Shown piece after piece: positions 1-64,000 of a stretch of DNA of 64,000 bases. This DNA comes from Spizellomyces punctatus DAOM BR117. Taxonomy: Eukaryota. Made by a program: the position numbers and the translations under genes. The stretch is taken from the NCBI GenBank assembly GCA_000182565.2, contig KQ257450.1. One strand, written 5' to 3'. Positions within the stretch are counted from its first letter, which is position 1. Each line of letters opens with the position of its first letter. The notes under the pieces were generated by a model that was not told the origin of the DNA, did not search any database, and worked only from the letters and a program-made list of their open reading frames with translations.

Positions 1-716
1 CTACGCACTTGCCACATTCCCGGACCTGGAGATCATGGCAATACCGCCAGAATTCGAGGGGTTGAGCCAGGCAGGATTGACCGGTGTGGAAGCGCTGACC
101 GAGGTGGCCAGACAACGATGTTATCGGTTTGAACCAGGTCAGATGTGTGGGGTAGGAGTGGATGGCAAGGTGCTAGAAAGTATTGGGTTCTTTTTTGCAG
201 CTTTTCGAAAAAAAGAGGCAAACAGCCATTAAGTATTTCTGGAACTGCCACAGATGACTTGAGTTTACTCAACCTTTTTCGGTTGCAAACTTTTTCCTGT
301 GTGAGTTGGACTATGTTAGATTGCAATGTAGAAGGGACGACAGGATCAAGTCTTTACCCATATCAGGACTGCAAAGATCAGGCTTACTTACAGTCAGTCT
401 GCTCCAGTTGACGATCAGTTGATAGGCTATTATTGTATTTCATAAAGCTGGCGAGATATCTATGTGATTTTTGGTTGAACGCAACTATAGAGAATAGCAG
501 GTGCTGTCAACCCTCAAGACATTAAGTCTTCCTGGTCCACATTAGGAAGAACTATCACCACAGTTTAGTACGTCTGGAGGATCAAGCGACATAACTCAGG
601 AATTTAGATGTTAAGACTTGGTTATTTCTCCAAATAAAGTTTGGTTATCATATGACTTACGATGATCCTCCTGTTCTCCATCAATTAAAAAGGCCCTTTT
701 GTGAAAACTTCACGAA

Positions 717-747
<31 letters not shown>

Positions 748-755
748 ACACACAC
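717..755. repeat. Poly-C tract followed by (CA)n microsatellite
   Basis: Run of C followed directly by about 11 CA units. Confidence 0.95.
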
Positions 756-2010
756 TGGATTTCCTGTAGTTAATAAGAATAGGGTATCTCCTGCTAGGAG
801 CAAAGCATATTGTAGTCCCTTATGTTTGTGTCTGGTTGTTCTGGTTGATCTTCGTTCATTGTCACATCTTGGTACATCAATATGTAAGTTTTGCCCGTTC
901 ATGAGGTTTAGTGAGATGCATCTCGGTATCGGTGAAAAGGGAAACATCATGACGATCCACTCCTGGTAGGTCTATACTCTCGCTTTTAGTGAAAAGCCAA
1001 TTTGACATTTACATGGAGATATTTTGGCTGACAGCGATGCATTTACATCCGTGTTCTTCTCTCCTTCTTCTTTTAGGATTCTGTCTGGCTCTCTCTCTCG
1101 ATGCAAATCTCAAACCTCAGTCTTCGAGGACCACAAAAGTGGTCAAGTGCATGTGCAAAGATTCCGAAAGCCTCTTATGCATATGGCAGACATTCAACTG
1201 TTGGTGATAAGCAGTTCACAGGTACGGACCTTAATATCACAAAATTTGGTTGATATACCATTGTTGTCTGGAGCTACCACTGCCTAGAGCTTACCGTCAA
1301 CGAATTGCTGAACTCTGACATAATCTTGAAATACCGATACTATAACGACAGTTGCAACAGATACATCGATATTCCCTGTTGCCCGCAGGGATGGATAATG
1401 CTACCGGGCCCCACGATTTGCAGCGGTACACTGGGGGAATCCTTCTTATATGCTCTGTCAGTTCCCCTTTTTCTGCAGAAACCCTTCATTTACCTTACTG
1501 CTGATAGTGGAGCACATCTTCCTTCAATTCAGCTTCTATTGCCTGGACGGCATTTTCTACAGGCTAGAGTTTCTATGTATTGGCATCTCAAGTGCAGTTT
1601 GATTGATCTGAATACCAGTTCAAAAGCACCGGAATACTTTTCTTTTCGCTGGAAGCAACTGTAATGAACAGTCTTTATTTTCTAACATTTGCCGGATTTG
1701 CGGGTTGCAATGCTATTTGGATAGTTTCTTGCACATTCGTTCTCGTCAAAGTATACCCCTATGACGACTCCTCCACTATTCAAATCAGAAATGAGATACT
1801 TCCCGGAGAAGTTGGTATCATCTGTATTTTTATACCCTGTTGAGGCCGCTAATGTCTACTTTCGTTCCAAGACAAGCATCGACAAACATCGCGACGGGAT
1901 TGATAACGTAAGCAGACGGACCACTTGTCGCTTTCCCTCAACCCGATTTCTATTCTTCCGTAACACTAGTCAATCCCCACATTTTTCCCCGCAAACGCAC
2001 TGATACACCC

Positions 2011-5000
2011 ATGTCACCAGCACGGCCTACACATCCCATAGACAGCACAGCATCCCAGCATAGCATATCCACTGAGAACGATCCCAACCGACGTCTGTCG
2101 TATGCTTCCACCTCCTCCACCAGCTCCATAATGCAACGCAATTCCAGACAAGTATCCGATCTGAATGTCGAAGGAGTCTCAGAGGGTGGGCCAAAATTTG
2201 CCAAAGCTCTATACGACTTTGCTGCGAATGAACGTGACGAGCTCATGTTGGAAGAGGAGGACATCGTCCAGCTTCTGAAAGGGGATGCGAAGGGAGGGTG
2301 GCTATTTGGATTGAAGAATGGTGTCTGGGGGTGGTTTCCTGCGAATTTTGTAAGAATTCTAACTGACGAAGAGGCTATTGCTGAGGGATTGTTGGATACA
2401 GCAGAATCGTCTACGGTTGAGCTATCAGACGCCGACTCAAGCAAAGCACAGTATATCCCACTAAAATCTGCCACCCCGTCATCTGTATCACACAATGAGG
2501 ATGCTGGAGCCAACCTACCACCAGGCACCCGCAATTGGGCGGCTAAATACAAAACCATGCCGCGGTACTCTAAACGTGTCTCTGGAACAGGTTTAGATGA
2601 ACTGGAAGCAGCAATCGGGACTCATATTCGGGAAGCCCTTGCCAGACCAAAAGCGGAGCCTGCCCCTGTTCTCGAAGAGGTTAGTTCGGACAAAAAGGAA
2701 GCTCGTCGAGCAGGGTCTTTTCGAAAGAAGGATATCAAATCTGGAAGCACTGTTGAGCGAAGAGCAACAGTTTCAATTGTGGGTGTTCCGCATGTGACAC
2801 GGCAGCGGTGGGTGGAGACGATGGGCGGAGTGGAAGAGGTTACAAAGATGGGATTGAGCAAAAAGGAAGTGCAAAGACAAGAAGTTATCCATGAGATTCA
2901 AGCGACTGAAAAGGATTATGTGGAAGATTTGGAAATCATCATTAACGTAAGATATAGCGTTGCTTTCTGTGTACGGGGGATAGGATACAGATGACATTTT
3001 TTCCTATTCTCTATGCTGCAGTTGTACATGAACCAAATCAAGAAGAACAAGCTGCTGCCACCTAAGGATATGGCGATTGTTTTTTCGAATGTGGAGCAAT
3101 TGTTACCCGTCAACCAGGTACGGCCAACGATCTGCGTAAGTAATGCAGGGGTAACACTCAACATTGCTCTAGCAATTGATGAAATGGCTAGAAGATCGCA
3201 CATCACAGCACCCTGTGGTGGAGCAGATTGGAGATATATTTATACGTGTGGTATGTTTTCACGCTCTGCTGATGCTTCTGTAGCATGCAAACCTCCAACA
3301 TATTTGTGAAGAGCGACTTCCTGAAAATGTACACAATGTACTGCCGGAATCATCCTTTCGCACTAATGAAACTCCAAGCTGTTCGACAAAACAAATCAGT
3401 TGCCAAGTTTTTGGATGTATGTGATATTGGATACATCATGAATACCATTGCTTGGATCTCACATTTGCTGTCAATAGCAATGTGCCATGATGCCCGAAAG
3501 TCGCAATCTTAACTTGGCAAATTTCCTGTGAGTATGGGACGATACTTTATTCTGGACAGAAGAAAGATTAACAATTCTTTGGCAGCATCAAACCTGTTCA
3601 GCGGATTTGTAAATATCCGCTCCTCATTCGGGTACGAACAAGATAACTTGAGATTCGCTAATAGTAGCACTGAGATGATCCTTTCATGTTTTTGTCGGGA
3701 TTGACACAACAGGAAGTAATGAAGAACACCGAACCGAGTCACCCCGATTTCCAAAATCTTGAGAAGGCTCTTCTAAAGATTGAAACCGTTGTGACAATTG
3801 TCAATGAGGGAGCTAGGCAAGCTGAGGCGGTGCAAAAAATGTTGGAACTTCAAGGCAGGTTCACAACCGTGAGTGCGAGTACTGTCGTCACATCCCAGTT
3901 TGGGCTATTGAATGGGCACATCATGACACCATGCTGGCATAGAAAATGAACATTGTAGCGCCCTGGCGTCAACTTTTGAGATCAGCTTCCATGGACCTCG
4001 TCAAATCCAATAACGAACGAAAGCGTCGTGAGATATTCTTGTTCAATGATATGCTACTTTTAGCCAAATCCCTCGGAGATGACCAAAGGCTCAAGCTAGT
4101 GGATATGGTTCCCTTTGACATGATTCTGATCAATATCCCTTCAGGTGGGAAAGCCTAGCACTTTATTATGTATAGCGTGTGCTGTTAAGAGTGTAACATC
4201 GTACTTTCGCAGTCGGAACGGACCATCTCATGGAAATTGTTCACATCAATACGGCAAGATATACCGTGGCATGCGACACTGCTGACACAAAGCAACTGTG
4301 GATTGACTCCCTCAAAGAAGCGACCAAAACTTGGATGGCCCAAAAGAACCGAGGAAGTCCTGGTGTTGCCAATCTCCCACCTCAAACAAACTCAGGCGAT
4401 ACAATGGGAGGTTCCGGAACGTCGCTCTCTCATGAAGCATTGCCTCAAATGGACGCAATTGCCGAGGCATCGGCAAAGCTGGTTCAACCAACGGTCGATG
4501 AATCTAGTTTGGCTGATGCAGCATTAGTTGAAGATGAGGTCGTCGTAAAAGACGATGTATCTGATGAGCAAGCAGCGCCTCCTGCACAAGCACTGAAATC
4601 GTTTCAGAATCAAAGTAGAGTGACCATAAGCGCTTTACGTACCGTAACCAGCGGTTTGCGGCACGTAGAGTCCAAGGTCAAAAGCAATGAGAATATTGCA
4701 GAGAACGATGGCTCTAGCTTGACAGGAAGGGTTGCGTCAAATGAGCAGTTGGATAGCACAAAGAAGAAAAGCACCTCCAAAGAGACGCTTATGGTTCTCC
4801 CACCTCTGCCCAAAAAGGTTTCGCCAGGTGCCCCAGAAAGCGCTGTAAAGTCGGAACCAGTCGCATCAAGCCGAACTTCTACTGGGATAAATCATGCGCC
4901 GCGCAATGTTTCCGTCCGTTTTGCATCGAATCCCTTTATAGTGCAAGATCAAACAGCGGATCAGGTCCCTCGCCAGCGATCAGCAACCGCGGAACCTCCA

Positions 5001-5971
5001 GGGGCGGGGACTGTTTCTAGTGCAAATGTGGCCAAAACCAACGACCAAAGCGATGCTGGCAAAGCCGATGCACCCGGGCGACGAGCTAGCCACTTGGGCG
5101 TTTCACTTGCGGGTCGCGATGCTCATCCCACCCAGCCGCCACCAAAACTCCCACAGACTCTCTCTGGTGCTCCACATCCCTCCGCCAACATAGAAGCAGG
5201 TCCTGAAAAGAAAACATCACAATCCGTGGCCTCAGATCGAAAAACTTCAATCACAGAGGAGAAAGCAACATCAGGACCTCAGTCTAAATCGGCCAGCAGC
5301 AGCAGTATATCCTCCCTTCAGGAAGAGGTTGGCACTATCAAAACTGTCCAGCGCCAAGCGCAGCCACTTAACCGCGCAAAATCCGGCACCATTTTCAACA
5401 AACCCGTTCGGAAGGCAACAATAGTCGACGTAATCCGACAGCAGACTTCCGCAGCCAGCCGATCCGCAACCGGGAAGGATTACGTGTATCTCATCGACGT
5501 CTTCCACGTTGGAGTATCCGACGATCAGCACATGACCATTCGGCATACATATGACGATTTCTTTGATTTCCACATGCAACTCATTGGCCATTTCCCTGAA
5601 GAAGCGGGAGTAAGGGTTGGGCTGATGCAAAAGGATTCAACCGGTGAATTAGAATCCATGCCCGGAGCTTGGTCGGAAGGTCCCAGAAGAATCATACCCG
5701 AGCTGCCAGGACAAATGATGTTCGTGAGTGAGGCAGCTGCGAAAGGAAGAATGGCTCAACTGCAGGATTATATCCAGGTATGTTGTCTTTAAAGAGCTTG
5801 CGATATTCGTCTTCAGCCCATAGTGACAACCACGCTGCACGACGATAGTGTATCCTTGCCCTTCCTTCGAAGATCTCGAGATCACCTGTTACGATGAACT
5901 TTTTCCGTAACGATGGCAAGCACGTTATTGCACTAATCTCGTCAACTGACGCGAATGAAACTTCACGGTAG
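2011..5971 (+). CDS. Multi-exon SH3 + RhoGEF(DH) + PH + PX domain protein (Rho/Cdc42 GEF)
   Basis: SH3 motif AKALYDFAANERDEL...GWFPANFV; DH motif RQEVIHEIQATEKDYVEDL and KPVQRICKYPLL; PH motif REIFLFNDMLLLAK...WIDSL; PX-like IRHTYDDFFDFHMQL...IPELP; GT..AG introns between the ORF pieces; last exon ends TAG at 5969-5971. Confidence 0.9.
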
Positions 5972-6170
5972 CATGTATAAAACAAGCAGAGGGGAGAACT
6001 AGTGATTGTAGGTTTAGGAAACAATAGTCAATGGTTATTGTGGTGGTTTTTGCGGTACATGTTCAGGGGGTGTACGAGGTTGATCGCAGTGAGGATGACC
6101 GTTGCAATACCCAACCGATATATATTTATATGTCAACACGAAAACAACCAAACGGCATCTAATGATCTAC

Positions 6171-7419
6171 TTATATAACACAGTATTCTTCCTCATGGCC
6201 TATTTGTGTGTCGGAAACAACATCGTCCCATAACAGCTCAAATTCTGGTGTTGATGGGAATGAACGTGACATACCAGGGAGAATGGCCACCCGTGTATGA
6301 ACGCTGGTAAAAGGATCCGTACTTTCCCTGGATGGCGTTGGTGTAAATGGCGGCGCTTCGAAGAGTGTCGTCGAAACATCGGGATAGGTTATCGGTACAG
6401 CTGCGACAAAGTTTGGGTCGGCTGCAGTCGTAGGAGATTCAGGTACAGCTGATTCCTCGTCCGCTATGGATAGAATATCATGCTCAGAACGATCTTCCTG
6501 TGTGCCGTCAGAATGCCCATCCTTCTCCGATACATGCTCCATGACACTTGCATAGTCATATACCGGATCAAAAACTTCATCCAGCAAAACCCGAAGAACT
6601 CTCCACTTTGCGCCTTCGACACTTCTTCTAATGCATTCAACCTCCCCTTTCAAGTCAACTCCGTATTTGAGCAACAGCCGCAGTACATCGTCGTGACCGG
6701 CGGCACATGCTTCGAGAGCTGCTGAAGTAAGAATCGACTGTGGTGCTGGTGGAAGATTAGCGAGGAGAACAGTGAGGAGGGACATGTTGTGCATGCGAGA
6801 CGCCCAGGCCAATGGATTGAAGGGCGCGGAAGCTAGGCGGGCTCCGCTGGCTAATAGATAGGAGGTTATCGATGGGTTTTCAGCTGAAAAGTACTGTAAA
6901 ATCAGTATAAACAACCTCCCAGGCAAGCCGTCCAAAATTTTACTTACCGACAACAGCAACAAAAACAGCACAATTGTCCGCGGCCTGAACATCCGCTCCG
7001 GCTTCCACCAGTGCCTTCACTACACTCTCGTGTCCGTGAGCGCATGCGGCAGTAAGAGGCGTCAACCGCAAGTTCTTTAAACAAGCTGCAGGGAGTCCGA
7101 GGGCATCCCAATGCCCAGCCCATGGGCGAGTTGCGTTGATTGGGGCTTTCTTTTCGAGTAAAAACCTAAAAAGTAAGATATTAGCATTAGTCCGTGACTC
7201 CTCTCCAATCTACTGAACCACATCTCACCTAACGGCTTTTACATCCCCGTCCCCACACGCATCTATTAGCAAATCTTCAAGACTCCCTTCTCGGCCAGGT
7301 AAAGGTATAGGAGATCCGCCCGTGCTCGCCAGAGGCCGCTTTTCTGTATGCTCCTCTACTGCGATCTTGTATCCGTTTTTTCCCTGACCTGGTTCCTCAT
7401 GCAGCGCAATGGACGTCAT
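6171..7419 (-). CDS. Ankyrin-repeat protein (multi-exon)
   Basis: LLIDACGDGDVKAVR, PLAWASRMHNMSLLTVLL, ALEACAAGHDDVLRLLLKYGVD ankyrin-like repeats; start codon approximate. Confidence 0.7.
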
Positions 7420-7898
7420 CGAAGAAGACCGAGGTGTTATGAGAGGCCTACGCTTATCAGAGTCCGTGATGGACTTGCACGGTCGATGAGACCAGGAAAA
7501 GAAGTTGTATGATGACAAGGCCAGCATGGTTTCTCTCTAAAAAGGACAATGTCCTGCCAAATATAAACCTTTCGACGAGGTCCCAGTGCCATTTTATGGC
7601 CCTTGGAAACGGGCAAAGTCCGCATGACGTCCCTGCTTACGTCACGGCGCGAGGCCCCAAGAGATACGGGGTGGACAGAGCATCTGTGGAGATTTGGTAC
7701 CAACGGAGCAGGAAAAGGTCCTTCAGGCGCTTTTCAGGGTATGTTTTTTAGAAGGATACGGTATAGCTAATTCCTACTTTCGCATATTTCAATACATGTT
7801 ATGTCGAGATATTCAAGCTACTGCTACTGCCACATTTTTGCATTTTAATGAGATTTTGAAGCATTTGCTGCAACTTAACATCGCATGAACAGTTGACT

Positions 7899-9221
7899 TT
7901 AGTAGACCTGTTGCACCAAGATCGCATACGGCCGGATATCTTTGGGTTTGACGGTAACGGCGTTATAATTAAGCTGGCAGCAGCTCGGATGGACCCTGTT
8001 TTGGAGGACGACTCGCCAAGTGCGACCTCCGCTAACAAAAAACCCCTTTTGAGAATAACTGTGCGTCACGGCGATGTCCATCGTGGACCACACCCATCCG
8101 TCATGGCTGGCGCGGTAGCCTTTTTGAACGATGCTCGCAATGTTGGTGTATGATGTCCCATGGTAAGTCACGATCCTAGAGAGAGAATACCAATCAGATA
8201 TGGGATATTTCAAAGATGGGGGTGCTGTTGTTGTTTACCATTCCCCTTCGCTGGACTCATTCCTTGGACCGGGGGCTCCAAGCCACATGTCATCTTCATA
8301 TTTGCCCTTCACTTTTAATCCAAATCGTAGCCAACCAGTGGGCCGAACATAGCAATGTCCACCCCGCAAGCCCACAATTTGGTTATCTCCACACTTAGAG
8401 TAATCACGATCCCAGCCCGGCTCCAGGTACTTAGCTGGCGGGAAGAAACTCAAAAACTGTGCAGAATCAGGTAGGAGAGTGAGCCGCGCCTCATGGTATA
8501 AGCTATATGTGGAGAGGGTGTGGTGATCTTCAAGTTCTGTACGTTCGAAGGCGATGCGTGGCCAGGTGTTAGACTTGGTGGTATTTTTAAGCACTTCTTT
8601 GAGCCTCCGGACTTTGGCATCTCTCCTCACTAAGTGTCTTCTTCGTTATTCAGCAGTTAGGGGATAGAATAAAGACAGCATACACACCTTTGACGAGGAT
8701 TGGCTTCGATTTCGGATCGGATTGAAAGTGGATATGAACCATCTCAATCATAACCTCAGCTCTTGATTTGGTTGACTTAATAGACTTGACAGAACTGGTA
8801 GATTTAGTGGACTTGATTGAGCTGGTAGATTTAATGGACTTGATTGAACTGGTAGAGGCTTTCTCGGTGTGAGAGGGGCCCAACATTCAAAATGGCAACC
8901 AATTAGCAGTGCAACACATATTAGAAAGTGCAGTAGGTTCGGGGAAGCACTACTCACCGTCCTCCACAGTTATAACAACAATAGTATCAATGTCCGTTGC
9001 CTCTTGGTCTATGACAGTCGCAGAAATTGAGAAGCCACAAAAATGGGCACACAAGTTGAATAAGCGCACGTACCAGCTTCCGCACCAGTTTCTCTACCGG
9101 CTTCCGTACCGTCTTCTGCCAACTGGTGAGGCCCTGAATCGGACTTCTCAACAGTTTTACAAAAAGGGCGGAAGATAGGAAGCAGGCACTCTCGCAGGAG
9201 CCTATGGCATAGCTTGAACAT
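7899..9221 (-). CDS. Ubiquitin-like domain fused to a PARP/NEURL4-like ADP-ribosyltransferase-fold domain (multi-exon)
   Basis: Ubl signature IAFERTELEDHHTLSTYSLYHEARLTL; YVRPTGWLRFGLKV; spliced W-IVTYHGT (intron GTAAAC..CTAG about 8177-8239); DIRPYAILV; 5' exons inferred from GT/AG boundaries. Confidence 0.65.
8768..8858 (-). repeat. 27-bp coding tandem repeat (STSSIKSIK-like, about 3 copies)
   Basis: Translation STSSIKSIK STSSIKSTK STSSVKSIK STKS. Confidence 0.85.
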
Positions 9222-9885
9222 TTTGCAAAGAAGGTAGTCTTCACTGTAGTATTTTGTACCTGCTGAAATCACCGGCGATATAAAGCAACAGTAAATGTTA
9301 TGAACATCTGATGGAAGCTTTAACATGATAGAATGATGATTTGTCGTTTCTTCATGCCAACTCATCCTATCAAGCCACCGTCTTGACCGGGACCCCCTTT
9401 TACAACGAAGATTGATATGTATGTCTGTTGGATAGCGGGGGTTGAGATTCCTTAGCGCGGCTTTTGCACCTTGTTGTCATATAGCATCACCTTTTGAAGG
9501 CAGAACGTGGCCTGAATTGCTTTATTATAAACAAAAGGTCAGCCGGATCAGGAATCCTAACCCCCAGTATTTGACCATCACGACCATAAACGAAATGGAA
9601 CTTTGAATTACCACGGAGAAAGCTTACACTTTTTTGCAGAAACAATTCGAGAACGTAATACTATAAACATGAAGATAATAAAATACGTACATAAAAAAAG
9701 TTTGCCAATGATTTGCAGAATAATCCCACGTTTCAGCCCCCAAAAAGATCTAACCGACGTCGTCTACCCTCTCAAGTGCATCGGATTTCCCCATCACACA
9801 ATTTCTTCCTGAGCATCCGCCAATACATAAAAGATTAAGCCGTTGGTCCAATTCGCAGGGTGATGTATCCCACACTTTCCGATCT

Positions 9886-12800
9886 TTATGCAGTTGCATC
9901 TGTTGGGAAACCACGGTATGGCGCCAAGTCCTCTGTAGATTCCTTCGTCTCGTCAACAGCGTCGAATCTATTATTCTGCTGCAACTCCAAAACATTCCCT
10001 CCAAAGGCCTCTAAAGCCCAAGCCAGCGTTTCAATCTTGAACGGTTTCCCAATGTGCCCATCCATCCCTGCAGCAAGGCATTGATCGCGATCTGACGCCA
10101 TGGCATTGGCTGTCAGGGCGATGATAGCCGGACCGCCATCCGCAATACCTCCGCGTTCCTTTCTAATTACTCTCGTAGCTTCTATACCGCTCATTCTAGG
10201 CATTTGTACATCCATCAGAATGACGTGGTAAGGTGTTCGGCGCGACATTTCTACCGCTTCGACCCCGTTGTTGGCAATATCGATGGCAGAGTTATATCCC
10301 AGTTGCGCAAGTAAGCGTATTGATACTTTTTGATTGATCTTTGTGGTTGTTGCGTTACAGAGATGTGCATTCAAGTACGTCAGCTGTCTGCACGCATTGA
10401 ACTCTCCCAAATATGACACCTACCAGGTTATCCTCAGCCAGCAGTATCTTAACTGGCACTTTGTCTGCGATTCGTTTCCATTCCTCCTTCCGCCGTCCGT
10501 CTTTCTCATGATCCCATGCGCCAAGTTCCGCTTCGAGCTCGCCTTCATAAACCGGAAATCGTATTCGAAACGAAAAAACACTACCCGCATCCTCGACACT
10601 CTCCACTCGTATTCCCTCCCCACCCGGGTCCATCAACTGCACTAACTGTTTTGATATTGCCAAGCCCAATCCAGTTCCACCATATTGTCGACTGGTTGAG
10701 GCGTCAACCTGAGAGAATGGTTGAAAGAGACGGCAGAGACGGGTTGCAGGGATGCCGATGCCAGTGTCGCGGACTTCAAAGTGTACCAAAGCGGTGAGCG
10801 ACGTTGGCGAGGATGTGGGAGTGCGAGTAAGAAAGTGGGTTGGTCGGCGAGGTTTCTCCGGTTTTTCCCGTCTCTCGTCTATCTCTGGTATCTCTGGTTT
10901 CTCTGCATTTGTGTTGGTGTTCGGACTGCTTTTGTCCGTGAATGTGAAGCGTCGTTGTTCAAAATGTCGGCCAGAATCATCCACAGTCCACGCTCTTATT
11001 GATACTCCCCCCGACTTTGTAAATTTAACGGCATTTCCAACAAGGTTGATAAGAACCTGTCGAAGACGATTCCCATCACCAATAACGATGGAAGGTACGG
11101 CAGAGTCAACCACAGTTGTTAAACCTATTTGCTTTTCCTTCGCTTTTAAATTTAGTACGGAGACAGCGTTGGTGATACAGGTGCGTAGGTCGAACGGTCG
11201 ATTTTCCAAACTCATTTTTCCTGCATCAATCTTTGAAAAGTCCAGCTGAAATTGATCAACGGGATTCATTGTCACTTTGAGTAGAGTAAGGTCACGTTGG
11301 AAAGAATTCATACTGACCACATCATTTACAATAAGTAACAATCCATCAGAGCATTCTCGTATCGATTTCAGCAAATCCCGCTGCTCAGCGTTAAGTTGAG
11401 TATCCCACAACACTTCACCTAGCCCGACAATACCATTCAACGGTGTCCTAATGCCCCGCGTAGTATGAGCACTGTAGTCCACCTACAAACTCTCACTAAT
11501 GCATTCTCACCTAAATTCGTGTGAAATATTTGCGAGGAACTTTTCGCATGGTCAACATTAGCCACAAGTGCGATCGTATAACAAAAACATAACTCTTGCA
11601 TGTCACGTAATACTCACTTCCGCCTTCAATTGTACAGCCAAATCCAACTCTCGGTTCTTTTCATCCAGTTGCCGATTTTTCTCGTCCAGCAACTGATTCT
11701 TTTCATCCAGCTGCTTCGTCTTCTGCTCTAGCGCGAATTCAACTGCTTTCCTGTCGCTCACATCTATATGTGCGCCAACCTGTCATACAATACAGAGTTT
11801 TATATAGATGGAACTCGGACGATCAAAGTTGTCTGCTTACCAACTTGGTGGGCTTTCCATCAGCATCACGAGCAAGAATCTTCCCCCTACACTAAGGATA
11901 TGAGGATATGCTCCTTTACTAGCGTTGTACATTTGTGGTTACTGACCGGTTTAATAGCCATATGTAACTGCCACTCTTGGTCAAAAGTCGGCGCTCCATT
12001 TGAAAATTATCGAGCTGATGTTTGCCGCTCAGTATGTCCATCGTGACATTATTCATTCTTGATCGATCTATAGAGCAGTTCCAAAATTAATGTTTTGCCC
12101 CTCAAATACGAGGGAGGGACAAATAGACACACCAGCAGGATGCACAGCGTTCTGATACCCTTCTACGGTGCCGTATATTGCGCGGTACTCATCTTCATCG
12201 TAGCCAAGATACCTTTTGCAGGACCACAAATGTCCAGTAAGCCACGATTCCAAAACAGGACGGTAATCATTCCACCACCCCCACCACCAAGTGTGCAAAA
12301 AACACTGTACCTGGCAAGACGGTGGCTAAATCTGAAGTCATCATTTGGAATATCCCACTCCCAGACGCCTAGAGAGAGTCGCACATTAGTCTTGCAATGT
12401 GACTACCAAAAATGGCAGGAAAATGCACCATCTGTTGCAGCATCCATAATTGTCTCTAATCTCTTCTCGCTCTCTCGTAATGCTTCCATCGCCCTACGTT
12501 CTTCAGAGCAATCACGTAGCATCAACAAGTATGAGGAGCATCCATTCGTTGTTGAAGGACCCAAATAGACGGCGCGCACAACAAGTGTTGTGGTTCCTTC
12601 TGGCTTTCCATCTTGATTCCCCATATACAAATTCGGATACTCTTGTTCCCACTCCACCACCCTTCCTGTTCTCCGGGCTTCCTCGCAATGGCGCCCACAG
12701 TAATCTACGGCTTCGGTAGGACGACCCAAATCACTCCTAGCCCATTTTCCTAGAATGCGCGATGCCTCTACACCATAAATCTTCACCGCACCGCGATTAA

Positions 12801-13668
12801 GTTTCACGGCGCGATAATCATAATGCCAGGAACGAGTGCGGTCTTGAAATCCACTTGATTTACGTTCAGCATCTATCTCATCGTCGGACATTCGTCGCTT
12901 CATAACATCGATGATAGCCACTAATGCAACATGATGTTATTTTGATGAGATTCAGAGAAAAACACAGCCAAACCTTACTGTAGGAAGGATTATCCTCGAA
13001 CGCTGTCCGATATGTCGAGAGCTCGGCTTCAATCTCACCCACGTGGCTTGTAAGAAGGGCAACCTTTCCTTCCTCAGTATACCGCCGCCCAGTTTCAAGT
13101 GCAATCGACAAAAGCAGAGTTGTAAATGCCAGGCCTAACGCATCTTCAGCAAGTAGGTTGAATTGATGGAACAGGACACCAACAGCAATGATAGGGACCA
13201 GCGACGGCAAACCAAGCAAAAACGCCGATAGGCGTGCAGACGAAGGGGATATGTATTCGAAGAGAAGGATGTGAAACATGCCTTTTTTCAAGGGCTGCTG
13301 ATCAGAGGAGAAACGGCCGAATAAAATACAAAATAAGAAGGTAACACCCTAACGACAAAGTCACAAGCATCATGTCACTCAGCAGCGCAGGACTTACTTC
13401 AGTCGTTGAAAGAGAGGAGCGGGCGATATCGTCGTTGGAGTCCGCGGGACTTGGTAAATGGCTGCTTTCCCGAGGTACCTCCTCTACGTTCTCCCACATT
13501 CTGTGTACGACTCCCGTATACTTGCGTTAGTATGCCGACATGACTTGCTATGCCTTGCCGCATGGATTTTCCGACCCTTGGCCAGAACCTCCAAAACGTT
13601 CCTGTACCCTCGTCCACCCATCACTACGCAATGATTTCCACGCCTGAGTCACCCGTGTGTTTTTCATG
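9886..13668 (-). CDS. Hybrid sensor histidine kinase (TM - PAS - HisKA - HATPase - receiver), multi-exon
   Basis: FLANISHE/IRTPLNG H-box, NLVGNAVKFT N-box, DTGIGI and GGTGLGL G-boxes, receiver ILMDVQMPRMSG...IIALTANA...KP; PAS-like GVWEWDI and VHP motifs; hydrophobic N-terminal exons; start uncertain. Confidence 0.92.
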
Positions 13669-15208
13669 GACCGATTCAAATCCGCCCATCGCGGCTGGTC
13701 GTCTCGAACTCTCGATCGCTCCTTCTTTGAGCTTTCTGGCTGGAGTTCCAAAGCAACTTGAATGGCAATGGGTCATTGGGAGGTTCTGCCTCTGCCTATT
13801 CATAACCTATTCACCAGGCACCAGCTGAGCATGTCCATAGGTTATCTTTGTGTCATTTGTGTCAAGTGCACGCACACGTTCAAACTAGTTATAGTACAAG
13901 GCGTTTGTAGAGCATGCAACTGTTGATTACCCGCTTCATGTCTTCCAAAACTCAATTAAACAATGTAGCAACGGATACCAAATGGTCAGATTCATAAAGT
14001 TTAGCTTAAAGGACCATCTTCGGTCGATGCCGATCATCGAGGATGATCGGTAAACCTGATCCGCACTCAAACACCGAAAGGGATCGACACCCGACAAACA
14101 AAGTCTACCAGTAGGGCCGCGATAGTTTTATGTGGGATTCACCATACTCCCAGCTCAATGCAATCGCGCGAAACTGGAACATGATGCCATTGTGTTTAGA
14201 TCCTCTTTCAATATGGTGTTGCCCGGTCATACAAAAAGAAGTGGAATTGTCACTGTTGATACCCATGAGTTTCCTATCTTGCTACTATATGTGGTAGTCA
14301 GCGTTGGCTTTATGTGCTGGCAGCTAAAAGCGTTGCAGATCTACAGGTATCAGTTGCCACTAACCCCTCGTTTATTAATTGATATCCATGTCTTGCAAAC
14401 GGTTAGGCATAAGGTGCGTGGACACTCGGTCTCGGGTACACTTGGCGAATGCATCTGGACCTTGTACGCTAGCCAAAGGAGTGAAGTCTGCTAGCTTGCC
14501 TTGCAGCATTAACTCTGACAATGGAAGTTGGGAGCCATTCTAAATGCCAGCAAGATAACTTCGTGCCTTCCAATTGAATCCAGAGTTGCCTTGCTCCTAG
14601 AAGCGTTCAGGTCACAACCTTTCATACGGACACATACTTTTAACCAGCCCGATGTAAAATACTAGAAGTTTTCGTTCTCAATCATCTCAGAGGAAGCCCC
14701 TCTTCAGACATTTGGGGACTAGCTCTTTCTCACAAATCTCAAATTATGCGCTCTACCTTTTGACACTTGTGGCCACAATGGCTTCAAGCATTGGAAAGGA
14801 TTTCGAAAAGCACATGAAATGAGGTAAATATCCAGTCCTTTGCTGATCGATGACGCTGAGCATGAGGACTTTTCCAAAATGCCCATTCTGCGTGTTATAA
14901 CAGCAGTTATTTTCAATATCCAATTTGAAATCTGAAAATGCGTTTGAGACGAATGCGATATCCATTATCTCCGTCCCTACAGGTCAGATGTCTTGATTTC
15001 GTGATGTGAAATTGTGCGATGGCGGGTCAAAGTGACACTGGAACCAGTCGGGTTGTAATTTGTCGAAATCGGCCTGCAAAAACACTTGGCATTTCGACAG
15101 CAATCATCAGTAGAAAACCTCATCGTCCCCCCCGCACCAACTGAGCCCCCTGTTATCGCACACTTCTTGTCGAGTCGTTACTTTTCTCATTTTAAAAAGC
15201 ATCTCAAA

Positions 15209-15837
15209 ATGGATCAAATCCAGCCGTACCTCCAGCAGTTTGATAACTACCTCGGAAAGTTCAGAACCTTGAACAGAATTGAAAAGGCTACAGGAGTGCC
15301 AAAGGTAGCGTTGGAGCACCGAAGCATCAGCACCTGGTCGTGAATATTAACCGCCATTTCTTGTGCAAACCCCGCTAGACCTACTTCACGTTGGCCGTTT
15401 ACGCCCTTACTTCGATTTCCGTTTTCTTCAACATCTTTGCTGGTCTCACCACCAATCTTCTTGCTATCATCTACCCTACATACCGCGCATTTGAGGCATC
15501 CTACAAGGAGGATACGGCGGCATTGAAAGTCTGGGCGACCTACTTCTGGGCTATTGGCATCGTGAACATTGTGGAATTGGGCATTACTACCATCTTGGCG
15601 TGGTTCCCGTTCTACTACGTTGTCAAAGTTGTGTTTGTCTTTTGGCTCTTCCTGCCTCAGTACTTTGTAAGTTGCTGTAGAGGAATGTGACTTTTCTGCA
15701 TTTCCTTAACTGACCATCTCTTTACCTGCGTTCTTATCGCATAGGGAGCAAAACTTATCCATGACGCGGTTTTGCCTCAGTTGACTCCTTTCTTCAAGCG
15801 TGCTGAGGCCGAGCAGGCTCAAACCAAACTCGAGTAA
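15209..15837 (+). CDS. YOP1: YOP1/REEP (TB2/DP1/HVA22) ER-shaping protein, 3 exons
   Basis: LNRIEKATGVPK, IYPTYRAFEA, WATYFW, WFPFYYVVKVVFVFWLFLPQ..GA family motifs. Confidence 0.88.
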
Positions 15838-15927
15838 CTAGTAGATAATTCATAGTATAGGGTAACTGGTACATAATGATACAAATAACGGGCCCACTTA
15901 AATGGTTCCATATACCTCCGATTTCAT

Positions 15928-15948
15928 TCCCCCCCCCCCCCCCCCCCC
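15928..15948. repeat. Poly-C tract
   Basis: About 21 consecutive C. Confidence 0.95.
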
Positions 15949-16466
15949 AATATTTGATAGGTTATGACATGGTTGATATCGCGCCAACAACACAAGTATT
16001 TAAGAGGACGTGTTGGCATCTCGAGCTCTAGATAATAACTCCTCACCGATATCTCCTATGACACATGCCGCCAGTAATATATTATGCATGGTGAAATCTG
16101 CATCGTATAGAGACTGCGCACTTCGACTAGTAATAGGACGACCATCTTCGATGGTGGACTATGACGCTCCTGAAGCCGATATCATGCTGCCCCACCTGCA
16201 GTCAGGTCCGTACCAATTATCCTCTCTGCGCCATAGTCCAACGCATGTCTTCCTCGGTGGGTCTCAAACTCCCTTGTGACCAGTCACCACGGCGCCCCTG
16301 TTCCAAGTCATGCACCAAGATGTGACAATTGATAATTTCTCGGGGAGCGTGGGGTTCGATGCCCAAAACCCGTAGGCACATTATGGTCGTGCACGATGCG
16401 CGCAAGCGACATTTCAAGTCATTAAATACATAAGCGTCTGCGTACCCTCTGAACACCCCCCTTGCA

Positions 16467-17576
16467 TTATGAATTCCGAGGAATCGTATTGCCAAACTTA
16501 TCAAATTTCTCGTCGTCGTCCTCCTCCTCCTGCTCGTCCTCTTCTTCGCTCTCGCTTGGCGGCATATCCCTCGGTATTATATTTCCAAAACGATCCACTT
16601 CAATGTCGTCCTCGTCCTCCTCTAGTTCGTCTTCCTCGCTTTGGGGCAAATCCCGCCGTATTGTATTACCAAATTTATCAACTTCAGGTTGATCCTCCTC
16701 TTCTTCCTCCTCTTCTTCATCGCTCGGTGGCATGTCCAATGATATTGAATTTCCTGTCTCATTCCTTTTTTCACGATGATCTTTGTACTCTTGATTGATC
16801 TGTTGGAGATACTCGTTTTGGGTTTCTACTACCTCAGCAGAGGATCTGCAGGATTTGTACTTCTCAAAAAGGGCGCTGTATGGATGACAAGGGTATATGA
16901 CCACCAGAGTCGCATTCTTCATTGACGGCGTGTTACATACCCGTTGATTTCCCAGAAAGCATGACCCCATTTGAATTTGGAAAGAAGTGTATGACCATGC
17001 TCATCTAGGCCTACGAAAAATGGAGGGTTAGACTTTTCTTTTTTCCAAAAATACACTGATTTGATCTTATTTTCAGAATCTACTGACCTGTGATAAAAAA
17101 GCAGGCGGCAAGCGCTTCAACGCAGTTCAATTTAAATGGTTTACCATAATTGACGGGATTAGCCGCTACCAAATAAGGCACTGTAATCAAAACTATCATG
17201 AGTAATGAGCGACCGACCCGGAAGTTCCAGTATCTTACTGACGCAGTCGCTCATGAGGTGATCTGATCTTTTCAAATGGAACTTCCTCTATTCTCGCCCA
17301 TGAACAGTCGACCACACACAATCCAGCCCCTTCAATAATACTTCTATCAGCAGGAGATACACTCTGCGTTCCCTTTGGACTCAGAACAATCCCTTTGAAT
17401 CGTTGACCGATTTTAAGGGTGCGAATGAGGTGCAAACGGGCGAGCTTTCGACCGCTGCAGCGCTTCGGGTCGCAGTGATCAAAGTCCCACATTGCAAGGG
17501 GCACGGGTATGCGGGTACTTGATTCAGATACTTCATCATCCTGTGGCCGTCCTCTGTTACGAGAGTGTTTGCCCAT
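16467..17576 (-). CDS. TSR3: 18S rRNA aminocarboxypropyltransferase TSR3 (multi-exon)
   Basis: [60 protein letters not shown]; acidic tail. Confidence 0.95.
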
Positions 17577-18199
17577 TCTGATTGCTGAGTGGAACAAATT
17601 CAGGTCAGGGACCGACTGACTTTTAGATTCATAGTCACGTGGTAGCTGTGATTATGGAGCTGACATGTAGGAGTCATATCCATACGCTGCATTCTACATG
17701 CAACTCCTATCAATGTGTTCAACAGCAGATAGAGTGGAAGTATACGTGCAGGTTACGGCAGACCTGAAAAATACACAAGATGCAGTCTATCATCCTATGA
17801 AAGTGTACTTGAAATAAACCAGTGGTGTCTGGTGAATAGGTCGACGAGTTGTATTCCCTTGAGATATCTCAGCAACAACTGTTTAAACAGCTCATCCAAA
17901 CCAAGCGTCGGAGTGCACTCACATGACTATGAGCCGCCCCTGCCCTAAACCAAAATCAAGAAACAAACCCTTTATCAGTTAACTGCATGGCCCACATCAA
18001 AGACTTGAGGAACCAGGCGGATGCCTGAACCATAGAAAGATTCGTTCCGCCACCAAAAAAGAACGGAACCACAGGGACAATAGTTCTTCAAGTACAAGTA
18101 TAAAAGAGAAGACAGCTTTTAGGATTCTCCAGCACTTTATTACGCACGGAACGCCTAAAACCTGCTAAATTCCACCCATAAATTCGTTACATATACACG

Positions 18200-18509
18200 A
18201 TGAAGTTCTTCCTTGCCCTCCTCGCTCTCGTCTTCTTTGTTCTTACTCACTGTATGAAGTCTTTACTGTCGTTTACTTTCCGAGCAACTCTTCATACTAA
18301 CTTTATCCTCATCCCATGCTGCAGTGACAACTGTTAATGCCAAATGCACCATCAGTGCTTGTGAACTTCAGCCCCGGTGCGACTTAGGCAACAATGAGAA
18401 AACATGCGTAGATCAAAACGGGAAATCAACATTTACATGCACTGGGGTTACGAAAAGAGTGATGTGCTGCACCAATGACGAGTGCAGTAAGATGGACATC
18501 ATTCCGTAA
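18200..18509 (+). CDS. Small secreted 8-Cys protein (2 exons, about 78 aa)
   Basis: TATAAAA near 18099; exon 1 MKFFLALLALVFFVLTH; intron GTATGA..CTAAC..CAG; exon 2 LTTVNA-KCTISACELQPRCDLGNNEKTCVDQNGKSTFTCTGVTKRVMCCTNDECSKMDIIP. Confidence 0.8.
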
Positions 18510-19811
18510 AATGGAGGACCGCATCATGTTGATAGCTCGCAGAAACAAGAGCTATCGATTGTAAATTATATAGAAAATGGGGCCAGCGAGTGCAATGCTA
18601 TCGCATAAAATAAAATGTACACATGTATCTAGAACTTTATACAGCCAAATACAAATAGAAAACTAATGAAGATAAACAAATGATGGAGAGCACGTGAGTT
18701 TGTCACATGCGATCTGATTGGTCAACTTGTCAGTGCGATGGATGACTCACAGCCGATCTTTGATATTTGGGGCAGTCCCTTCCGTCTCCGGCTTTACTTT
18801 CTTGTTTATCATCTACCTATTGAAGCACAGGGAACTTGCTTTCCTGTAAGTTCGCAACTTTACCTTCAAAGCTTACTTTGACACCCGCATCCCCAACCGT
18901 GGCGGCTTTTCGTCTCGGTTGGAGTTGCCCCGCCTTCGGGTCGGTGTCGCCTCGGTCGTTCCAGATGACCGTCGCCGACAACGACCTCGGTGTTGTAGCG
19001 TCCTCCGCCTTGGTAGGTGAACAATCTGTAGCATTGGAATTGATGAAGAGATGGATAAATTCTATCAGCATCAACGACCGTTGGGAACTGCCCCCTTAGC
19101 TGACAGTTTTCATCGTTTGTCTCTTACTAGAGTGTCGAGGACCTCCACTGCGACGGGAGCCACAAAAGACGACGAAACAGACTCGTACGTCACCGTGCCC
19201 AAAAGCGCTATCGTAAAGCAAGCACCACCATACCCAGATCTAGCCCTCCTGCTGCTGAGGACAGCATGGCCTCTCTGTTGGACTTCCCCTCACTGCCGTC
19301 ACTCAAGGCCCTCGACTCTACCATACTCTCAAGCATGGTCACCTCCGAAGCGTACAAGCATGCGCTTGTGTCTGTTCCGTTGGCCTCATCTGTGCCTTAC
19401 GTAACAATCTGCCGTTCCATGAACCGCACACATCATTATAAGCCTGCCTCGATCATTCGAAGACGGATAGTCGTTCAACCCCCAAAGTGCAAGAGCAACA
19501 TGTCAACATTTGCCAAATTGCCTCTAACTTCTCTACGGTTGGCAAGACCAATTGTCGATTTATGCCGCGACAGACGTCGTCGGGTTACCAGCATTAAGCG
19601 AAGAACTCCTGTTGTCGCATCCAGGAAGGACATTGCAAAAGATCTCAGTGCTTTGAACAAAGGCGCTGCTAACGCAAATCTGCTCCATTTCGAACCCGTG
19701 TGGGCACGATTTTCTTTACCATGGAATCAACAGTGCATTGCACGCGATCGAACTGTTGCATGCGCCGTATCTATTGCTGCATAAGCTCCTTATACTGTCA
19801 CATATCCCAAA

Positions 19812-21582
19812 ATGACGGTAAGATGGCCTAGATAGTCTCTTCTCTTTCGCATTCGCATGTTCCACCACTCACATAGTCCTGATAGTCGAAACTGAAGCCC
19901 ACGCTGGAGGAGATTAAGGGCCTTGTGGCTAGGAAAGCGGGAAACATTATTCCTGTCCATCAAGACATTTCCGCTGATTTAATTACACCTGTTTCCGCGT
20001 ATCTGAGATTGTCGGAAAGCAGTGATTATTCTTTCTTGTTTGAGTCTGTTTCTGGTGGTGAAAAAATCGGTCGTTATTCGTTTTTGGGCGCAGGTATGAG
20101 CGAGATTGCGCCTCATGTTTTGGCTGCGAAGGATGCCAGTGATTCACTCCACTTCGTTTCTATCTAGCCCCTTATAAGGTAATTCGTACCGGCGATAACG
20201 AAGCGGTGCAAGGCGATCCACTTATTGTGGTTGAAAACGAACTGAAAAATATCAAGTATGTCCACGTACCTGGAATTCCCGAGTTCACTGGTAAGAGAAT
20301 TATAGCAGGATGTATACCTAAGAACGACGTTAAGCATTATCTGGTTGCAATAGGTGGTGCCATTGGATACATCGCCTATGATTGCGTGCGATATTTTGAG
20401 CCCCGCACTGCAAAGAAACTTCGTGACCCCATTGGTATTCCCGATGCAATTTTGATGTTTTGCGACACGATTGTCGTGTTCGATCATCTCCACCACATAA
20501 TGAAGGTCGTGAGCCATTTCCGAGTCGATAACACGGAAAGTGAAGCATATCAGATTGAGATGGAATACGCTCGGGTTACTGCCGAGATTCAAAAAGTGGT
20601 TCAGTTACTGAATAGCGAACACATACCCCTTCCCAAGCAACCTCCAATCGAACTGAATCAACCAAGCGAATCGAACGTCGGGAAAGAAGGATACGAAAAT
20701 TTTGTGAAAAAGCTTAAGCACCATATCAACGAAGGTGACATCATTCAAGCAGTACCTTCGCAACGATTGAAGAAGCGGACGTCATTGCACCCTTTCAACG
20801 CATACCGGCAGTTGCGCAGTGTTAACCCCTCACCGTATATGTTCTACGTGGATGTAAAAGATTTCCAGATTGTCGGTGCCTCTCCGGAGATGTTGATTAA
20901 GGTTGAAAACAATATTGTCTACACGCATCCCATTGCCGGTACTCGTAAGCGCGGAAAAACTCCCGAGGAAGATGATGCTCTTGCCGCAGATCTCCTTGGT
21001 GATCTGAAAGAGAGATCGGAACATATTATGCTTGTGGATCTCGGCCGGAACGACGTAAACCGCATTTGCCAACCTAGCACGGTGAAAGTTGATTCGCTTA
21101 TGCACATTGAACGTTACAGTCATGTTATGCACATTGTCAGCAATGTTTCTGGTAAACTACGACCGGACAAAACTGGTTTCGACGCTTTTCGATCGATTTT
21201 CCCAGCTGGTACTGTCAGCGGGGCCCCCAAAGTTAAGGCTATGGAGCTCATATATGAACTCGAGGGTGAAAAGCGTGGCATCTACGCTGGAGCTGTGGGT
21301 TACTTTGCCTACTCGGGAAGTATGGACACGGCAATCGCTATCCGGACTATGCTGTTCAAGGATGGTTATGTCTATTTGCAAGCTGGAGCAGGCATTGTAT
21401 ACGATTCGGTCCCTGTGAGCGAATGGGAGGAAACCGTCAACAAGCTGAAATCAAATGTCACGGCTATCGAGAATGCCGAAATGTACTATCACAGTCGTAA
21501 AATTCAACAGAAGGAAACCCCTCTTCTGGAGCAAATTCTTATCGAACAAGACAACTTCACTGTGTATCCACACTACCACTGA
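19812..21582 (+). CDS. TRP2: Anthranilate synthase component I (multi-exon)
   Basis: DLITPVSAYL, SFLFESV, NPSPYMF, SPEML, PIAGTRKRG, EHIMLVDLGRND, FPAGTVSGAPK, QAGAGIVYDS; micro-exon ATG ACG|GTAAGA at 19812. Confidence 0.96.
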
Positions 21583-21596
21583 AAGCGTACATCACA

Positions 21597-24011
21597 ATGA
21601 CTACATTATTGATTGACAATTACGACAGTTTCACCTGGAACGTATACCAGTATCTCTCGGAGCTGGGTGCAGACGTACAGGTGTACCGTAACGATCAGAT
21701 CACGTTGGAGCAATGTATTGCCATCAACCCCCGGAATGTGGTAATCTCACCCGGGCCAGGACGACCCGCTGATGCAGGGGTATCAAACGATGTCATTCGA
21801 CACTTTGCAGGGAAGGTCCCAATACTTGGTGTATGTCTTGGTGAGCAATGTATGTACGAGACATACGGTGGAACGGTGACATATGCTGGTGAAATTGTGC
21901 ACGGTAAAACTTCGCCTGTTCGACATGATGGTCGCGGTTTGTACGAAACGGTTCCGCAAGGTATCGAGGCCACTCGATATCATTCTCTGGCTGGCGATCC
22001 CAAGACGTTGCCGGAGTGTTTAGAAATTACGAGCTGGACGGATAGTGGAATCGTGATGGGCATACGGCACAAGACGTTTGTGATGGAAGGAGTACAATAT
22101 CACCCTGAAAGTATTGCTAGCGAATGCGGCAAGGTGATGTTTGCGAATTTCCTAAAGTGGGAGGGCGGTACATGGGATCGATTGCGGTTGCGGGAAGATT
22201 TGGTGAAGAAGCCTGACGGACATGGAGGACCTGCGGTCAATGGTGCCAGCGATGGAAAGCGAGCGGGCACCGGTGACGGCATTCCACTGGCAAAGGTGTC
22301 CAAAATTAATTCGACGAGCACTGCAGGTGGAGGGGTGCATAGGGCAGGAGGCAGCTCTCCCGCGATAAGCGGGAAAGGGATGCAATCGACAACTGCTGCC
22401 TCCAAAAGCCCTAGCATCCTTCATACCATTTATGAGCAACGTCTCCGTGACGTGCGTGAAGCGCGATCTCGTCCCGGACAATCGGACTATTATTTGCAGC
22501 GGTCCATTGCACTTGGTCTTTCGCCATCGAAGATCGACTTCCCAGCTCGTGTGCTCGCTGCAGCAAACCCGGTGGCGGTGATGGCAGAGATCAAACGTGC
22601 ATCTCCTTCAAAAGGCAACATTGATATCACAGCCCATGCACCTAGCCAAGCATTGGAATATGCTCGCGGTGGAGCGGCAGTCATTTCCGTGCTAACTGAA
22701 CCTAAATGGTTCAAAGGTAGCTTGGAAGACATGCGCCTTGTCCGCGCCGCGTTAGAAGGAGTCCCTGACCGTCCTGCCGTACTTCGCAAGGATTTCATTG
22801 TGGAACGGTATCAAATTCTGGAAGCGCATTTGTACGGAGCGGACACTTTGCTACTTATTGTCGCGATCTTGGATGATGATAAACTGCGGGACCTGTTGGA
22901 GTATTCGCGGCAGTTGGGTATGGAGCCCATGGTTGAGGTTGCAAATTCTGCTGAAATGGAACGTGCGGTAGCCATTGGAGCCAAGGTCATTGGTGTCAAC
23001 AACCGAGACCTGCATACTTTCAACGTGGACATGAACAGGACGAGCGACCTTGCCACGATGGTACCGCAAGGCACCATCTTAGTTGCATTGAGCGGGATCA
23101 CGGGACGTGCGGATGTGGAAACATACATGAAAGGTGGTGCTAAGGCGGTTTTGGTAGGAGAAGCGTTGATGAGGGCACCCAGTAAGCGGGACTTTATCCA
23201 ACAACTCTTGGGTAAGGACGTGGAAGAACAGCCAGCGGTCTCGAACCGAACGATGGTCAAGATCTGTGGGGTAACAAATGTAGAGGATGCGCTGGTGGCC
23301 GCCAAAGCAGGCGCCGATTTCATTGGCCTGATTTTTGCAGAGTCAGCACGAAAGGTGACCATTGACCGTGCCAAGGAGATTGTCCAAGCAGTGCGCAGAG
23401 AGCTAAAAATTTCCGACGAACCTGCGCCCGCTCTTCCCATCCCATCTCCCGACGCGAGTCCATCTACCTGGCTGAACTTGGCCCTCTCGACGATCCGAAG
23501 CCCACGCGCTGGCCCCCTCTTTGTAGGGGTGTTTGCAAATCATTCTGTGAGCTTTATCCAGCAGGCCGTTCGTGACACCAAGATCAACCTTGTACAGTTC
23601 CACGGGTCAGAACCCTGCCATTTGGCAGCCCTCCTCCCTACTCCCGTCATCAAAGCTTTCCATGTCCTTCCTAACGAGACGCCGTCGCAAGTGATTGATC
23701 GCATTGTGGCTCGTGAAACTGTGGGTACGATTTCGGGTGTTTTGCTGGATACCGGTGTGAAATCTGGCCAGCAGGGGGGAACGGGACAAGTTTTTGATTG
23801 GGATGTCGCGGTGCATGTGCAGCGTGAGGGGCGTGTGCCGGTTCTGTTAGCGGGTGGGCTAAAACCTGAAAACGTTGCGGAGGCTGTCAGGAAAGTTAGG
23901 CCCTGGTGCGTGGATGTGAGTAGCGGCGTGGAGTTGGATACGAAAAAGGGGTTCAAAGATCATGGAAAGGTTGTGGATTTTATCAAGGCAGTTAGGACGG
24001 TGGATACATGA
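21597..24011 (+). CDS. trpC: Trifunctional anthranilate synthase II (TrpG) / IGPS (TrpC) / PRAI (TrpF), intronless
   Basis: LIDNYDSFT, ISPGPG, GVCLG, QYHPES (GATase); AEIKRASPSKG, LRKDFI, IGVNNRDL (IGPS); VKICG, QFHGSE, GGTGQVFDW, LAGGL, DVSSGVE (PRAI). Confidence 0.97.
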   Translation: MTTLLIDNYDSFTWNVYQYLSELGADVQVYRNDQITLEQCIAINPRNVVISPGPGRPADAGVSNDVIRHFAGKVPILGVCLGEQCMYETYGGTVTYAGEIVHGKTSPVRHDGRGLYETVPQGIEATRYHSLAGDPKTLPECLEITSWTDSGIVMGIRHKTFVMEGVQYHPESIASECGKVMFANFLKWEGGTWDRLRLREDLVKKPDGHGGPAVNGASDGKRAGTGDGIPLAKVSKINSTSTAGGGVHRAGGSSPAISGKGMQSTTAASKSPSILHTIYEQRLRDVREARSRPGQSDYYLQRSIALGLSPSKIDFPARVLAAANPVAVMAEIKRASPSKGNIDITAHAPSQALEYARGGAAVISVLTEPKWFKGSLEDMRLVRAALEGVPDRPAVLRKDFIVERYQILEAHLYGADTLLLIVAILDDDKLRDLLEYSRQLGMEPMVEVANSAEMERAVAIGAKVIGVNNRDLHTFNVDMNRTSDLATMVPQGTILVALSGITGRADVETYMKGGAKAVLVGEALMRAPSKRDFIQQLLGKDVEEQPAVSNRTMVKICGVTNVEDALVAAKAGADFIGLIFAESARKVTIDRAKEIVQAVRRELKISDEPAPALPIPSPDASPSTWLNLALSTIRSPRAGPLFVGVFANHSVSFIQQAVRDTKINLVQFHGSEPCHLAALLPTPVIKAFHVLPNETPSQVIDRIVARETVGTISGVLLDTGVKSGQQGGTGQVFDWDVAVHVQREGRVPVLLAGGLKPENVAEAVRKVRPWCVDVSSGVELDTKKGFKDHGKVVDFIKAVRTVDT

Positions 24012-24283
24012 ATGAGAGGCGGTTTAACGTGGATTGAGTATCATAATCATTATTGCATTTCGTATCCTTAATTTTGCAGTGAGAGCAACATTCTTTTTGT
24101 TTTGCGACCAGATATGTTTTTGCCGAAATGAGTAACATTTGCTTTGGGATCCCCCAACCCTAATCAGCCATAAATAAAAAGAAACCCTTCCGAACACAGT
24201 ACTATATACATCCCCAACAAACAGCTATTGCAAAAAATAAAACCCAAATTCCTTCCATAGGTTGACGCCAAAAACCCGCGAGT

Positions 24284-29483
<5,200 letters not shown>

Positions 29484-30460
29484 GATTGGGCAAACCCAAA
29501 AAAGCGCCGCGCTTATGAACACCACCCCCCAAAACAGAGAGCCGACGCTGATCAACAAAAGATTCAAATGGGTCGTTGGTGGGTACGGACAATGAGACTT
29601 CCGTCCGACAGAGTTATTGTCCATTAGTCCAAATGCAGTCTAATGGACATTTGCCAAATAAGGCTATATTTGCAAGTCATCCAATGAAACTATATATGGA
29701 TATATAGTATTATGCCAATAAAGGTGAAATGACAAGGGAGGGAAATGATGCCCCTTTTACGTAGCCCCGCGCGCGTATGTTTGTATCCGCAGCAACACGC
29801 TTGCAAGCAGCAGCTACAGATGGACGACTTCTTGAAACTCGTAGGAATAAACAAGTCAAAGGGACTTGAGGGTGTGGCAAAAGATGGCCGCTGGACCGCA
29901 TCCTTTTGAAAGGCTATATATATTGCTAATAAAAAGATGAAATCTCATTTCAACGACTGTATCTGGCATTCAAAGCAACTGAAGACCAGGAGGAGGACGC
30001 CAGGGGGGAAAAACGAATCCTGATGGTTTTGCGCAGTGCGTAAAATGACGGCGAGTTGCACAAAACGAAGAGCAAGACAAAGCTCTTTGTTAAAACGTGG
30101 GGGCAGAGCAAAAAACTCAAAAAACGTAACATGCATGTGGCATTTCATCACTTCTACAGTCTTTTTGCTAGAAATGACTCTACCGTTGTTCTTGCTCGTT
30201 TGCTGTGCTTGTGTTTTTTCTTTTCCTGCGCTGTAGGTTCGTACAAGTGAAAGTCTTTTGCTCGAAGCATAAGCTCCCCCCCTTCCCCCCTCCTCCCCGC
30301 GGGAGAGCTTTTGCCAGAGAGTTTATTTAAAGCGAGGCTCTTTCCTCCCTTCCCCCCCTTATTCAACACATCCCCATCCCATCGCTTCCCCTCCCAGCAA
30401 CACACACACGTTTCCCTCTGCGCATCGCCCTATTCCCGCCATTTTATAAATCTTTGAATC

Positions 30461-31539
30461 ATGCGATACACCTTTATCTACGCTCTTCTTTTGCTTTGCC
30501 TCGTTTTCTCTGTCACTGCGCAGAGGCAGCAGGCCGGAAAGCGATCCAATAATGGAAACAAGCAAAACAATGGCAACAATGGTAATAACGGCAACAACGG
30601 CAATACCGGCAGCAACGGTAACAACGGCACCACTGCCAACACTGGCAACCAGGCGGGCGTCGGCGGGGCCACTAGTGGTGGTGACATCAACCGCAATGTG
30701 GGGCCTTTCCCGGAAACCCAATTTTGCAAGGACACTGGCCTGACGCCCTCGGATGGTACTCAGATCAGGACAGGCGCCTGTTCGTCGACTCCAATGGGTG
30801 CCATCCCCGCCGTCGAAAAGATGGTGCGTTTGCAATGTCGCCAATTTCCATTAGTTTTTTGTAGTCTCACAGAGTGTCTTTAAAGGTGTCGAGCATCATC
30901 ATTGAGCCCGAGAACGGTGCAAGGATCGACGCCAGCAAGGATTTGACCATTACCACCGACTACCGAAACTTGGACACCGGTTTTTTCTCTGGTAGGCTGC
31001 GCAACCAGAAGATTTTAAAAATTCGTGCCATGTATACTTATAACATTTTCACAGACCCGCAAACTCAATACTACATTGTCCCCCAGACTCTGAGCGCCCA
31101 AGGCATCATTCAGGGCCACTCCCACATTACAATTCAAGAACTCAAGTCAACGCGATCTGCTCCAGACCCACAAGCTTTTGCCTTTTTCAAAGGTCTCAAT
31201 GACCGTGCCGCTGATGGTCGCACTCTCTCTGTCACCGTTCCCGGAGGAACATTCAAGACCAATGGCCTCTACCGTATCTGCTCCCTTAGCAGCTCGGATG
31301 CCCACCAGCCGGTTATCATGCCTGTGGCGCAGCGTGGCGCCCAGGACGATTGCATTCGTATCAACGTGGAAAACGCTGGTACTGGGAAGCAACAAGGAAA
31401 CAACCGTGACAACAGAAACCAAGGTGGCAACAATGGGCAAGGAAACAACAATGGCGGAAACAAGAGGCAGGCCAGATCAAACATCTTTGGTCGTCACGCG
31501 TTAACCGCGGAGCGTCGCATGGCAAGATTGCACGTCTAG
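30461..31539 (+). CDS. Secreted protein with Asn/Gly-rich termini and a Cys-containing fungal core (3 exons)
   Basis: Signal peptide MRYTFIYALLLLCLVFSVTA; (NNG)n tracts; core DGTQIRTGACSSTPMGAIP...GHSHITIQ...FFKGLND...PVAQRGAQDDCIR. Confidence 0.8.
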
Positions 31540-32162
31540 ATACGTTCCGTCAACCCAAACGCACTCGCGATTCAGATGTTGACATCAAACGCATGCACCG
31601 AACACATTTCATAATCCACTTTGTTGTTCTCTGCTTCGGACCACACATACTATCATCAGATAGAGCTTTTAGTGTCCATCCTCCTTGCTTGTACTTTTTA
31701 CTTTTGTAGTGGAATTTAGCTTAGTTTGGTTGTTGGTTGGTTTTATTACTTCTTGTTCTTGCTTTATGCTTTAGTCTCCCAAAATGTGCATAGTGTGAAT
31801 ATGTTGCCAAGATCTGTCTCGTAAAAGTTTGTATGCTCAGCAATAATCTGAGCTTTTGATTTAGTTTGCACGGCAGCTATGTCCTGTGTTAATCCTCCCA
31901 TCCTTTCTGGACCACAACCGAATTATGCTCTGCCAATTGGTCACACTGGGATTTTGCGGCTTGCACAAGAGTTTAAAATAGTAACTACCTTCTTACCACC
32001 ACTTTTGTTAAAATCTTGAGTTTGTTTGGGTGACATGGGACGCAAATGCAAACACTAGAAAAGAATTTGGAAATCTTGTATTTGTATTTAACTATTATTG
32101 TGTGCTTTGTCAAAGACTCTTTGCATGTGAACGTCGTTCCGCTTTGTAGAACAAGCTTAATA

Positions 32163-32235
32163 TAGTGCGGAGCCGATGGGTATTGGCACTAGCACCCGCA
32201 CCAGGGATTGAACCGGCGACAACCAGTTCGGAAAA
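32163..32235 (-). ncRNA. Fanzor omegaRNA scaffold (guide continues into flank about 32148-32162)
   Basis: Minus strand TTTTCCGAACTGGTTGTCGCCGGTTCAATCCCTGGTGCGGGTGCTAGTGCCAATACCCATCGGCTCCGCACTA just 3' of the Fanzor stop; stems GAACTGG/CCGGTTC and GTGCGG/CCGCAC; resembles the SpuFz1 omegaRNA as I recall it; conserved in two other elements here. Confidence 0.88.
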
Positions 32236-32250
32236 GGTAATCTAACTAAT

Positions 32251-34128
32251 CTACGCTACGGCTGGAACACCCCTGCTGAACACTTTTGGTCTACCGTGTC
32301 CATCTAACATTGATTGCACGATCATCAGCATGTTGCAGGTGCTCAGCGTGTCCCTGTTCCAGTAGCGCATCGTCCAGGCTTGCTGACAGTTAGGGTTGGT
32401 ACAACCCAGCAATCCATGGACTTTTTCAATCTTGCCTTCGCGACGGCGCCAAGGTCTTGAATGAGGTCGTGTTTTGAAGCCTTTTTCAAGGAAGTCAGCG
32501 GATGAGGCCAAACAGTGAGGGCAGACAGATGAGGTCTTGTACTCGTCGAGAAGGAAGCAGTTGATCCTGTTGCGCTTAAAGAGGGTGCGCCAGCCTTTCG
32601 TCTTTGATGAGGTCTGAAATCTCGCAGTTCGACCGGCATCGCTCCAATCTCCCATCACAATGGTAAAGTTCCCAAACTTGTTGTGCATGTTGGATATGAG
32701 GTCTGATTCGCTCTTCTGACGGTTTATGAATGCGTGCCATTTCCATCGCGTGTGGGCAGGGTGGGAGTAGAATTCCTTGCGACGATCCGAATCTGCGCGG
32801 CGAACAAGAAGGTAGCGAGTAAAGTCCATGAGGTTCATCGTCTTGTGGCTTGGGATACGTGATTCTATGAGGTCAATTCCCGCTTCCTTCTTCATCTGCT
32901 GTCGTTCCTTTCGCTGCCGACGGCTGCCTGTCTCCATGGCTCGCTGGTTTGCGGTGTAACGGAACGTTGTACCATTGCTGTCTTGGCAGTAGAGAATATC
33001 GCGCTTGTTTGGGTCAATGACGACAATGTTTTCTGCTGCCCGACAAGCAGGTAAGTTTTTCTCCATGTATTGCACTTTAACTTCGTCCTCTAAACTCTTT
33101 GCTGACTTTCTCGCTCCCTTTCCATACTTGTCTGCTTCTGGGTGCTTTAGGTATACAGACACCGAGGTTCCATCTGTACTGATCGAGCCTTCAAACTGCA
33201 TACCGCGGCGAGACCGAAAAGCCTTGTTCCGCAGGTTGCACACGCGCAACCATAAATCGACCTTTTCGACAGTTTCCGCTTCTCGTCGTGTGATGCAAAG
33301 GATATGCTGGTACAGGATGACGGTGTCGATGCGAATATGGGACTGCATCAGAGACCGACGAAGAGGTATTGCGCTGAACCGACGGAAGCCATGTCGTTCA
33401 TACAGCACAGAGAGTTTGCAGTAAGCAGGAAAGAAAGCGAGAGGGTCAACAGCAACCGAATATGCGAGCGGCTGGTCAGAAAGGGGAATGAAGGACCACA
33501 TCTCTTCTAGAAGCTCACTCTCCTCAGCAGTCAAGTCATCCAGTGACTCGGGCATGACATCAAAAAGAAAAATTGACTTCAAGTAGCGAAGACGAGCAAA
33601 GAAAGCTTTCCGCGCATCGCTTTTCAGTGGCAGTCGCCCCCGTCCCTTCACGTTGAGCCGCAGATTGATATACCGGAGCAGCATCTGCATGAAATGCTCT
33701 TGAATGTTGACTTTCAGGTTTGTCATCATACTCGCTGTCAGGTAATTGATTGACTGCTGCTCGCCTCGTAGATTTGGGTGAATGAAGCCGACGATTTGGC
33801 AGTACCGACGAATGTATGGCAACAAGCATCCGCGTAGTGCCTTCTTTGCTTCCTTTCTTGGATGCCAAGCCTCCCCCTTGTTGAGAAGATAGAGAATCGC
33901 TTCGATTGTATCTTCATTTACCGTGGGAAAGGTTGGTGCATATAGGATGTAGAATTTGAGAGCGTGGGAAGCATGGTCAGCGAGTTGATGGATGATGGCG
34001 ATGTAATCTAGAAGACGCTGCCGGTAGGTCTCATTAGGCAAGAAAGCTTTTGCAAAGGAAGTCTTGTTGCAGGTATGTAAGGTGGGTTTGTCGAGTTTTT
34101 CAAGCTTTTGCTTCTTTTTTGGTGGCAT
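32251..34128 (-). CDS. Fz1: Fanzor1 RNA-guided DNA endonuclease (TnpB/Cas12 family), 625 aa from MPPKKKQKL
   Basis: Intronless ORF; NLS-like PPKKKQK; RuvC-I VVIDPN, RuvC-II LDEYKTS, Zn finger CPHC...CTNPNC, RuvC-III WNRD; TDGTSVSV motif; closely resembles SpuFz1 from memory; TATATAA at 34181-34187 lies between the upstream ATG (34215) and 34128. Confidence 0.95.
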   Translation of the reverse strand: MPPKKKQKLEKLDKPTLHTCNKTSFAKAFLPNETYRQRLLDYIAIIHQLADHASHALKFYILYAPTFPTVNEDTIEAILYLLNKGEAWHPRKEAKKALRGCLLPYIRRYCQIVGFIHPNLRGEQQSINYLTASMMTNLKVNIQEHFMQMLLRYINLRLNVKGRGRLPLKSDARKAFFARLRYLKSIFLFDVMPESLDDLTAEESELLEEMWSFIPLSDQPLAYSVAVDPLAFFPAYCKLSVLYERHGFRRFSAIPLRRSLMQSHIRIDTVILYQHILCITRREAETVEKVDLWLRVCNLRNKAFRSRRGMQFEGSISTDGTSVSVYLKHPEADKYGKGARKSAKSLEDEVKVQYMEKNLPACRAAENIVVIDPNKRDILYCQDSNGTTFRYTANQRAMETGSRRQRKERQQMKKEAGIDLIESRIPSHKTMNLMDFTRYLLVRRADSDRRKEFYSHPAHTRWKWHAFINRQKSESDLISNMHNKFGNFTIVMGDWSDAGRTARFQTSSKTKGWRTLFKRNRINCFLLDEYKTSSVCPHCLASSADFLEKGFKTRPHSRPWRRREGKIEKVHGLLGCTNPNCQQAWTMRYWNRDTLSTCNMLMIVQSMLDGHGRPKVFSRGVPAVA

Positions 34129-34180
34129 TGATGATATCTGTGGGAAAAGATGAAAGCCTGGGAAAATGGGCGACGACAAC

Positions 34181-34187
34181 TTATATA
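34181..34187 (-). promoter_or_regulatory. Putative TATA box of Fanzor gene
   Basis: TATATAA about 53 nt upstream of the ATG at 34128. Confidence 0.55.
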
Positions 34188-34619
34188 GGATTTTTTGGAT
34201 CAAACCATAGTTCATGAGTCTAAATCGAGTAAAATTATGATTAAATTGGTTGGAATCTATGTACTAGTGCCAATACCAATCGGCTCCGCACTATGGAAGC
34301 TGTCACAAGATTACGTCAGCTTCAATCTCCGCTGTTCGCCACGGTTCATGCTCCGCGTACTAAAAATAACAACAATATTATGACTATCTTTCGCAGAGCC
34401 CCACGGCTCTGTCAAACGACTAATAGTTTGGCATACTTATGTGGCTTCAAATTACCGGAAGAACTTCGAAACTTCTGTCCGCAAGAGCCTTCCGAGCTTA
34501 TTCATTCTAACAGTGGCTGGTCTCTGCTCCATGAGCAACTTTTGATTCTTGTTCTGAGCCCAGCAATATTTAGGGCGAACGTCTGAGTCTGTCTGTCGTT
34601 AGTGATCCAAAGAGTCTGC

Positions 34620-35904
34620 ATGATCATGTTCAAGTCATCACCGGAAGAACCCCCCGTAACGCTGAAAGCCGTCCTAAGCGGGCAAACCTGCCCGCCTATT
34701 AGTTATACTGACTTTGCGCAGTATATGAATCGAGAGGGGCAGGGACAATACATCGAATTTTATGAGGCTGTTCTTGGGTATGTTCTGCTGTACCGACAGT
34801 GGTCGGCCGGACAGATTGAGCGGGAACACCAGGCTCGAGTGGCGGAGAGAGCAAGGAAGGAAAAGGAGAACAGAGAGGCTAGAGAACGGGAACGGGAGAA
34901 GGAGAAAGGGAAGGACACGGAGTGTCTCAGCGAAGAAGGCAGATTGTGTGCTTTGACGGAAAGTGACGTGGAGAACGCAAGCGGTGAAAAGCCCAGCTCG
35001 TCAAATACGTTGCCAGCGGCTCAAAGTAATATCGCTTTGGAGCAATCAGATTGGGGTACCTATATGAATGTTATTCAAGGTCGACGCTCAACTTCAGCTG
35101 GAACCGACCAAACCGCCGTCCGTGGTCCGTTCCCTTCAAAGACCGAGAAGAAAGAGAGCATCAAGCTAGAGAACATGCCGATCGACTCCTTACACGAAGC
35201 TCTCGACACAAAAGCTCGACTAATCTTTGACACCTTTTTACGACAAGATAGCCCCAGTGTTGTTCCTATCCCAGAGGAACTCCGGACGTTCCTTCAATCC
35301 CACATTTGCGTACCGCCTCCCACGTACCAGCCCCACTCGCCCTCTCTTCTTCACCCAACCTTCAACCACGTTATAACGCAACTATCCCAAACGCACTTTC
35401 CAAAATTCCTTCACCAGGCAACACGTTACAATCTCTCATCTGGCGGCATCGCCCGTCGCATCCTCCTCTTTTGTACCTCCGCATTTATCACTGTCGCATC
35501 CCTGCTCATTAACATCTATTTGAAGCATTCACCGTATCTGCGGCTGCTCATGGCTATACCGATCTATTTTATGATTATTGGCGTCTGGCAGGCAAAAGCT
35601 AAATTTTGTGTCTTGTTTGCAAGACTCGGAAGGAGGGAAGATGCTGGCGGAGACATGTTTAGCTGGATGGCTGATAATTGTGAGTACAGTTTGTCGCTTG
35701 GCTTGGTTTGCTGATGAAAAGGCTTTTGACGATGTTTATTTCCCAGTACCCGTCGTCGACCCGGTAGTTCTTCGTATGCAACGGCGAAGAGCTCGCAAGG
35801 TGTCCACACTTACACAATTGGCAGCCATTTTATGCTCGGTAATCTTGTTGGTGGCTGTACCATCTCAGATTCATCCAGAGTATCGCTGGGTGTGGAGTCG
35901 ATGA
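34620..35904 (+). CDS. RGS-domain membrane protein (Rax1-like), 2 exons
   Basis: TLKAVLSGQTCPPISYTDFAQYM..EFY, IFDTFLRQDSP, HFPKFL..ATRYNL then hydrophobic helices and KFCVLFA; intron GTGAGT..CAG near 35680-35746. Confidence 0.7.
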
Positions 35905-36199
35905 TATGATACCTATCCTCATCCATGTACATAGTTCATGTATTAAGGACAATTGATTTTATAGATGGTTTCCTTTTTAATAGAAGCGTATTATAGGTAA
36001 GATGTGAGTAGTAAAAAGGCAAACATGAACCAAATCACATGAGAGCCAAAGTTGAAGATTTAAATGATTGGTTACTGGTTGGAGAAATTCAGACGGTTTA
36101 TCATCATTGGCATTCCTTTCGCGATATTATGCATGCTCTTGACGTTGAACACAAGCAAGAGGCGATCGTAGAGGGCCTCGAGTATGCTCATCTATTGTG

Positions 36200-36630
36200 A
36201 TGTTCAGTTGTTACTCTAATCTCTTCGCAATTAAATGGGTAGGCAGCAAGTATAGGGACCCATAGCTTTGACAGATCCTTGGCCATTTCCAATTCCGAGA
36301 TACACCCAAACTCCCTAGCACATTTTTGCGTGCTCTCATTATCCGTCATATGCTGACACCCCAAAGTGCCGTGACCTCTGCATAAGACTTTGTTCGAGTG
36401 ACTGCTCAAATGACAGGTCAAGACTAGGACCAGACCTAAAATTGCATGTTGACATCTGCCCGCTAGCCACAGCTTGGAGACTGGGGACTCTCAGATATTT
36501 ACATCGTAAATCATGCTAATGCTATGATTTTGACCCATTCCACATTTTCTTTCGATCTGGCTGCAATAACCAGATCATCGACATAGAGCACAAAGGGCCA
36601 TATGCATTTTGAATTATGATGCGCAACGTG
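36200..36630 (-). pseudogene. Degenerate Ty1/copia reverse-transcriptase fragment
   Basis: FVLYVDDLVIAARSKENVEWVK matches the copia RT YVDD motif; surrounding frames are broken. Confidence 0.5.
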
Positions 36631-36964
36631 GCAAGAATGGATCGATTCCCTTGAAATCTCACTATCTACTGGTAGGATGACACCGGCCATTGGATACCTT
36701 GCATGGTGAAGCGGGCGATTGTTGCGCATGCTGCACAGCCATGGCATGGGCGCTAGAATGAATTTGTCGCTTTGATTGCGCGCAAGTCCCGGCGCAAGAA
36801 TCGGCCGCCCTTCGCCCATATGGGCGCCGCAAGTCATTCCACACAAGGCTTTCGCGTCGGGCACTGGCCACACACCAGCCACTGCCTATCGTAATTCGGC
36901 TCAACTCTTGCTTTGCGAGAGTGTAGATCGTTCATTACGAATTGTATGTCTTTTGTTATTGACT

Positions 36965-38529
36965 ATGCCTGCAAACTTCATACCTGAGGTCAGCACTCCA
37001 TAGCAAGAATCCTGCGAGCTCCTCGCGACATCACCGCTCAACGTCCAGCATGGGACGTACAAACCCTTTGACCGGGCGACGGTTCATGATTCCTCCAACG
37101 AGCCACTTGAGCCCCACAGAAGCTTCTGTATTGAAGAGATGTTTCCCGGTGGAGGACATTGAGATATTTGACGCTGGGTATCGACATAGTTTGAACCAGT
37201 ATGGTGACAATCATGAGTATGAGGAGTTTGACGGCAGCTTTCTTGGGTTTGGTAAGCGTTTTGCACTGTCTAGGCACGCTGTATTTGATGTTCATGATAT
37301 CGGTTGGTCTTTTCAGGCCCTCCTATGAGGAAAAAAAGGAAGAGCTCAGACGCAGCAACCGCAGATACCGATGCCTCCCCTGAATTCGTTCCGAAGATAG
37401 CAAGGGCTGTGAGCCGGTCTTCTTCTGACTCTATAACCTCAGCCCGTGGTATGGATGGAACATGTTTGAACGTTCATTTTAAAGGCCTGTATTAAATCCT
37501 ATCGTTAAAGTATCACCACCAAAGTCGTCGAATGAGACGAGCACGCAACCAAACCATCCATCAACAACCCAACTTCCAACGGCGTCAAAATCACACGAGA
37601 AAGGTGAACGGCACGGCATTTCGTCATCATCGAGAATATCACCAAAACGCCCATCTGGCAACAAGAGCCAGAGTCCATCTATTTCATTCATCGCATCGCA
37701 ACATTCGTCGAAAGGACAGACTACCATTGGCTCAAGCACTCCATCCGGTTCCTCCTTATACCCTCAGTCCTCTCGTCATCGTGTACAAGATATCAAGCAT
37801 TCTTCACCCATTTCACCTAGTCTTCATACAAGCAATGTGGCAAGTCCACCGACCAAGCGGTCATCCAATAACAAAAGCCCTGCAACCTATACATTGCCCG
37901 ATACTCCACAGTCCAAAGTAACTGATGCCAGCCGATCATCACCTACTCGACTCGGATCTCCCAGCAATAAAAGCCGACTTGCCAAGCAAGCAGAAACGGC
38001 TGGAAACCTCCCTGCTAAAGATAAGGGTGATATACCAGAGTTTCTTCGAAAAATGATGCAGCGAACATCGCGACCTACCCTCTCTGCATTTGCGGGTGCA
38101 ACCCGATATCATGGTAAACCCCGGCTGGCGCACGGAGGCAATCGTATTTCGAAATCGACAACGATCCAGCCGCCAGATTGGTTGACCAAATACAAGGATG
38201 GAAAGGTTTCGAGGGTTAGCATTGAATCTACCTTTTGCATGCGACAAGTGGAGCTTCCTGATATTCTCTTTCATATTTAGATTGAGAGATATCGTCAAAC
38301 TCATGGATTTCCAGATTTACTGCAGATCTGGAAAGAAGCAGGCCAGCTGACAGCAAGGTATGCGTCAGTCAGTGAGCCAAGAGAGCAGTATGGTCCGTTT
38401 ACGTGTACCTCTATGTCAGGATGGCATCTGTAAATATTAAAAACAACAAACGGCACGCAAAACTCGAGGACGAGCAGCGAAGGAAGTCTTCACCTTTCAG
38501 AAAAGCTGGATTCGGGAGTTCAAAGTAAA
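36965..38529 (+). CDS. Hypothetical multi-exon Ser/Pro/Lys-rich protein
   Basis: ORF pieces 37050-37250, 37316-37448 and 37837-38214 are joined by plausible GT..AG introns; basic RKKRK; no recognised domain. Confidence 0.45.
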
Positions 38530-39418
38530 AACCAACCCTGTAAATAAACAAAGCATGACGCGGACGCGTCCTTTATGAATGGAACCACATCTGATCGAGT
38601 CGAACCGAATCCCGGATATTTTCAAAACGAAAGACGCAACAAACCCGACTGACTTTTCCATTTTGTCCTTTTGCCGGCCCATTAGTGGTCTTTTTTGTAC
38701 AGGCGTCCGCCCATCTTTACTCCCATTCACGCCTCCTTTTTGCAGGGAGGATTAATAGGAGTTTGGTCGTTCACCAAGAATACAAAGGCATTCGCACGCA
38801 ATTTGATTCGTGCTCCGTCCTCAAGAATCCAACCGTTAGTAACAAGGGACCACTGTTCTCGAACACTACCGTCACTTGCCCACCAACACCATTATCTTTT
38901 CCCTTGCAGTGCATCGTTGGACTTTAGGCAGAGATTGAAAGTATACAGACGCTCTGCTCTGGCACTTTGGTAGGTTCATATTCCTGGTGCATTGCGCCCT
39001 CTGATTTGAAACGAAAGCTATCCTGGCTGACTGCGGAGTATTTGGCTGCTTTGCAGAATCGAGTTATCGGTGTACAGTTATTTGGAAGTTGCATCTTAGA
39101 TTAACACGAGGTGGGTGTCGTGGGCGGCTTCTATTCGGTTTTTCCAGCCTGCGTTTTCCAAAAGCTGACAAACCCGACTGCGGTCCTAATAAAGCAGCAT
39201 CCCTTTAAAGTTTTGCATCGTTGATATTAAGACGTTAAGTCTGCGCGGTAGGTATTTTCGTTCTTTGTAGACGGTGTAGTGCGTAATCCTGCCATTTACT
39301 GATCATTTTGGGCCTCTCTTCACCCTGTTATTTTTTCCGCATCACCTTTCCTTGCGCCTTCCGCCTCGCCCAACCCTTTTCCGGACTGTATCCTTTGGAC
39401 GCATAGCCAGATCACGAG

Positions 39419-42400
39419 ATGACTACGTGGGCGCAAAGAGCATCTGCTCCAAAAAAGCCAGCGCAAGCGGCTCCGACTGTGAATGTAGGGAAGGGTAAAA
39501 CTGGCGGCGGTGGGAATGTGAAAGCAGGATCTCCCACAACTACAGAAAAGTCTCCTATTGCACCAAGCCCTACCAACACGACACCTACTTCATCCGCCCA
39601 GCCTCCACAACCGGCACCTAGCCCGGTTGCTAACGGACCTGCTAATCCCAACACAACATCCGCTCGTCCAAAATCACCCCAAGGCGCCGTCAAAACACCA
39701 ATGAGCTTTGCAGCTATTTTGGCGAAAGGGAATCTTCCTACACAGAATGCGGCTAGTGCTGGAGGAAATGCCCCACAACAGGCAGCAGCTGAGGGTCAGG
39801 TGAACGGTAAGGCCTCCGTCTCAAAAGGTACATCTCACGTCAATGGCAAGCACACTGGGAAAGAAGCGCGACACAAAGACACTCAATCGAGGTTAGTATA
39901 AGTTGATTGCCATGATCTACCTTTTTCATATTGACCGATTTCGTACGTTTCCTGCTGCTGCAGACAAAGTGCGAGTGGAAACGGAGAGGCTGTACAATTT
40001 AAGGGAGCACTGAAGAATAAGTTGCATAGTGTTAATGCGCCAACGAAGCGGATGTCTTTTGGCTCTTTTGACTCGGAAGAGGCGCCAAATGGTGCACCTG
40101 CAACCGCAAATGCCCCTAGGGCAGCATCACCTCAGGATGCTGCGTCACCGGTAACATCGCCGATCGACGCACCTGCACCGGTTGCTCCCTTGGCGGTGAA
40201 GGATGCTCCCACAGCCACCGCGGCGTCCAGCGCCGCTACACCAACACCAGCTACTGGCACTCCAGTCTCATCTACGGCTCCGACGACGCTTTCTCATCAA
40301 CCCAAACCCGTGAGTATCCGCTGAGGCAAAGAACATGTTGTTTCACAGAGCTCATTTATATATCCTCTATGAATATAGGTATCTGCAGTTGCTGCACGTG
40401 CTGTTCCCGTTCAACCTACCATTCCGCGCACTATGTCTGCTCCCCCGACGATGAAGCAGGGTGGCAAGGGGCCCGCAGTTGGACAAGTGCAAGGACAACC
40501 ATCTGGGACCTCGGTAGCTGGGGAAGTTCAGCACACCGTTCCTGTCACTGGTGTCAGTGCACCGGGACCTGGTCAAGTTTCCCCTGTGACCCCAATGCAG
40601 CAACACGTCTCACAGCCGCACGTTCATCCCGCACATCCGGCAGGTCACCATGCACAAACTCACGCTCCTCACCACCCGCAGTTCCATCAACCAACGGCAC
40701 AACACCATCACCCGCAACATCATCATCAGCAGTTGCACCCCGCTACTCATCAGCAGGCGCACACGTATGCACCTAGACATCAACAACATATGAGACCACC
40801 TGCCATGCCCAACGCTGCGCCATACGTGAAACAGTACAAGCCACATGGTGTGGCGGTGAGTTTCTTGTCACCGTTACTTTCTTATTTGCCCCCCTGATTG
40901 ACATTAATTTTGATTAGCCCAATGCTCACGTGGCGGCAATCTCGCAGCCAGGAGTACCGCATCAAATGTTGGGCCCGACCCCAATCTCGGGGCCGAATCC
41001 TACAGCCATGTACGCGTATGTCCAAGGAGTCCCACAAGTGAGTAGGCTCGCTGACTTGCTGCCTGCTGCTTGCTAATAATTGTATCATTATGCACACCAG
41101 TATTATACGTCGTATTATGACCCACAGATGCCATACACACAATTCACACCCGCATACATGCAGTATCCGCCTCAAATGATACCTCAAGGAGGTATGCCTT
41201 CGACACCGACGGGGCAAAGATTTACCGGACCCAATCATGCACCAACTACACCGACAAGCACTCCTGGAAGTGCTCGCAATAGTAAAGCAAGAGTGCCTGT
41301 TACCATCAAGCGGCCGGACACCGATGAGCCAGTTCAGCTTCCTCAAGCCACAACAGCATCCTCACCTGCACCACGGACAAGTGCTCCAGCCATTCAGCCA
41401 AAGGTTGAAACTCCCAAATCTAAAGTTCGTATTGTGTTGAAGAATCCTGAGACAGGCGAAGAGATCTTGAACATCAAAGGCGAGGAAGCACAGAAGAAGG
41501 AGGATGATGTCGTGACAAAGACTGAGAAGAATGAGGATACCCCGGTAGCTGAAACGAAAGAGACACCGCAACCCGAAGCTCCAACTGCCGTCCTGAAGGA
41601 GGCAGACGAAGCTCTTCCTACCGCGGAAGCGAAGCCGGTAGCGGAAGTCAAGGTTCCAGTTAAGGTAGATACTAAAGAGGCGAAAAAACCAGAGGTTGTT
41701 CAGATACCTAAGCCGGAGACAAAGGAACAACCCAAACCTGTTCCGTCGAAGGAGGTCACGGAGGATGTTTCCGCGGAGCCTGCTAAAGTGACACCGCCAG
41801 CTCCGGTACCCACTACGGCTGCTGAGATTTCTACTGAGAAGACAGATTTGGCACCTTCCCAGGAGGCCAAAGTGGCGCAGGCGAAGGAAGACGTAGAAAA
41901 GGTGCCGGATTCGAAAAAGGATGTAGAAAAGGTTCCGGAATCCAAAAAGGAGGAAAAGATTGAAGCTCCGAAAGAGGAACAGGTGACACTGAAAGAAGCC
42001 GTCTCGGTAGATGAAAGTGCAGTCGCAAAGTCGGAAGTTCCTGAAGCCGCGAAACCAGCAGAACCTGTGGAGCCTGAGCTGGAAGATGGGGAAATTGCGG
42101 AGGATGACGGTGCAAAGGAGTCCGCCCCGAAACCTGAAGCACCAGCGATTGATGGCGCGAAACCAATTGCCACATCCGAAGATGTTCCAACGGACGCTAA
42201 TCTGCGGCGATCTGCCTCACCTCTAATTGATGAGGAGGCTACCAAGCCAGCTGGGTCCAAAGGAGAGCTGCCAAGTAAAATTGACACACGACCAGCCATG
42301 AAGCGCTTAGAGTCTTTCGAAGGTGTCAAGTATCCCAGTACCGTCCCATCGCCTTCCCACGAACCTGGGAAGCCCTTCCGGTATCAAAGGGATTTCCTTC

Positions 42401-45400
42401 TTCAGTTTGCAGAAATTGCCAAAGAAAAGCCGCAGGGCTTGCCGGCGCACTCTGACATTTACGGAGATGATAAGGGGACATCTCCTCGCGGCGATCGTAA
42501 AGACTCGAAAGGTCCTGGTCGTCCTCTCAGTATGTCTCGCCAGGGATCTTCCAGTGATGTCCGCATGGGCCCACCAGGTAAAACAAGCGAGGAAAGATGG
42601 CAGCAAGCGATGGCATCAAAGCACGGCGGTGTTGGCGTACAAGGTGTTATGAGTGGTGTGGCCCCTCCACCTACTGCACGAATGAGCCGTACAGGTTCTG
42701 GCGGCGGTGGACGCATGCCACCCATGATGCGTCAAGGCTCTTTCCGCGACGGCGTACAGTCTGGTAGAGATAGTCGAAGTGGTCGTGGAGGTCGCGATCG
42801 TGGACCACCGCGCCATGCGGCTCCTGAGCCACCAGGCGAACCCGTTGAGCCACTCGTCAAGTCTGAGACTGCTTGGGCGCCTATGTCTGTGAAAAAGTCG
42901 GCCAAGAAGCCCGCCGATGGGGAGGACAAGGAGAAGGCCGAGGAGGAGCTGATATACAGAAAGACAAAGGGTCTCTTGAATAAGCTGACCATTGAGCGCT
43001 TCGATTCCATTTCATCCCAGATTTTGAACATTGGCATGACAAGGGAGAGCATTCTCAAGGGAGTTATTGCCCTTATATTTGAAAAGGCGTTGGATGAGCC
43101 CAACTTCGGGTCCATGTATGCTTCCCTTTGTGCTAGACTGTCGAGCGAGCTACCAAAGGTCCAGAGCTGGATTGATATAGATGCGAAAAACAATACCTTC
43201 AGAAGAGTATTGTTGAATCGGTGTCAGGAAGAATTCGAAAAAGGTGCTAAATGGAGCGAATCAGAGGAGAAGCTCCTCGAACAGCGGCGGGAAGCCCGTA
43301 CCAGATTGGAAGCCATGACTGACGAAGAGAAATTGAAGATCGCTGAGGAGGATTACCAACGCGGCAAAACGAAGCGGCGGGTGCTCGGTAACATCAGGTT
43401 CATTGGTGAGCTTTTCATACAGAGCCTTATTACCGAGAAAATCATGCACCAGTGCATACAACAACTTCTTAAGAACGTGACGGACCCAGAAGAGGAAGAT
43501 GTAGAGTCGCTGTGCAAGTTGCTCACTACCATTGGTGCACGCATGGACCACTCCAAGGCTAAGGGTCACTTTGAGGCATACTTTGCGCGTATCGAGGAAT
43601 TGACCAAGAACGCCAAGTTGTCTGCTCGTATCCGATTCATGCTGCTTGATCTGATAGACCTTCGCAAGGAGGGCTGGAAAGCACGAAACGCGCCCACTGG
43701 GCCGAAGACTATTGCTGAAATCCGGGCTGAAGCTGAACGTAAACAAGCGGAGGAAGCACAAAAGATTCAAGAGCGAAACCGAAGCTCAGGGGGAGCCCGG
43801 GGATTGCCAACACGGGATCAGCAGTTCCGGGATCGTCGGGGAAGTGGTCGGGGCAGTCAAGACGGACGTACCGGAGGTGTGGCCCAAGTTAGCGGGGACG
43901 GATGGGTCACACAGGGATCAACGCGAGGCATGCCTCAGGCATCGCGGCAAGTTGAGACCTTTGCCAACTTTGGTCAGATCAAAAAGGCTGACCGTACGTC
44001 GATTACGTTTGGTCCGGGTGGTGGTATGGGCTTTGGACAAGGTGCGAAGGGATGGGGTGCCAAGAAGACCGAGGCGAAAGAGGCTGGAGCGCCCTTGAGC
44101 AGATCAAGCAGTGCTGGAGAGGGTGGCCTTGCTGCTCCCAACATGTTCAGCGTGTTGGAGGGTATGGACCGAAAGAAGTCTGTTGATGAGGGACGCAAAC
44201 CTACTGCGCCTAAAGCGGTGACGCCAAGCAAGGACGAAGAGCAGCCCAAGGAAGAGGAGGTCAAGAGATTGACAAAGGGTCAGGCCAGTGCAAAGCTTGA
44301 CGGAATCATTGAGGAATGGTTCACCCTTTTGGACGTGAACGTAAGTTCCACTGGGGGCTTTTATCATGGGAACATTTAGAACTAATGTTCCTGTGTAATT
44401 TATAGGAGGCTTTTCTGTCCCTAAAGGAATTGGGAGCATATGAGTATCACCCGGACTTTGTGGATACCGTCTTGAACAAGAGTTGGGAGAATAAGCCGGA
44501 TGTGATCAAAAAGGCTGTGAAACTTTTGCTCAAGCTCCTGGACGAGGGCCTTGTCGCCAATGAGGATTTGAAAGACATGTAAGTGTTTTCACCGATTTGT
44601 AGTACCGTATCTTGTGGCAGCCACTGACACGGATTGTGGCCTACAGCCTAGCTCCCCACATCGAGGTCATTGATGATTTGGCAATAGATGTGCCAGACCA
44701 TTACAAAAATGCTGGTCATCTATTGGGCCGCCTTGTGGCTTCTGATTTCATAAATCTGCAAACCGTCCTTGAGCTATCCGCTCCTCTCCTCTCAATATCA
44801 TCCATGAAACCCCCCGGCGCGCGGCTGTTGGCTGAGACACTCAAAGATATCAAATCTTTGGATGGCGATAACGCCCTAGTTGATATCGTCACAAAGGACG
44901 CTGTCGATCTCAAAGAATGGTGGCCAAAGGAAAAGCGTACTGATGAGATTCTGGCAGATTGGCTGGATGCGAATGGGCTTTTCATTTTGGCCCCGGAGCT
45001 TGAAACATTGAAGGGGTTAAAATGGAGATTAGGAAAGGATAATGTGGAATCTGTGGCGGCTTGGTTGAAGGTAAACAAAGCAGTACATTGACCTGCTCAT
45101 TTGAAATGGTAAATTTAACGAGTGGATGTTTCGTAATTGTAGGAGCCGAGCAATGATAAAGTGCGCGCGTCGCCGGAATTCGTGCGAATCTTGACAATAG
45201 GTGTTTTGTCACACATTGCATCGCAAACAGTATTCGCGAACGGCCCCAACAAACCAGTAGAACCCACTCCCGATTCCGTGCAAAAGCAAAAGGAGATGTT
45301 GACATCGCTCAAGCCGTTGTTTGATCCATACGTGGATGGGTCTAAGAAAGTGGATGTATTGTTTGCTATTCAAGCGTACTGTGGCAATATTGGATTCCCT

Positions 45401-45613
45401 ACTGGTTGGTTGAAGCTTTATATTGCCAGCAACTCGTTTTTCAAACTTCTAACGATGCCAAAAATCGTTGCAGAACTCTTACCCAACATGTTCCGTCATT
45501 TCCGAGAAGTCGGCATTGTAGACAAGAGCGCATTTGAAGCATGGAAACAGGACACATTGCGAGAGCAGAGTACAAAGAAGGAGGCCCTTGCCGCCGTCGG
45601 AGACATGTCCTAA
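39419..45613 (+). CDS. eIF4G: Translation initiation factor eIF4G (multi-exon)
   Basis: eIF4E-binding YQRDFLL; MIF4G KGLLNKLT..IFEKALDEPNFGSMYA..LGNIRFIGELF..RIRFMLLDLIDLR; GPKTIAEI; MA3 and W2-like C-terminal exons. Confidence 0.95.
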
Positions 45614-46073
45614 AATTGAACGGATCAACACATAAACAAGGGGGGAATCACGTTTTTTGCATATATAATAGTTGGGTTTTGTTTATCTTTCCATTTCTGC
45701 CGGATTTCTTTTTCTGCACGGATGGATGGCATCAAGGTGTGCAGAAGGCATCGCATATGGCTGTTTCTTTTTTTCTTTTGTTTTTTGTTTGAGGAGATCT
45801 AGTTAATATATCCATTTGGAAAATCGTTTCATCAAATTGTGCTCGTTTCGTTCTACCTTGTTTTTATGGTATATGGATTATTCCAATACTGCGAGTCCCA
45901 TTGCACCTTTGTGATGACGATGTGCGGTTTTGCGGGGAAGCGCTGTTTTACAGTCGAAAAGAATTCTTTGTCATTGTTTCAAATGTTTGCCGTTGAAGAT
46001 GTGCAGCAGCATTAGATGCAAGAGCTGGAATACTTTATACGCAGCCCAGTATTGTGTAATTGTTCATGTTGTG

Positions 46074-46146
46074 TAGTGTAGAGGTGACAGAAAATGGCAC
46101 TAGCTACTACACCAGGGAATAAACCGGCGACAACCGGTTTGGAAAA
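46074..46146 (-). ncRNA. omegaRNA scaffold variant, copy 1
   Basis: TTTTCCAAACCGGTTGTCGCCGGTTTATTCCCTGGTGTAGTAGCTAGTGCCATTTTCTGTCACCTCTACACTA; stems AAACCGG/CCGGTTT and GTGTAG/CTACAC. Confidence 0.8.
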
Positions 46147-46198
46147 GCTAACTAAGCTACTACTAGGCAATTATACACGCAATACGTAACGGTTGGTT

Positions 46199-46551
46199 CT
46201 AACCGGATAATTGCCCTCCACCACACGCGGTCCCTACTAGGCCTTGATCCAGAACTCTTGATGGCATTGAAGCCAGACTCTTGCATCCAGGAGCGAATCG
46301 ACTGGGCAGCGTCACAAGCCAGAGGATGTTCAGTGACAAGGCTTGGAGACTAGAGAAAAAAACTGCATGTCAGAAGATGACCCGATGACAAGAAATGCAA
46401 GAAATGCCATCGATACATACCAACCAAGCTCAACTAATGTGGCAGCATAATAGTAGGTTTTGTTATCAGATCCGATTGGTTGCCACTGGTTCTGGTCACG
46501 GTTGCTGTCGGGCGGTCGAGGTCCTCGACACCACCACATCGGCGTTCTCAT
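46199..46551 (-). CDS. Putative spliced 93-aa cargo ORF, copy 1 (exons 46551-46421, 46349-46199)
   Basis: accATG, intron GTATGT..CTGAC..TTTCTCTAG (71 nt), frame kept in both copies; coding status unproven. Confidence 0.45.
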
Positions 46552-46669
46552 GGTTGACCGAGTCGCGATGAGGTTGCAATGTGGGTCGCAATGAGAGTTG
46601 TGCAGATGCAGATGCTTTGAGAGTCGAGGATGGGTAAAGAGGAAAGAGGGAAGAGACAGAAGGCTCCCC

Positions 46670-46676
46670 TTTTATA
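46670..46676 (-). promoter_or_regulatory. Putative TATA box in element copy 1
   Basis: TATAAAA followed by a pyrimidine-rich tract, conserved in copy 2 (54322-54328). Confidence 0.55.
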
Positions 46677-47064
46677 GACCTTTGGCATGCGCCTCACCGC
46701 AGTTTAAAAAAAAAACATTAGCATGCCACACCAATCTGAGCGATAGATGGGGGTTCTCATTATGCGATATGATTAACCGGATTCATCCGGATAATAATGA
46801 GTCCTAGTGCCATTTTCAATCGCCTCCACACTATGTGATGTGCTTATGTAATCCAGCCCATCCAATTTCAATTCTGCCTTTTACGACACGCATGGTTTGC
46901 TTTTGTGGTGAACTCACTACGACTTTATCCGCCTCTCCAATTCCCAACGTGATCAGCTGTGTGGGGAGTCAAACCACATGCTAAAAGGGCCATAGCAACC
47001 AAAGTGTGTGCAGTGTGTGTGTGTGTCGATACCGTTCTTTTTTTTCCTTTAAAATGGAGAGATC

Positions 47065-47095
47065 ATTCATCATCATCATCATCATCTTCATCATC
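47065..47095. repeat. (CAT)n microsatellite, with TG repeats nearby
   Basis: About 10 CAT-like units; (TG)n near 47003-47026. Confidence 0.9.
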
Positions 47096-47758
47096 AGCTG
47101 TGTTTGGGGTCTTGACTTGCTTTTCCTTTTGCCTTTAAAGTAATTACATACATTATCATATGGCTCCCCCGCTTTCTCTTTTGTACACACACATTCAAAA
47201 AGGAAACACACACTCATTCCCCCGTTCAGCTTTTTTTGGTGGTTGGGGGCGGTTCAAACTTAACAACGGCTACTTTGGAGAGAGAGACTGCGCCCCACCG
47301 CCCAAACTAGAGGCGATTTTAGGCTGACTGTTCAAACGGACCCTCGTTGAACCGCTTTCTCGTCGTCGTCGTTTTCCTTTCATCTTTGAGACGCGACGGC
47401 AATTCACCTGTTCTATTTAGGTACGTTATCCACACATGGGATTTAGCTTGGAAGGAGGCTTCTACCTATTGGAAAAGATGGAATTTACACGACGGGGGCG
47501 TGTATTTTATCTTTTACATTGGCGTCCCCAAAGGACCAAAATATCCATTAGGAAAAAAAACAAAAACGAGAGCGGAAAACCGCGTAGGAAAAGCTATATA
47601 CGACACTTTTACTGACACACTTACACACACACATAACTTTTACACATACTTACATTGCTCTTTTCTTACTCTTTGACATTGACTTGCACAATGCAGACAA
47701 ACCAACTGTACCCATTGTCGAACGACCATCCCTCATCTTCCAAGTGTGCAATTGCGCC

Positions 47759-50700
47759 ATGTCGTTCCCACGCATGGGCACTGGTCATGGCGACATGCCC
47801 GAGGAAGAACATAATTTCCAGAAAGCAATACGAATAAAAATACCTTTCAACAAGGAAAACCCAGAGGCAAACGTCTTCGACTATGCGCAGCTGGTTGCGG
47901 CTCTGCATGGCGGTGCATCGTCCTCCTCGGGCGGAGACATGCCTAAAACCGACACTGGTTCAGCTGGTTCTGATAGCGAGGAGGATGGAGAAGACGAGAA
48001 CGGAGTAAGTTAAAAATTACCACTGTCTTATAGTTCCTTGGTCGTTTAAGCAACTGGGTAGTAATATGTCTATCAATATCTTTCAGCAGCAACCTCGCAA
48101 AAAGAAGAGTGCTGCAAAAAAGATACAAGAGGACTACGATTTTGAGGACGACTTTATCGATGATAGCGATCTCTTTTACAACGAGGTCGGATATGTCCCT
48201 CCTAGCGAATGGAATTATGGTTTCTTTGCATGGCGAGGACCAGTGGAGAATTTCTTCGAAGAGTAGTACGTATTGTCTCGACAAGTATATATGCACTTAA
48301 TAGACCGTCATCTCATGATCTTCTAGCCAAACAGACTTATTCGACAGAGATGCACCAGCTACTGCTGCAAAGCAGAAGGGCAAAAAGAAGGCGACCGCTG
48401 CATCTGCGGAGAAGAAGACAGTAAACGGAGCCGACAAAAAAGCCAAAGGCACTGGCGAGACCAGCCGAAAACGATCCAAAAAGGCAGCGGTTACCGCGCC
48501 AGCCAGTAGTGCGCCAACCTCACCAAAGGTGAAGCGCACTAACATTTCGCCTCCAGAGTCAGCAAAGCTGGGGATTAGTATAGCATCACCCGAGCCCGCA
48601 AAGGATACAGTCACTTCTACGCCTGAAGGCGCACGGGCTGGCGGCACCACCATCACTTCAATCCCGAACTCTTCCGCTCCAGAACGGCGTGGCCCATCAC
48701 AACCTGCAGATTCTGCTACTACTGGAGCACCGGACAACCATCCACTTGGACCATACATCATTGTCCCAACAAGGACCGATAGCGAATTGTCAGAGGACGA
48801 TATGCCACTCGCTGATTACGCCCGGATAAAAACCACAAAAGACGAACCACCGGTTCCACAACGAAAGCCCAGCCAACAAACAAAAAAACGAGACAGAAAG
48901 GAGGATAAACACACGACTTTGGGGCCGGCTGCAATTGCGGACGTAGCAGTGCGACATGCATTTTCAGAACCCTCCAAGAAGAAGCAGAAAAAGAACAGAG
49001 AAAAAACTGCCCAAGAAGGGCTACTTGCTGCGCCTCCATTAGCTATCTCTGCATCTCTTCTTGAGGTTTCTATGGGTCTATCGGATCCTTCCGGATCGAA
49101 AAAATCCAGTTCAAAGAGCGAGAAAAAATCTTCGTCAAAAAAGAGTTCCAAATCCAAGCGATCAGAGGTTCGTATATTTTGGTAGTTGGAGTACAGCGTC
49201 CCGACGAGGCTTTGGGTTGTATACTGATTGAAGCATTATAGACCGGGTTCCCCCGTAAAGTTGAGCAATTGTTGCAACATCTTGAAGAGAAGGCATACCT
49301 GTTACGTGAGTACATTTATGGCTGTACTCTCTAGCTCATGTCTTCCCAATATTGATCGTGACCATTGTTGTATTAGAACCACCGGCCCATGAGCCTCTCA
49401 CGGGTGAACTGAGAGATTGCCTCCACCAAGCCGCCCTTACTGCGTCGAATAACAGCTGCTTGAATGCCTCATTCTTTGCGCGAGTTGGAGCCTTTTTGCC
49501 GTACCCTGAATATTATCTAAGAGTAGGTTGCAGTATAACGTTGAGGTCGCTCAACTTCCAGCCAACTGTCATATTCTGTCATCCAGAAAATCATCGGCAT
49601 ACACGTTATACCCAAAAAGCTGGAAAGAATGCAGCCAGCCATAAAGCAGATGTATGATCATTTCCGCGCGCTCATCAAGGAAACTTTAACGCAAAATCCA
49701 ATCGCAACCCAACCCTCTACATCGTCTGCTGCCTCGCCAGAGGGGAACGACGGCAGTTCTAAATTCCCTTGGACCGAAGATCTGAGGACGCTGTTTTGGA
49801 ATTTGTTGTGCAGTGAATGGGAGATGGCCGAGTTGGATAACGAGTATCAGTGAGTACTGTCATCTTTGTCTCTATATGTGATCTCCATACTCAGCATTGC
49901 GTTAACAGCATACTTACCGATACTAAACCCGAATTCAATGAGAGCGCTGTGCGCAAAGCTGTTTATGGAAAGGTCCGACTCGCATATGATGATTCTTTCG
50001 CTTGTGGTTTGTTCTCACTATCCCTGTTTCTATTATTAAGGTATTAAGTTTTTGGCCCGAGGGAATGATGACGGTCGAGACGCTTTCCCGTACATATAGT
50101 CATATGAAAAGAAAGCTGGAACGACGAGCAGCCAGTGGTTACGGCGGCGGCAGATACCACGGTGCCAAACCCGATCCTTTCAAGAATAACAAAAGATTGA
50201 ACCCTCGCAAGTCCGCTCCGCCGATACTGGAGGGTGGTCCGCTGGGGCGAGATGAGGACGATTCACAAAAAGTGTCCGTGAACCTTGTCTCTTCAGTATC
50301 AGCTATGACTCCGGCAAAATCTGATGGTGGAGTATCTTCGCCGCTGTCGTCTCCTTACGCAATGGGTGGTAGTCAAACACCAGAAGCTGGACCCAGTTCC
50401 ACCCCTTCCAATGAGATTCCCCCCCGACCCCCCATACCTCCCAAACTCATATCCAAGGTTCCTGCTGCGGGCCATTTTACTCCAGACGGGTGGAAAGTGG
50501 AAAAGGACAATGTGAAACGCAAAGGATCTTTTGAGCCCCCAAATTTTGAGCATATCCCTCTGGACAAGAAACAGAAAATCTCGATCATGACATCAACAAC
50601 TGAGTTCGCGACGCCGACTCCATCAGGTTCAGCCGGAACTGCTGGAGGAAGTGGTTCGCCAGGACCAATAGGAACCACACGGAGGGCCTCCGACGTCAAA

Positions 50701-50832
50701 ATTCAAGTTATCATCCCTGTTGAGAGCCACGATTCTGTGACAGAAATAGCATCGCCTGCGCGGAAAACGTCTGATGCTACGAGAGAGAATTTGGGTGGGA
50801 GGGCAATGTCGGTTGCAGAGTTGATTGGATAG
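47759..50832 (+). CDS. HIR-complex subunit HPC2/ubinuclein-like protein (multi-exon)
   Basis: HUN-like motif EDYDFEDDFIDDSDL...GFFAWRGP; N-terminal IRIKIPF..FDYAQL; helical middle region FPWTEDLR...WPEGMMT. Confidence 0.75.
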
Positions 50833-50986
50833 GATAGCCATTATCACCGATGTCTTTCTTTGCATCAGTCTTTTTTTCGCTGTACATTTCTTTTTTAACG
50901 GAAATTTTTGATATACGCAGTACGATTGTCCAATGCCAGAGTCAGGAGGGTCAACATCAAACAATTTAATTAACGTTTTACTACAA

Positions 50987-51652
50987 TTAGACGATCCCAG
51001 CCTCTACAAAATCCTCTTTCCCAAACCTATGTCCTAGTCTCACTCTTTGTACGCCATGTTCCACGTAATCTCGTACTCCACCCGGCACAACGTACCCGCC
51101 AACCTCCATAACGTCCTCTCGATCAAAGTAATCCTCGTCAGCTAGCACAAACCTTCCCGCATGTGCCATTTTTGAGTTACACCGACATTGATCCCTTCCA
51201 TATGCATCCTCGTCCACCTGAAAGTGAACCCAGGTAACATTCGCCAGCCACCTATCCACAATCGATCCAGAGTTGATCTCAGGTTCCTCTTCCAAGGCCG
51301 GCGAAGGACATGACCCGCCTGTTAACGTTGTACTCTCGTCACCGTCCACGTCACTGTCGCCAGTAACACTGCTTGACCTTGTTGATATACTTGTGCGAGG
51401 TGGTGAGGCGATTCTGCCTACGATAGACGCTCTGGGTGGGGAATGGTGGGCGAGTGCTGCGAGACCGAGATGTTCGTCCTGATGTGTTGTGAAGGGAGTG
51501 AAGCTGTTTGTATTTGCTGTTGTTGGTTTGCTTGTTGCTGGGACGGTATGGAATGCTGTGGGATGTTCAAAGTAGTCTTCGTCACAGGACCAGCGATATG
51601 ATAGGATGGTAGCCATGGTCGCCCTTGTTCGTAGCGCAGAAAGAGCCCACAA
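50987..51652 (-). CDS. Hypothetical protein
   Basis: 221-codon ORF with repeated DEDYF motif; true start is probably the internal ATG at 51616. Confidence 0.4.
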   Translation of the reverse strand: MWALSALRTRATMATILSYRWSCDEDYFEHPTAFHTVPATSKPTTANTNSFTPFTTHQDEHLGLAALAHHSPPRASIVGRIASPPRTSISTRSSSVTGDSDVDGDESTTLTGGSCPSPALEEEPEINSGSIVDRWLANVTWVHFQVDEDAYGRDQCRCNSKMAHAGRFVLADEDYFDREDVMEVGGYVVPGGVRDYVEHGVQRVRLGHRFGKEDFVEAGIV

Positions 51653-51834
51653 CCTTGCAAGTCAAATGAGGTGGTCAAAACGAACAAAGGCAAATACAAC
51701 AACGGGTGCGCGCAGCAGTGTGATCCTTGATGTGGCGCAAGCTGACAATTGCGCCATCTTACGCGAATCAGGTGGCCAACAGACCCAAGCAAACGACAGC
51801 AAGTTTGGAAACTGGTCAGTACAAGTAGCCAAAG

Positions 51835-53289
51835 ATGGCAGCAACAACCGATTCTTACGCGTCTGACCCATCCACTACCTACGCCCTCCCACTGCGCAAG
51901 GAGTTTCAGCGGGGACAGGCTCTATACCAGAAGCTCGAAAACTCGGAGCTTGCGTCGTCAGATCCCGCCTTCCAAGTAATACAAGCTGCGGACATTTTCT
52001 TTGGCCCACATTGTATGTCTCAACGCCGTGCTTCACGCAGGAAGATGTGACGGAAGGGATCAATTCTCTCTTGCGCTGCGCGGCGCTCGTAGAAACACTT
52101 GGAGTTTTTAGTTCAAATGAACTTTTGGAAGATATCAACACGGCTGATCTACGGTAGGTCAAGCAACATAGATCACCCACGTCAACAATCATTGATCTTG
52201 TCAAGCAGGTATCTTTTAGTCAATGCTTATCTTGCGGTATTGATTTCGAAACGCATGGGGCAGGATCGCCTCGAAGTATTGCAAACTGCACAGGTATAAA
52301 ATTCTTGCAGAATCTTCCTTTAGTCGAAAGTGCATACTTATCAACAAGTCGATGCATACACAGCATCATTATGAACGATTTCTGGCGGCATGTGAACAAC
52401 ATGAGATACTTCGGGCAGATGACAAAAAGTTCTTGGAAACCCAAATGAAGGGCGGTATTGCGGACCCCGAAAGGAAAAGAATGGAAAAAATTGCACGATA
52501 TAAGCGGGAGAAAGCCACAAAGGAAAAGCTAACGGTACTTTCCAAGCTCGTCTACTGTTCCGAGTCTGAGTAACTTGACGTTTGCGTATCATGATTCAGG
52601 AGCTCCATGAACAGCTTTCCTATCAGGCCAAGGCAACCCCTAATGAAGATGAAGATGTCGATGAGGAATTAGACCGCGAAATCATTTTAACAACTATCGA
52701 CTTGTTTATACAACGAACGGCTGAAAACCTTAAGCTCATTCAGGATGAGCGCAAATTGTTGGAGATGGCAAAAGCAAAGGGGACACTTCGAGGACCCGAT
52801 TCAAGAGATCAAACCACGATCATTGAAGGAACCCCCCCACCACGGATGAACCACCAAGGACCGTTATTAGCCTCAGATGGGAAGGTGCGCATTGTGACTG
52901 CTCAACTTTGGACATTTACCCAACACTGACTTTTTGTCGCTCAGATCCTTCGACCGTTTGTAATCACATCCAAACGTGAAGCTCTCCGTCAGCAAGTATT
53001 CCGGCCCGGTCATAATTTGCCGACAATGACAGTAGAAGAATATATTGACAAGGAAATCGAGCGCGGGAACTTTCTCAGTGGTGGAGGGTAAGGGAGTATA
53101 TATATCTCTTGTTCCACTACCTCGCTAACTATACCTCCTTTATCTATATCCAGCAAAGAACCAGAAACAAAAATAGCTGACGATAATGACCATGAAGCTC
53201 TTGATGCTGAGACATATAAAGCCCGACAATGGGATGAGTTCAAAGATGATACTCCCCGCGGATGGGGAAATCGGTATAATAAGGGTTAA
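51835..53289 (+). CDS. TAP42: TAP42/IGBP1 (alpha4) PP2A regulator (multi-exon)
   Basis: VFSSNELLEDINTADL-RYLL, RMEKIARYK, RPFVITSKRE..VFRPGHNLPTMTVEEY, KARQWDEFKDDTPRGWGN. Confidence 0.93.
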
Positions 53290-53612
53290 TAGTCGGAGTT
53301 GACTAGCAAGTAGACTAGCTTCCGTCTCTCGATGTGGATGCGTGTTACCTCCAGTATAGAACGACAGAGTGATGAGATTATTCCTGTGGTTCCAACGATG
53401 CGACACCTAATAAACGCGTCTTAGGCTTCAAAGTTTATCCGAAGGAAAACTACAAGCGCTATTTGTTGATACTTTGTCATCCGATAAAGCCCTACCTGGT
53501 GCATGACTTGAATATTATAGAGGGACCATGCAATGGGGGTGGCTTACACATTCAATTGGTTTTTCAATCTGGTTTTTCATCGAGAATCACATGTGGTTTG
53601 TGGTTTATCAAC

Positions 53613-53686
53613 GCCTCCTTGGCTCAGTTGGTTAGAGCGTCTGCCTAGTAAGCAGAAGGTCCCGCGTTCGAATCGCGGAGGAGGCA
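53613..53686 (+). tRNA. tRNA-Thr(AGT)
   Basis: Acceptor stem GCCTCCT/AGGAGGC, D arm GCTC..GAGC, anticodon arm TCTGC-CTAGTAA-GCAGA, T arm GTTCGAATC; TTTT about 23 nt downstream. Confidence 0.96.
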
Positions 53687-53751
53687 TCAACTGGTTTAGA
53701 GTTATTCATTTTACTCCCGGTGCCAACATCAACAGGCGGCGTGTTCTTTGC

Positions 53752-53824
53752 TAGTGTAGAGGTGACAGGAACTGGCACTAGCTACTACACCAGGGAATAA
53801 ACCGGCGACAACAGGTTCGGAAAA
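53752..53824 (-). ncRNA. omegaRNA scaffold variant, copy 2
   Basis: TTTTCCGAACCTGTTGTCGCCGGTTTATTCCCTGGTGTAGTAGCTAGTGCCAGTTCCTGTCACCTCTACACTA. Confidence 0.78.
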
Positions 53825-54483
53825 GCTAACTAAGCTACTACTAGGCAATTATACACGCAATACGTAACGGTTGGTTCTAACCGGATAATTGCCCACCACC
53901 ACACGCGGTCCCTACTAGGCCTTGATCTGGAACTCTTGATGGCATTGAAGCCCGACTCTTGCATCCAGGAGCGAATCGACTGGGCAGCGTCACAAGCCAG
54001 AGGATGTTCAGTGACAAGACTTGGAGACTATACATGCATGTTAGTGACAGAATAACATGAAAAGAGATGATGCCATTGGTACATACCAACCAAGCTCAAC
54101 TAATGTGGCAGCATAATAGTAGTTTTTGTTATCGGATCCGATTGGTTGCCACTGGTTCTGATCACTGTTGCTGTCGGGCGGTCGAGGTCCTCGACACCAC
54201 CACATCGGCGTTCTCATGGTTGACCGAGTCGCGATGAGGTTGTGTGGGTCGCAATGAGCGTTGCACAGATGCTTGCGAGTCGAGGGATAAAGAGGAAACA
54301 GGGAAGAGGGAGCAGGTCCCCTTTTATAGACCTTTGGCATGCGCCTCACTGCAGTTTAAAAAAAAAACATTAGCATGCCACACCAATCTGAGCGATAGAT
54401 GGGGGTTCTGATTATGCGATATGATTAACCGGATTAATCCGGATAATAATGAGTCCTAGTGCCATTTTCAATCACCTCCACAC
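53754..54483 (-). mobile_element. Nuclease-less Fanzor-related TIR element, copy 2 (730 bp; ghost-type)
   Basis: TIRs at 53754-53781 and 54456-54483, TA flanks at 53752-53 and 54484-85, CATA at the left junction; colinear with 46076-46831. Confidence 0.92.
53877..54217 (-). CDS. Putative spliced 93-aa cargo ORF, copy 2 (exons 54217-54087, 54027-53877)
   Basis: accATG, intron GTATGT..CACTAAC..TATAG (59 nt); exon lengths 131 and 151 identical to copy 1. Confidence 0.45.
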
Positions 54484-54870
54484 TATGTATGGATGGTTGT
54501 TGGCATTCAGGCCATGTATATTTCTTACTCTGTACAAATACAAAAATATCGCAAAGAGAGTGCAAAATGGGATAGGCATACTAAACATAACCCGGACGAC
54601 CCCGCCAGATATTCTTGTTTTTTTTTGCGTTTTCTTCGCCTTATGTCCAAAGGCCAACACATTCATCTCATATGTAAAAAAGTACGACATCTACCTCCGA
54701 CAATGGCCTATGTTACATCCCAGAATCATATGCACGATGATCGTCGTCTAAACTCATAACCGCATGTGATGTTTTTGCTACAGATGTTCATCATACAGCA
54801 TATTGAGCAAATCAGATACAAATATATACAGAACCCCGGAATCCTCACCTCACACCTTTCCAATTGAAGT

Positions 54871-57800
54871 CTATGACGAGCCACTGGGGCTGTACGCAGC
54901 GCCATTTGGCTTGGATGTACTGCTACCAGTGCCCGTTGAAGGGTTTGCACCAGCTGGAGCATACCCCCCGCCAGCGACCGGTCCTGGAGAGGTTGGGCTG
55001 AATGTTGGGGATGTGGGGGAATATTGTGGAGACGTCGGCGAGTATTGCGGCGACGTCGGGCTATATTGAGGTGATGTCGGAGAGTATTGAGGCGAGGTTG
55101 GCGAATACTGCGGTGAAGTGGGCGAGTATTGCGGTGATGTGGGGCTGTAGCTCGGACTCGTAGGTGAGTACATGGGAGACGTTGGCGAGTACTGAGGTGA
55201 AGTGGGACTGTAATTGGGCGACGTTGGGGAATACGTCGGGCTCGTTGGACTGTATTGCGGCGATGTTGGCGAATACGTTGGACTGGTAGGAGAGTAACTA
55301 GGGCTTGTAGGGCTGTAGCTTGGAGACGTTGGCGAGTAACTCGGCGACGTAGGACTATAACTCGGGCTAGTCGGCGAATAACTAGGACTTGTCGGACTGT
55401 AACTGGGGCTAGTTGGCGAATAGCTGGGTGACGTCGGCGAGTAGCTCGGGCTTGTCGGACTATAACTGGGCGATGTAGGGCTATAGCTCGGACTGGTCGG
55501 TGAGTAACTCGGACTCGTTGGGCTGTAGCTCGGACTTGTCGGACTGTAGCTCGGACTGGTGGGCGAGAAGCTTGGCGACGTCGGCGAGTAACCAGGTGAC
55601 GATGGACTGTACCCAGGACTCTGCGGACTGTACGATGGCGAGAATCTAGGTCCACCGGGTCCGCTCCAAGGCTTGCCACCATCGGAATCCACCCCGTAAG
55701 GTGAGAAAACCACAGGTCCAAGTGGGGAATAGCCACCCGCTGGAGTCATTGGCATTGGACTTCGATCCAAGTACGGAGTATGCGCCGGACTCATAAAGCC
55801 TGCCTGGAAACCAATATCCATCGCATGATGGTCTCGCATAGGGTCCATGATGGAGGGCGCCTTTTTCAACATGTCCTCGTCCAAGATAACGTCAACATAT
55901 CCAGTTCCCATAGGTGCCAACTGTCCAAGAATGATATTCTCCGACACACCCTTACAGTCATCAACTTCACCCATGCCAGCTGCTTCAATGAGTAACTCGA
56001 CCGTCTCTTCGAATGAAGATCTGGCCAACGCTCCAGCTTCCGTTCGGTTGATACCATGGCGTGTGATAGCCATCAAGTGACCACGTTGCGTCATAATATC
56101 GCAAAGCAGCGCCAAATGCCGATAGTTGACGTAGGAACCGTCGAACTCGATGACCTTACGCACTTCTTTCAACACTGCCGCACGAGTCGCTTCGATGCCA
56201 AACACATCGTTGATCTCAACAGTGAAGTTGGAGTACGTTCTTTGGGCATCAACTCCATCATGAGCGAGCACGGCAGCCAATGCTGTCCCGTCCGTCTCAA
56301 GGAACCATTCTTTCTCTCCGTTTGCATTAAGTCGTCCGTCGTGATCATAGGTAGGCCGGTTGAATTCAGAAATGAAAGCTCGTTGGATACCAGGGACACC
56401 AGCCAGAGTAATTTGCGTTAGCATATTCTCTTCAACTTTCTTCAAGAACTGGTCTTCATCCAGTTTGCTATCATCATCCTCCTCCCCCTGTTTTGCCTCG
56501 CTCACGATACGCGCAAGAATGACCAACTCCTCCGCGTTGTCATCAGAACACCAACACTTCAAATCGCCTTGGAACTCATCCATAATACGGGCACAGATGG
56601 CTTCGAGACTCAATCCCTTATCGAGCTTTCGTCTGAAATCCAACTTAATGCGCAACACCCACGGTGAGTATCTGCTGAAATCATCGTCCTCCATGTCACC
56701 ATAAGGCTGCATTATAATACGATCTCCTTCAATGACCGAATTCAGTGGGTCCGGATCGTACCAAATCTCCGTCTCCGCCGTAAGGCTCATCAAAGTGGTA
56801 TGTGGGAGTGTACTTTGAATCCGTTTCGCTCGGTCAACAGACGTACGATAATCTGCATCCAAGAATACAGACACACTTGGGGTCTTTATATTCTTAGCAA
56901 CGTTGATGATTTCCTTCAATCGAGGTACACCTAGCGTCACGTTTTTGGAACTGACACCAGCAAAGTGAAACGTGTTCAAGGTCATCTGCGTTGCTGGCTC
57001 TCCGATGGATTGTGCGGCAAGAACTCCAACCATTTCACCCGGGTTGACGATGCATTGATTGAAGCGAGTGTGGATTTCATTGATTATCCAATCAAAGGCT
57101 TCGGGGTTCAGATGGAACTCTTCGATGACACGTCGGGACGCCAACGTGCTTCGAATAAGGATCTGAAACAAAAGTGTGGCATTCTCTTGCCCTTCTCTAC
57201 TGAGATCATCATTTCCGCGAACGACGATCAGCTTTTGCAAGAGATCCTGAACACTGTCCATAACCTTGACAGGATGCAGGCCCGTGGGTTTATTGCGATC
57301 AACTTTGAAGGCATTCTGCGCATTCCATATCATCCGACGAATATTCAGCGGCAATGGCCATGTAGTGGTACTATTGTCACGGAAAATCTGTTGTCGAAGA
57401 ATGCGGCGGTCTTCCTCAAGCTGTTCAAACTCGGCGTCAAACCGTGCCTGCGCTTCGCTTTTGATCAGCTCTTCGGAAATACGGAAGTCCAGCGTATTCG
57501 GTTTCCATCCATGCGGACCATCAGCGACATCAACCTTGTACTTGCTGCGGAACTGCTGGTCAGATATCTTCATGGTGTCCAGGCTCTGCTTTTCCACCTT
57601 TGCTCCGTCCATGCCGTCTTCTCCGTAACAAAATTGAACAATTTCACCTAATGCATTCCGAACCGTGCCATCATACTGTGCCATCAAATCCTCCAGTGCT
57701 TTCACAAGACGGCGTTGAATATACCCAGTTTCTGCAGTCTTCACGGCCGTGTCGATCAAACCTTCACGTCCACCCATGGCATGGAAGAAAAACTCTTGCG

Positions 57801-60800
57801 GTGTCAGACCCCTCAAGTATGAGTTTTCAACAAAACCTCGACTTTCGGGCGTATGATCGTCCTTTGTAAAGTGCGGCAATGAACGATACTTGAACCCAAA
57901 TGGTATACGCTTTCCTTCAACGTTTTGCTGTCCGACACAAGCTGACATTTGCGAAATGTTGATGTACGATCCTTTGGATCCGGCAACCACCATCTGCTTC
58001 ACATTATTGTATTCTTTGAGAGAGGCCTGAGCGCTCTTACCCGCGTTGTCACGGGCACGATTGAGCTCCTTGTTGACTAAGGACTCGAAACTCTCACGGA
58101 TCGTCATACCAGGCAAACCTTCAAGTTTATCAGATTGAGCTTTCTCAATGATTTTGGTCACCTCCTTCTTCGCATTCGAGATAGTTGAGGTAATCTGATC
58201 AGATGTCGGCCGATCTGCGATGGTGTCACCAATACCAATAGAGAATCCGTTTTGCAGTAGCCAATGGTTAACAACCAATTGAGTCCCATTGAAAAACGCC
58301 TTTGCCGCCTCCGGTCCATGCTCATTCATTGTGACGTGAATGATACCATTCGCAGAACTACCCACCGTCTTCTTACAAAGAATGCCGGTGAGCAACTCCC
58401 CGTTTTCAATCAGGACCTTACAATCACTCGAGCTTCCGTCATCTTTATCAGTTTGCTCATCAAATGCAGAGTGGTATCCAGTGACGTTGATTTTAGGTGG
58501 GATGACCAAACTCATGATTTGCTTTCCAGTCCACAAAGGTACCGGCTTAAGAATGGCCGGCTGAGGAACTGTTCCATCCCAATCCGGTACCCACATCAAA
58601 AGGTTCATGACAAAGTCCCGCCGTAGAAAGGTATCGCGCTTTGTGAATTTACGGATACCACAAAGCGTATCCTGAACGATTCCCATAACAGGTGCGTTTT
58701 TTTGCGGTGATACAATTTGCTTTGGTACCATGCAAAGCTCCATCAGCTCGGCTTTTGTCTCATACGACTGCGGCACGTGTAAGTTCATCTCATCTCCATC
58801 GAAATCGGCGTTATACGGACTTGTTACCGACAGATTCAGACGGAAGGTGGAGTAAGGCATAACCTTTACTCTGTGGCCCATCATACTCATTTTGTGTAGT
58901 GACGGCTGACGGTTGAAAATGACAATATCGTTATCCATCAAATGCCGTTCCACGCGATAGCCGTTTTGAAGATGAATATCTCCACCACGGCGATTATACC
59001 GTAGGTCGATTCGTTGGCCATCATCTTTGATGACGTATTTGGCCCCCCCATGTTCTAAAGGTCCCTTTCGTACCATCTCCTGCAAACGGTGAATATTGTA
59101 CGGCGTGACTGTCTCGGGGAAAGTCAAGTTGCGGGCAATGCTCCGGGGTACCCCAACCTCGTCAATCGAAAGATTGGGGTCACCAGTGATGACAGTACGA
59201 GCTGAGAAATCTACACGTTTCCCCATCAAGTTTCCACGTAAACGACCTTCCTTTCCTTTTAGACGAGCTCGAATGGATTTCAACTAAGACACAAACATGA
59301 GTCAACCACAAAACTGCTCTCGTCGAATGACAAGACGATAATGATCTTACCGGTCGCCCAGACTTTTGTAAAGACGGAGGAAGCCCGGCGATGTCATTAT
59401 CCATGTAAGTGGCGATGTGATACTGCAGTAGCTTTTCAAACTCGTTTATGACATGTGCTGGTGATCCTTCCGTCTCGTGCTTCCGCAGAAAGCTATTTGC
59501 CAGGACGATATCACGCAATTTATGTGTCAAATCATCCTGATTTGTCGCCACACCATCCATGCTGACAGCCGGTCGAACTGCCATCGGTGGAACAGGAAGT
59601 ACAGTGATAATCATCCACTCTGGTCGAGCCCAGTCTGGATTTAACCCCAAGCTCATACAATCATCCTCGCTGATCTTCTGGAAAAGCTGATGGACCTTTT
59701 CCGCCGTCAACGGTTCAGTTTTCGGTTCTTGGCCGCTTTCCTCCTGCATAGAAAGGACACAAGATTAATTATGTTGGGAAAAATATGTGAACAAAGCATG
59801 TCCCTTACCTCATCCTTGGTGGCTTTCCAGTACGTAGCTAGCTGCAACGGCCCCTCTTTTTTGAAAATGGGCTGCCTTCCGCCGCAGCCTCCATGAGTGG
59901 GCTTTGACTTGTAGGGATCCTCCATGTCCATCTAGTTGTCAGGTATACTAGGTGAGTTGTCCCAGACAAATGGCAGATCAATGTCTAGCTTTACCATGTC
60001 ATCATCGTCTGGAGCAGTATCGCTGCCCTCGCACACCATTTTGGTCTTGCAAATCTCCCACACCGCATGAAATCGCCGCTTTTTGTCTTTAATGATCCTT
60101 GCCTGGCGAAACCGCTCATTGCTGTGACCGTGGGNNNNNNNNNNNNNNNNNNNNNNNNNNNNNNNNNNNNNNNNNNNNNNNNNNNNNNNNNNNNNNNNNN
60201 NNNNNNNNNNNNNNNNNNNNNNNNNNNNNNNNNNGAGACTATATTGCAGATTCAGTACCTTTAGCTTGCCGCAATGAAAGCACACGCATTCCAAGATCTT
60301 TTTGATCTTGCTGATGAAGCCTACGCGAAGAACATCAATAGAGAGTCACAAACAGTATGGGCATTGCGACATCCAGGCACAGAGCAGGTTCATGATTTGT
60401 TTTCCCATTGGTGACCTCCATTGACACTCTTGCCATCAACTATCAAGCAAGGCTTACCAGCGTGATACACGGGCTTGGCAAGATCAATGTGGCCAAAGTG
60501 ACCGGGACAATCTGTCATGTTCTCGCCACAGGTAGCACATCTGAAGTTCCTATCAGTGGTTCCTAGCCGTCTATCCAGTAGACCGCCAGTTTTGGGGTTG
60601 TTTTCACTTTCATAAAACTCGGGATGCTCCACTTTGACGACAGACATGGCTTTCTACATTTGTCAATAAAGAGAGGAAGAATCAAAGAGGTTGAGGAAAG
60701 ATATTCACATCGGAAATGGCAACCACAAAGTGCAAAAAGTATTGAAAGAAGGTGATAGAGACGGATATATAGCTCCACCAAGAATTCTGAACGAAAACAC

Positions 60801-60900
60801 TCACCGTATCCTCTGGCGAGAGAATGCCGAATTGCACCATCTGCGTCTTTCGCAGCGGCATCGCCGAGGGCGGAAACATTTGCACTCCCTCAGAACGCAT
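54871..60900 (-). CDS. RPB1: RNA polymerase II largest subunit (5' exons plus one long exon; spans an N gap)
   Basis: [49 protein letters not shown] heptad CTD. Confidence 0.99.
54982..55633 (-). repeat. RPB1 CTD heptad array (about 30 YSPTSPx)
   Basis: 21-bp coding repeats; distal heptads end in Q/T/N/M. Confidence 0.97.
60135..60234. other. Assembly gap (about 100 N)
   Basis: Run of N. Confidence 0.99.
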
Positions 60901-61639
60901 TGCTTTGATCGCGGAGGAAAATCAAAGGATTGCCTGAGATGCCCGATGGACGATGAAGAATCACGTAGCAGTGAGCCAGGCGTAGCTGGAGAGTGGAAGC
61001 TGCTACTGCAGGGATATGGAGGAAAGAGTTGTCTTCCCTTGAAGAACAGAGTCTGCTTTACACACCAGATGCGACCGGACAAACGATGGCGGACTGCGTG
61101 CCGATTGTACGGCGACGGGGCCTTCACAATCGAAACGGGGAATGGTACCCGAAAAGAGTGAGAGCGTGCCCTCTCTCGTTATTTAGTATATTATTTTGCA
61201 GTTATTTTGTAGGCTGGGAACTCAAAATGCTGGCAGGTAATGATGTTCGGAAATCTCGAGATTCCCGATTGGTTTGGAGGAAAGCAAACAAGGAGGGGGG
61301 AACAAGCTTGCTTTGTCCAGAAGATATTTTGCCCACTGAATGGTGGCACAGTTTCGCTGTCTCCTAAAAAGGCATTTTAAAATCACCAACCACGCGACCT
61401 TTCATTCGTTGGACTGCTCATAAGCAGTCGATTCTTTTTGAAAAGCTGGAGGGAGGGGAAGAGAGAGAGACTCCCCTTTTTATACTCATCGGCTGCCCTC
61501 CGACATTCCGCGTCATGGGATTCGTCCCTTCCGAAAGTTTCCGGCTTGCTGCGCTTGCTGACATATACATGTTCACGTGACACAATCGGATTACCATACT
61601 GTACTGTACAAGGATTGCTCGTATCGATTCTACTCGTAG

Positions 61640-62593
61640 GATTCCATCCTCGACAACCATGGCACCGTCTACCAACCCGCCTGCGCATCCTCTGCCTACA
61701 TGGGTACACGCAAAATGCGGAAATATTCGGTAAGCGGATAGCGGTGCTTGCCAAGGATCTAAAGAATCTGGCAGAATTCGGTAAGTTGTGGCGGACAACT
61801 CACTCTGAATACTAGCAAAATGCTTCAACTTTATTGACAGAGTTACATGTGTAGTCTTTATTAGCGCACCACATGTTATCCCTGAGAATTCTCCACAGAC
61901 CGATGCCGAGAGGGTAACCTACCCAGAGGGTAAAAGCGTTCCTAAAATCTGATGCCAACTTGTGATCTAATCGTGGTGTCCGTGAAAGGTGATGGACAAC
62001 GAAGATGGTGGAGGGTAGATGACGAAAGTCAAGCATACGAAGGAGCCGAGGAGAGTTTGGAGTTTGTGAAAGGGTAGGGCAGATACATCCTTCATTGAAA
62101 GTCTGCAGCATGCGATTGATCCTGTGTTCAACACACAAAAAGGATATGGAAAAGTCAAGGGCCTTTTCACGGCATCCTCGGTTTCTCCCAAGGCGCGACA
62201 ATGGCAGCATTGCTTGTGCCAATCCTCTCTCCTTCGCCACTGTTTTCCATTCATTTCAGCGGATTTCTACCCAAATCACCTGCGTATATTGTACTGCTTG
62301 ATTCAATCCCACCTCAGATACCATCTCTTCATGTGATGGGACAAGGTGACACATGGGTGAGCATAGAGCGAAGTAGATATTTGGCTGAAAGATTTGGGCA
62401 AGGAAGAAAAGTGGTCGTCCATGACGGAGGGTGAGTTTTTCCTTTTTTTTGTTTTGTTTGGTTTGCTCGGCTAGCTAAACTGAGGGCGAATTCGCACTTC
62501 GTAGACATTTCATTCCAACAAATGCCGAACACCGTCGGACGTACCGGGAGTTTGTTGCACGGTTTATTGAACAACATGATAGTGATAGTGTAG
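61640..62593 (+). CDS. FSH1/OVCA2-family serine hydrolase (multi-exon; start not resolved)
   Basis: LRILCLHGYTQN, GPFHGILGFSQGA nucleophile motif, IPSLHVMGQGDTWV, HDGG-HFIP. Confidence 0.85.
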
Positions 62594-62911
62594 ACTCCAA
62601 GAAAGCCGATATGGAAAACGCATGACTAGATTGGTTAGTTTACTTAGATGACACAGACTGATACATATGTGAATAACCTGTTGAACTTAGCGTTGGAACA
62701 CTGATTTCCCGTGTAGAAATCACTTCTGACAGGCCTAGGAATGCCTGTGGATGGTGGTGACACTTCTGGGTACTGTAACTTGTTTGACTTATGCTAATGT
62801 ACCCTCCTTGCCTATTCCTTCTCTACACTAGGGTCGTCCTGTCCCTGAGGCTTGTGGGATACCTATCTTCGTCTCGGGCTCCCCTAGGTCCCCGTTCCAT
62901 CACGGCCCTTA

Positions 62912-63779
62912 CTATAGAATACAGTCGGATTCCTTCGTAATATATTGATTACCTACATGGCAACCATCACATCTATTGACCCAGAAATCCTCCCAGCCAA
63001 ATTCAGCTGCTTGGTGTTGGTCCTTACCTGAGAACCAAAAATAGTCGCCTCTCCACATGCAATCCAGTGAACCTGCCCAATTAGGGTGTCCTGCTATGTT
63101 TTCCAAAGTCATGTCGTATCGTAAGGTACAACCAGGAGAGTTTGATCGATAGGAGGCCACCAACTGATTCCGCACTTTCCACTGGGTCCACTGCCCTGCT
63201 ATCGTTCCAAAACTGGTTTCTATCCTCTTGGTCCTTGAACCAGTCGCTGGAGTGGTCTTGTTGGCGATATTTCTCCTGCGAAAACGCCATCCCTTCTCTA
63301 AATTGGGATTGAGTCCGCCTGCTCAACCTGTGTCCTAGTCCAGCTGTTCTGTTAACATGGGATAAGTCTTTCGGTTGGTCCCTATCTCCACCCACAAGAG
63401 ACGCCCTGTGCGACACTTCCTCCCCTGAGTACGTGTATGTAACGACAACCGGATCGCTCCCTCCGTTATCTACGAGCGCATTATACGTGCCCTTATTCCT
63501 GAGGTTGTCAAGGTCTTGACATATTAGGGTTATATTCTCCCCTCTTCGCAGGCGGTACTTGACTTCATTTACTAGCGCCCATTCATGTACAGATAGCTTC
63601 TTTCCCCTTATATCGAGAGTTGCGATCCTGAGACAATCTTCATGAGTTAACCAATAGTCGGCCCCTTCTGCCCCTCTGATTATGTCGTCTCTTGAGTGTA
63701 GGGTTGTCCCCTCTGCACCCCTTAATACAACGGAAGCCCAGAAGACTAGCCGCACCAAGTTGTATACTAGTAGATACAT
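62912..63779 (-). CDS. Intronless secreted-type orphan ORF, apparently frameshifted (two overlapping frames)
   Basis: Hydrophobic N-terminus; 232-aa ORF overlapping a second open frame that ends in a Cys/Trp-rich segment at 62912. Confidence 0.4.
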
Positions 63780-64000
63780 TATTACTGCTATATCCTAAAC
63801 TAACGAGGACCTACGGGACGTTTTCAAAAACGACATAGTGAGGCTCTAAAAGTACAAGTCACGATGCATCCTGGACGCCAGAATTCCCAGTGTTCGTGGT
63901 ATGGCCGGTTCCAGTGTGGATCCAAATTGAGGAAATAACACTAACTCTCTCGTGCATGCCAAACGATTGCTGGCTGTTCTCCATTCCTCCACACCATGCC

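What the first reader, a model, noticed from the sequence alone, without database searches (positions are those of the whole stretch)
32148..34295. Complete eukaryotic RNA-guided nuclease locus: Fanzor + omegaRNA + TIRs + readable TAM and guide
Seen in the sequence: an intact 625-aa ORF with RuvC D(IDPN)/E(DEYK)/D(NRD) and a C4 zinc finger, between 28-bp TIRs with a TA duplication. A structured 73-nt scaffold sits 15 nt after the stop and overlaps the right TIR. Established knowledge: Fanzors are TnpB-derived OMEGA nucleases whose guide is the flank 3' of the right end, and SpuFz1 uses a CATA TAM. Inference: the guide here is about TATTAAGCTTGTTCT, and the excised allele reads CATA|TATTAAGCTTGTTCT, so the element would cut its own empty site (homing or retention). 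From memory the protein is a diverged paralog of SpuFz1 rather than identical to it.
Basis: partly seen in the sequence, partly recalled or inferred. Interest (0 to 1): 0.88.

Follow-up and report, generated by a model that had tools for sequence, protein, structure and literature searches.

The report
Known Fanzor1 transposon copy, Spizellomyces
This is an intact copy of the SPu-1 transposon of the soil fungus Spizellomyces punctatus, carrying a Fanzor RNA-guided DNA-cutting enzyme and its guide RNA, and this very copy is already listed with its RNA in the 2023 paper that discovered Fanzor activity.

Summary
Window 32163-34293 (minus strand) is a 2,131-bp element. It has 28-nt terminal inverted repeats with TA on each side, one 625-aa ORF and a structured RNA gene at its 3' end.

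- **Protein:** it matches the solved SpuFz1 structure (8GKH) at E = 0 and is 84% identical to SpuFz1. The RuvC triad, the zinc finger, 6 of 6 TAM-reading residues and 16 of 16 listed RNA/heteroduplex contact residues are conserved.
- **Novelty:** none. The locus is gene SPPG_08836 of S. punctatus DAOM BR117. It appears in Saito et al. 2023 (Nature, PMC10432273) as row ID 19 of the supplementary table "Fz orthologs". That row gives an 88-nt omegaRNA, obtained by heterologous expression in yeast, that is letter-identical to window 32236->32149. The locus is also in Supplementary Data 1. The element family (SPu-1) was the prototype Fanzor element of Bao and Jurka 2013.
- **Guide and TAM:** The logic that the empty site carries TAM plus target is also in print (2026 review).
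- **Still open:** no TAM is recorded for this paralog ("N.A."), native expression of this copy's omegaRNA is not shown, and homing or retention has never been shown for any Fanzor.

Verdict: real, correctly read, already known.

The parts
32163..34293 (-). Whole SPu-1 / Fanzor1 element including the terminal TA at each end (2,131 bp)
   Evidence: Inverted repeats. The same ends are annotated in Saito 2023 Supplementary Data 1 as NW_015971537:988248-988277 and 990349-990378, which correspond to window 32163-32192 and 34264-34293.
34264..34293 (-). Left-end 30-nt inverted repeat (TA plus 28-nt core)
34292..34295 (-). CATA on the minus strand: the conserved flank CA (34295-34294) plus the terminal TA. 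It equals the TAM measured for SpuFz1 and two other S. punctatus paralogs.
   Evidence: Sequence. CA lies upstream of the left repeat in 3 of 3 elements of this window. The CATA TAM is printed for IDs 14, 16 and 20 and the conserved CA is stated.
32251..34128 (-). Fanzor1 ORF, 625 aa plus stop (gene SPPG_08836, XP_016612696.1). It starts with a lysine-rich N-terminus, MPPKKKQKL.
32149..32236 (-). 88-nt omegaRNA, as obtained by heterologous expression in yeast in Saito 2023
   Evidence: Letter-identical to row ID 19, NW_015971537 988234-988321 minus. Fold.
32163..32236 (-). omegaRNA scaffold, 74 nt. Stem 1 covers RNA positions 8-27 and stem 2 covers 34-74. The 3' arm of stem 2 is the right inverted repeat, including its TA.
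   Evidence: Three base pairs are kept by changes on both sides between this RNA and the two ghost RNAs. The boundary is placed by homology to the 75-nt SpuFz1 scaffold, whose guide starts at U76.
32149..32162 (-). Guide, 14 nt (TATTAAGCTTGTTC), equal to the flanking DNA just outside the right end
   Evidence: It is unpaired in the fold.
32163..32192 (-). Right-end 30-nt inverted repeat. At the occupied site, ACTA (32166-32163) precedes the guide's target in place of CATA.

Best explanation
The locus is one of the 19 full-length SPu-1 (Fanzor1) elements of Spizellomyces punctatus DAOM BR117, gene SPPG_08836. It is a non-autonomous DNA transposon bounded by inverted repeats and TA.

**Shown by homology:** its only gene encodes an omegaRNA-guided double-strand DNA endonuclease of the TnpB/Cas12 RuvC type.

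**Shown for this locus in yeast by Saito et al.:** the 3' end of the element gives an 88-nt omegaRNA. Its 74-nt scaffold includes the right inverted repeat, and its last 14 nt are copied from the flanking DNA and serve as the guide.

**Inferred:** the protein-RNA complex should cut DNA that carries the TAM CATA followed by the guide's target. That is exactly the sequence of the empty insertion site (flank CA, target TA, right flank). The occupied site has ACTA there and should be spared. A cut in an empty or excised copy, repaired from a filled copy, would restore the element (restorative homing, as shown for bacterial TnpB). The transposase that moves the element must act in trans and is unidentified.
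For: - **Identity with the published locus.** The 625-aa protein is in NCBI/UniRef on a contig of 2,242,449 bp. A 21-nt scaffold-guide junction and an 18-aa peptide of the window each occur in the supplements of PMC10432273. Row ID 19 prints the same RNA and protein. Supplementary Data 1 prints the same DNA with SPPG_08836 and both ends.
- **Family.** SpuFz1 8GKH at E = 0. 56 relatives at E <= 0.001, of which 17 rows are named S. punctatus DAOM BR117 at 76-89% identity.
- **Functional residues.** 4 of 4 catalytic or metal residues, 6 of 6 TAM readers and 16 of 16 listed RNA/heteroduplex contacts are conserved. E529 lies with six residues between it and the first zinc-finger Cys, the arrangement described for Fanzors.
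- **RNA.** Two stems, z = -3.37. 92.8% of pair cells are paired against 32-52% when partners are slid, and 3 pairs change on both sides, in 3 sequences only.
- **TAM logic.** CATA at the left end and ACTA at the right end. CA sits upstream of the left repeat in 3 of 3 elements of the window. Mutating any TAM base abolished SpuFz1 cleavage. The review PMC13565253 states that the 5' TSD is read as part of the TAM and the 3' TSD lies in the scaffold.
Against: - The TAM column for this paralog reads 'N.A.', so its own cleavage activity and TAM are not on record in what I saw.
- RNA reads do not show this copy's omegaRNA. 1072 of 1109 laid reads of run X9 fit only partly, so most come from other family members. 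No pile-up of molecule starts or ends was listed. Bins 32603-33787 in the middle of the ORF had depth 0-1.2, with about 6% of the run read.
- No transposase lies inside the element, and Saito et al. found none within any Spu-1 repeats. Excision, and hence an empty site to cut, has never been observed.
- Saito et al. state that the biological role of Fanzors remains unknown.
- The local Pfam copy gives no hit for this protein, nor for SpuFz1 itself, so that negative result says nothing.
Confidence: 0.9

Rival explanations
1. The nuclease does not serve its own element at its own empty site. It works in trans: with omegaRNAs from the many protein-less ghost elements, or in aid of other transposons, or in some host function.
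For: Saito et al. raise this in their Discussion and report 134 ghost loci against 42 Fz loci. Two ghost elements with omegaRNA-like 3' ends and their own guides lie in this same window, at 46074-46833 and 53752-54485. Ghost omegaRNAs supported SpuFz1 editing in human cells.
Against: The ghosts also carry CA upstream of the left repeat and a flank-derived guide. They fit the same empty-site logic, merely borrowing the protein. This rival therefore adds to the homing reading more than it excludes it.
Confidence: 0.3
2. This copy is an intact-looking but inactive or silent relic: the ORF is preserved by youth rather than by selection, and there is no active RNP in the fungus.
For: TAM is 'N.A.' for this paralog. 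Depth in the central ORF bins was 0-1.2 in the RNA run laid. Bao and Jurka found only nine intact ORFs among 17 full-length copies.
Against: The frame is open over 625 aa. All 26 checked functional residues are conserved. The two repeats differ at 1 of 28 core positions. The table gives an omegaRNA for this row obtained 'by heterologous expression in S. cerevisiae'. Only about 6% of one run was read, so low depth is weak evidence.
Confidence: 0.1
3. It is not a Fanzor locus at all: a chance ORF between chance repeats.
For: None, beyond the empty Pfam scan.
Against: E = 0 to the solved SpuFz1 structure. The repeat core is found twice against 0 expected. The locus is identical to the published one. 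SpuFz1 itself also gets no Pfam hit in this copy of the library.
Confidence: 0

Closest known systems
SpuFz1 (SPPG_07727, KNC96900.1, 638 aa; PDB 8GKH and 9CEU-9CEZ), row ID 16 of the Saito 2023 table
   Same: Same genome and same element family. 84% identical protein with the same catalytic, TAM-reading and RNA-contact residues. Same omegaRNA architecture and nearly the same scaffold. Same 30-nt repeats with CA upstream.
   Different: 13 residues shorter, through small gaps in the alignment. The scaffold is one nucleotide shorter in stem 1, and the guide differs. It carries Arg at the position of SpuFz1 C310, Val at D300, and lacks E498; these are three of the five sites where engineered basic residues raised SpuFz1 activity. 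TAM and cleavage were measured for SpuFz1 and are 'N.A.' here.
SPu-1 element and SPu-1-1p, the prototype Fanzor1 (Bao and Jurka 2013, PMC3627910)
   Same: [quoted passage not shown] This locus is a copy of that family.
   Different: The paper describes a consensus protein of 633 aa and 33-bp TIRs. This copy has 625 aa and a 34-nt repeat at 94%. The 2013 paper did not know of the RNA or the nuclease activity.
Ghost Spu-1 elements (Saito 2023)
   Same: Same ends, same CA upstream, and an omegaRNA with two stems and a flank-derived guide. Two lie in this window.
   Different: The ghosts have no Fz gene and are 734-760 bp here. Their repeats and stem 2 differ at several positions, partly through changes on both sides of a pair.
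TnpB of IS200/IS605 (for example ISDra2): RNA-guided homing or retention
   Same: RuvC nuclease with a zinc finger. The guide RNA is made from the element's right end and reads into the flank. The TAM sits at the left junction, so the empty site is the target (and established knowledge of TnpB).
   Different: The eukaryotic host, the inverted repeats with TA in place of ssDNA hairpin ends, and the absence of a TnpA in cis. The catalytic Glu is moved next to the zinc finger. The omegaRNA has no pseudoknot. Homing has been shown for TnpB but not for any Fanzor.

Membership tests
Fanzor1 (eukaryotic TnpB-like omegaRNA-guided nuclease) | Significant sequence similarity to experimentally characterised Fanzor1 proteins | tested here: met
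   SpuFz1 at E = 0 and 1207 bits, PpFz1 at 4.3e-45, GtFz1 at 5.2e-10. 84% identity to SPPG_07727.
Fanzor1 (eukaryotic TnpB-like omegaRNA-guided nuclease) | Split RuvC triad D/E/D, with the Glu just upstream of the zinc finger | tested here: met
   D372, E529 and D593 align with D383, E541 and D606. Six residues lie between E529 and C536. The feature is as described.
Fanzor1 (eukaryotic TnpB-like omegaRNA-guided nuclease) | CxxC...CxxxxC zinc finger in the NUC/TNB domain | tested here: met
   C536, C539, C576 and C581, all aligned with Cys in SpuFz1.
Fanzor1 (eukaryotic TnpB-like omegaRNA-guided nuclease) | Structured omegaRNA at the 3' end of the locus that runs 14-15 nt into variable flanking DNA | tested here: met
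   Identical to the published 88-nt RNA of row ID 19. The fold gives z = -3.37 with the guide unpaired.
Fanzor1 (eukaryotic TnpB-like omegaRNA-guided nuclease) | Guide- and TAM-dependent dsDNA cleavage by this protein | not testable with these tools
   The TAM column reads 'N.A.' for this paralog. Activity is inferred from 26 of 26 conserved functional residues.
Fanzor1 (eukaryotic TnpB-like omegaRNA-guided nuclease) | Pfam family hit (PF26935 or OrfB_Zn_ribbon PF07282) | tested here: inconclusive
   0 families at E <= 1. SpuFz1 itself also gets 0 families in this copy. The relatives carry a precomputed PF26935.1.
SPu-1 transposon family of S. punctatus | About 2.1-kb element with 30-nt inverted repeats, terminal TA and a conserved CA upstream of the left end | tested here: met
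   2,131 bp. Repeats. CA-TA. The locus is listed among 'Loci with Fz'.
SPu-1 transposon family of S. punctatus | Native expression of this copy's omegaRNA in the fungus | tested here: inconclusive
   RNA reads cover the right end at about 40-77x, but 1072 of 1109 reads fit only partly, so this is signal from the whole family. Saito et al. report native omegaRNA from four loci. I could not see which four, because figures are not held.
Restorative-homing OMEGA element (works like TnpB of IS605) | Empty site equals TAM plus guide target; the occupied site lacks the TAM | tested here: met
   CA+TA followed by TATTAAGCTTGTTC in the deduced empty site, and ACTA at the occupied right junction.
Restorative-homing OMEGA element (works like TnpB of IS605) | Excision by a transposase, and repair of the cut empty site from a filled copy | not testable with these tools
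   There is no transposase in the element, and none was found within Spu-1 repeats by Saito et al.. No genome or second strain is held.

The most novel reading that the evidence does not exclude
SPu-1 and its ghost derivatives may be kept in the S. punctatus genome by Fanzor-driven restorative homing. CATA (empty site) against ACTA (occupied site) would be the self/non-self switch, with ghosts borrowing the protein in trans.

This paralog naturally carries Arg at the site of the engineered C310R change and lacks the acidic residues at two further activity-raising sites. It might therefore be a more active natural nuclease than the SpuFz1 chosen for engineering.

Neither point is excluded by my evidence. 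The first is already proposed in print. The second I did not find in the passages I read.
Probability: 0.3. Interest if true: 0.45.

Novelty: already known. Interest (0 to 1): 0.1.

Why it matters
Fanzor is the first RNA-guided DNA nuclease family shown in eukaryotes, and SpuFz1 is being engineered as a compact genome editor. This locus adds nothing to that story, because it is one of the copies the discoverers already catalogued, with its omegaRNA.

Its value for the scan is as a positive control. A reader without tools recovered the ORF, catalytic motifs, repeats, RNA, guide and TAM of a real, published system to within one or two bases.

The open biological question is whether Fanzors drive homing or retention of their transposons in eukaryotes. 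This window does not make that more testable than the published data already do.

Tried and rejected
- **Whole-genome search.** No genome is held for this window, so I could not count copies, search for empty sites, search for other CATA+guide targets, or look for a trans transposase. I rely on the paper's counts.
- **Pfam scan.** 0 families. This is uninformative, because SpuFz1 itself also gives 0.
- **Sequencing runs.**
  - 11 runs were listed and 4 were laid.
  - X9 (RNA, raw reads): 1109 reads laid, of which 1072 fit only partly. This is family-level signal at both ends. It gives no locus-specific omegaRNA, and no start or end pile-ups were listed.
  - X11: 0 contigs laid.
  - X3 (kind unknown): short contigs cover 28 of 30 bins, some locus-specific pieces with 0 differences. 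No claim is made because the library type is unknown.
  - X1 (root metatranscriptome): 4 small contigs at 97-100%. I name no habitat from this.
- **Strand of the RNA.** In X9, first mates lie on + over 33867-34261 and on - over 32208-32286. The two ends therefore have opposite polarity, and without the library protocol I cannot say which is sense.
- **Accession from memory.** 'KQ257450', typed, found nothing.
- **Literature search for the locus tag or protein accession.** 0 papers. The locus appears only in supplementary files.
- **Earlier findings of this scan.** Nothing to show.
- **Ghost elements.** I did not verify that the two ghost elements of this window are among the 134 in Supplementary Data 2. 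The GenBank text is broken into 10-letter blocks and cannot be string-searched.
- **'N.A.' versus 'X'.** No legend for these entries in the TAM column was in the sheet.
Full report
**1. What is in the sequence**

On the minus strand an open frame runs from the ATG at 34128 to a TAG at 32253-32251 and gives 625 aa starting MPPKKKQKL. A further in-frame ATG at 34215 would give 654 aa. The 625-aa form is the one held in public protein collections and annotated as the CDS.

The frame is bracketed by an inverted repeat. The arms lie at 32162-32195 and 34261-34294, 34 nt and 94% complementary. The 28-nt core (32165-32192 and 34264-34291) differs at one position and occurs exactly twice in the 64-kb window, against 0 expected in 100 shuffles. 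Each core is flanked outward by TA. Counted with the TAs, the element is 32163-34293, 2,131 bp. Left of it on the minus strand stands CA, so the junction reads CATA. Right of it the flank reads TATTAAGCTTGTTC.

**2. What the protein is**

phmmer against all PDB chains gives three hits:
- the MBP fusion of S. punctatus Fanzor (8GKH, 9CEU-9CEZ) at E = 0 and 1207 bits over residues 2-625;
- Parasitella parasitica Fanzor1 at 4.3e-45;
- Guillardia theta Fanzor1 at 5.2e-10.

The large protein search returned 56 proteins at E <= 0.001 (of 8000 candidates scored). 17 rows are named S. punctatus DAOM BR117 at 76-89% identity. Other named rows are Gaertneriomyces (1), Fimicolochytrium (4) and Powellomyces (1), and the rest are unnamed metagenome proteins.

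P0005 (SPPG_07727, 638 aa) is SpuFz1 itself: its sequence and accession appear as such in the paper's tables. The window's protein shares 538 identical residues with it over 640 aligned columns, 84%.

I mapped the residues that the Nature paper names (passages) onto the window's protein:
- Catalytic and metal residues D383, N385, E541 and D606 become D372, N374, E529 and D593 (4 of 4 kept).
- TAM readers R96, Q129, Q130, N133, R291 and Y345 are all kept (6 of 6).
- 16 of 16 listed omegaRNA or heteroduplex contacts are kept.
- The four zinc-finger cysteines are C536, C539, C576 and C581.

The local Pfam library gave no family for this protein, and none for SpuFz1 either. That negative result carries no weight.

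**3. The locus is already published**

An 18-aa peptide and a 21-nt scaffold-guide junction copied from the window both occur in the supplements of Saito et al. 2023, Nature (PMC10432273).

In the sheet "Fz orthologs" (supplement 4, read whole), row ID 19 reads: Fanzor1, Spizellomyces punctatus ATCC 48900, NW_015971537, 988234-988321 minus.
- Its column [quoted passage not shown] holds an 88-nt sequence identical, letter by letter, to window 32236->32149.
- Its protein is the same 625-aa protein. The cell is cut at 400 characters, and the full translation is.
- Its TAM column reads "N.A.", whereas IDs 14, 16 and 20 read CATA.

Supplementary Data 1 (supplement 5, part 3 of 83) holds the same DNA. 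It is annotated with gene SPPG_08836 / XP_016612696.1, an Fz match at 988339-990171, and two 30-nt "end" features at 988248-988277 and 990349-990378. These correspond to window 32163-32192 and 34264-34293.

The main text (section 7 read whole) reports:
- 42 Fz loci, 19 of them full-length, and 134 protein-less "ghost" loci;
- 30-nt repeats with a conserved CA upstream of the left one;
- a 75-nt scaffold plus a 14-15-nt guide;
- native small RNAs of 88-90 nt from four loci.

The element family, SPu-1, was the very first Fanzor element described: about 2,100 bp, TIRs, putative TA duplications and 17 full-length copies (Bao and Jurka 2013, PMC3627910, passages). A full-text search for the locus tag or protein accession found 0 papers, so the locus is named only in supplements.

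**4. The RNA**

The 88-nt RNA folds into two stems separated by a linker, with the last 14 nt unpaired. The energy is -29.7 kcal/mol, z = -3.37, and 0 of 200 shuffles fold as well. This matches the paper's "two stems and a linker".

The numbering of SpuFz1's RNA (U76, C77, U78, A81 and G83 named as guide-side nucleotides) fits row ID 16. It places the scaffold-guide boundary just after the terminal TA of the right repeat. In this locus stem 1 is one nucleotide shorter, so the scaffold is 74 nt (32236-32163) and the guide is 32162-32149. The RNA starts 14 nt after the stop codon.

The two ghost elements in the window gave a small independent check. Aligned with this RNA, 92.8% of pair cells are standard pairs against 32-52% when partners are slid. 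Three pairs are kept through changes on both sides. With only three sequences this is supportive, not strong: 33 of 500 shuffles reach the observed values.

**5. How it most likely works**

- **Shown by homology:** the protein is an omegaRNA-guided dsDNA endonuclease with a CATA TAM, as for SpuFz1.
- **Shown for this locus by others:** the RNA exists when the locus is expressed in yeast.
- **Inferred:** if TA is the target-site duplication, the site before insertion (or after clean excision) reads ...CA-TA-TATTAAGCTTGTTC..., which is TAM plus target. In the occupied locus the four bases before the target are ACTA. Saito et al. found that mutating any TAM base abolished cleavage.

The element's RNP would therefore cut empty copies of its own site and spare itself, which is the arrangement that drives retention of IS605 by TnpB. 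A 2026 review (PMC13565253, passages) states the same logic for Fanzors: the 5' TSD is read as part of the TAM and the 3' TSD lies in the scaffold. It calls the process transposon restorative homing. Saito et al. (Discussion read whole) consider it possible. They stress that the role is unknown, that no transposase lies within Spu-1 repeats, and that Fz may act in trans, for example with ghost guides.

**6. Evidence against, and limits**

- No TAM or cleavage is recorded for this paralog.
- My one read-laying run does not show this copy's RNA.
  - In RNA run X9, 1109 reads were laid at >= 97% likeness, and 1072 of them fit only partly. Loose ends cluster at the element's borders, as expected for reads from the many other copies.
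  - Depth is high at both ends (about 40-230 summed over both directions) and 0-1.2 across 32603-33787.
  - No start or end pile-ups were listed, and about 6% of the run was read.
- No genome is held. Empty alleles, other targets of the guide and a trans transposase could not be sought.

**7. Surroundings**

The element lies between gene SPPG_00373 and an ORF with an RGS domain.
- Part of SPPG_00373 is the ORF at 30874-31539.
- The RGS-domain ORF lies at 34620-35714 (+), with RGS at E = 1.7e-9. It starts about 330 bp from the left end and diverges from the Fz gene.

Two ghost Spu-1 elements lie at 46074-46833 and 53752-54485, both on the minus strand. They are 92% identical to each other over 768 nt.

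**8. Verdict**

The finding is an already known, already catalogued locus. Interest is low. What remains open (the activity of this paralog, native expression, homing) is open for the whole family and is already recognised in print.

Noticed in passing
window 46074-46833 (-) and 53752-54485 (-): Two protein-less 'ghost' Spu-1 elements of 760 and 734 bp, 92% identical to each other over 768 nt. Each has CA upstream of the left repeat and an omegaRNA-like 3' end that folds into the same two stems. Their flank-derived guides are CACAACATGAACAA and GCAAAGAACACGCC. They are presumably among the 134 ghost loci of Saito 2023, which I did not verify.
   Followed up: partly
window 32251-34128 (-), residues V290, R300 and the gap after G486: At three of the five sites where engineered basic residues raised SpuFz1 activity, this natural paralog differs. 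It has Arg at the C310 site (the same change as in SpuFz1-v2), Val at D300, and E498 deleted. D487 and T513 are unchanged.
   Followed up: no
window 32129-32600 and 33867-34340: In RNA run X9, reads pile up at both ends of the element with opposite first-mate direction. First mates lie on + over 33867-34261 and on - over 32208-32286. This is as if transcription ran symmetrically inward or outward at the two repeats. The signal is family-wide and the library protocol is unknown.
   Followed up: no
window 34620-35714 (+) and 26628-27230 (-): Neighbouring ORFs carry an RGS domain (E = 1.7e-9) and an SMC hinge domain (E = 2.9e-20). The element's left end lies about 330 bp upstream of the RGS-domain ORF.
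   Followed up: no
window 60135-60234: A run of 100 N, an assembly gap.
   Followed up: no
protein P0038: A 466-aa relative, 37% identical, is labelled 'MAG: Bacteroidota bacterium, partial' on a 3,277-nt contig. All other named relatives are chytrid fungi. It is probably a eukaryotic contig binned into a bacterial MAG, but a true bacterial relative was not excluded.
   Followed up: no
run X1 on window 32450-32614 and 33055-33309: A root metatranscriptome holds four short contigs that are 97-100% like this ORF, one with a 79-nt skip replaced by 6 other letters. The share is small and no habitat claim is made.
   Followed up: no

What the first reader, a model, noticed from the sequence alone, without database searches (positions are those of the whole stretch)
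46074..46835. Nuclease-less omegaRNA element carrying a TATA-driven, spliced transcription unit in place of Fanzor (copy 1)
Seen in the sequence: the same architecture as the Fanzor element (CATA - left TIR - TATA - ORF - omegaRNA/right TIR - TA), but the interior shows no similarity to the Fanzor ORF that I can detect, so it is not a simple deletion derivative. Compared with copy 2, the two exons are near-identical (about 9 substitutions in 282 nt, no indels). The segment between GTATGT and TAG is poorly alignable (71 vs 59 nt) yet keeps donor, branch point and acceptor, which is the signature of a selected spliced transcript. The spliced ORF is MRTPMWWCRGPRPPDSNRDQNQWQPIGSDNKTYYYAATLVELGCLQALSLNILWLVTLPSRFAPGCKSLASMPSRVLDQGLVGTACGGGQLSG. 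Fanzor-less 'ghost' omegaRNA loci are known in S. punctatus, but I do not recall this intron-containing cargo being described. Inference: it is either a small accessory/cargo protein or a spliced Pol II host transcript from which the guide RNA is processed for Fanzor acting in trans.
Basis: partly seen in the sequence, partly recalled or inferred. Interest (0 to 1): 0.9.

Follow-up and report, generated by a model that had tools for sequence, protein, structure and literature searches.

The report
Known ghost Fanzor guide-RNA transposon, spliced
This 763-base gene-poor jumping element is one of the already published "ghost" guide-RNA elements of the fungus Spizellomyces punctatus, and its interior is a real, spliced transcript that most likely serves to make the guide RNA and not a protein.

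Summary
Copy 1 (46074-46836, minus strand) and copy 2 (53752-54488) are 97% alike everywhere except the 5' leader and a 71/59-nt GT..AG segment (66% alike). RNA-like contigs skip exactly 46350-46420, so the intron is real. But the element is not new: both copies are listed among the 134 "ghost Spu-1" loci of S. punctatus DAOM BR117 (Saito et al. 2023), whose 75-nt omegaRNA ends work with SpuFz1. What those papers do not discuss is the interior. RefSeq models shown in that paper's supplementary file splice the same intron at six other ghost loci, run on past the right end into flanking DNA, and in three cases feed downstream host genes (e.g. exportin CRM1). The 93-codon ORF is probably not a selected protein: its frame is kept in 3 of 8 copies, changes do not favour third codon positions, synonymous sites are far better conserved than the intron, and no relatives exist outside ghost loci. 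"TATA-driven" is plausible, not shown: two RefSeq mRNAs start about 40 nt upstream of the TATA. Best reading: a spliced Pol II carrier transcript that delivers omegaRNA plus flank-derived guide to Fanzor made elsewhere. Known element, undescribed detail; moderate interest.

The parts
46074..46836 (-). Ghost Spu-1 element, copy 1 (whole element with TA at both ends)
   Evidence: coordinates match a listed ghost locus
46804..46833 (-). Left 30-nt inverted repeat, preceded by CA (CATA with the first two bases)
   Evidence: 0 mismatches to pattern
46669..46676 (-). TATAAAAG motif, conserved in both copies and in the supplementary copies read
   Evidence: role as promoter element inferred
46421..46551 (-). 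Exon 1 part from the ATG (131 nt) to the donor
46350..46420 (-). 71-nt intron, GTATGT ... CTGAC ... TAG
   Evidence: Joint 46349->46421 in runs X5 (3 contigs) and X10 (1 contig)
46199..46349 (-). Exon 2 part carrying the rest of the 93-codon frame and its stop
46074..46148 (-). About 75-nt omegaRNA scaffold including the right inverted repeat (46074-46103)
   Evidence: (D5); extent taken from Saito et al. passages
46059..46073 (-). Flank that would supply the 14-15-nt guide if transcription reads through
   Evidence: Inferred from Saito et al. and read-through RefSeq mRNAs at other loci; not seen for this copy
53752..54488 (-). Ghost Spu-1 element, copy 2 (59-nt intron)
   Evidence: listed ghost locus
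32163..34293 (-). Full SPu-1 Fanzor element; ORF 32251-34215 is a close paralogue of SpuFz1

Best explanation
Copy 1 is a non-autonomous 'ghost Spu-1' transposon of Spizellomyces punctatus. Its interior is a small RNA polymerase II transcription unit: a promoter in the left third, a first exon, a short spliced intron, and a second exon that ends in the 75-nt omegaRNA scaffold. Transcription runs on through the right inverted repeat into the flank, so the RNA acquires a locus-specific guide. Fanzor protein made by full SPu-1 copies (one lies at 32163-34293) would bind this scaffold in trans and be aimed at CATA plus the flank sequence, i.e. the empty insertion site. The 93-codon frame is most likely a by-product. 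Shown: element anatomy, splicing, membership of the ghost family. Shown by others: ghost scaffolds work with SpuFz1 in human cells. Shown at other loci only: read-through. Inferred: processing to mature omegaRNA in the fungus and any homing or retention role.
For: Splicing: contigs of X5 (3, plus 1 using a donor 4 nt upstream) and X10 (1) join 46349 to 46421, ends CT..AC on the plus strand = GT..AG on the minus strand; further loose ends carry the same junction. X5 has no depth in the intron or in 45844-46063 and falls towards the 5' end, so it behaves as RNA although labelled 'DNA?'. X1/X2 cover the whole element with the intron, flank depth 2.5 against 75-579 over the element, as low-coverage DNA of a many-copy family would. 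RefSeq features in the supplementary GenBank file splice the same place at SPPG_09368 (63 nt), SPPG_09412 (59), SPPG_08830 (68), SPPG_07821 (60), SPPG_09407 (68) and SPPG_09019. Read-through: SPPG_08830 mRNA ends 307 nt and SPPG_09407 175 nt beyond the right repeat; SPPG_09368 and CRM1 models continue into flank. omegaRNA: two stems kept between Fanzor and ghost ends, 3 of 22 pairs with changes on both sides. Nucleotide-level, not protein-level, conservation: about 4 changes at 67 synonymous sites versus 20 of 59 aligned intron sites, p=7e-5. Family identity and function of ghost scaffolds: passages of PMC10432273.
Against: No contig covers the flank 46020-46063, so read-through is not seen for copy 1 itself. 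No RefSeq transcript is annotated on copy 1 or copy 2. All runs were contigs, which cannot give starts, ends, strand or level. X5's RNA nature is my inference. Native ghost omegaRNAs were not mentioned in the passages I read; small RNA data there concern four Fanzor loci. The exon 2 plus scaffold fold is no more stable than shuffles (z=-0.57). The frame of 93 codons from the first ATG is uncommon by chance (409 of 20000 shuffles), which leaves some room for a peptide.
Confidence: 0.62

Rival explanations
1. The spliced transcript encodes a small (93-aa) accessory protein that the element carries as cargo.
For: Open frame in both window copies with no indels; first ATG downstream of a TATA-proximal start; only 409 of 20000 shuffles give such a frame; the SPPG_09368 locus has, by my eye, an in-frame 3-nt insertion; RefSeq calls CDSs at some ghost loci.
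Against: Frame kept in 3 of 8 copies compared; shifted or cut in SPPG_09412, SPPG_08830, SPPG_09407, SPPG_09019 and the CRM1 locus. Copy 1 versus copy 2: 3 synonymous and 5 non-synonymous codon changes. Family variants in exons fall 5/11/5 on codon positions 1/2/3 (n=21; p=0.0012 against 60% third positions). Minor donor 4 nt upstream shifts the frame. No Pfam family above cut-off. Only ghost-derived S. punctatus models found among 5.8 billion clustered and 1.84 billion representative proteins; two Ig-repeat hits look spurious. If mRNAs start near 46717, an upstream ATG at 46688 opens 46 codons first.
Confidence: 0.12
2. Ghost elements act mainly as mobile promoters and 5' exons for neighbouring host genes.
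For: RefSeq mRNAs for exportin CRM1 (SPPG_07821), SPPG_09368 and SPPG_09019 begin in a ghost element and continue into host sequence.
Against: Copy 1 points towards the 3' end of a plus-strand eIF4G-like ORF (41080-45613), so no same-strand gene follows closely; copy 2 points at a tRNA gene. Gene models are predictions. This can be a side effect of read-through.
Confidence: 0.14
3. A decaying MITE whose transcription and splicing are incidental and unselected.
For: Many copies, several with frame changes or deletions.
Against: Donor, branch and acceptor are kept across intron variants of 59-71 nt and in the diverged CRM1 copy whose exon 1 differs strongly; the rest of the element is far better conserved than the intron.
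Confidence: 0.12

Closest known systems
Ghost Spu-1 elements of S. punctatus (Saito et al. 2023, PMC10432273)
   Same: Same thing: this locus is in their list; 30-nt repeats, CA upstream, about 550-nt conserved interior, 75-nt omegaRNA end usable by SpuFz1.
   Different: Nothing differs; the interior's promoter, intron and read-through transcripts are simply not discussed there (0 uses of 'intron' in the main text).
SPu-1 Fanzor1 transposon (Bao and Jurka 2013, PMC3627910)
   Same: Terminal repeats, TA duplication, right-end omegaRNA region, ORF-then-scaffold layout.
   Different: No Fanzor gene; interior unrelated in sequence; has an intron, while SPu-1 is given there as a single ORF.
Nuclease-less omegaRNA MITEs in giant viruses
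   Same: Gene-less elements keeping a Fanzor guide-RNA end.
   Different: Those are described as deletion derivatives without a spliced unit; unchecked AI notes.
Spliced non-coding host genes of small RNAs (snoRNA host genes; recalled, no call)
   Same: Pol II, spliced, poorly coding carrier of a small functional RNA.
   Different: There the small RNA sits in introns; here it is at the 3' end of the last exon with read-through.

Membership tests
Ghost Spu-1 element | Two 30-nt inverted repeats related to, but distinct from, those of Fanzor loci | tested here: met
Ghost Spu-1 element | Conserved CA upstream of the left repeat | tested here: met
Ghost Spu-1 element | No Fanzor ORF between the repeats | tested here: met
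Ghost Spu-1 element | About 75-nt right end similar to the Fanzor omegaRNA region | tested here: met
Ghost Spu-1 element | Listed by coordinates in the published ghost set | tested here: met
   Offset from copy 2 predicts copy 1 repeats, found in the file
Ghost Spu-1 element | omegaRNA binds and guides SpuFz1 | not testable with these tools
   Reported for four ghost scaffolds in human cells; not for this copy
Tc1/mariner-type MITE | TA target duplication and terminal inverted repeats | tested here: met
   TA called putative
Tc1/mariner-type MITE | A matching transposase in the genome | not tested
   No genome held; Saito et al. report none within the repeats
Protein-coding gene | Frame and protein-level constraint kept across copies | tested here: not met

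The most novel reading that the evidence does not exclude
Ghost elements are selected guide-RNA genes: each is a self-promoted, spliced Pol II carrier whose exons are constrained at the RNA level and whose splicing is needed to make or license omegaRNA for Fanzor, giving the fungus over a hundred expressed guides.
Probability: 0.2. Interest if true: 0.7.

Novelty: already known. Interest (0 to 1): 0.4.

Why it matters
How eukaryotic Fanzor guide RNAs are transcribed and matured in their native host is little described. If ghost elements supply guides from their own spliced Pol II transcripts, that gives a concrete, testable route for omegaRNA biogenesis and explains why the interior of a gene-less transposon stays conserved. 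It also shows these elements donating promoters and first exons to host genes.

Tried and rejected
Whole genome: not held. Pfam on the Fanzor ORF: no family, identity came from PDB sequences. Rfam: only a tRNA. omegaRNA core pattern in metagenome and viral contigs: 0 hits. Donor-region pattern in metagenomes: 1 locus, L001, only a 21-nt chance match. Earlier notes by place and by sequence: nothing. Flank 46020-46063 and 46856 onward had little or no cover in the laid runs: no conclusion drawn. Contig ends of X5 at 46645/46649, about 27 nt below the TATA, are only a weak hint of a start. Ig-repeat hits P0003 and P0005 rejected as spurious. The supplementary file was sampled, not surveyed: 4 whole parts of 94 plus targeted searches, the latter biased towards loci with gene models.

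Full report
What is there. The element lies on the minus strand. Copy 1 spans 46074-46836 and copy 2 spans 53752-54488. A full Fanzor element lies at 32163-34293. Its 654-codon ORF matches the SpuFz1 chain of PDB 8gkh at E=0. A 30-nt terminal repeat pattern occurs 5 times in the window, against none in 100 shuffles. All three elements are preceded by CATA and followed by TA. The ghost copies resemble the Fanzor element only in the left repeat (33 nt, 82%) and in the right 92 nt (75%).

Between the copies, identity is 97.5% upstream of the TATA, 96.9% in exon 1, 96.7% in exon 2 and 96.8% in the tail. That is 9 substitutions in 282 coding nt and no indels. The 71/59-nt intron has 39 matches, 20 mismatches and 12 gap columns. 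The leader has 14 gap columns. The intron ends are shared: GTATGTA at the donor, and CTGAC or CTAAC before TAG.

The intron is spliced. In run X5, 3 contigs join 46349 to 46421, and one more uses a donor 4 nt upstream. In run X10, 1 contig shows the same joint. Loose ends in both runs carry the same junction. X5 is labelled 'DNA?'. It has no depth in the intron or in the flank bins 45844-46063, and very high depth at the 3' end, so I read it as RNA. That is an inference. X1 and X2 hold the intron and both repeats at depth 75-579, against 2.5 in the flank. This fits low-coverage DNA of a many-copy family.

It is a known element.
- Saito et al. 2023 (passages read) report 134 ghost Spu-1 loci in S. 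punctatus DAOM BR117.
- These have 30-nt repeats, CA upstream, a conserved interior of about 550 nt and a 75-nt omegaRNA end.
- Ghost scaffolds from four loci supported SpuFz1 editing in human cells.
- Their supplementary GenBank file lists copy 2, with a tRNA-Thr gene 65 nt from its right repeat and the RPB1 tail repeats upstream.
- At the coordinates predicted from that offset, the file also lists copy 1, with no RefSeq gene inside it.

The interior is not discussed in print, as far as I searched.
- 'Intron' occurs 0 times in the main text of Saito et al..
- 'Intron' and 'splic' occur 0 times in PMC13434818, which treats only scaffolds.
- 'Ghost' occurs 0 times in PMC11423790.
- Searches for Fanzor with ghost, and for Spizellomyces with Spu-1, returned only these papers and Bao and Jurka 2013.

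Public annotation already shows the splice. I read parts 1, 4 and 5 of the 94 parts of the supplementary file. In them, 3 of 5 ghost loci carry RefSeq models that remove this intron:
- SPPG_07821, exportin CRM1 (60 nt);
- SPPG_09368 (63 nt);
- SPPG_09412 (59 nt).

Targeted searches, which are biased towards loci with gene models, added SPPG_08830 (68 nt), SPPG_09407 (68 nt) and the chimeric SPPG_09019. The mRNAs of SPPG_08830 and SPPG_09407 end 307 and 175 nt beyond the right repeat. Both start about 116-118 nt after the left repeat begins. That is about 40 nt upstream of the TATAAAAG. So 'TATA-driven' is not settled. X5 contigs ending at 46645/46649 hint at a start below the TATA, but contigs cannot show starts.

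The case against a protein.
- The frame is kept in 3 of 8 copies: the two window copies and, by eye, the SPPG_09368 locus.
- It is shifted or cut in the other 5.
- Copy 1 versus copy 2 shows 3 synonymous and 5 non-synonymous codon changes.
- The 21 family variants in the exons fall 5/11/5 on codon positions 1, 2 and 3.
- Synonymous sites are far better kept than the intron, which points to nucleotide-level constraint (p=7e-5).
- No Pfam family passes.
- Protein searches found only ghost-derived S. punctatus models.

In favour of a peptide, a 93-codon frame from the first ATG arises in only 409 of 20000 shuffles.

The omegaRNA end. The Fanzor and ghost right ends fold into the same two stems. 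Of 22 predicted pairs, 3 are kept through changes on both sides.

Verdict. This is a published ghost element. Its interior is a real spliced transcript. The transcript most likely carries the omegaRNA and a read-through guide for Fanzor made elsewhere. Read-through and native processing remain unshown for this copy.

Noticed in passing
window 53613-53686 (+): A tRNA gene lies 65 nt from the right end of copy 2. In the supplementary ghost file, tRNA-Gly and tRNA-Arg genes also sit 139 and 75 nt from left repeats, and the word tRNA occurs 36 times there, roughly a dozen genes near 134 loci; possible insertion preference near tRNA genes.
   Followed up: partly
window 54986-55594 (+): Fourteen copies of a 21-nt period repeat; the reverse strand encodes the heptad tail of the largest RNA polymerase II subunit, as the flank in the supplementary file shows.
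   Followed up: partly
supplementary ghost loci of PMC10432273 (not in window): RefSeq mRNAs for exportin CRM1, SPPG_09368 and an ALG12-like model start inside ghost elements, so some ghosts act as promoters and first exons of host genes.
   Followed up: partly
window 46282-46315 and 46460-46530: DNA and RNA contigs show diverged subfamilies with replaced blocks in exon 2 and a strongly different middle of exon 1, so the family is more varied than the two window copies suggest.
   Followed up: no
window 41080-45613 (+): Long open frame resembling a translation initiation factor 4G-type protein ends just before copy 1, which points towards it head to tail on the other strand; name is my recall from the sequence, not a search.
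   Followed up: no

Follow-up and report, generated by a model that had tools for sequence, protein, structure and literature searches.

Gene-less Spu-1 elements of Spizellomyces punctatus: right-end omega-RNA scaffolds of a probably working fold, and upstream flanks that differ with the right-end cassette

Positions 46074-46147 (minus strand) of the window, the whole 64,000-nt stretch of intron-containing fungal DNA analysed here, form the right-end omega-RNA scaffold of a gene-less relative of SpuFz1-type elements, a kind of element that has already been described. That a ghost scaffold folds like the canonical RNA and is active is likewise published and not new. The segment is probably a working RNA fold rather than a dead remnant. 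Its best explanation, which we consider quite probable, is a non-autonomous Spu-1 ghost scaffold that is loaded in trans and kept by selfish selection on propagation. Better support than the stem-2 pairs highlighted by the initial annotation comes from stem 1 compared over about 180 copies, from the bias of G.U over A.C on the transcript strand, and from an upstream flank that depends on the right-end cassette.

The Fanzor locus and two ghosts in the window

The following features were annotated in the window:
32163-34293, minus strand: Spu-1 Fanzor element, 2131 bp, with 30-nt TIRs and CA upstream
32163-32236, minus strand: omega-RNA scaffold of the Fanzor element, canonical type (alignment and fold)
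32251-34128, minus strand: Fanzor1 ORF, 625 aa from the MPPKKK start (whole ORF 32251-34215)
46074-46833, minus strand: Ghost Spu-1 element 1, 760 bp, without Fanzor gene
46074-46147, minus strand: omega-RNA scaffold of ghost 1, 74 nt, the final two bases being the terminal TA
46121-46140, minus strand: stem-loop 1 of ghost 1, 7 bp with loop TTGTCG, the protein-contacting element according to PMC10432273 and PMC11423790
46107-46114, minus strand: 5' arm of stem 2 of ghost 1, partner of 46074-46081, containing the covarying bases 46109 and 46108
46074-46103, minus strand: right TIR of ghost 1, 30 nt, doubling as the 3' part of stem 2
46059-46073, minus strand: predicted guide of ghost 1, 15 nt of host flank (length from PMC10432273)
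46804-46835, minus strand: left TIR of ghost 1, preceded by CA, which with the TA completes CATA, the SpuFz1 TAM (PMC10432273)
53752-54485, minus strand: Ghost Spu-1 element 2, 734 bp, with CA upstream
53752-53825, minus strand: omega-RNA scaffold of ghost 2, with a private mismatch in stem 1

The Fanzor1 ORF matched chain P of PDB 8gkh (SpuFz1 of Spizellomyces punctatus) with 1209.7 bits and is that of a SpuFz1 paralogue, with all three RuvC acidic residues (D-E-D) and the zinc finger present; in Pfam, neither this protein nor SPu-2 nor the N-terminal part of SPu-3 had a match above the cut-off. The ghosts are 97% identical to each other, so the window records one event and not two, and their right end is common to both and to the Fanzor element. 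Both have related 30-nt inverted repeats, a body without Fanzor ORF and CA upstream of the left repeat, as in the Ghost Spu-1 elements of PMC10432273, with which they also have in common a 75-nt right-end scaffold and an altered stem 2. Ghost 1 shows no difference from these elements, which the accessible text of that paper treats as one class with CA upstream, and by eye its scaffold has the letters of the published gst85.

The accessible text of PMC10432273 reports 42 Fanzor loci, 134 ghosts, the CATA TAM, a cryo-EM structure and a fold prediction for ghosts in which stem 2 is changed. The canonical scaffold, a stem-loop 1 followed by a stem 2, is bound by SpuFz1 and targets its cutting to sites beside CATA, and four ghost scaffolds gave editing with SpuFz1 in human cells; scaffolds with the stem GTGTAG/CTACAC supported such editing, two active ones sharing these stem-2 pairs (PMC10432273). 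By analogy with those other scaffolds of the same stem-2 type, the scaffold of ghost 1 is predicted to bind and guide SpuFz1. It resembles the canonical SpuFz1 omega-RNA (8gkh; PMC10432273, PMC11423790) in the 7-bp stem-loop 1, the 6-nt linker, a stem 2 closing on the terminal TA and a guide derived from the flank, but differs in the pairs 40-70 and 41-69, which are U-A and A-U, in a re-registered distal stem 2 and in having no protein gene in cis.

The initial annotation had seen the stem GTGCGG/CCGCAC of the Fanzor locus change to GTGTAG/CTACAC in both ghosts, and the minus-strand alignment bears this out: the adjacent pairs C-G and G-C become U-A and A-U (46109/46079 and 46108/46080 in ghost 1), corresponding to C40-G70 and G41-C69 in the published numbering. 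These pairs lie at the start of a region, C40-G70, that makes no protein contact and is trimmable in human cells (PMC10432273). According to the portions available of two further papers, the region past stem-loop 1 may be unconstrained (PMC11423790) and the untrimmed scaffold was up to 1.9-fold better in some settings (PMC13434818). The change was inherited from one event, in which two neighbouring positions underwent transitions (CG to TA) on each arm, and the stem-2 form is split by family, one form being shared by 38 of 41 Fanzor-type ends and the other by 83 of 113 ghost ends. Equally correct was the observation that the ghost right TIR differs from its own left TIR at base 7, yielding an A-U pair, and the two ends differ in this way almost throughout (A in 71/71 right ends, G in 68/71 left ends).

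For stem 1, the described change from GAACTGG/CCGGTTC to AAACCGG/CCGGTTT applies to ghost 1 only, since ghost 2 reads GAACCTG/CCGGTTT, with one G.U pair and one U-C mismatch. Genome-wide, the AAACCGG form occurs in six of 184 parsed copies, and the commonest state at that pair is G.U (113/184). Four motifs named as invariant are identical in the three window copies but not throughout the genome, where the loop TTGTCG is found in 159 of 184 parsed copies and CTAGTGCCA is not present in the third end type (class C, below). The conclusion drawn at the time, that the RNA fold works and the ghosts are not dead, probably points in the right direction and is in print (PMC10432273), but the argument was weak because the stem-2 change is one inherited event, lies in the trimmable region and is accompanied by covariation counts that do not exceed those of shuffles; it was over-read from one event.

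A tRNA-Thr(AGT) at 53613-53686 (plus strand) lies 65 bases away from ghost 2, at its right end, and faces it; it was the sole Rfam match over 45500-55000, and tRNAs were present in five of 93 loci scanned. The 60 bases upstream of the scaffold (46148-46207 and equivalents) diverge by 2.1%, like the scaffold, and resemble the region after the stop codon of SPu-2; they may hold a promoter or processing signal. A spliced host gene occupies 41080-45613 (plus strand), its intron 45404-45472 being skipped in two runs, and presumably encodes the translation factor eIF4G. A long ORF at 54871-59283 (minus strand), with 21-nt heptad repeats at its end, has what we take to be a resemblance to the largest subunit of RNA polymerase II.

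Fold and covariation across the genome-wide scaffold set

Copies were collected by pattern and fetched piecewise, and all counts are lower bounds. Pattern searches of the genome gave 155 core matches, of which 40 were of Fanzor type at equal stringency. The 198 right ends gathered comprise 41 Fanzor-type ends, 113 ghost ends (class A), 42 candidates for a third type (class C) and two SPu-2 ends. Stem 1 was parsed in 184 of these, leaving 14 unparsed, and pairs were counted on 97 distinct scaffolds, one rearranged and one long-linker copy having been left out of 99.

All three window scaffolds fold better than their shuffles (z -3.5, -3.3 and -2.6), and RNAalifold recovers both helices, predicting the 7-bp stem-loop 1 followed by stem 2 up to the guide junction. 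Over the 97 scaffolds, 97.5% of 1451 stem cells are paired, against 92.5 ± 0.3% in shuffles and 31-50% with slid partners, and none of 500 shuffles reaches the observed cell-level pairing measures. Both-sided change occurs in this set at six of 15 pairs, three in stem 1 and three in stem 2. The relatedness-robust count of both-sided pairs is not above shuffles (6 vs 5.3; 197/500), nor is that of further pair types (17 vs 16.4; 230/500). The words 'covariation' and 'compensatory' do not occur in the accessible text of PMC10432273, and no covariation analysis of ghost scaffolds was found in the literature searched, with most subscription papers outside it.

At stem-1 pair 6, G-C is present in 135 copies, A-U in 38, G.U in six and A-C in four; pair 5 is C-G in 154, U.G in 16 and U-A in 11, and pair 2 is A-U in 169 and G-C in ten. 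Nearly all stem changes are transitions via G.U. On the transcript strand G.U cells outnumber A.C cells by 211 to 15, 97 of the former belonging to one invariant pair. With one exception (three copies), every stem-1 haplotype found in at least two copies is fully paired. Stem-2 pair 8 is unpaired in 15 of 93 scored rows; ten class-A copies break it, and seven class-C copies hold just seven stem-2 pairs. The pair counts of the two stems thus describe a constrained core and a loose distal stem; selection would be strong on stem 1 and the first five to seven pairs of stem 2 and loose further out. In class C the TIR is a different one, and 17 copies have a 10-bp stem 2 that matches it (z -5.9 in the one copy folded). 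Both stems are retained in all three right-end types.

Metagenome scans with the SPu-3 protein and the stem-loop-1 pattern gave no match, and hence no cross-species covariation. On a tree of the ghost bodies the stem-1 states are unclustered (10 changes vs 11.2 when shuffled); as the bodies are mosaic, independent origins of stem-1 states cannot be counted on it. SPu-2-type and Fanzor-type stem-1 blocks are found in ghost bodies, which shows block exchange.

Right-end cassettes, upstream flanks and SPu-3

Left-end searches recovered a sister class (class B, 27 matches) that combines the ghost left TIR and body with a different right end. By eye, this right end is the whole 3' end of SPu-3 after the stop codon (PMC3627910 Additional file 2), and class-B right ends also take in the final codons of SPu-3, the junction lying at any of several points. 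The 27 matches consist of one SPu-3 gene (L101, L193), one degenerate copy and 25 ghosts; 21 ghosts had a usable left end, L066, L102, L103 and L107 being dropped. The class-B ghosts scored have the following right ends:
L061, L062, L064, L065, L069, L071, L073-L080, L082, L084, L086, L089, L104-L106

The class-A flank sample comprised 71 complete ghosts of 113, one rearranged locus having been left out. All 71 have A immediately before the left TA, and 65 of them have CA·TA (the dot preceding the left TA), the SpuFz1 TAM. In class B this base is T in 20 of 21, with all 21 flanks differing from one another (class A vs class B, Fisher p 2.5e-19). The left parts of class-A and class-B ghosts show no fixed difference, and class-A ghosts with the class-B body type have A in 9/9 (p 7e-7). 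On the body tree, B is intermixed with A/C (9 changes vs 9.3 in shuffles, at least five of them forced). The third left-end type stands at CA·TA in six of nine matches, two of the rest being damaged and one chance-like, and four third-type CA·TA left ends stand opposite class-C ends.

The first downstream base is A or T in 56 of 71 class-A and 20 of 21 class-B ghosts; with A/T downstream in both classes, a symmetric transposase would give an upstream mix, yet each class shows one state. The right TIR moves with the cassette, so targeting by a transposase that is set by the right end is inseparable here from the cassette itself. The SPu-3 cassette is nearly invariant, with one shared and 27 private alleles over 111 bases, compared with 57 and 62 over 220 columns of the body, which fits selection or one recent donor. 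Read from sequence, these flanks suggest that Fanzor cutting in trans may filter insertion sites. On a wider reading, for and against which we find the scales level, the ghost body would be a module able to take the right-end RNA cassette of either of two orthogonal Fanzors of the genome, the nuclease in trans deciding where insertions survive: SpuFz1-type at CA·TA and SPu-3 at (A/C/T)T·TA. The literature searched (most subscription papers outside it, and the supplements of PMC10432273 and PMC3627910 in part) reports no cassette-dependent flank.

A single SPu-3 Fanzor1 gene was found (L193:437-1801 and L101:1-820), and it stands at CA·TA. The expectation of a gene copy at T·TA thus failed, and the flank of this one copy does not equal that of its ghosts (T·TA in 20/21). 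L107, considered as a second gene copy, was rejected and is a ghost. The gene has the motifs VDPG, IDEF and NRD. Close to the zinc finger, two in-frame stops lie inside a 63-nt GT..AG stretch (L101:461-523) that is probably an intron, the frame being open if it is spliced. The N-terminal part had no match in PDB, and the right-end RNA folds no better than shuffles (z -0.4). The SPu-3 element is like the 25 ghost-body elements in their common 3' end, and is unlike the window elements in lying outside the window and having no UUGUCG stem-loop. Within the SPu-3 cassette, about as far from the end as in the other types, there is a possible decayed stem-loop 1, whose bases are used otherwise in the predicted fold. 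No test of SPu-2 or SPu-3 was found in the literature, most subscription papers lying outside the search.

If the cassette-swap reading is true, SPu-3, a Fanzor that probably contains an intron, would have a TAM of about HTTA (TTA-type) and an RNA of ~145 nt. The swap points to a second compact pair of Fanzor and RNA, and would constitute genome-scale natural evidence on the host role of Fanzor, that is, TAM-dependent retention or homing of gene-less elements. Whether other elements are served by Fanzor in trans is a question that the accessible text of PMC10432273 does not settle; ghosts that share a left end and body but differ in RNA cassette and flank turn it into one bench test, of the SPu-3 TAM.

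Several right ends are unusual in composition. The SPu-2 Fanzor copies (L181:167-1840 and L182) have stem-loop 1 with loop TTTACG and are without the Spu-1 TIR; the SPu-2 stem-loop-1 block is also present in about nine ghosts. The third right-end type (L198-L237, L068, L087) has a TIR that starts TAGTGTATTGG, a SpuFz1-type stem-loop 1 and a stem 2 of its own, in some cases with an additional linker hairpin (L203, L207, L218), and also forms the left end of SPu-3. In L237 a class-C right end is joined to the Spu-1 coding-end context, another cassette swap. At G000:C10:2720-4940 a third-type left end and a class-C-type right end stand 2.2 kb apart, possibly marking another Fanzor-bearing or autonomous element. 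L094:75-140 is a mini element of ~55 nt in which a Fanzor-type left end is fused to a ghost right end, and L129 is a head-to-head rearranged ghost with two copies of stem-loop 1.

Proposed mechanism, level of selection and alternative explanations

In the mechanism that we propose, the right end of a ghost would be transcribed into flanking DNA, giving scaffold plus guide RNA, and Fanzor protein made in trans would load this RNA. The loaded complex would cut the empty site, made up of CATA and the guide sequence, which excision would have re-created or which a sister or homologous chromosome would carry, and repair from the occupied copy would restore or spread the ghost. Lineages with a loadable fold at TAM sites would out-propagate others. 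Selection would be selfish and act on propagation, the stem-2 changes being one ancestral event that is compatible with the mechanism and not proof of it. For Spu-1, binding, the TAM and ghost activity are published, while we infer locus expression, excision, host cutting and repair. Assembled contigs of four of 24 runs span the ghost body, and one of them carries the compensated form of stem 1; strand, ends, level and locus are not readable from contigs. No empty site or scaffold-specific transcript was found among the assembled contigs of these four runs, in which strand and ends cannot be seen.

For bacterial TnpB, empty-site cutting with retention of the element has been shown (10.1101/2023.03.14.532601). 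As described in the available parts of the sources, IS200/IS605 TnpB with PATE is similar to the Spu-1 ghosts in having RNA-only elements served in trans and a nuclease that cuts the empty site (10.1101/2023.03.14.532601), and IS607 TnpB in that TAM-bearing insertions are proposed to be selected after promiscuous insertion (10.1101/2023.08.09.552727). These systems are bacterial, have no TIRs and use known transposases, whereas the Spu-1 ghosts are eukaryotic TIR elements with a putative TA duplication and no known transposase, none being known for these elements according to the accessible text of PMC10432273. TAMs sometimes match insertion sites (PMC10530073, in the part available).

Alleles were compared between 44 non-TIR scaffold bases and 319 body bases of 52 class-A ghosts picked via the left end. 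Shared and private alleles stand at 4:17 in the scaffold and 146:74 in the body (Fisher p 6e-5), a difference that is inflated by linkage among body alleles. Private mutations per site amount to 0.39 in the scaffold and 0.23 in the body, so that the scaffold is depleted of inherited changes but not of private ones, as when single insertions decay; selection acts on the ability of a lineage to spread and not on each inserted copy. Gene conversion may be a part-cause of the scaffold homogeneity, the upstream 60 bases being equally conserved (2.1% divergence).

The paired changes might alternatively stem from template switching, or from conversion of whole ends followed by a recent burst, and not from selection on the fold, which we judge unlikely. 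Template switching can yield multi-base compensations (10.1101/2021.04.15.439925, as far as available), the stem-2 changes sit side by side, the left end of SPu-3 shares a hairpin with the third right-end type, and the stem-1 states are scattered on the body tree like shuffles, indicating that segments move as blocks. Switching makes Watson-Crick pairs, however, and G.U is abundant and strand-biased; recurrent stem-1 haplotypes are fully paired but for one (three copies), and the cassette-dependent flank would be left unexplained. Among mutational processes, transitions affect 13 of 33 CpG sites and 44 of the 192 remaining G/C sites (p 0.053), yet CpG observed/expected is 0.78-0.94; CpG decay as the sole cause is weak on these figures and was rejected. 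A selfish advantage of propagation would also differ from service to the host, under which the ghosts would form a guide library with each copy maintained for the use of its guide to the fungus. Such a library would be in keeping with ~170 copies with different guides and with the repertoire idea raised in PMC10432273, but private scaffold mutations (0.39/site) are not fewer than those of the body (0.23), ghost 2 has a private stem-1 mismatch and the guides are simply the flanks; we consider it very improbable.

It is also conceivable, if rather improbable, that the hairpins act as DNA, a transposase reading folded single-stranded ends, like IS200/IS605 TnpA, or an end-specific structure, and alone choosing CA·TA or T·TA by the right end. 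The TIR does lie within stem 2, the right TIR and cassette travel together, the bias of G.T over A.C would fit one DNA strand equally well, and a link to single-stranded DNA transposons is raised in PMC10432273. Against this, the cryo-EM structure shows SpuFz1 binding the stem-1 bases in RNA form (PMC10432273), the left ends do not fold (z -0.8), and CA·TA is kept across differing left and right TIR types. In the sources available, it is the left end that determines the IS605 target, and the left ends of the two ghost classes show no fixed difference. We therefore retain loading in trans with selfish selection on propagation as the preferred reading.

By eye count, the 126 'ghost scaffolds' of PMC13434818 Supplementary Data 1 comprise 68 reversed left ends, 37 class-A, 13 class-B and one class-C end and seven others; gst4 and gst3 are the left ends of the window ghosts (46759-46833 and 54411-54485). 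Of the five low-activity entries named in that paper, three are left ends and two are class-B ends in truncated form, and the presence of reversed left ends and SPu-3-type ends in the set would explain these five examples.

Follow-up and report, generated by a model that had tools for sequence, protein, structure and literature searches.

The element at positions 53752-54487 (minus strand) of the 64,000-nucleotide stretch of DNA from the soil fungus Spizellomyces punctatus analysed here (the window) is a ghost Spu-1 transposon of 736 nt, a length that includes the CATA and the duplicated TA, and such non-autonomous ghosts are probably built as stand-alone guide-RNA genes. Between Spu-1-type ends they hold a unit without relation to the Fanzor ORF, made up of a TATA promoter, a single spliceosomal intron and an RNA of about 0.5 kb, probably non-coding, with the omegaRNA scaffold and host flank as its 3' part. 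The element, the locus and the idea of a guide repertoire are known. Saito et al. 2023 (PMC10432273) catalogue 134 ghost Spu-1 loci, propose a guide repertoire that includes them, and found four ghost scaffolds to guide SpuFz1 in human cells. As locus and repertoire idea are published, the finding as first posed is an ordinary one and its value lies in the evidence for a transcription unit: ghosts have their own promoter, yield abundant spliced RNA and do not need a neighbouring gene for their expression. In the accessible text of Saito et al. the ghost interior is described no further than as some 550 nt of conserved sequence, native omegaRNA is reported from four Fanzor loci only, and there is no mention of ghost promoter, intron, expression or tRNA proximity, which the supplement PDF or figures might hold. 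The same gap is seen in the accessible parts of PMC10530073, PMC10711439 and bioRxiv 2023.08.09.552727, and ghost promoter, intron and native expression are undescribed in the literature searched, in which subscription papers are thinly covered.

Anatomy of the element and its family

The element begins with CATA (54484-54487), at once the SpuFz1 TAM (PMC10432273) and the insertion site (CA plus duplicated TA). The 30-nt inverted repeat of the left end (54456-54485) has the same coordinates in the supplement of Saito et al., while the 30-nt repeat of the right end (53752-53781), which departs from the family pattern at a single position and has the TA in place, is part of the 75-nt omegaRNA scaffold (53752-53826). 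The latter is identified by its homology to the Fanzor-locus right end (76% identical over 92 columns, E 5e-15), and is followed by a predicted guide of 15 nt taken from the host flank (53737-53751; guide length from PMC10432273). The ghost-type element with CATA/TA junctions of the preliminary description is hence borne out by repeats, junctions and scaffold alike, and it is an ordinary member of its family: it resembles the ghost Spu-1 of Saito et al. in the 30-nt repeats, the upstream CA, the 75-nt scaffold and the lack of a Fanzor ORF, and differs from it in nothing of kind. Supplement file 7 of that study lists the locus with the same ends (1010570_1010541 and 1009866_1009837, equal to G000:C1:1009837-1010572) together with the tRNA-Thr gene SPPG_10014, and the second ghost of the window, copy 1, likewise with identical end coordinates. 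A search of the genome (24.13 Mb in 38 contigs) returned 103 right-end matches against 0 for the reversed control, which is not chance; 62 of them are on the minus and 41 on the plus strand. Among 85 loci fetched for comparison (L001-L085), CATA is present at 61 of 79 left ends.

Copy 1 (46074-46835, minus strand) shows the same anatomy in the alignment, with a 71-nt intron and an intact stem 1. The two copies align end to end, at 93.5% identity over the part from promoter to right end. As described earlier, their exons are equal in size (131 nt for exon 1, 276 nt for exon 2 counted to the right end) and their predicted guides are those given; their introns are unlike in length (59 nt here against 71 nt). 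The 500-nt flanks on either side give no BLAST match between the two copies, in agreement with an independent insertion.

The related Fanzor1 element, SPu-1, was described by Bao and Jurka 2013 (PMC3627910). In the window it occupies 32163-34296 (minus strand) with an intact Fanzor1 ORF (32251-34215), the SpuFz1-like start of which is the ATG at 34128. The ORF product matches S. punctatus Fanzor1 (PDB 8gkh) with E=0 and aligned catalytic motifs; the identification was made through PDB, a Pfam search of the protein giving no match. Related ends, a putative TA duplication, the CATA TAM and a homologous right-end scaffold are shared between the ghost and the SPu-1/SpuFz1 element (PMC3627910; PDB 8gkh). 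In contrast to the latter, the ghost contains no Fanzor sequence: no Fanzor ORF lies between its ends, the Fanzor element of the window is matched in BLAST at the ends only, and the interior did not arise by deletion from the Fanzor ORF. This Fanzor element and the two ghosts share the minus strand and fall within 22.4 kb (32163-54487).

Promoter, splicing and native transcription

The internal Pol II promoter has its TATA box at 54322-54328. The 26-nt family motif holding this box is found at 130 places in the genome against 0 in the control, and 26 of the promoter sites have no known right end. In the comparison of copies, the 70 fetched loci with the promoter motif were counted as 70 distinct copies, and the remaining 15 of the 85, being fragments, diverged or longer than the fetched stretch, were left out. 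Exon 1, taken from its ATG, covers 131 nt (54087-54217) and opens a 93-codon ORF; a spliceosomal intron of 59 nt (54028-54086) follows, with a GTATGT donor, a branch point at 54040-54045 and a TAG acceptor, and the part of exon 2 upstream of the scaffold (53827-54027) contains the ORF stop (53877-53879). These signals are nearly constant in the family, with a GT donor in 68 of the 70 copies, a branch point in 67 of 68 and an AG acceptor in 66 of 68; two of the 70 have an internal deletion. The copies fall into two subfamilies (61 and 7 copies) with unrelated intron bodies and the same splice signals. In the smaller one (L038, L040, L045, L048, L051, L073 and L076) the exons are shorter and the unrelated intron sits at the same position. 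Within 51 copies of type A, divergence is 0.24 in the intron body versus 0 at the donor.

Expression was read from one run, X15 (1,029 million letters, about 6% of the run, in reads of at most 60 nt). To judge from RPB1 and a plus-strand neighbour, its first mates represent the sense strand and its depth has a 3' bias; reads from all copies are pooled in it. Runs X9 and X10 were excluded from expression, as they behave like DNA, and the use of X1 as RNA is a guess. Splicing is seen at the family level in 529 junction reads of X15 with 15 different starts, mostly from other copies, and in one X1 contig. Family-pooled minus-strand depth peaks at 26,440 (53852-53972), amounts to 6,175-6,629 in the scaffold and is about 3,340 near the right end. 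The 3' UTR of the adjacent RPB1 gene has a depth of 135-168, so that the ghost scaffold, pooled over the family, exceeds the 3' end of RPB1 about 20-40 times. TATA promoter, GT-AG intron with branch point and spliced reads together make this a spliced Pol II gene at the family level. The 3'-biased profile suggests poly(A) capture, the library design itself being deduced from depth, and the ghost transcript would be capped and polyadenylated.

Three alleles private to the element at 53752-54487 among the 70 copies (49 of 3338, 76 of 6246 and 251 of 15469 reads) assign about 1.2-1.6% of the reads to this copy, about double what each of 130 copies would give if all contributed equally, and it is transcribed at roughly the level of RPB1. 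In this one run its transcription continues through scaffold and guide into unique flank; guide position 53751 is covered by 69 minus-strand reads, 14 of them with another letter. Further downstream (53610-53730, minus strand) the ghost transcript runs antisense over the tRNA-Thr gene at a mean depth of 11.

The RPB1 coding region, a long ORF with Pfam Rpb1 domains, lies at 54871-59283 on the same strand, and its 3' UTR contains a 71-nt intron (about 54778-54848; 14 junction reads). The distance from the RPB1 end (54871) to the ghost left end is 383 nt, in keeping with the roughly 390 bp past the stop given earlier. RPB1 reads do enter the left end, as 76 reads carry this copy's allele at 54452. 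Minus-strand depth then drops from 193 at 54427 to 79 at 54407, 25 at 54400, 1 at 54350 and 7 at 54337, and is back to 276 at 54265, which brackets the transcription start between 54337 and 54265; the depth of 1 at 54299 has no part in this placement, since this copy is divergent there. Plus-strand depth is 59 at 54350 and 114 at 54337, so the minus-strand drop is not an effect of mappability. The left end accordingly halts incoming transcripts, here those of the RPB1 3' UTR, in a stop zone at 54400-54427, and transcription of the ghost begins anew past its TATA box. We infer a poly(A) site within this zone. The RPB1 mRNA apparently has its 3' end within the left end of the ghost (54400-54487); reads with alleles of other copies stop in the same zone, and the left end may be a general terminator. 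The earlier proposal that RPB1 read-through adds to ghost expression finds little room, given a minus-strand depth of 1-7 across the promoter and the presence of an own promoter; a minor share is possible, since 3'-biased reads would hide it.

One expressed copy lacks the transposon ends. L045 (G000:C11, about 801,990-802,420, minus strand) is a solo promoter-intron unit with neither end nor scaffold, and an Rfam search of it returned nothing. Its similarity to the ghosts stops where that of the Fanzor right end begins (query 653 versus 650), and it is either a donor gene or a truncated copy. Its expression is strong, with 8,132 reads carrying the 3' continuation peculiar to L045, so that the promoter-intron unit works alone, and high expression is in itself no proof of guide supply.

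Scaffold conservation and coding potential

L045 is also an argument for regarding the promoter-intron unit as passive cargo, namely an lncRNA or small gene of the host that was captured and whose abundant RNA never becomes a working omegaRNA and whose scaffold is kept mainly for the overlapping transposon end. The silence of the accessible text of Saito et al. (PMC10432273) on native ghost omegaRNA points the same way. This explanation is nevertheless unlikely. The scaffold diverges by 0.037 versus 0.10-0.15 in exons and 5' UTR, and stem 1, which is outside the 30-nt repeat, is yet conserved with a compensated pair (G-C in 45 of 69 copies, A-U in 17 of 69). Moreover, ghost scaffolds work with SpuFz1 (PMC10432273).

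The scaffold of the present copy deviates from this pattern. A private change at 53813 creates a U.C mismatch in stem 1, and a second one at 53769 falls within a part of stem 2 found dispensable by Saito et al. (PMC10432273). The two-stem fold is less stable than that of copy 1 (z -1.17 versus -2.90). Because of the stem-1 mismatch this copy may be a weaker guide, as far as can be predicted from its sequence.

The type-A copies are block mosaics in which linkage declines as distance grows (rho -0.36; 0 of 1000 permutations). This fits frequent recombination between copies, which could arise without Fanzor.

Still less probable is that the unit encodes a small peptide, with the exon-1 motif WCRGPRPPD, acting in transposition or regulation. 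An ATG is present in nearly all copies, the nine-codon block of this motif (picked post hoc) has 7 synonymous versus 4 rarer non-synonymous alleles among those in at least 3 copies, and two copies are annotated in RefSeq with the same splice as isolated uncharacterized proteins (SPPG_09412 and SPPG_08830). Against this, shared variants over the whole 93-codon spliced frame are 44 synonymous versus 104 non-synonymous (30%), which is near the neutral 24.6% and near the other two frames (41/108 and 40/109), so that no purifying selection on the small ORF is detected in the variant counts. The YY and GLV motifs are both in frame in just 25 of 51 type-A copies, exon-1 length occurring in all three phases. 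Among longer proteins the exon-1 peptide matched the two S. punctatus models only (2 of 2 candidates), and at similar length nothing; no homologue outside S. punctatus was found, the ESM Atlas gave no usable match, and the exon-1 DNA motif had 0 matches in JGI metagenomes. The ghost RNA is thus probably non-coding.

Guide targets, tRNA neighbours and guide supply in trans

The loci L001-L085 have 79 different 15-mers after their right ends, which upholds the earlier statement, already published, that each insertion creates a new guide. Only two guides are seen twice, one from a copy fetched twice and one from a duplicated region; L025 and L026 (G000:C3:1261925 and 1224413) share flanks and guide in a segmental duplication. 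The guide of the present copy, searched as CATA plus 15 nt with up to 3 mismatches, has 8 matches in the genome versus 7 for the reversed control, none of them perfect, and its best genome match is its own locus, without a TAM. In IMG/VR a 16-mer gives 9 matches, compared with 12 for the reversed 16-mer, and no match covers the whole guide. Of the proposed distributed repertoire, the new guide at each insertion therefore stands, whereas foreign or other genomic targets do not rise above chance. With no such target elsewhere, the guide points to its own empty insertion site as the expected target, which fits the vacant-site cleavage model for TnpB (PMC10690162).

Beyond the guide, on the opposite strand, lies the tRNA-Thr(AGT) gene (53613-53686, plus strand; SPPG_10014 in the supplement of Saito et al.), at 65 nt from the duplicated TA and 67 nt from the base after it, matching the 67 bp first noted. 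An Rfam search over 53400-54900 gave this tRNA only, apart from one sub-threshold match to the bases it occupies. Among the 134 ghost records of supplement file 7 there are 12 tRNA features, with gaps of 65 (this locus), 75, 88, 88, 94, 139, 215, 269, 272, 394 and 1014 nt and the twelfth between annotated ends. The latter, a tRNA-Gly annotated between two ghost ends (end NW_015971550:356192), is either a capture or a mis-paired end; in one Fanzor-locus record a tRNA is 47 nt from an end. Six of the 134 ghost loci lie within 150 bp of a tRNA and ten within 400 bp (five upstream of the tRNA, five downstream), the other 124 records having no annotated tRNA within 400 bp. With the present locus left out, 5 are seen within 150 bp where 0.95-1.53 are expected, and 9 within 400 bp where 2.5-4.1 are expected (P 0.001-0.024), under a null of 200-230 tRNA genes (from locus tags) and 25-35% intergenic DNA, both of which are estimates. 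Two tRNA-Ala cases are maybe one duplication, and the record flanks are short and uneven. A genome search with the Rfam tRNA model (63 of 1045 candidates scored) missed this tRNA-Thr and was not used for the enrichment. The suspected enrichment near tRNAs accordingly amounts to about 2-5-fold over the assumed intergenic null, and concerns under 10% of the copies, on both sides. The bias is mild and compatible with open intergenic chromatin rather than targeting.

Retroelements such as Ty1 and Ty3 target tRNA genes, and some ghost copies are likewise 65-140 nt from such genes. Unlike these, ghosts are near tRNAs in under 10% of cases, on both sides and in both orientations, and are DNA elements with a CATA site. 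A tRNA-targeted element was rejected as a class, ghosts having no fixed position next to Pol III genes (10 of 134 within 400 bp, sides mixed). The combination put forward in the preliminary description, of substantial RPB1 read-through, tRNA-targeted placement and a repertoire directed against viruses or other loci, can draw on the RPB1 reads in the left end and on the tRNA enrichment, and is the least credible of the readings in view of the nearly empty promoter region, a read share only about twice the even one, the 124 loci away from tRNAs and the chance-level target counts.

As a probable stand-alone guide-RNA gene, the ghost has partial parallels elsewhere. MITEs are short non-autonomous elements with terminal repeats, and snoRNA host lncRNAs are spliced non-coding Pol II transcripts carrying a small guide RNA. 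The ghost differs from snoRNA hosts in that its guide RNA belongs to the last exon instead of an intron, and in that the host unit is mobile. In IS200/IS605 TnpB elements the omegaRNA is cut from the element's own mRNA (Nety et al. 2023, PMC10278001). The ghost would resemble these in that a longer RNA ends in the guide RNA, the guide derives from the flank and the vacant site is the target, whereas the guide RNA is carried here by a spliced eukaryotic RNA that is apparently non-coding and does not come from the nuclease gene. By analogy with TnpB, the ghost transcript would most likely be trimmed to an omegaRNA of roughly 90 nt and loaded into SpuFz1 made by full-length elements; an empty CATA+guide allele would then be cut, and homologous recombination would restore or spread the element.

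The tRNA A-box/B-box pattern has 178 matches in the genome versus 7 in the control. At least 12, among the 100 matches listed, are on Fanzor-locus right ends, the window's site being 32200-32258 (minus strand). At 42 sites the A-box-like sequence and the Fanzor stop codon overlap, 25 of these having the canonical GG (AG in the window's copy), and the B box sits in the Fanzor scaffold and is kept in 0 of 70 ghosts. The pattern is a possible internal Pol III promoter, a suggestion made from motif matches. On a more tentative view, for which the balance is slightly unfavorable, Spu-1 ends took up a Pol II unit that is strong and spliced, the RNAs of some 130 copies are trimmed to omegaRNA and are the main in vivo guides for Fanzor in trans, and Fanzor loci may instead be served by the A-box/B-box Pol III promoter, which the ghosts would have lost. 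If true, there would be two separate guide RNA routes in one genome.

The host role of Fanzor, and ghosts as suppliers of guides in trans, are named as open questions by Saito et al. (PMC10432273). The supply in trans is now directly testable, as private alleles mark each copy and one promoter family drives all. At the present locus, the data suggest that the RPB1 mRNA takes its 3' end from the end of a transposon. The conserved promoter, the splicing of the intron and the strong native expression show ghosts to be independent units of transcription, and this suggests how a eukaryote may express an OMEGA guide apart from the mRNA of its nuclease.
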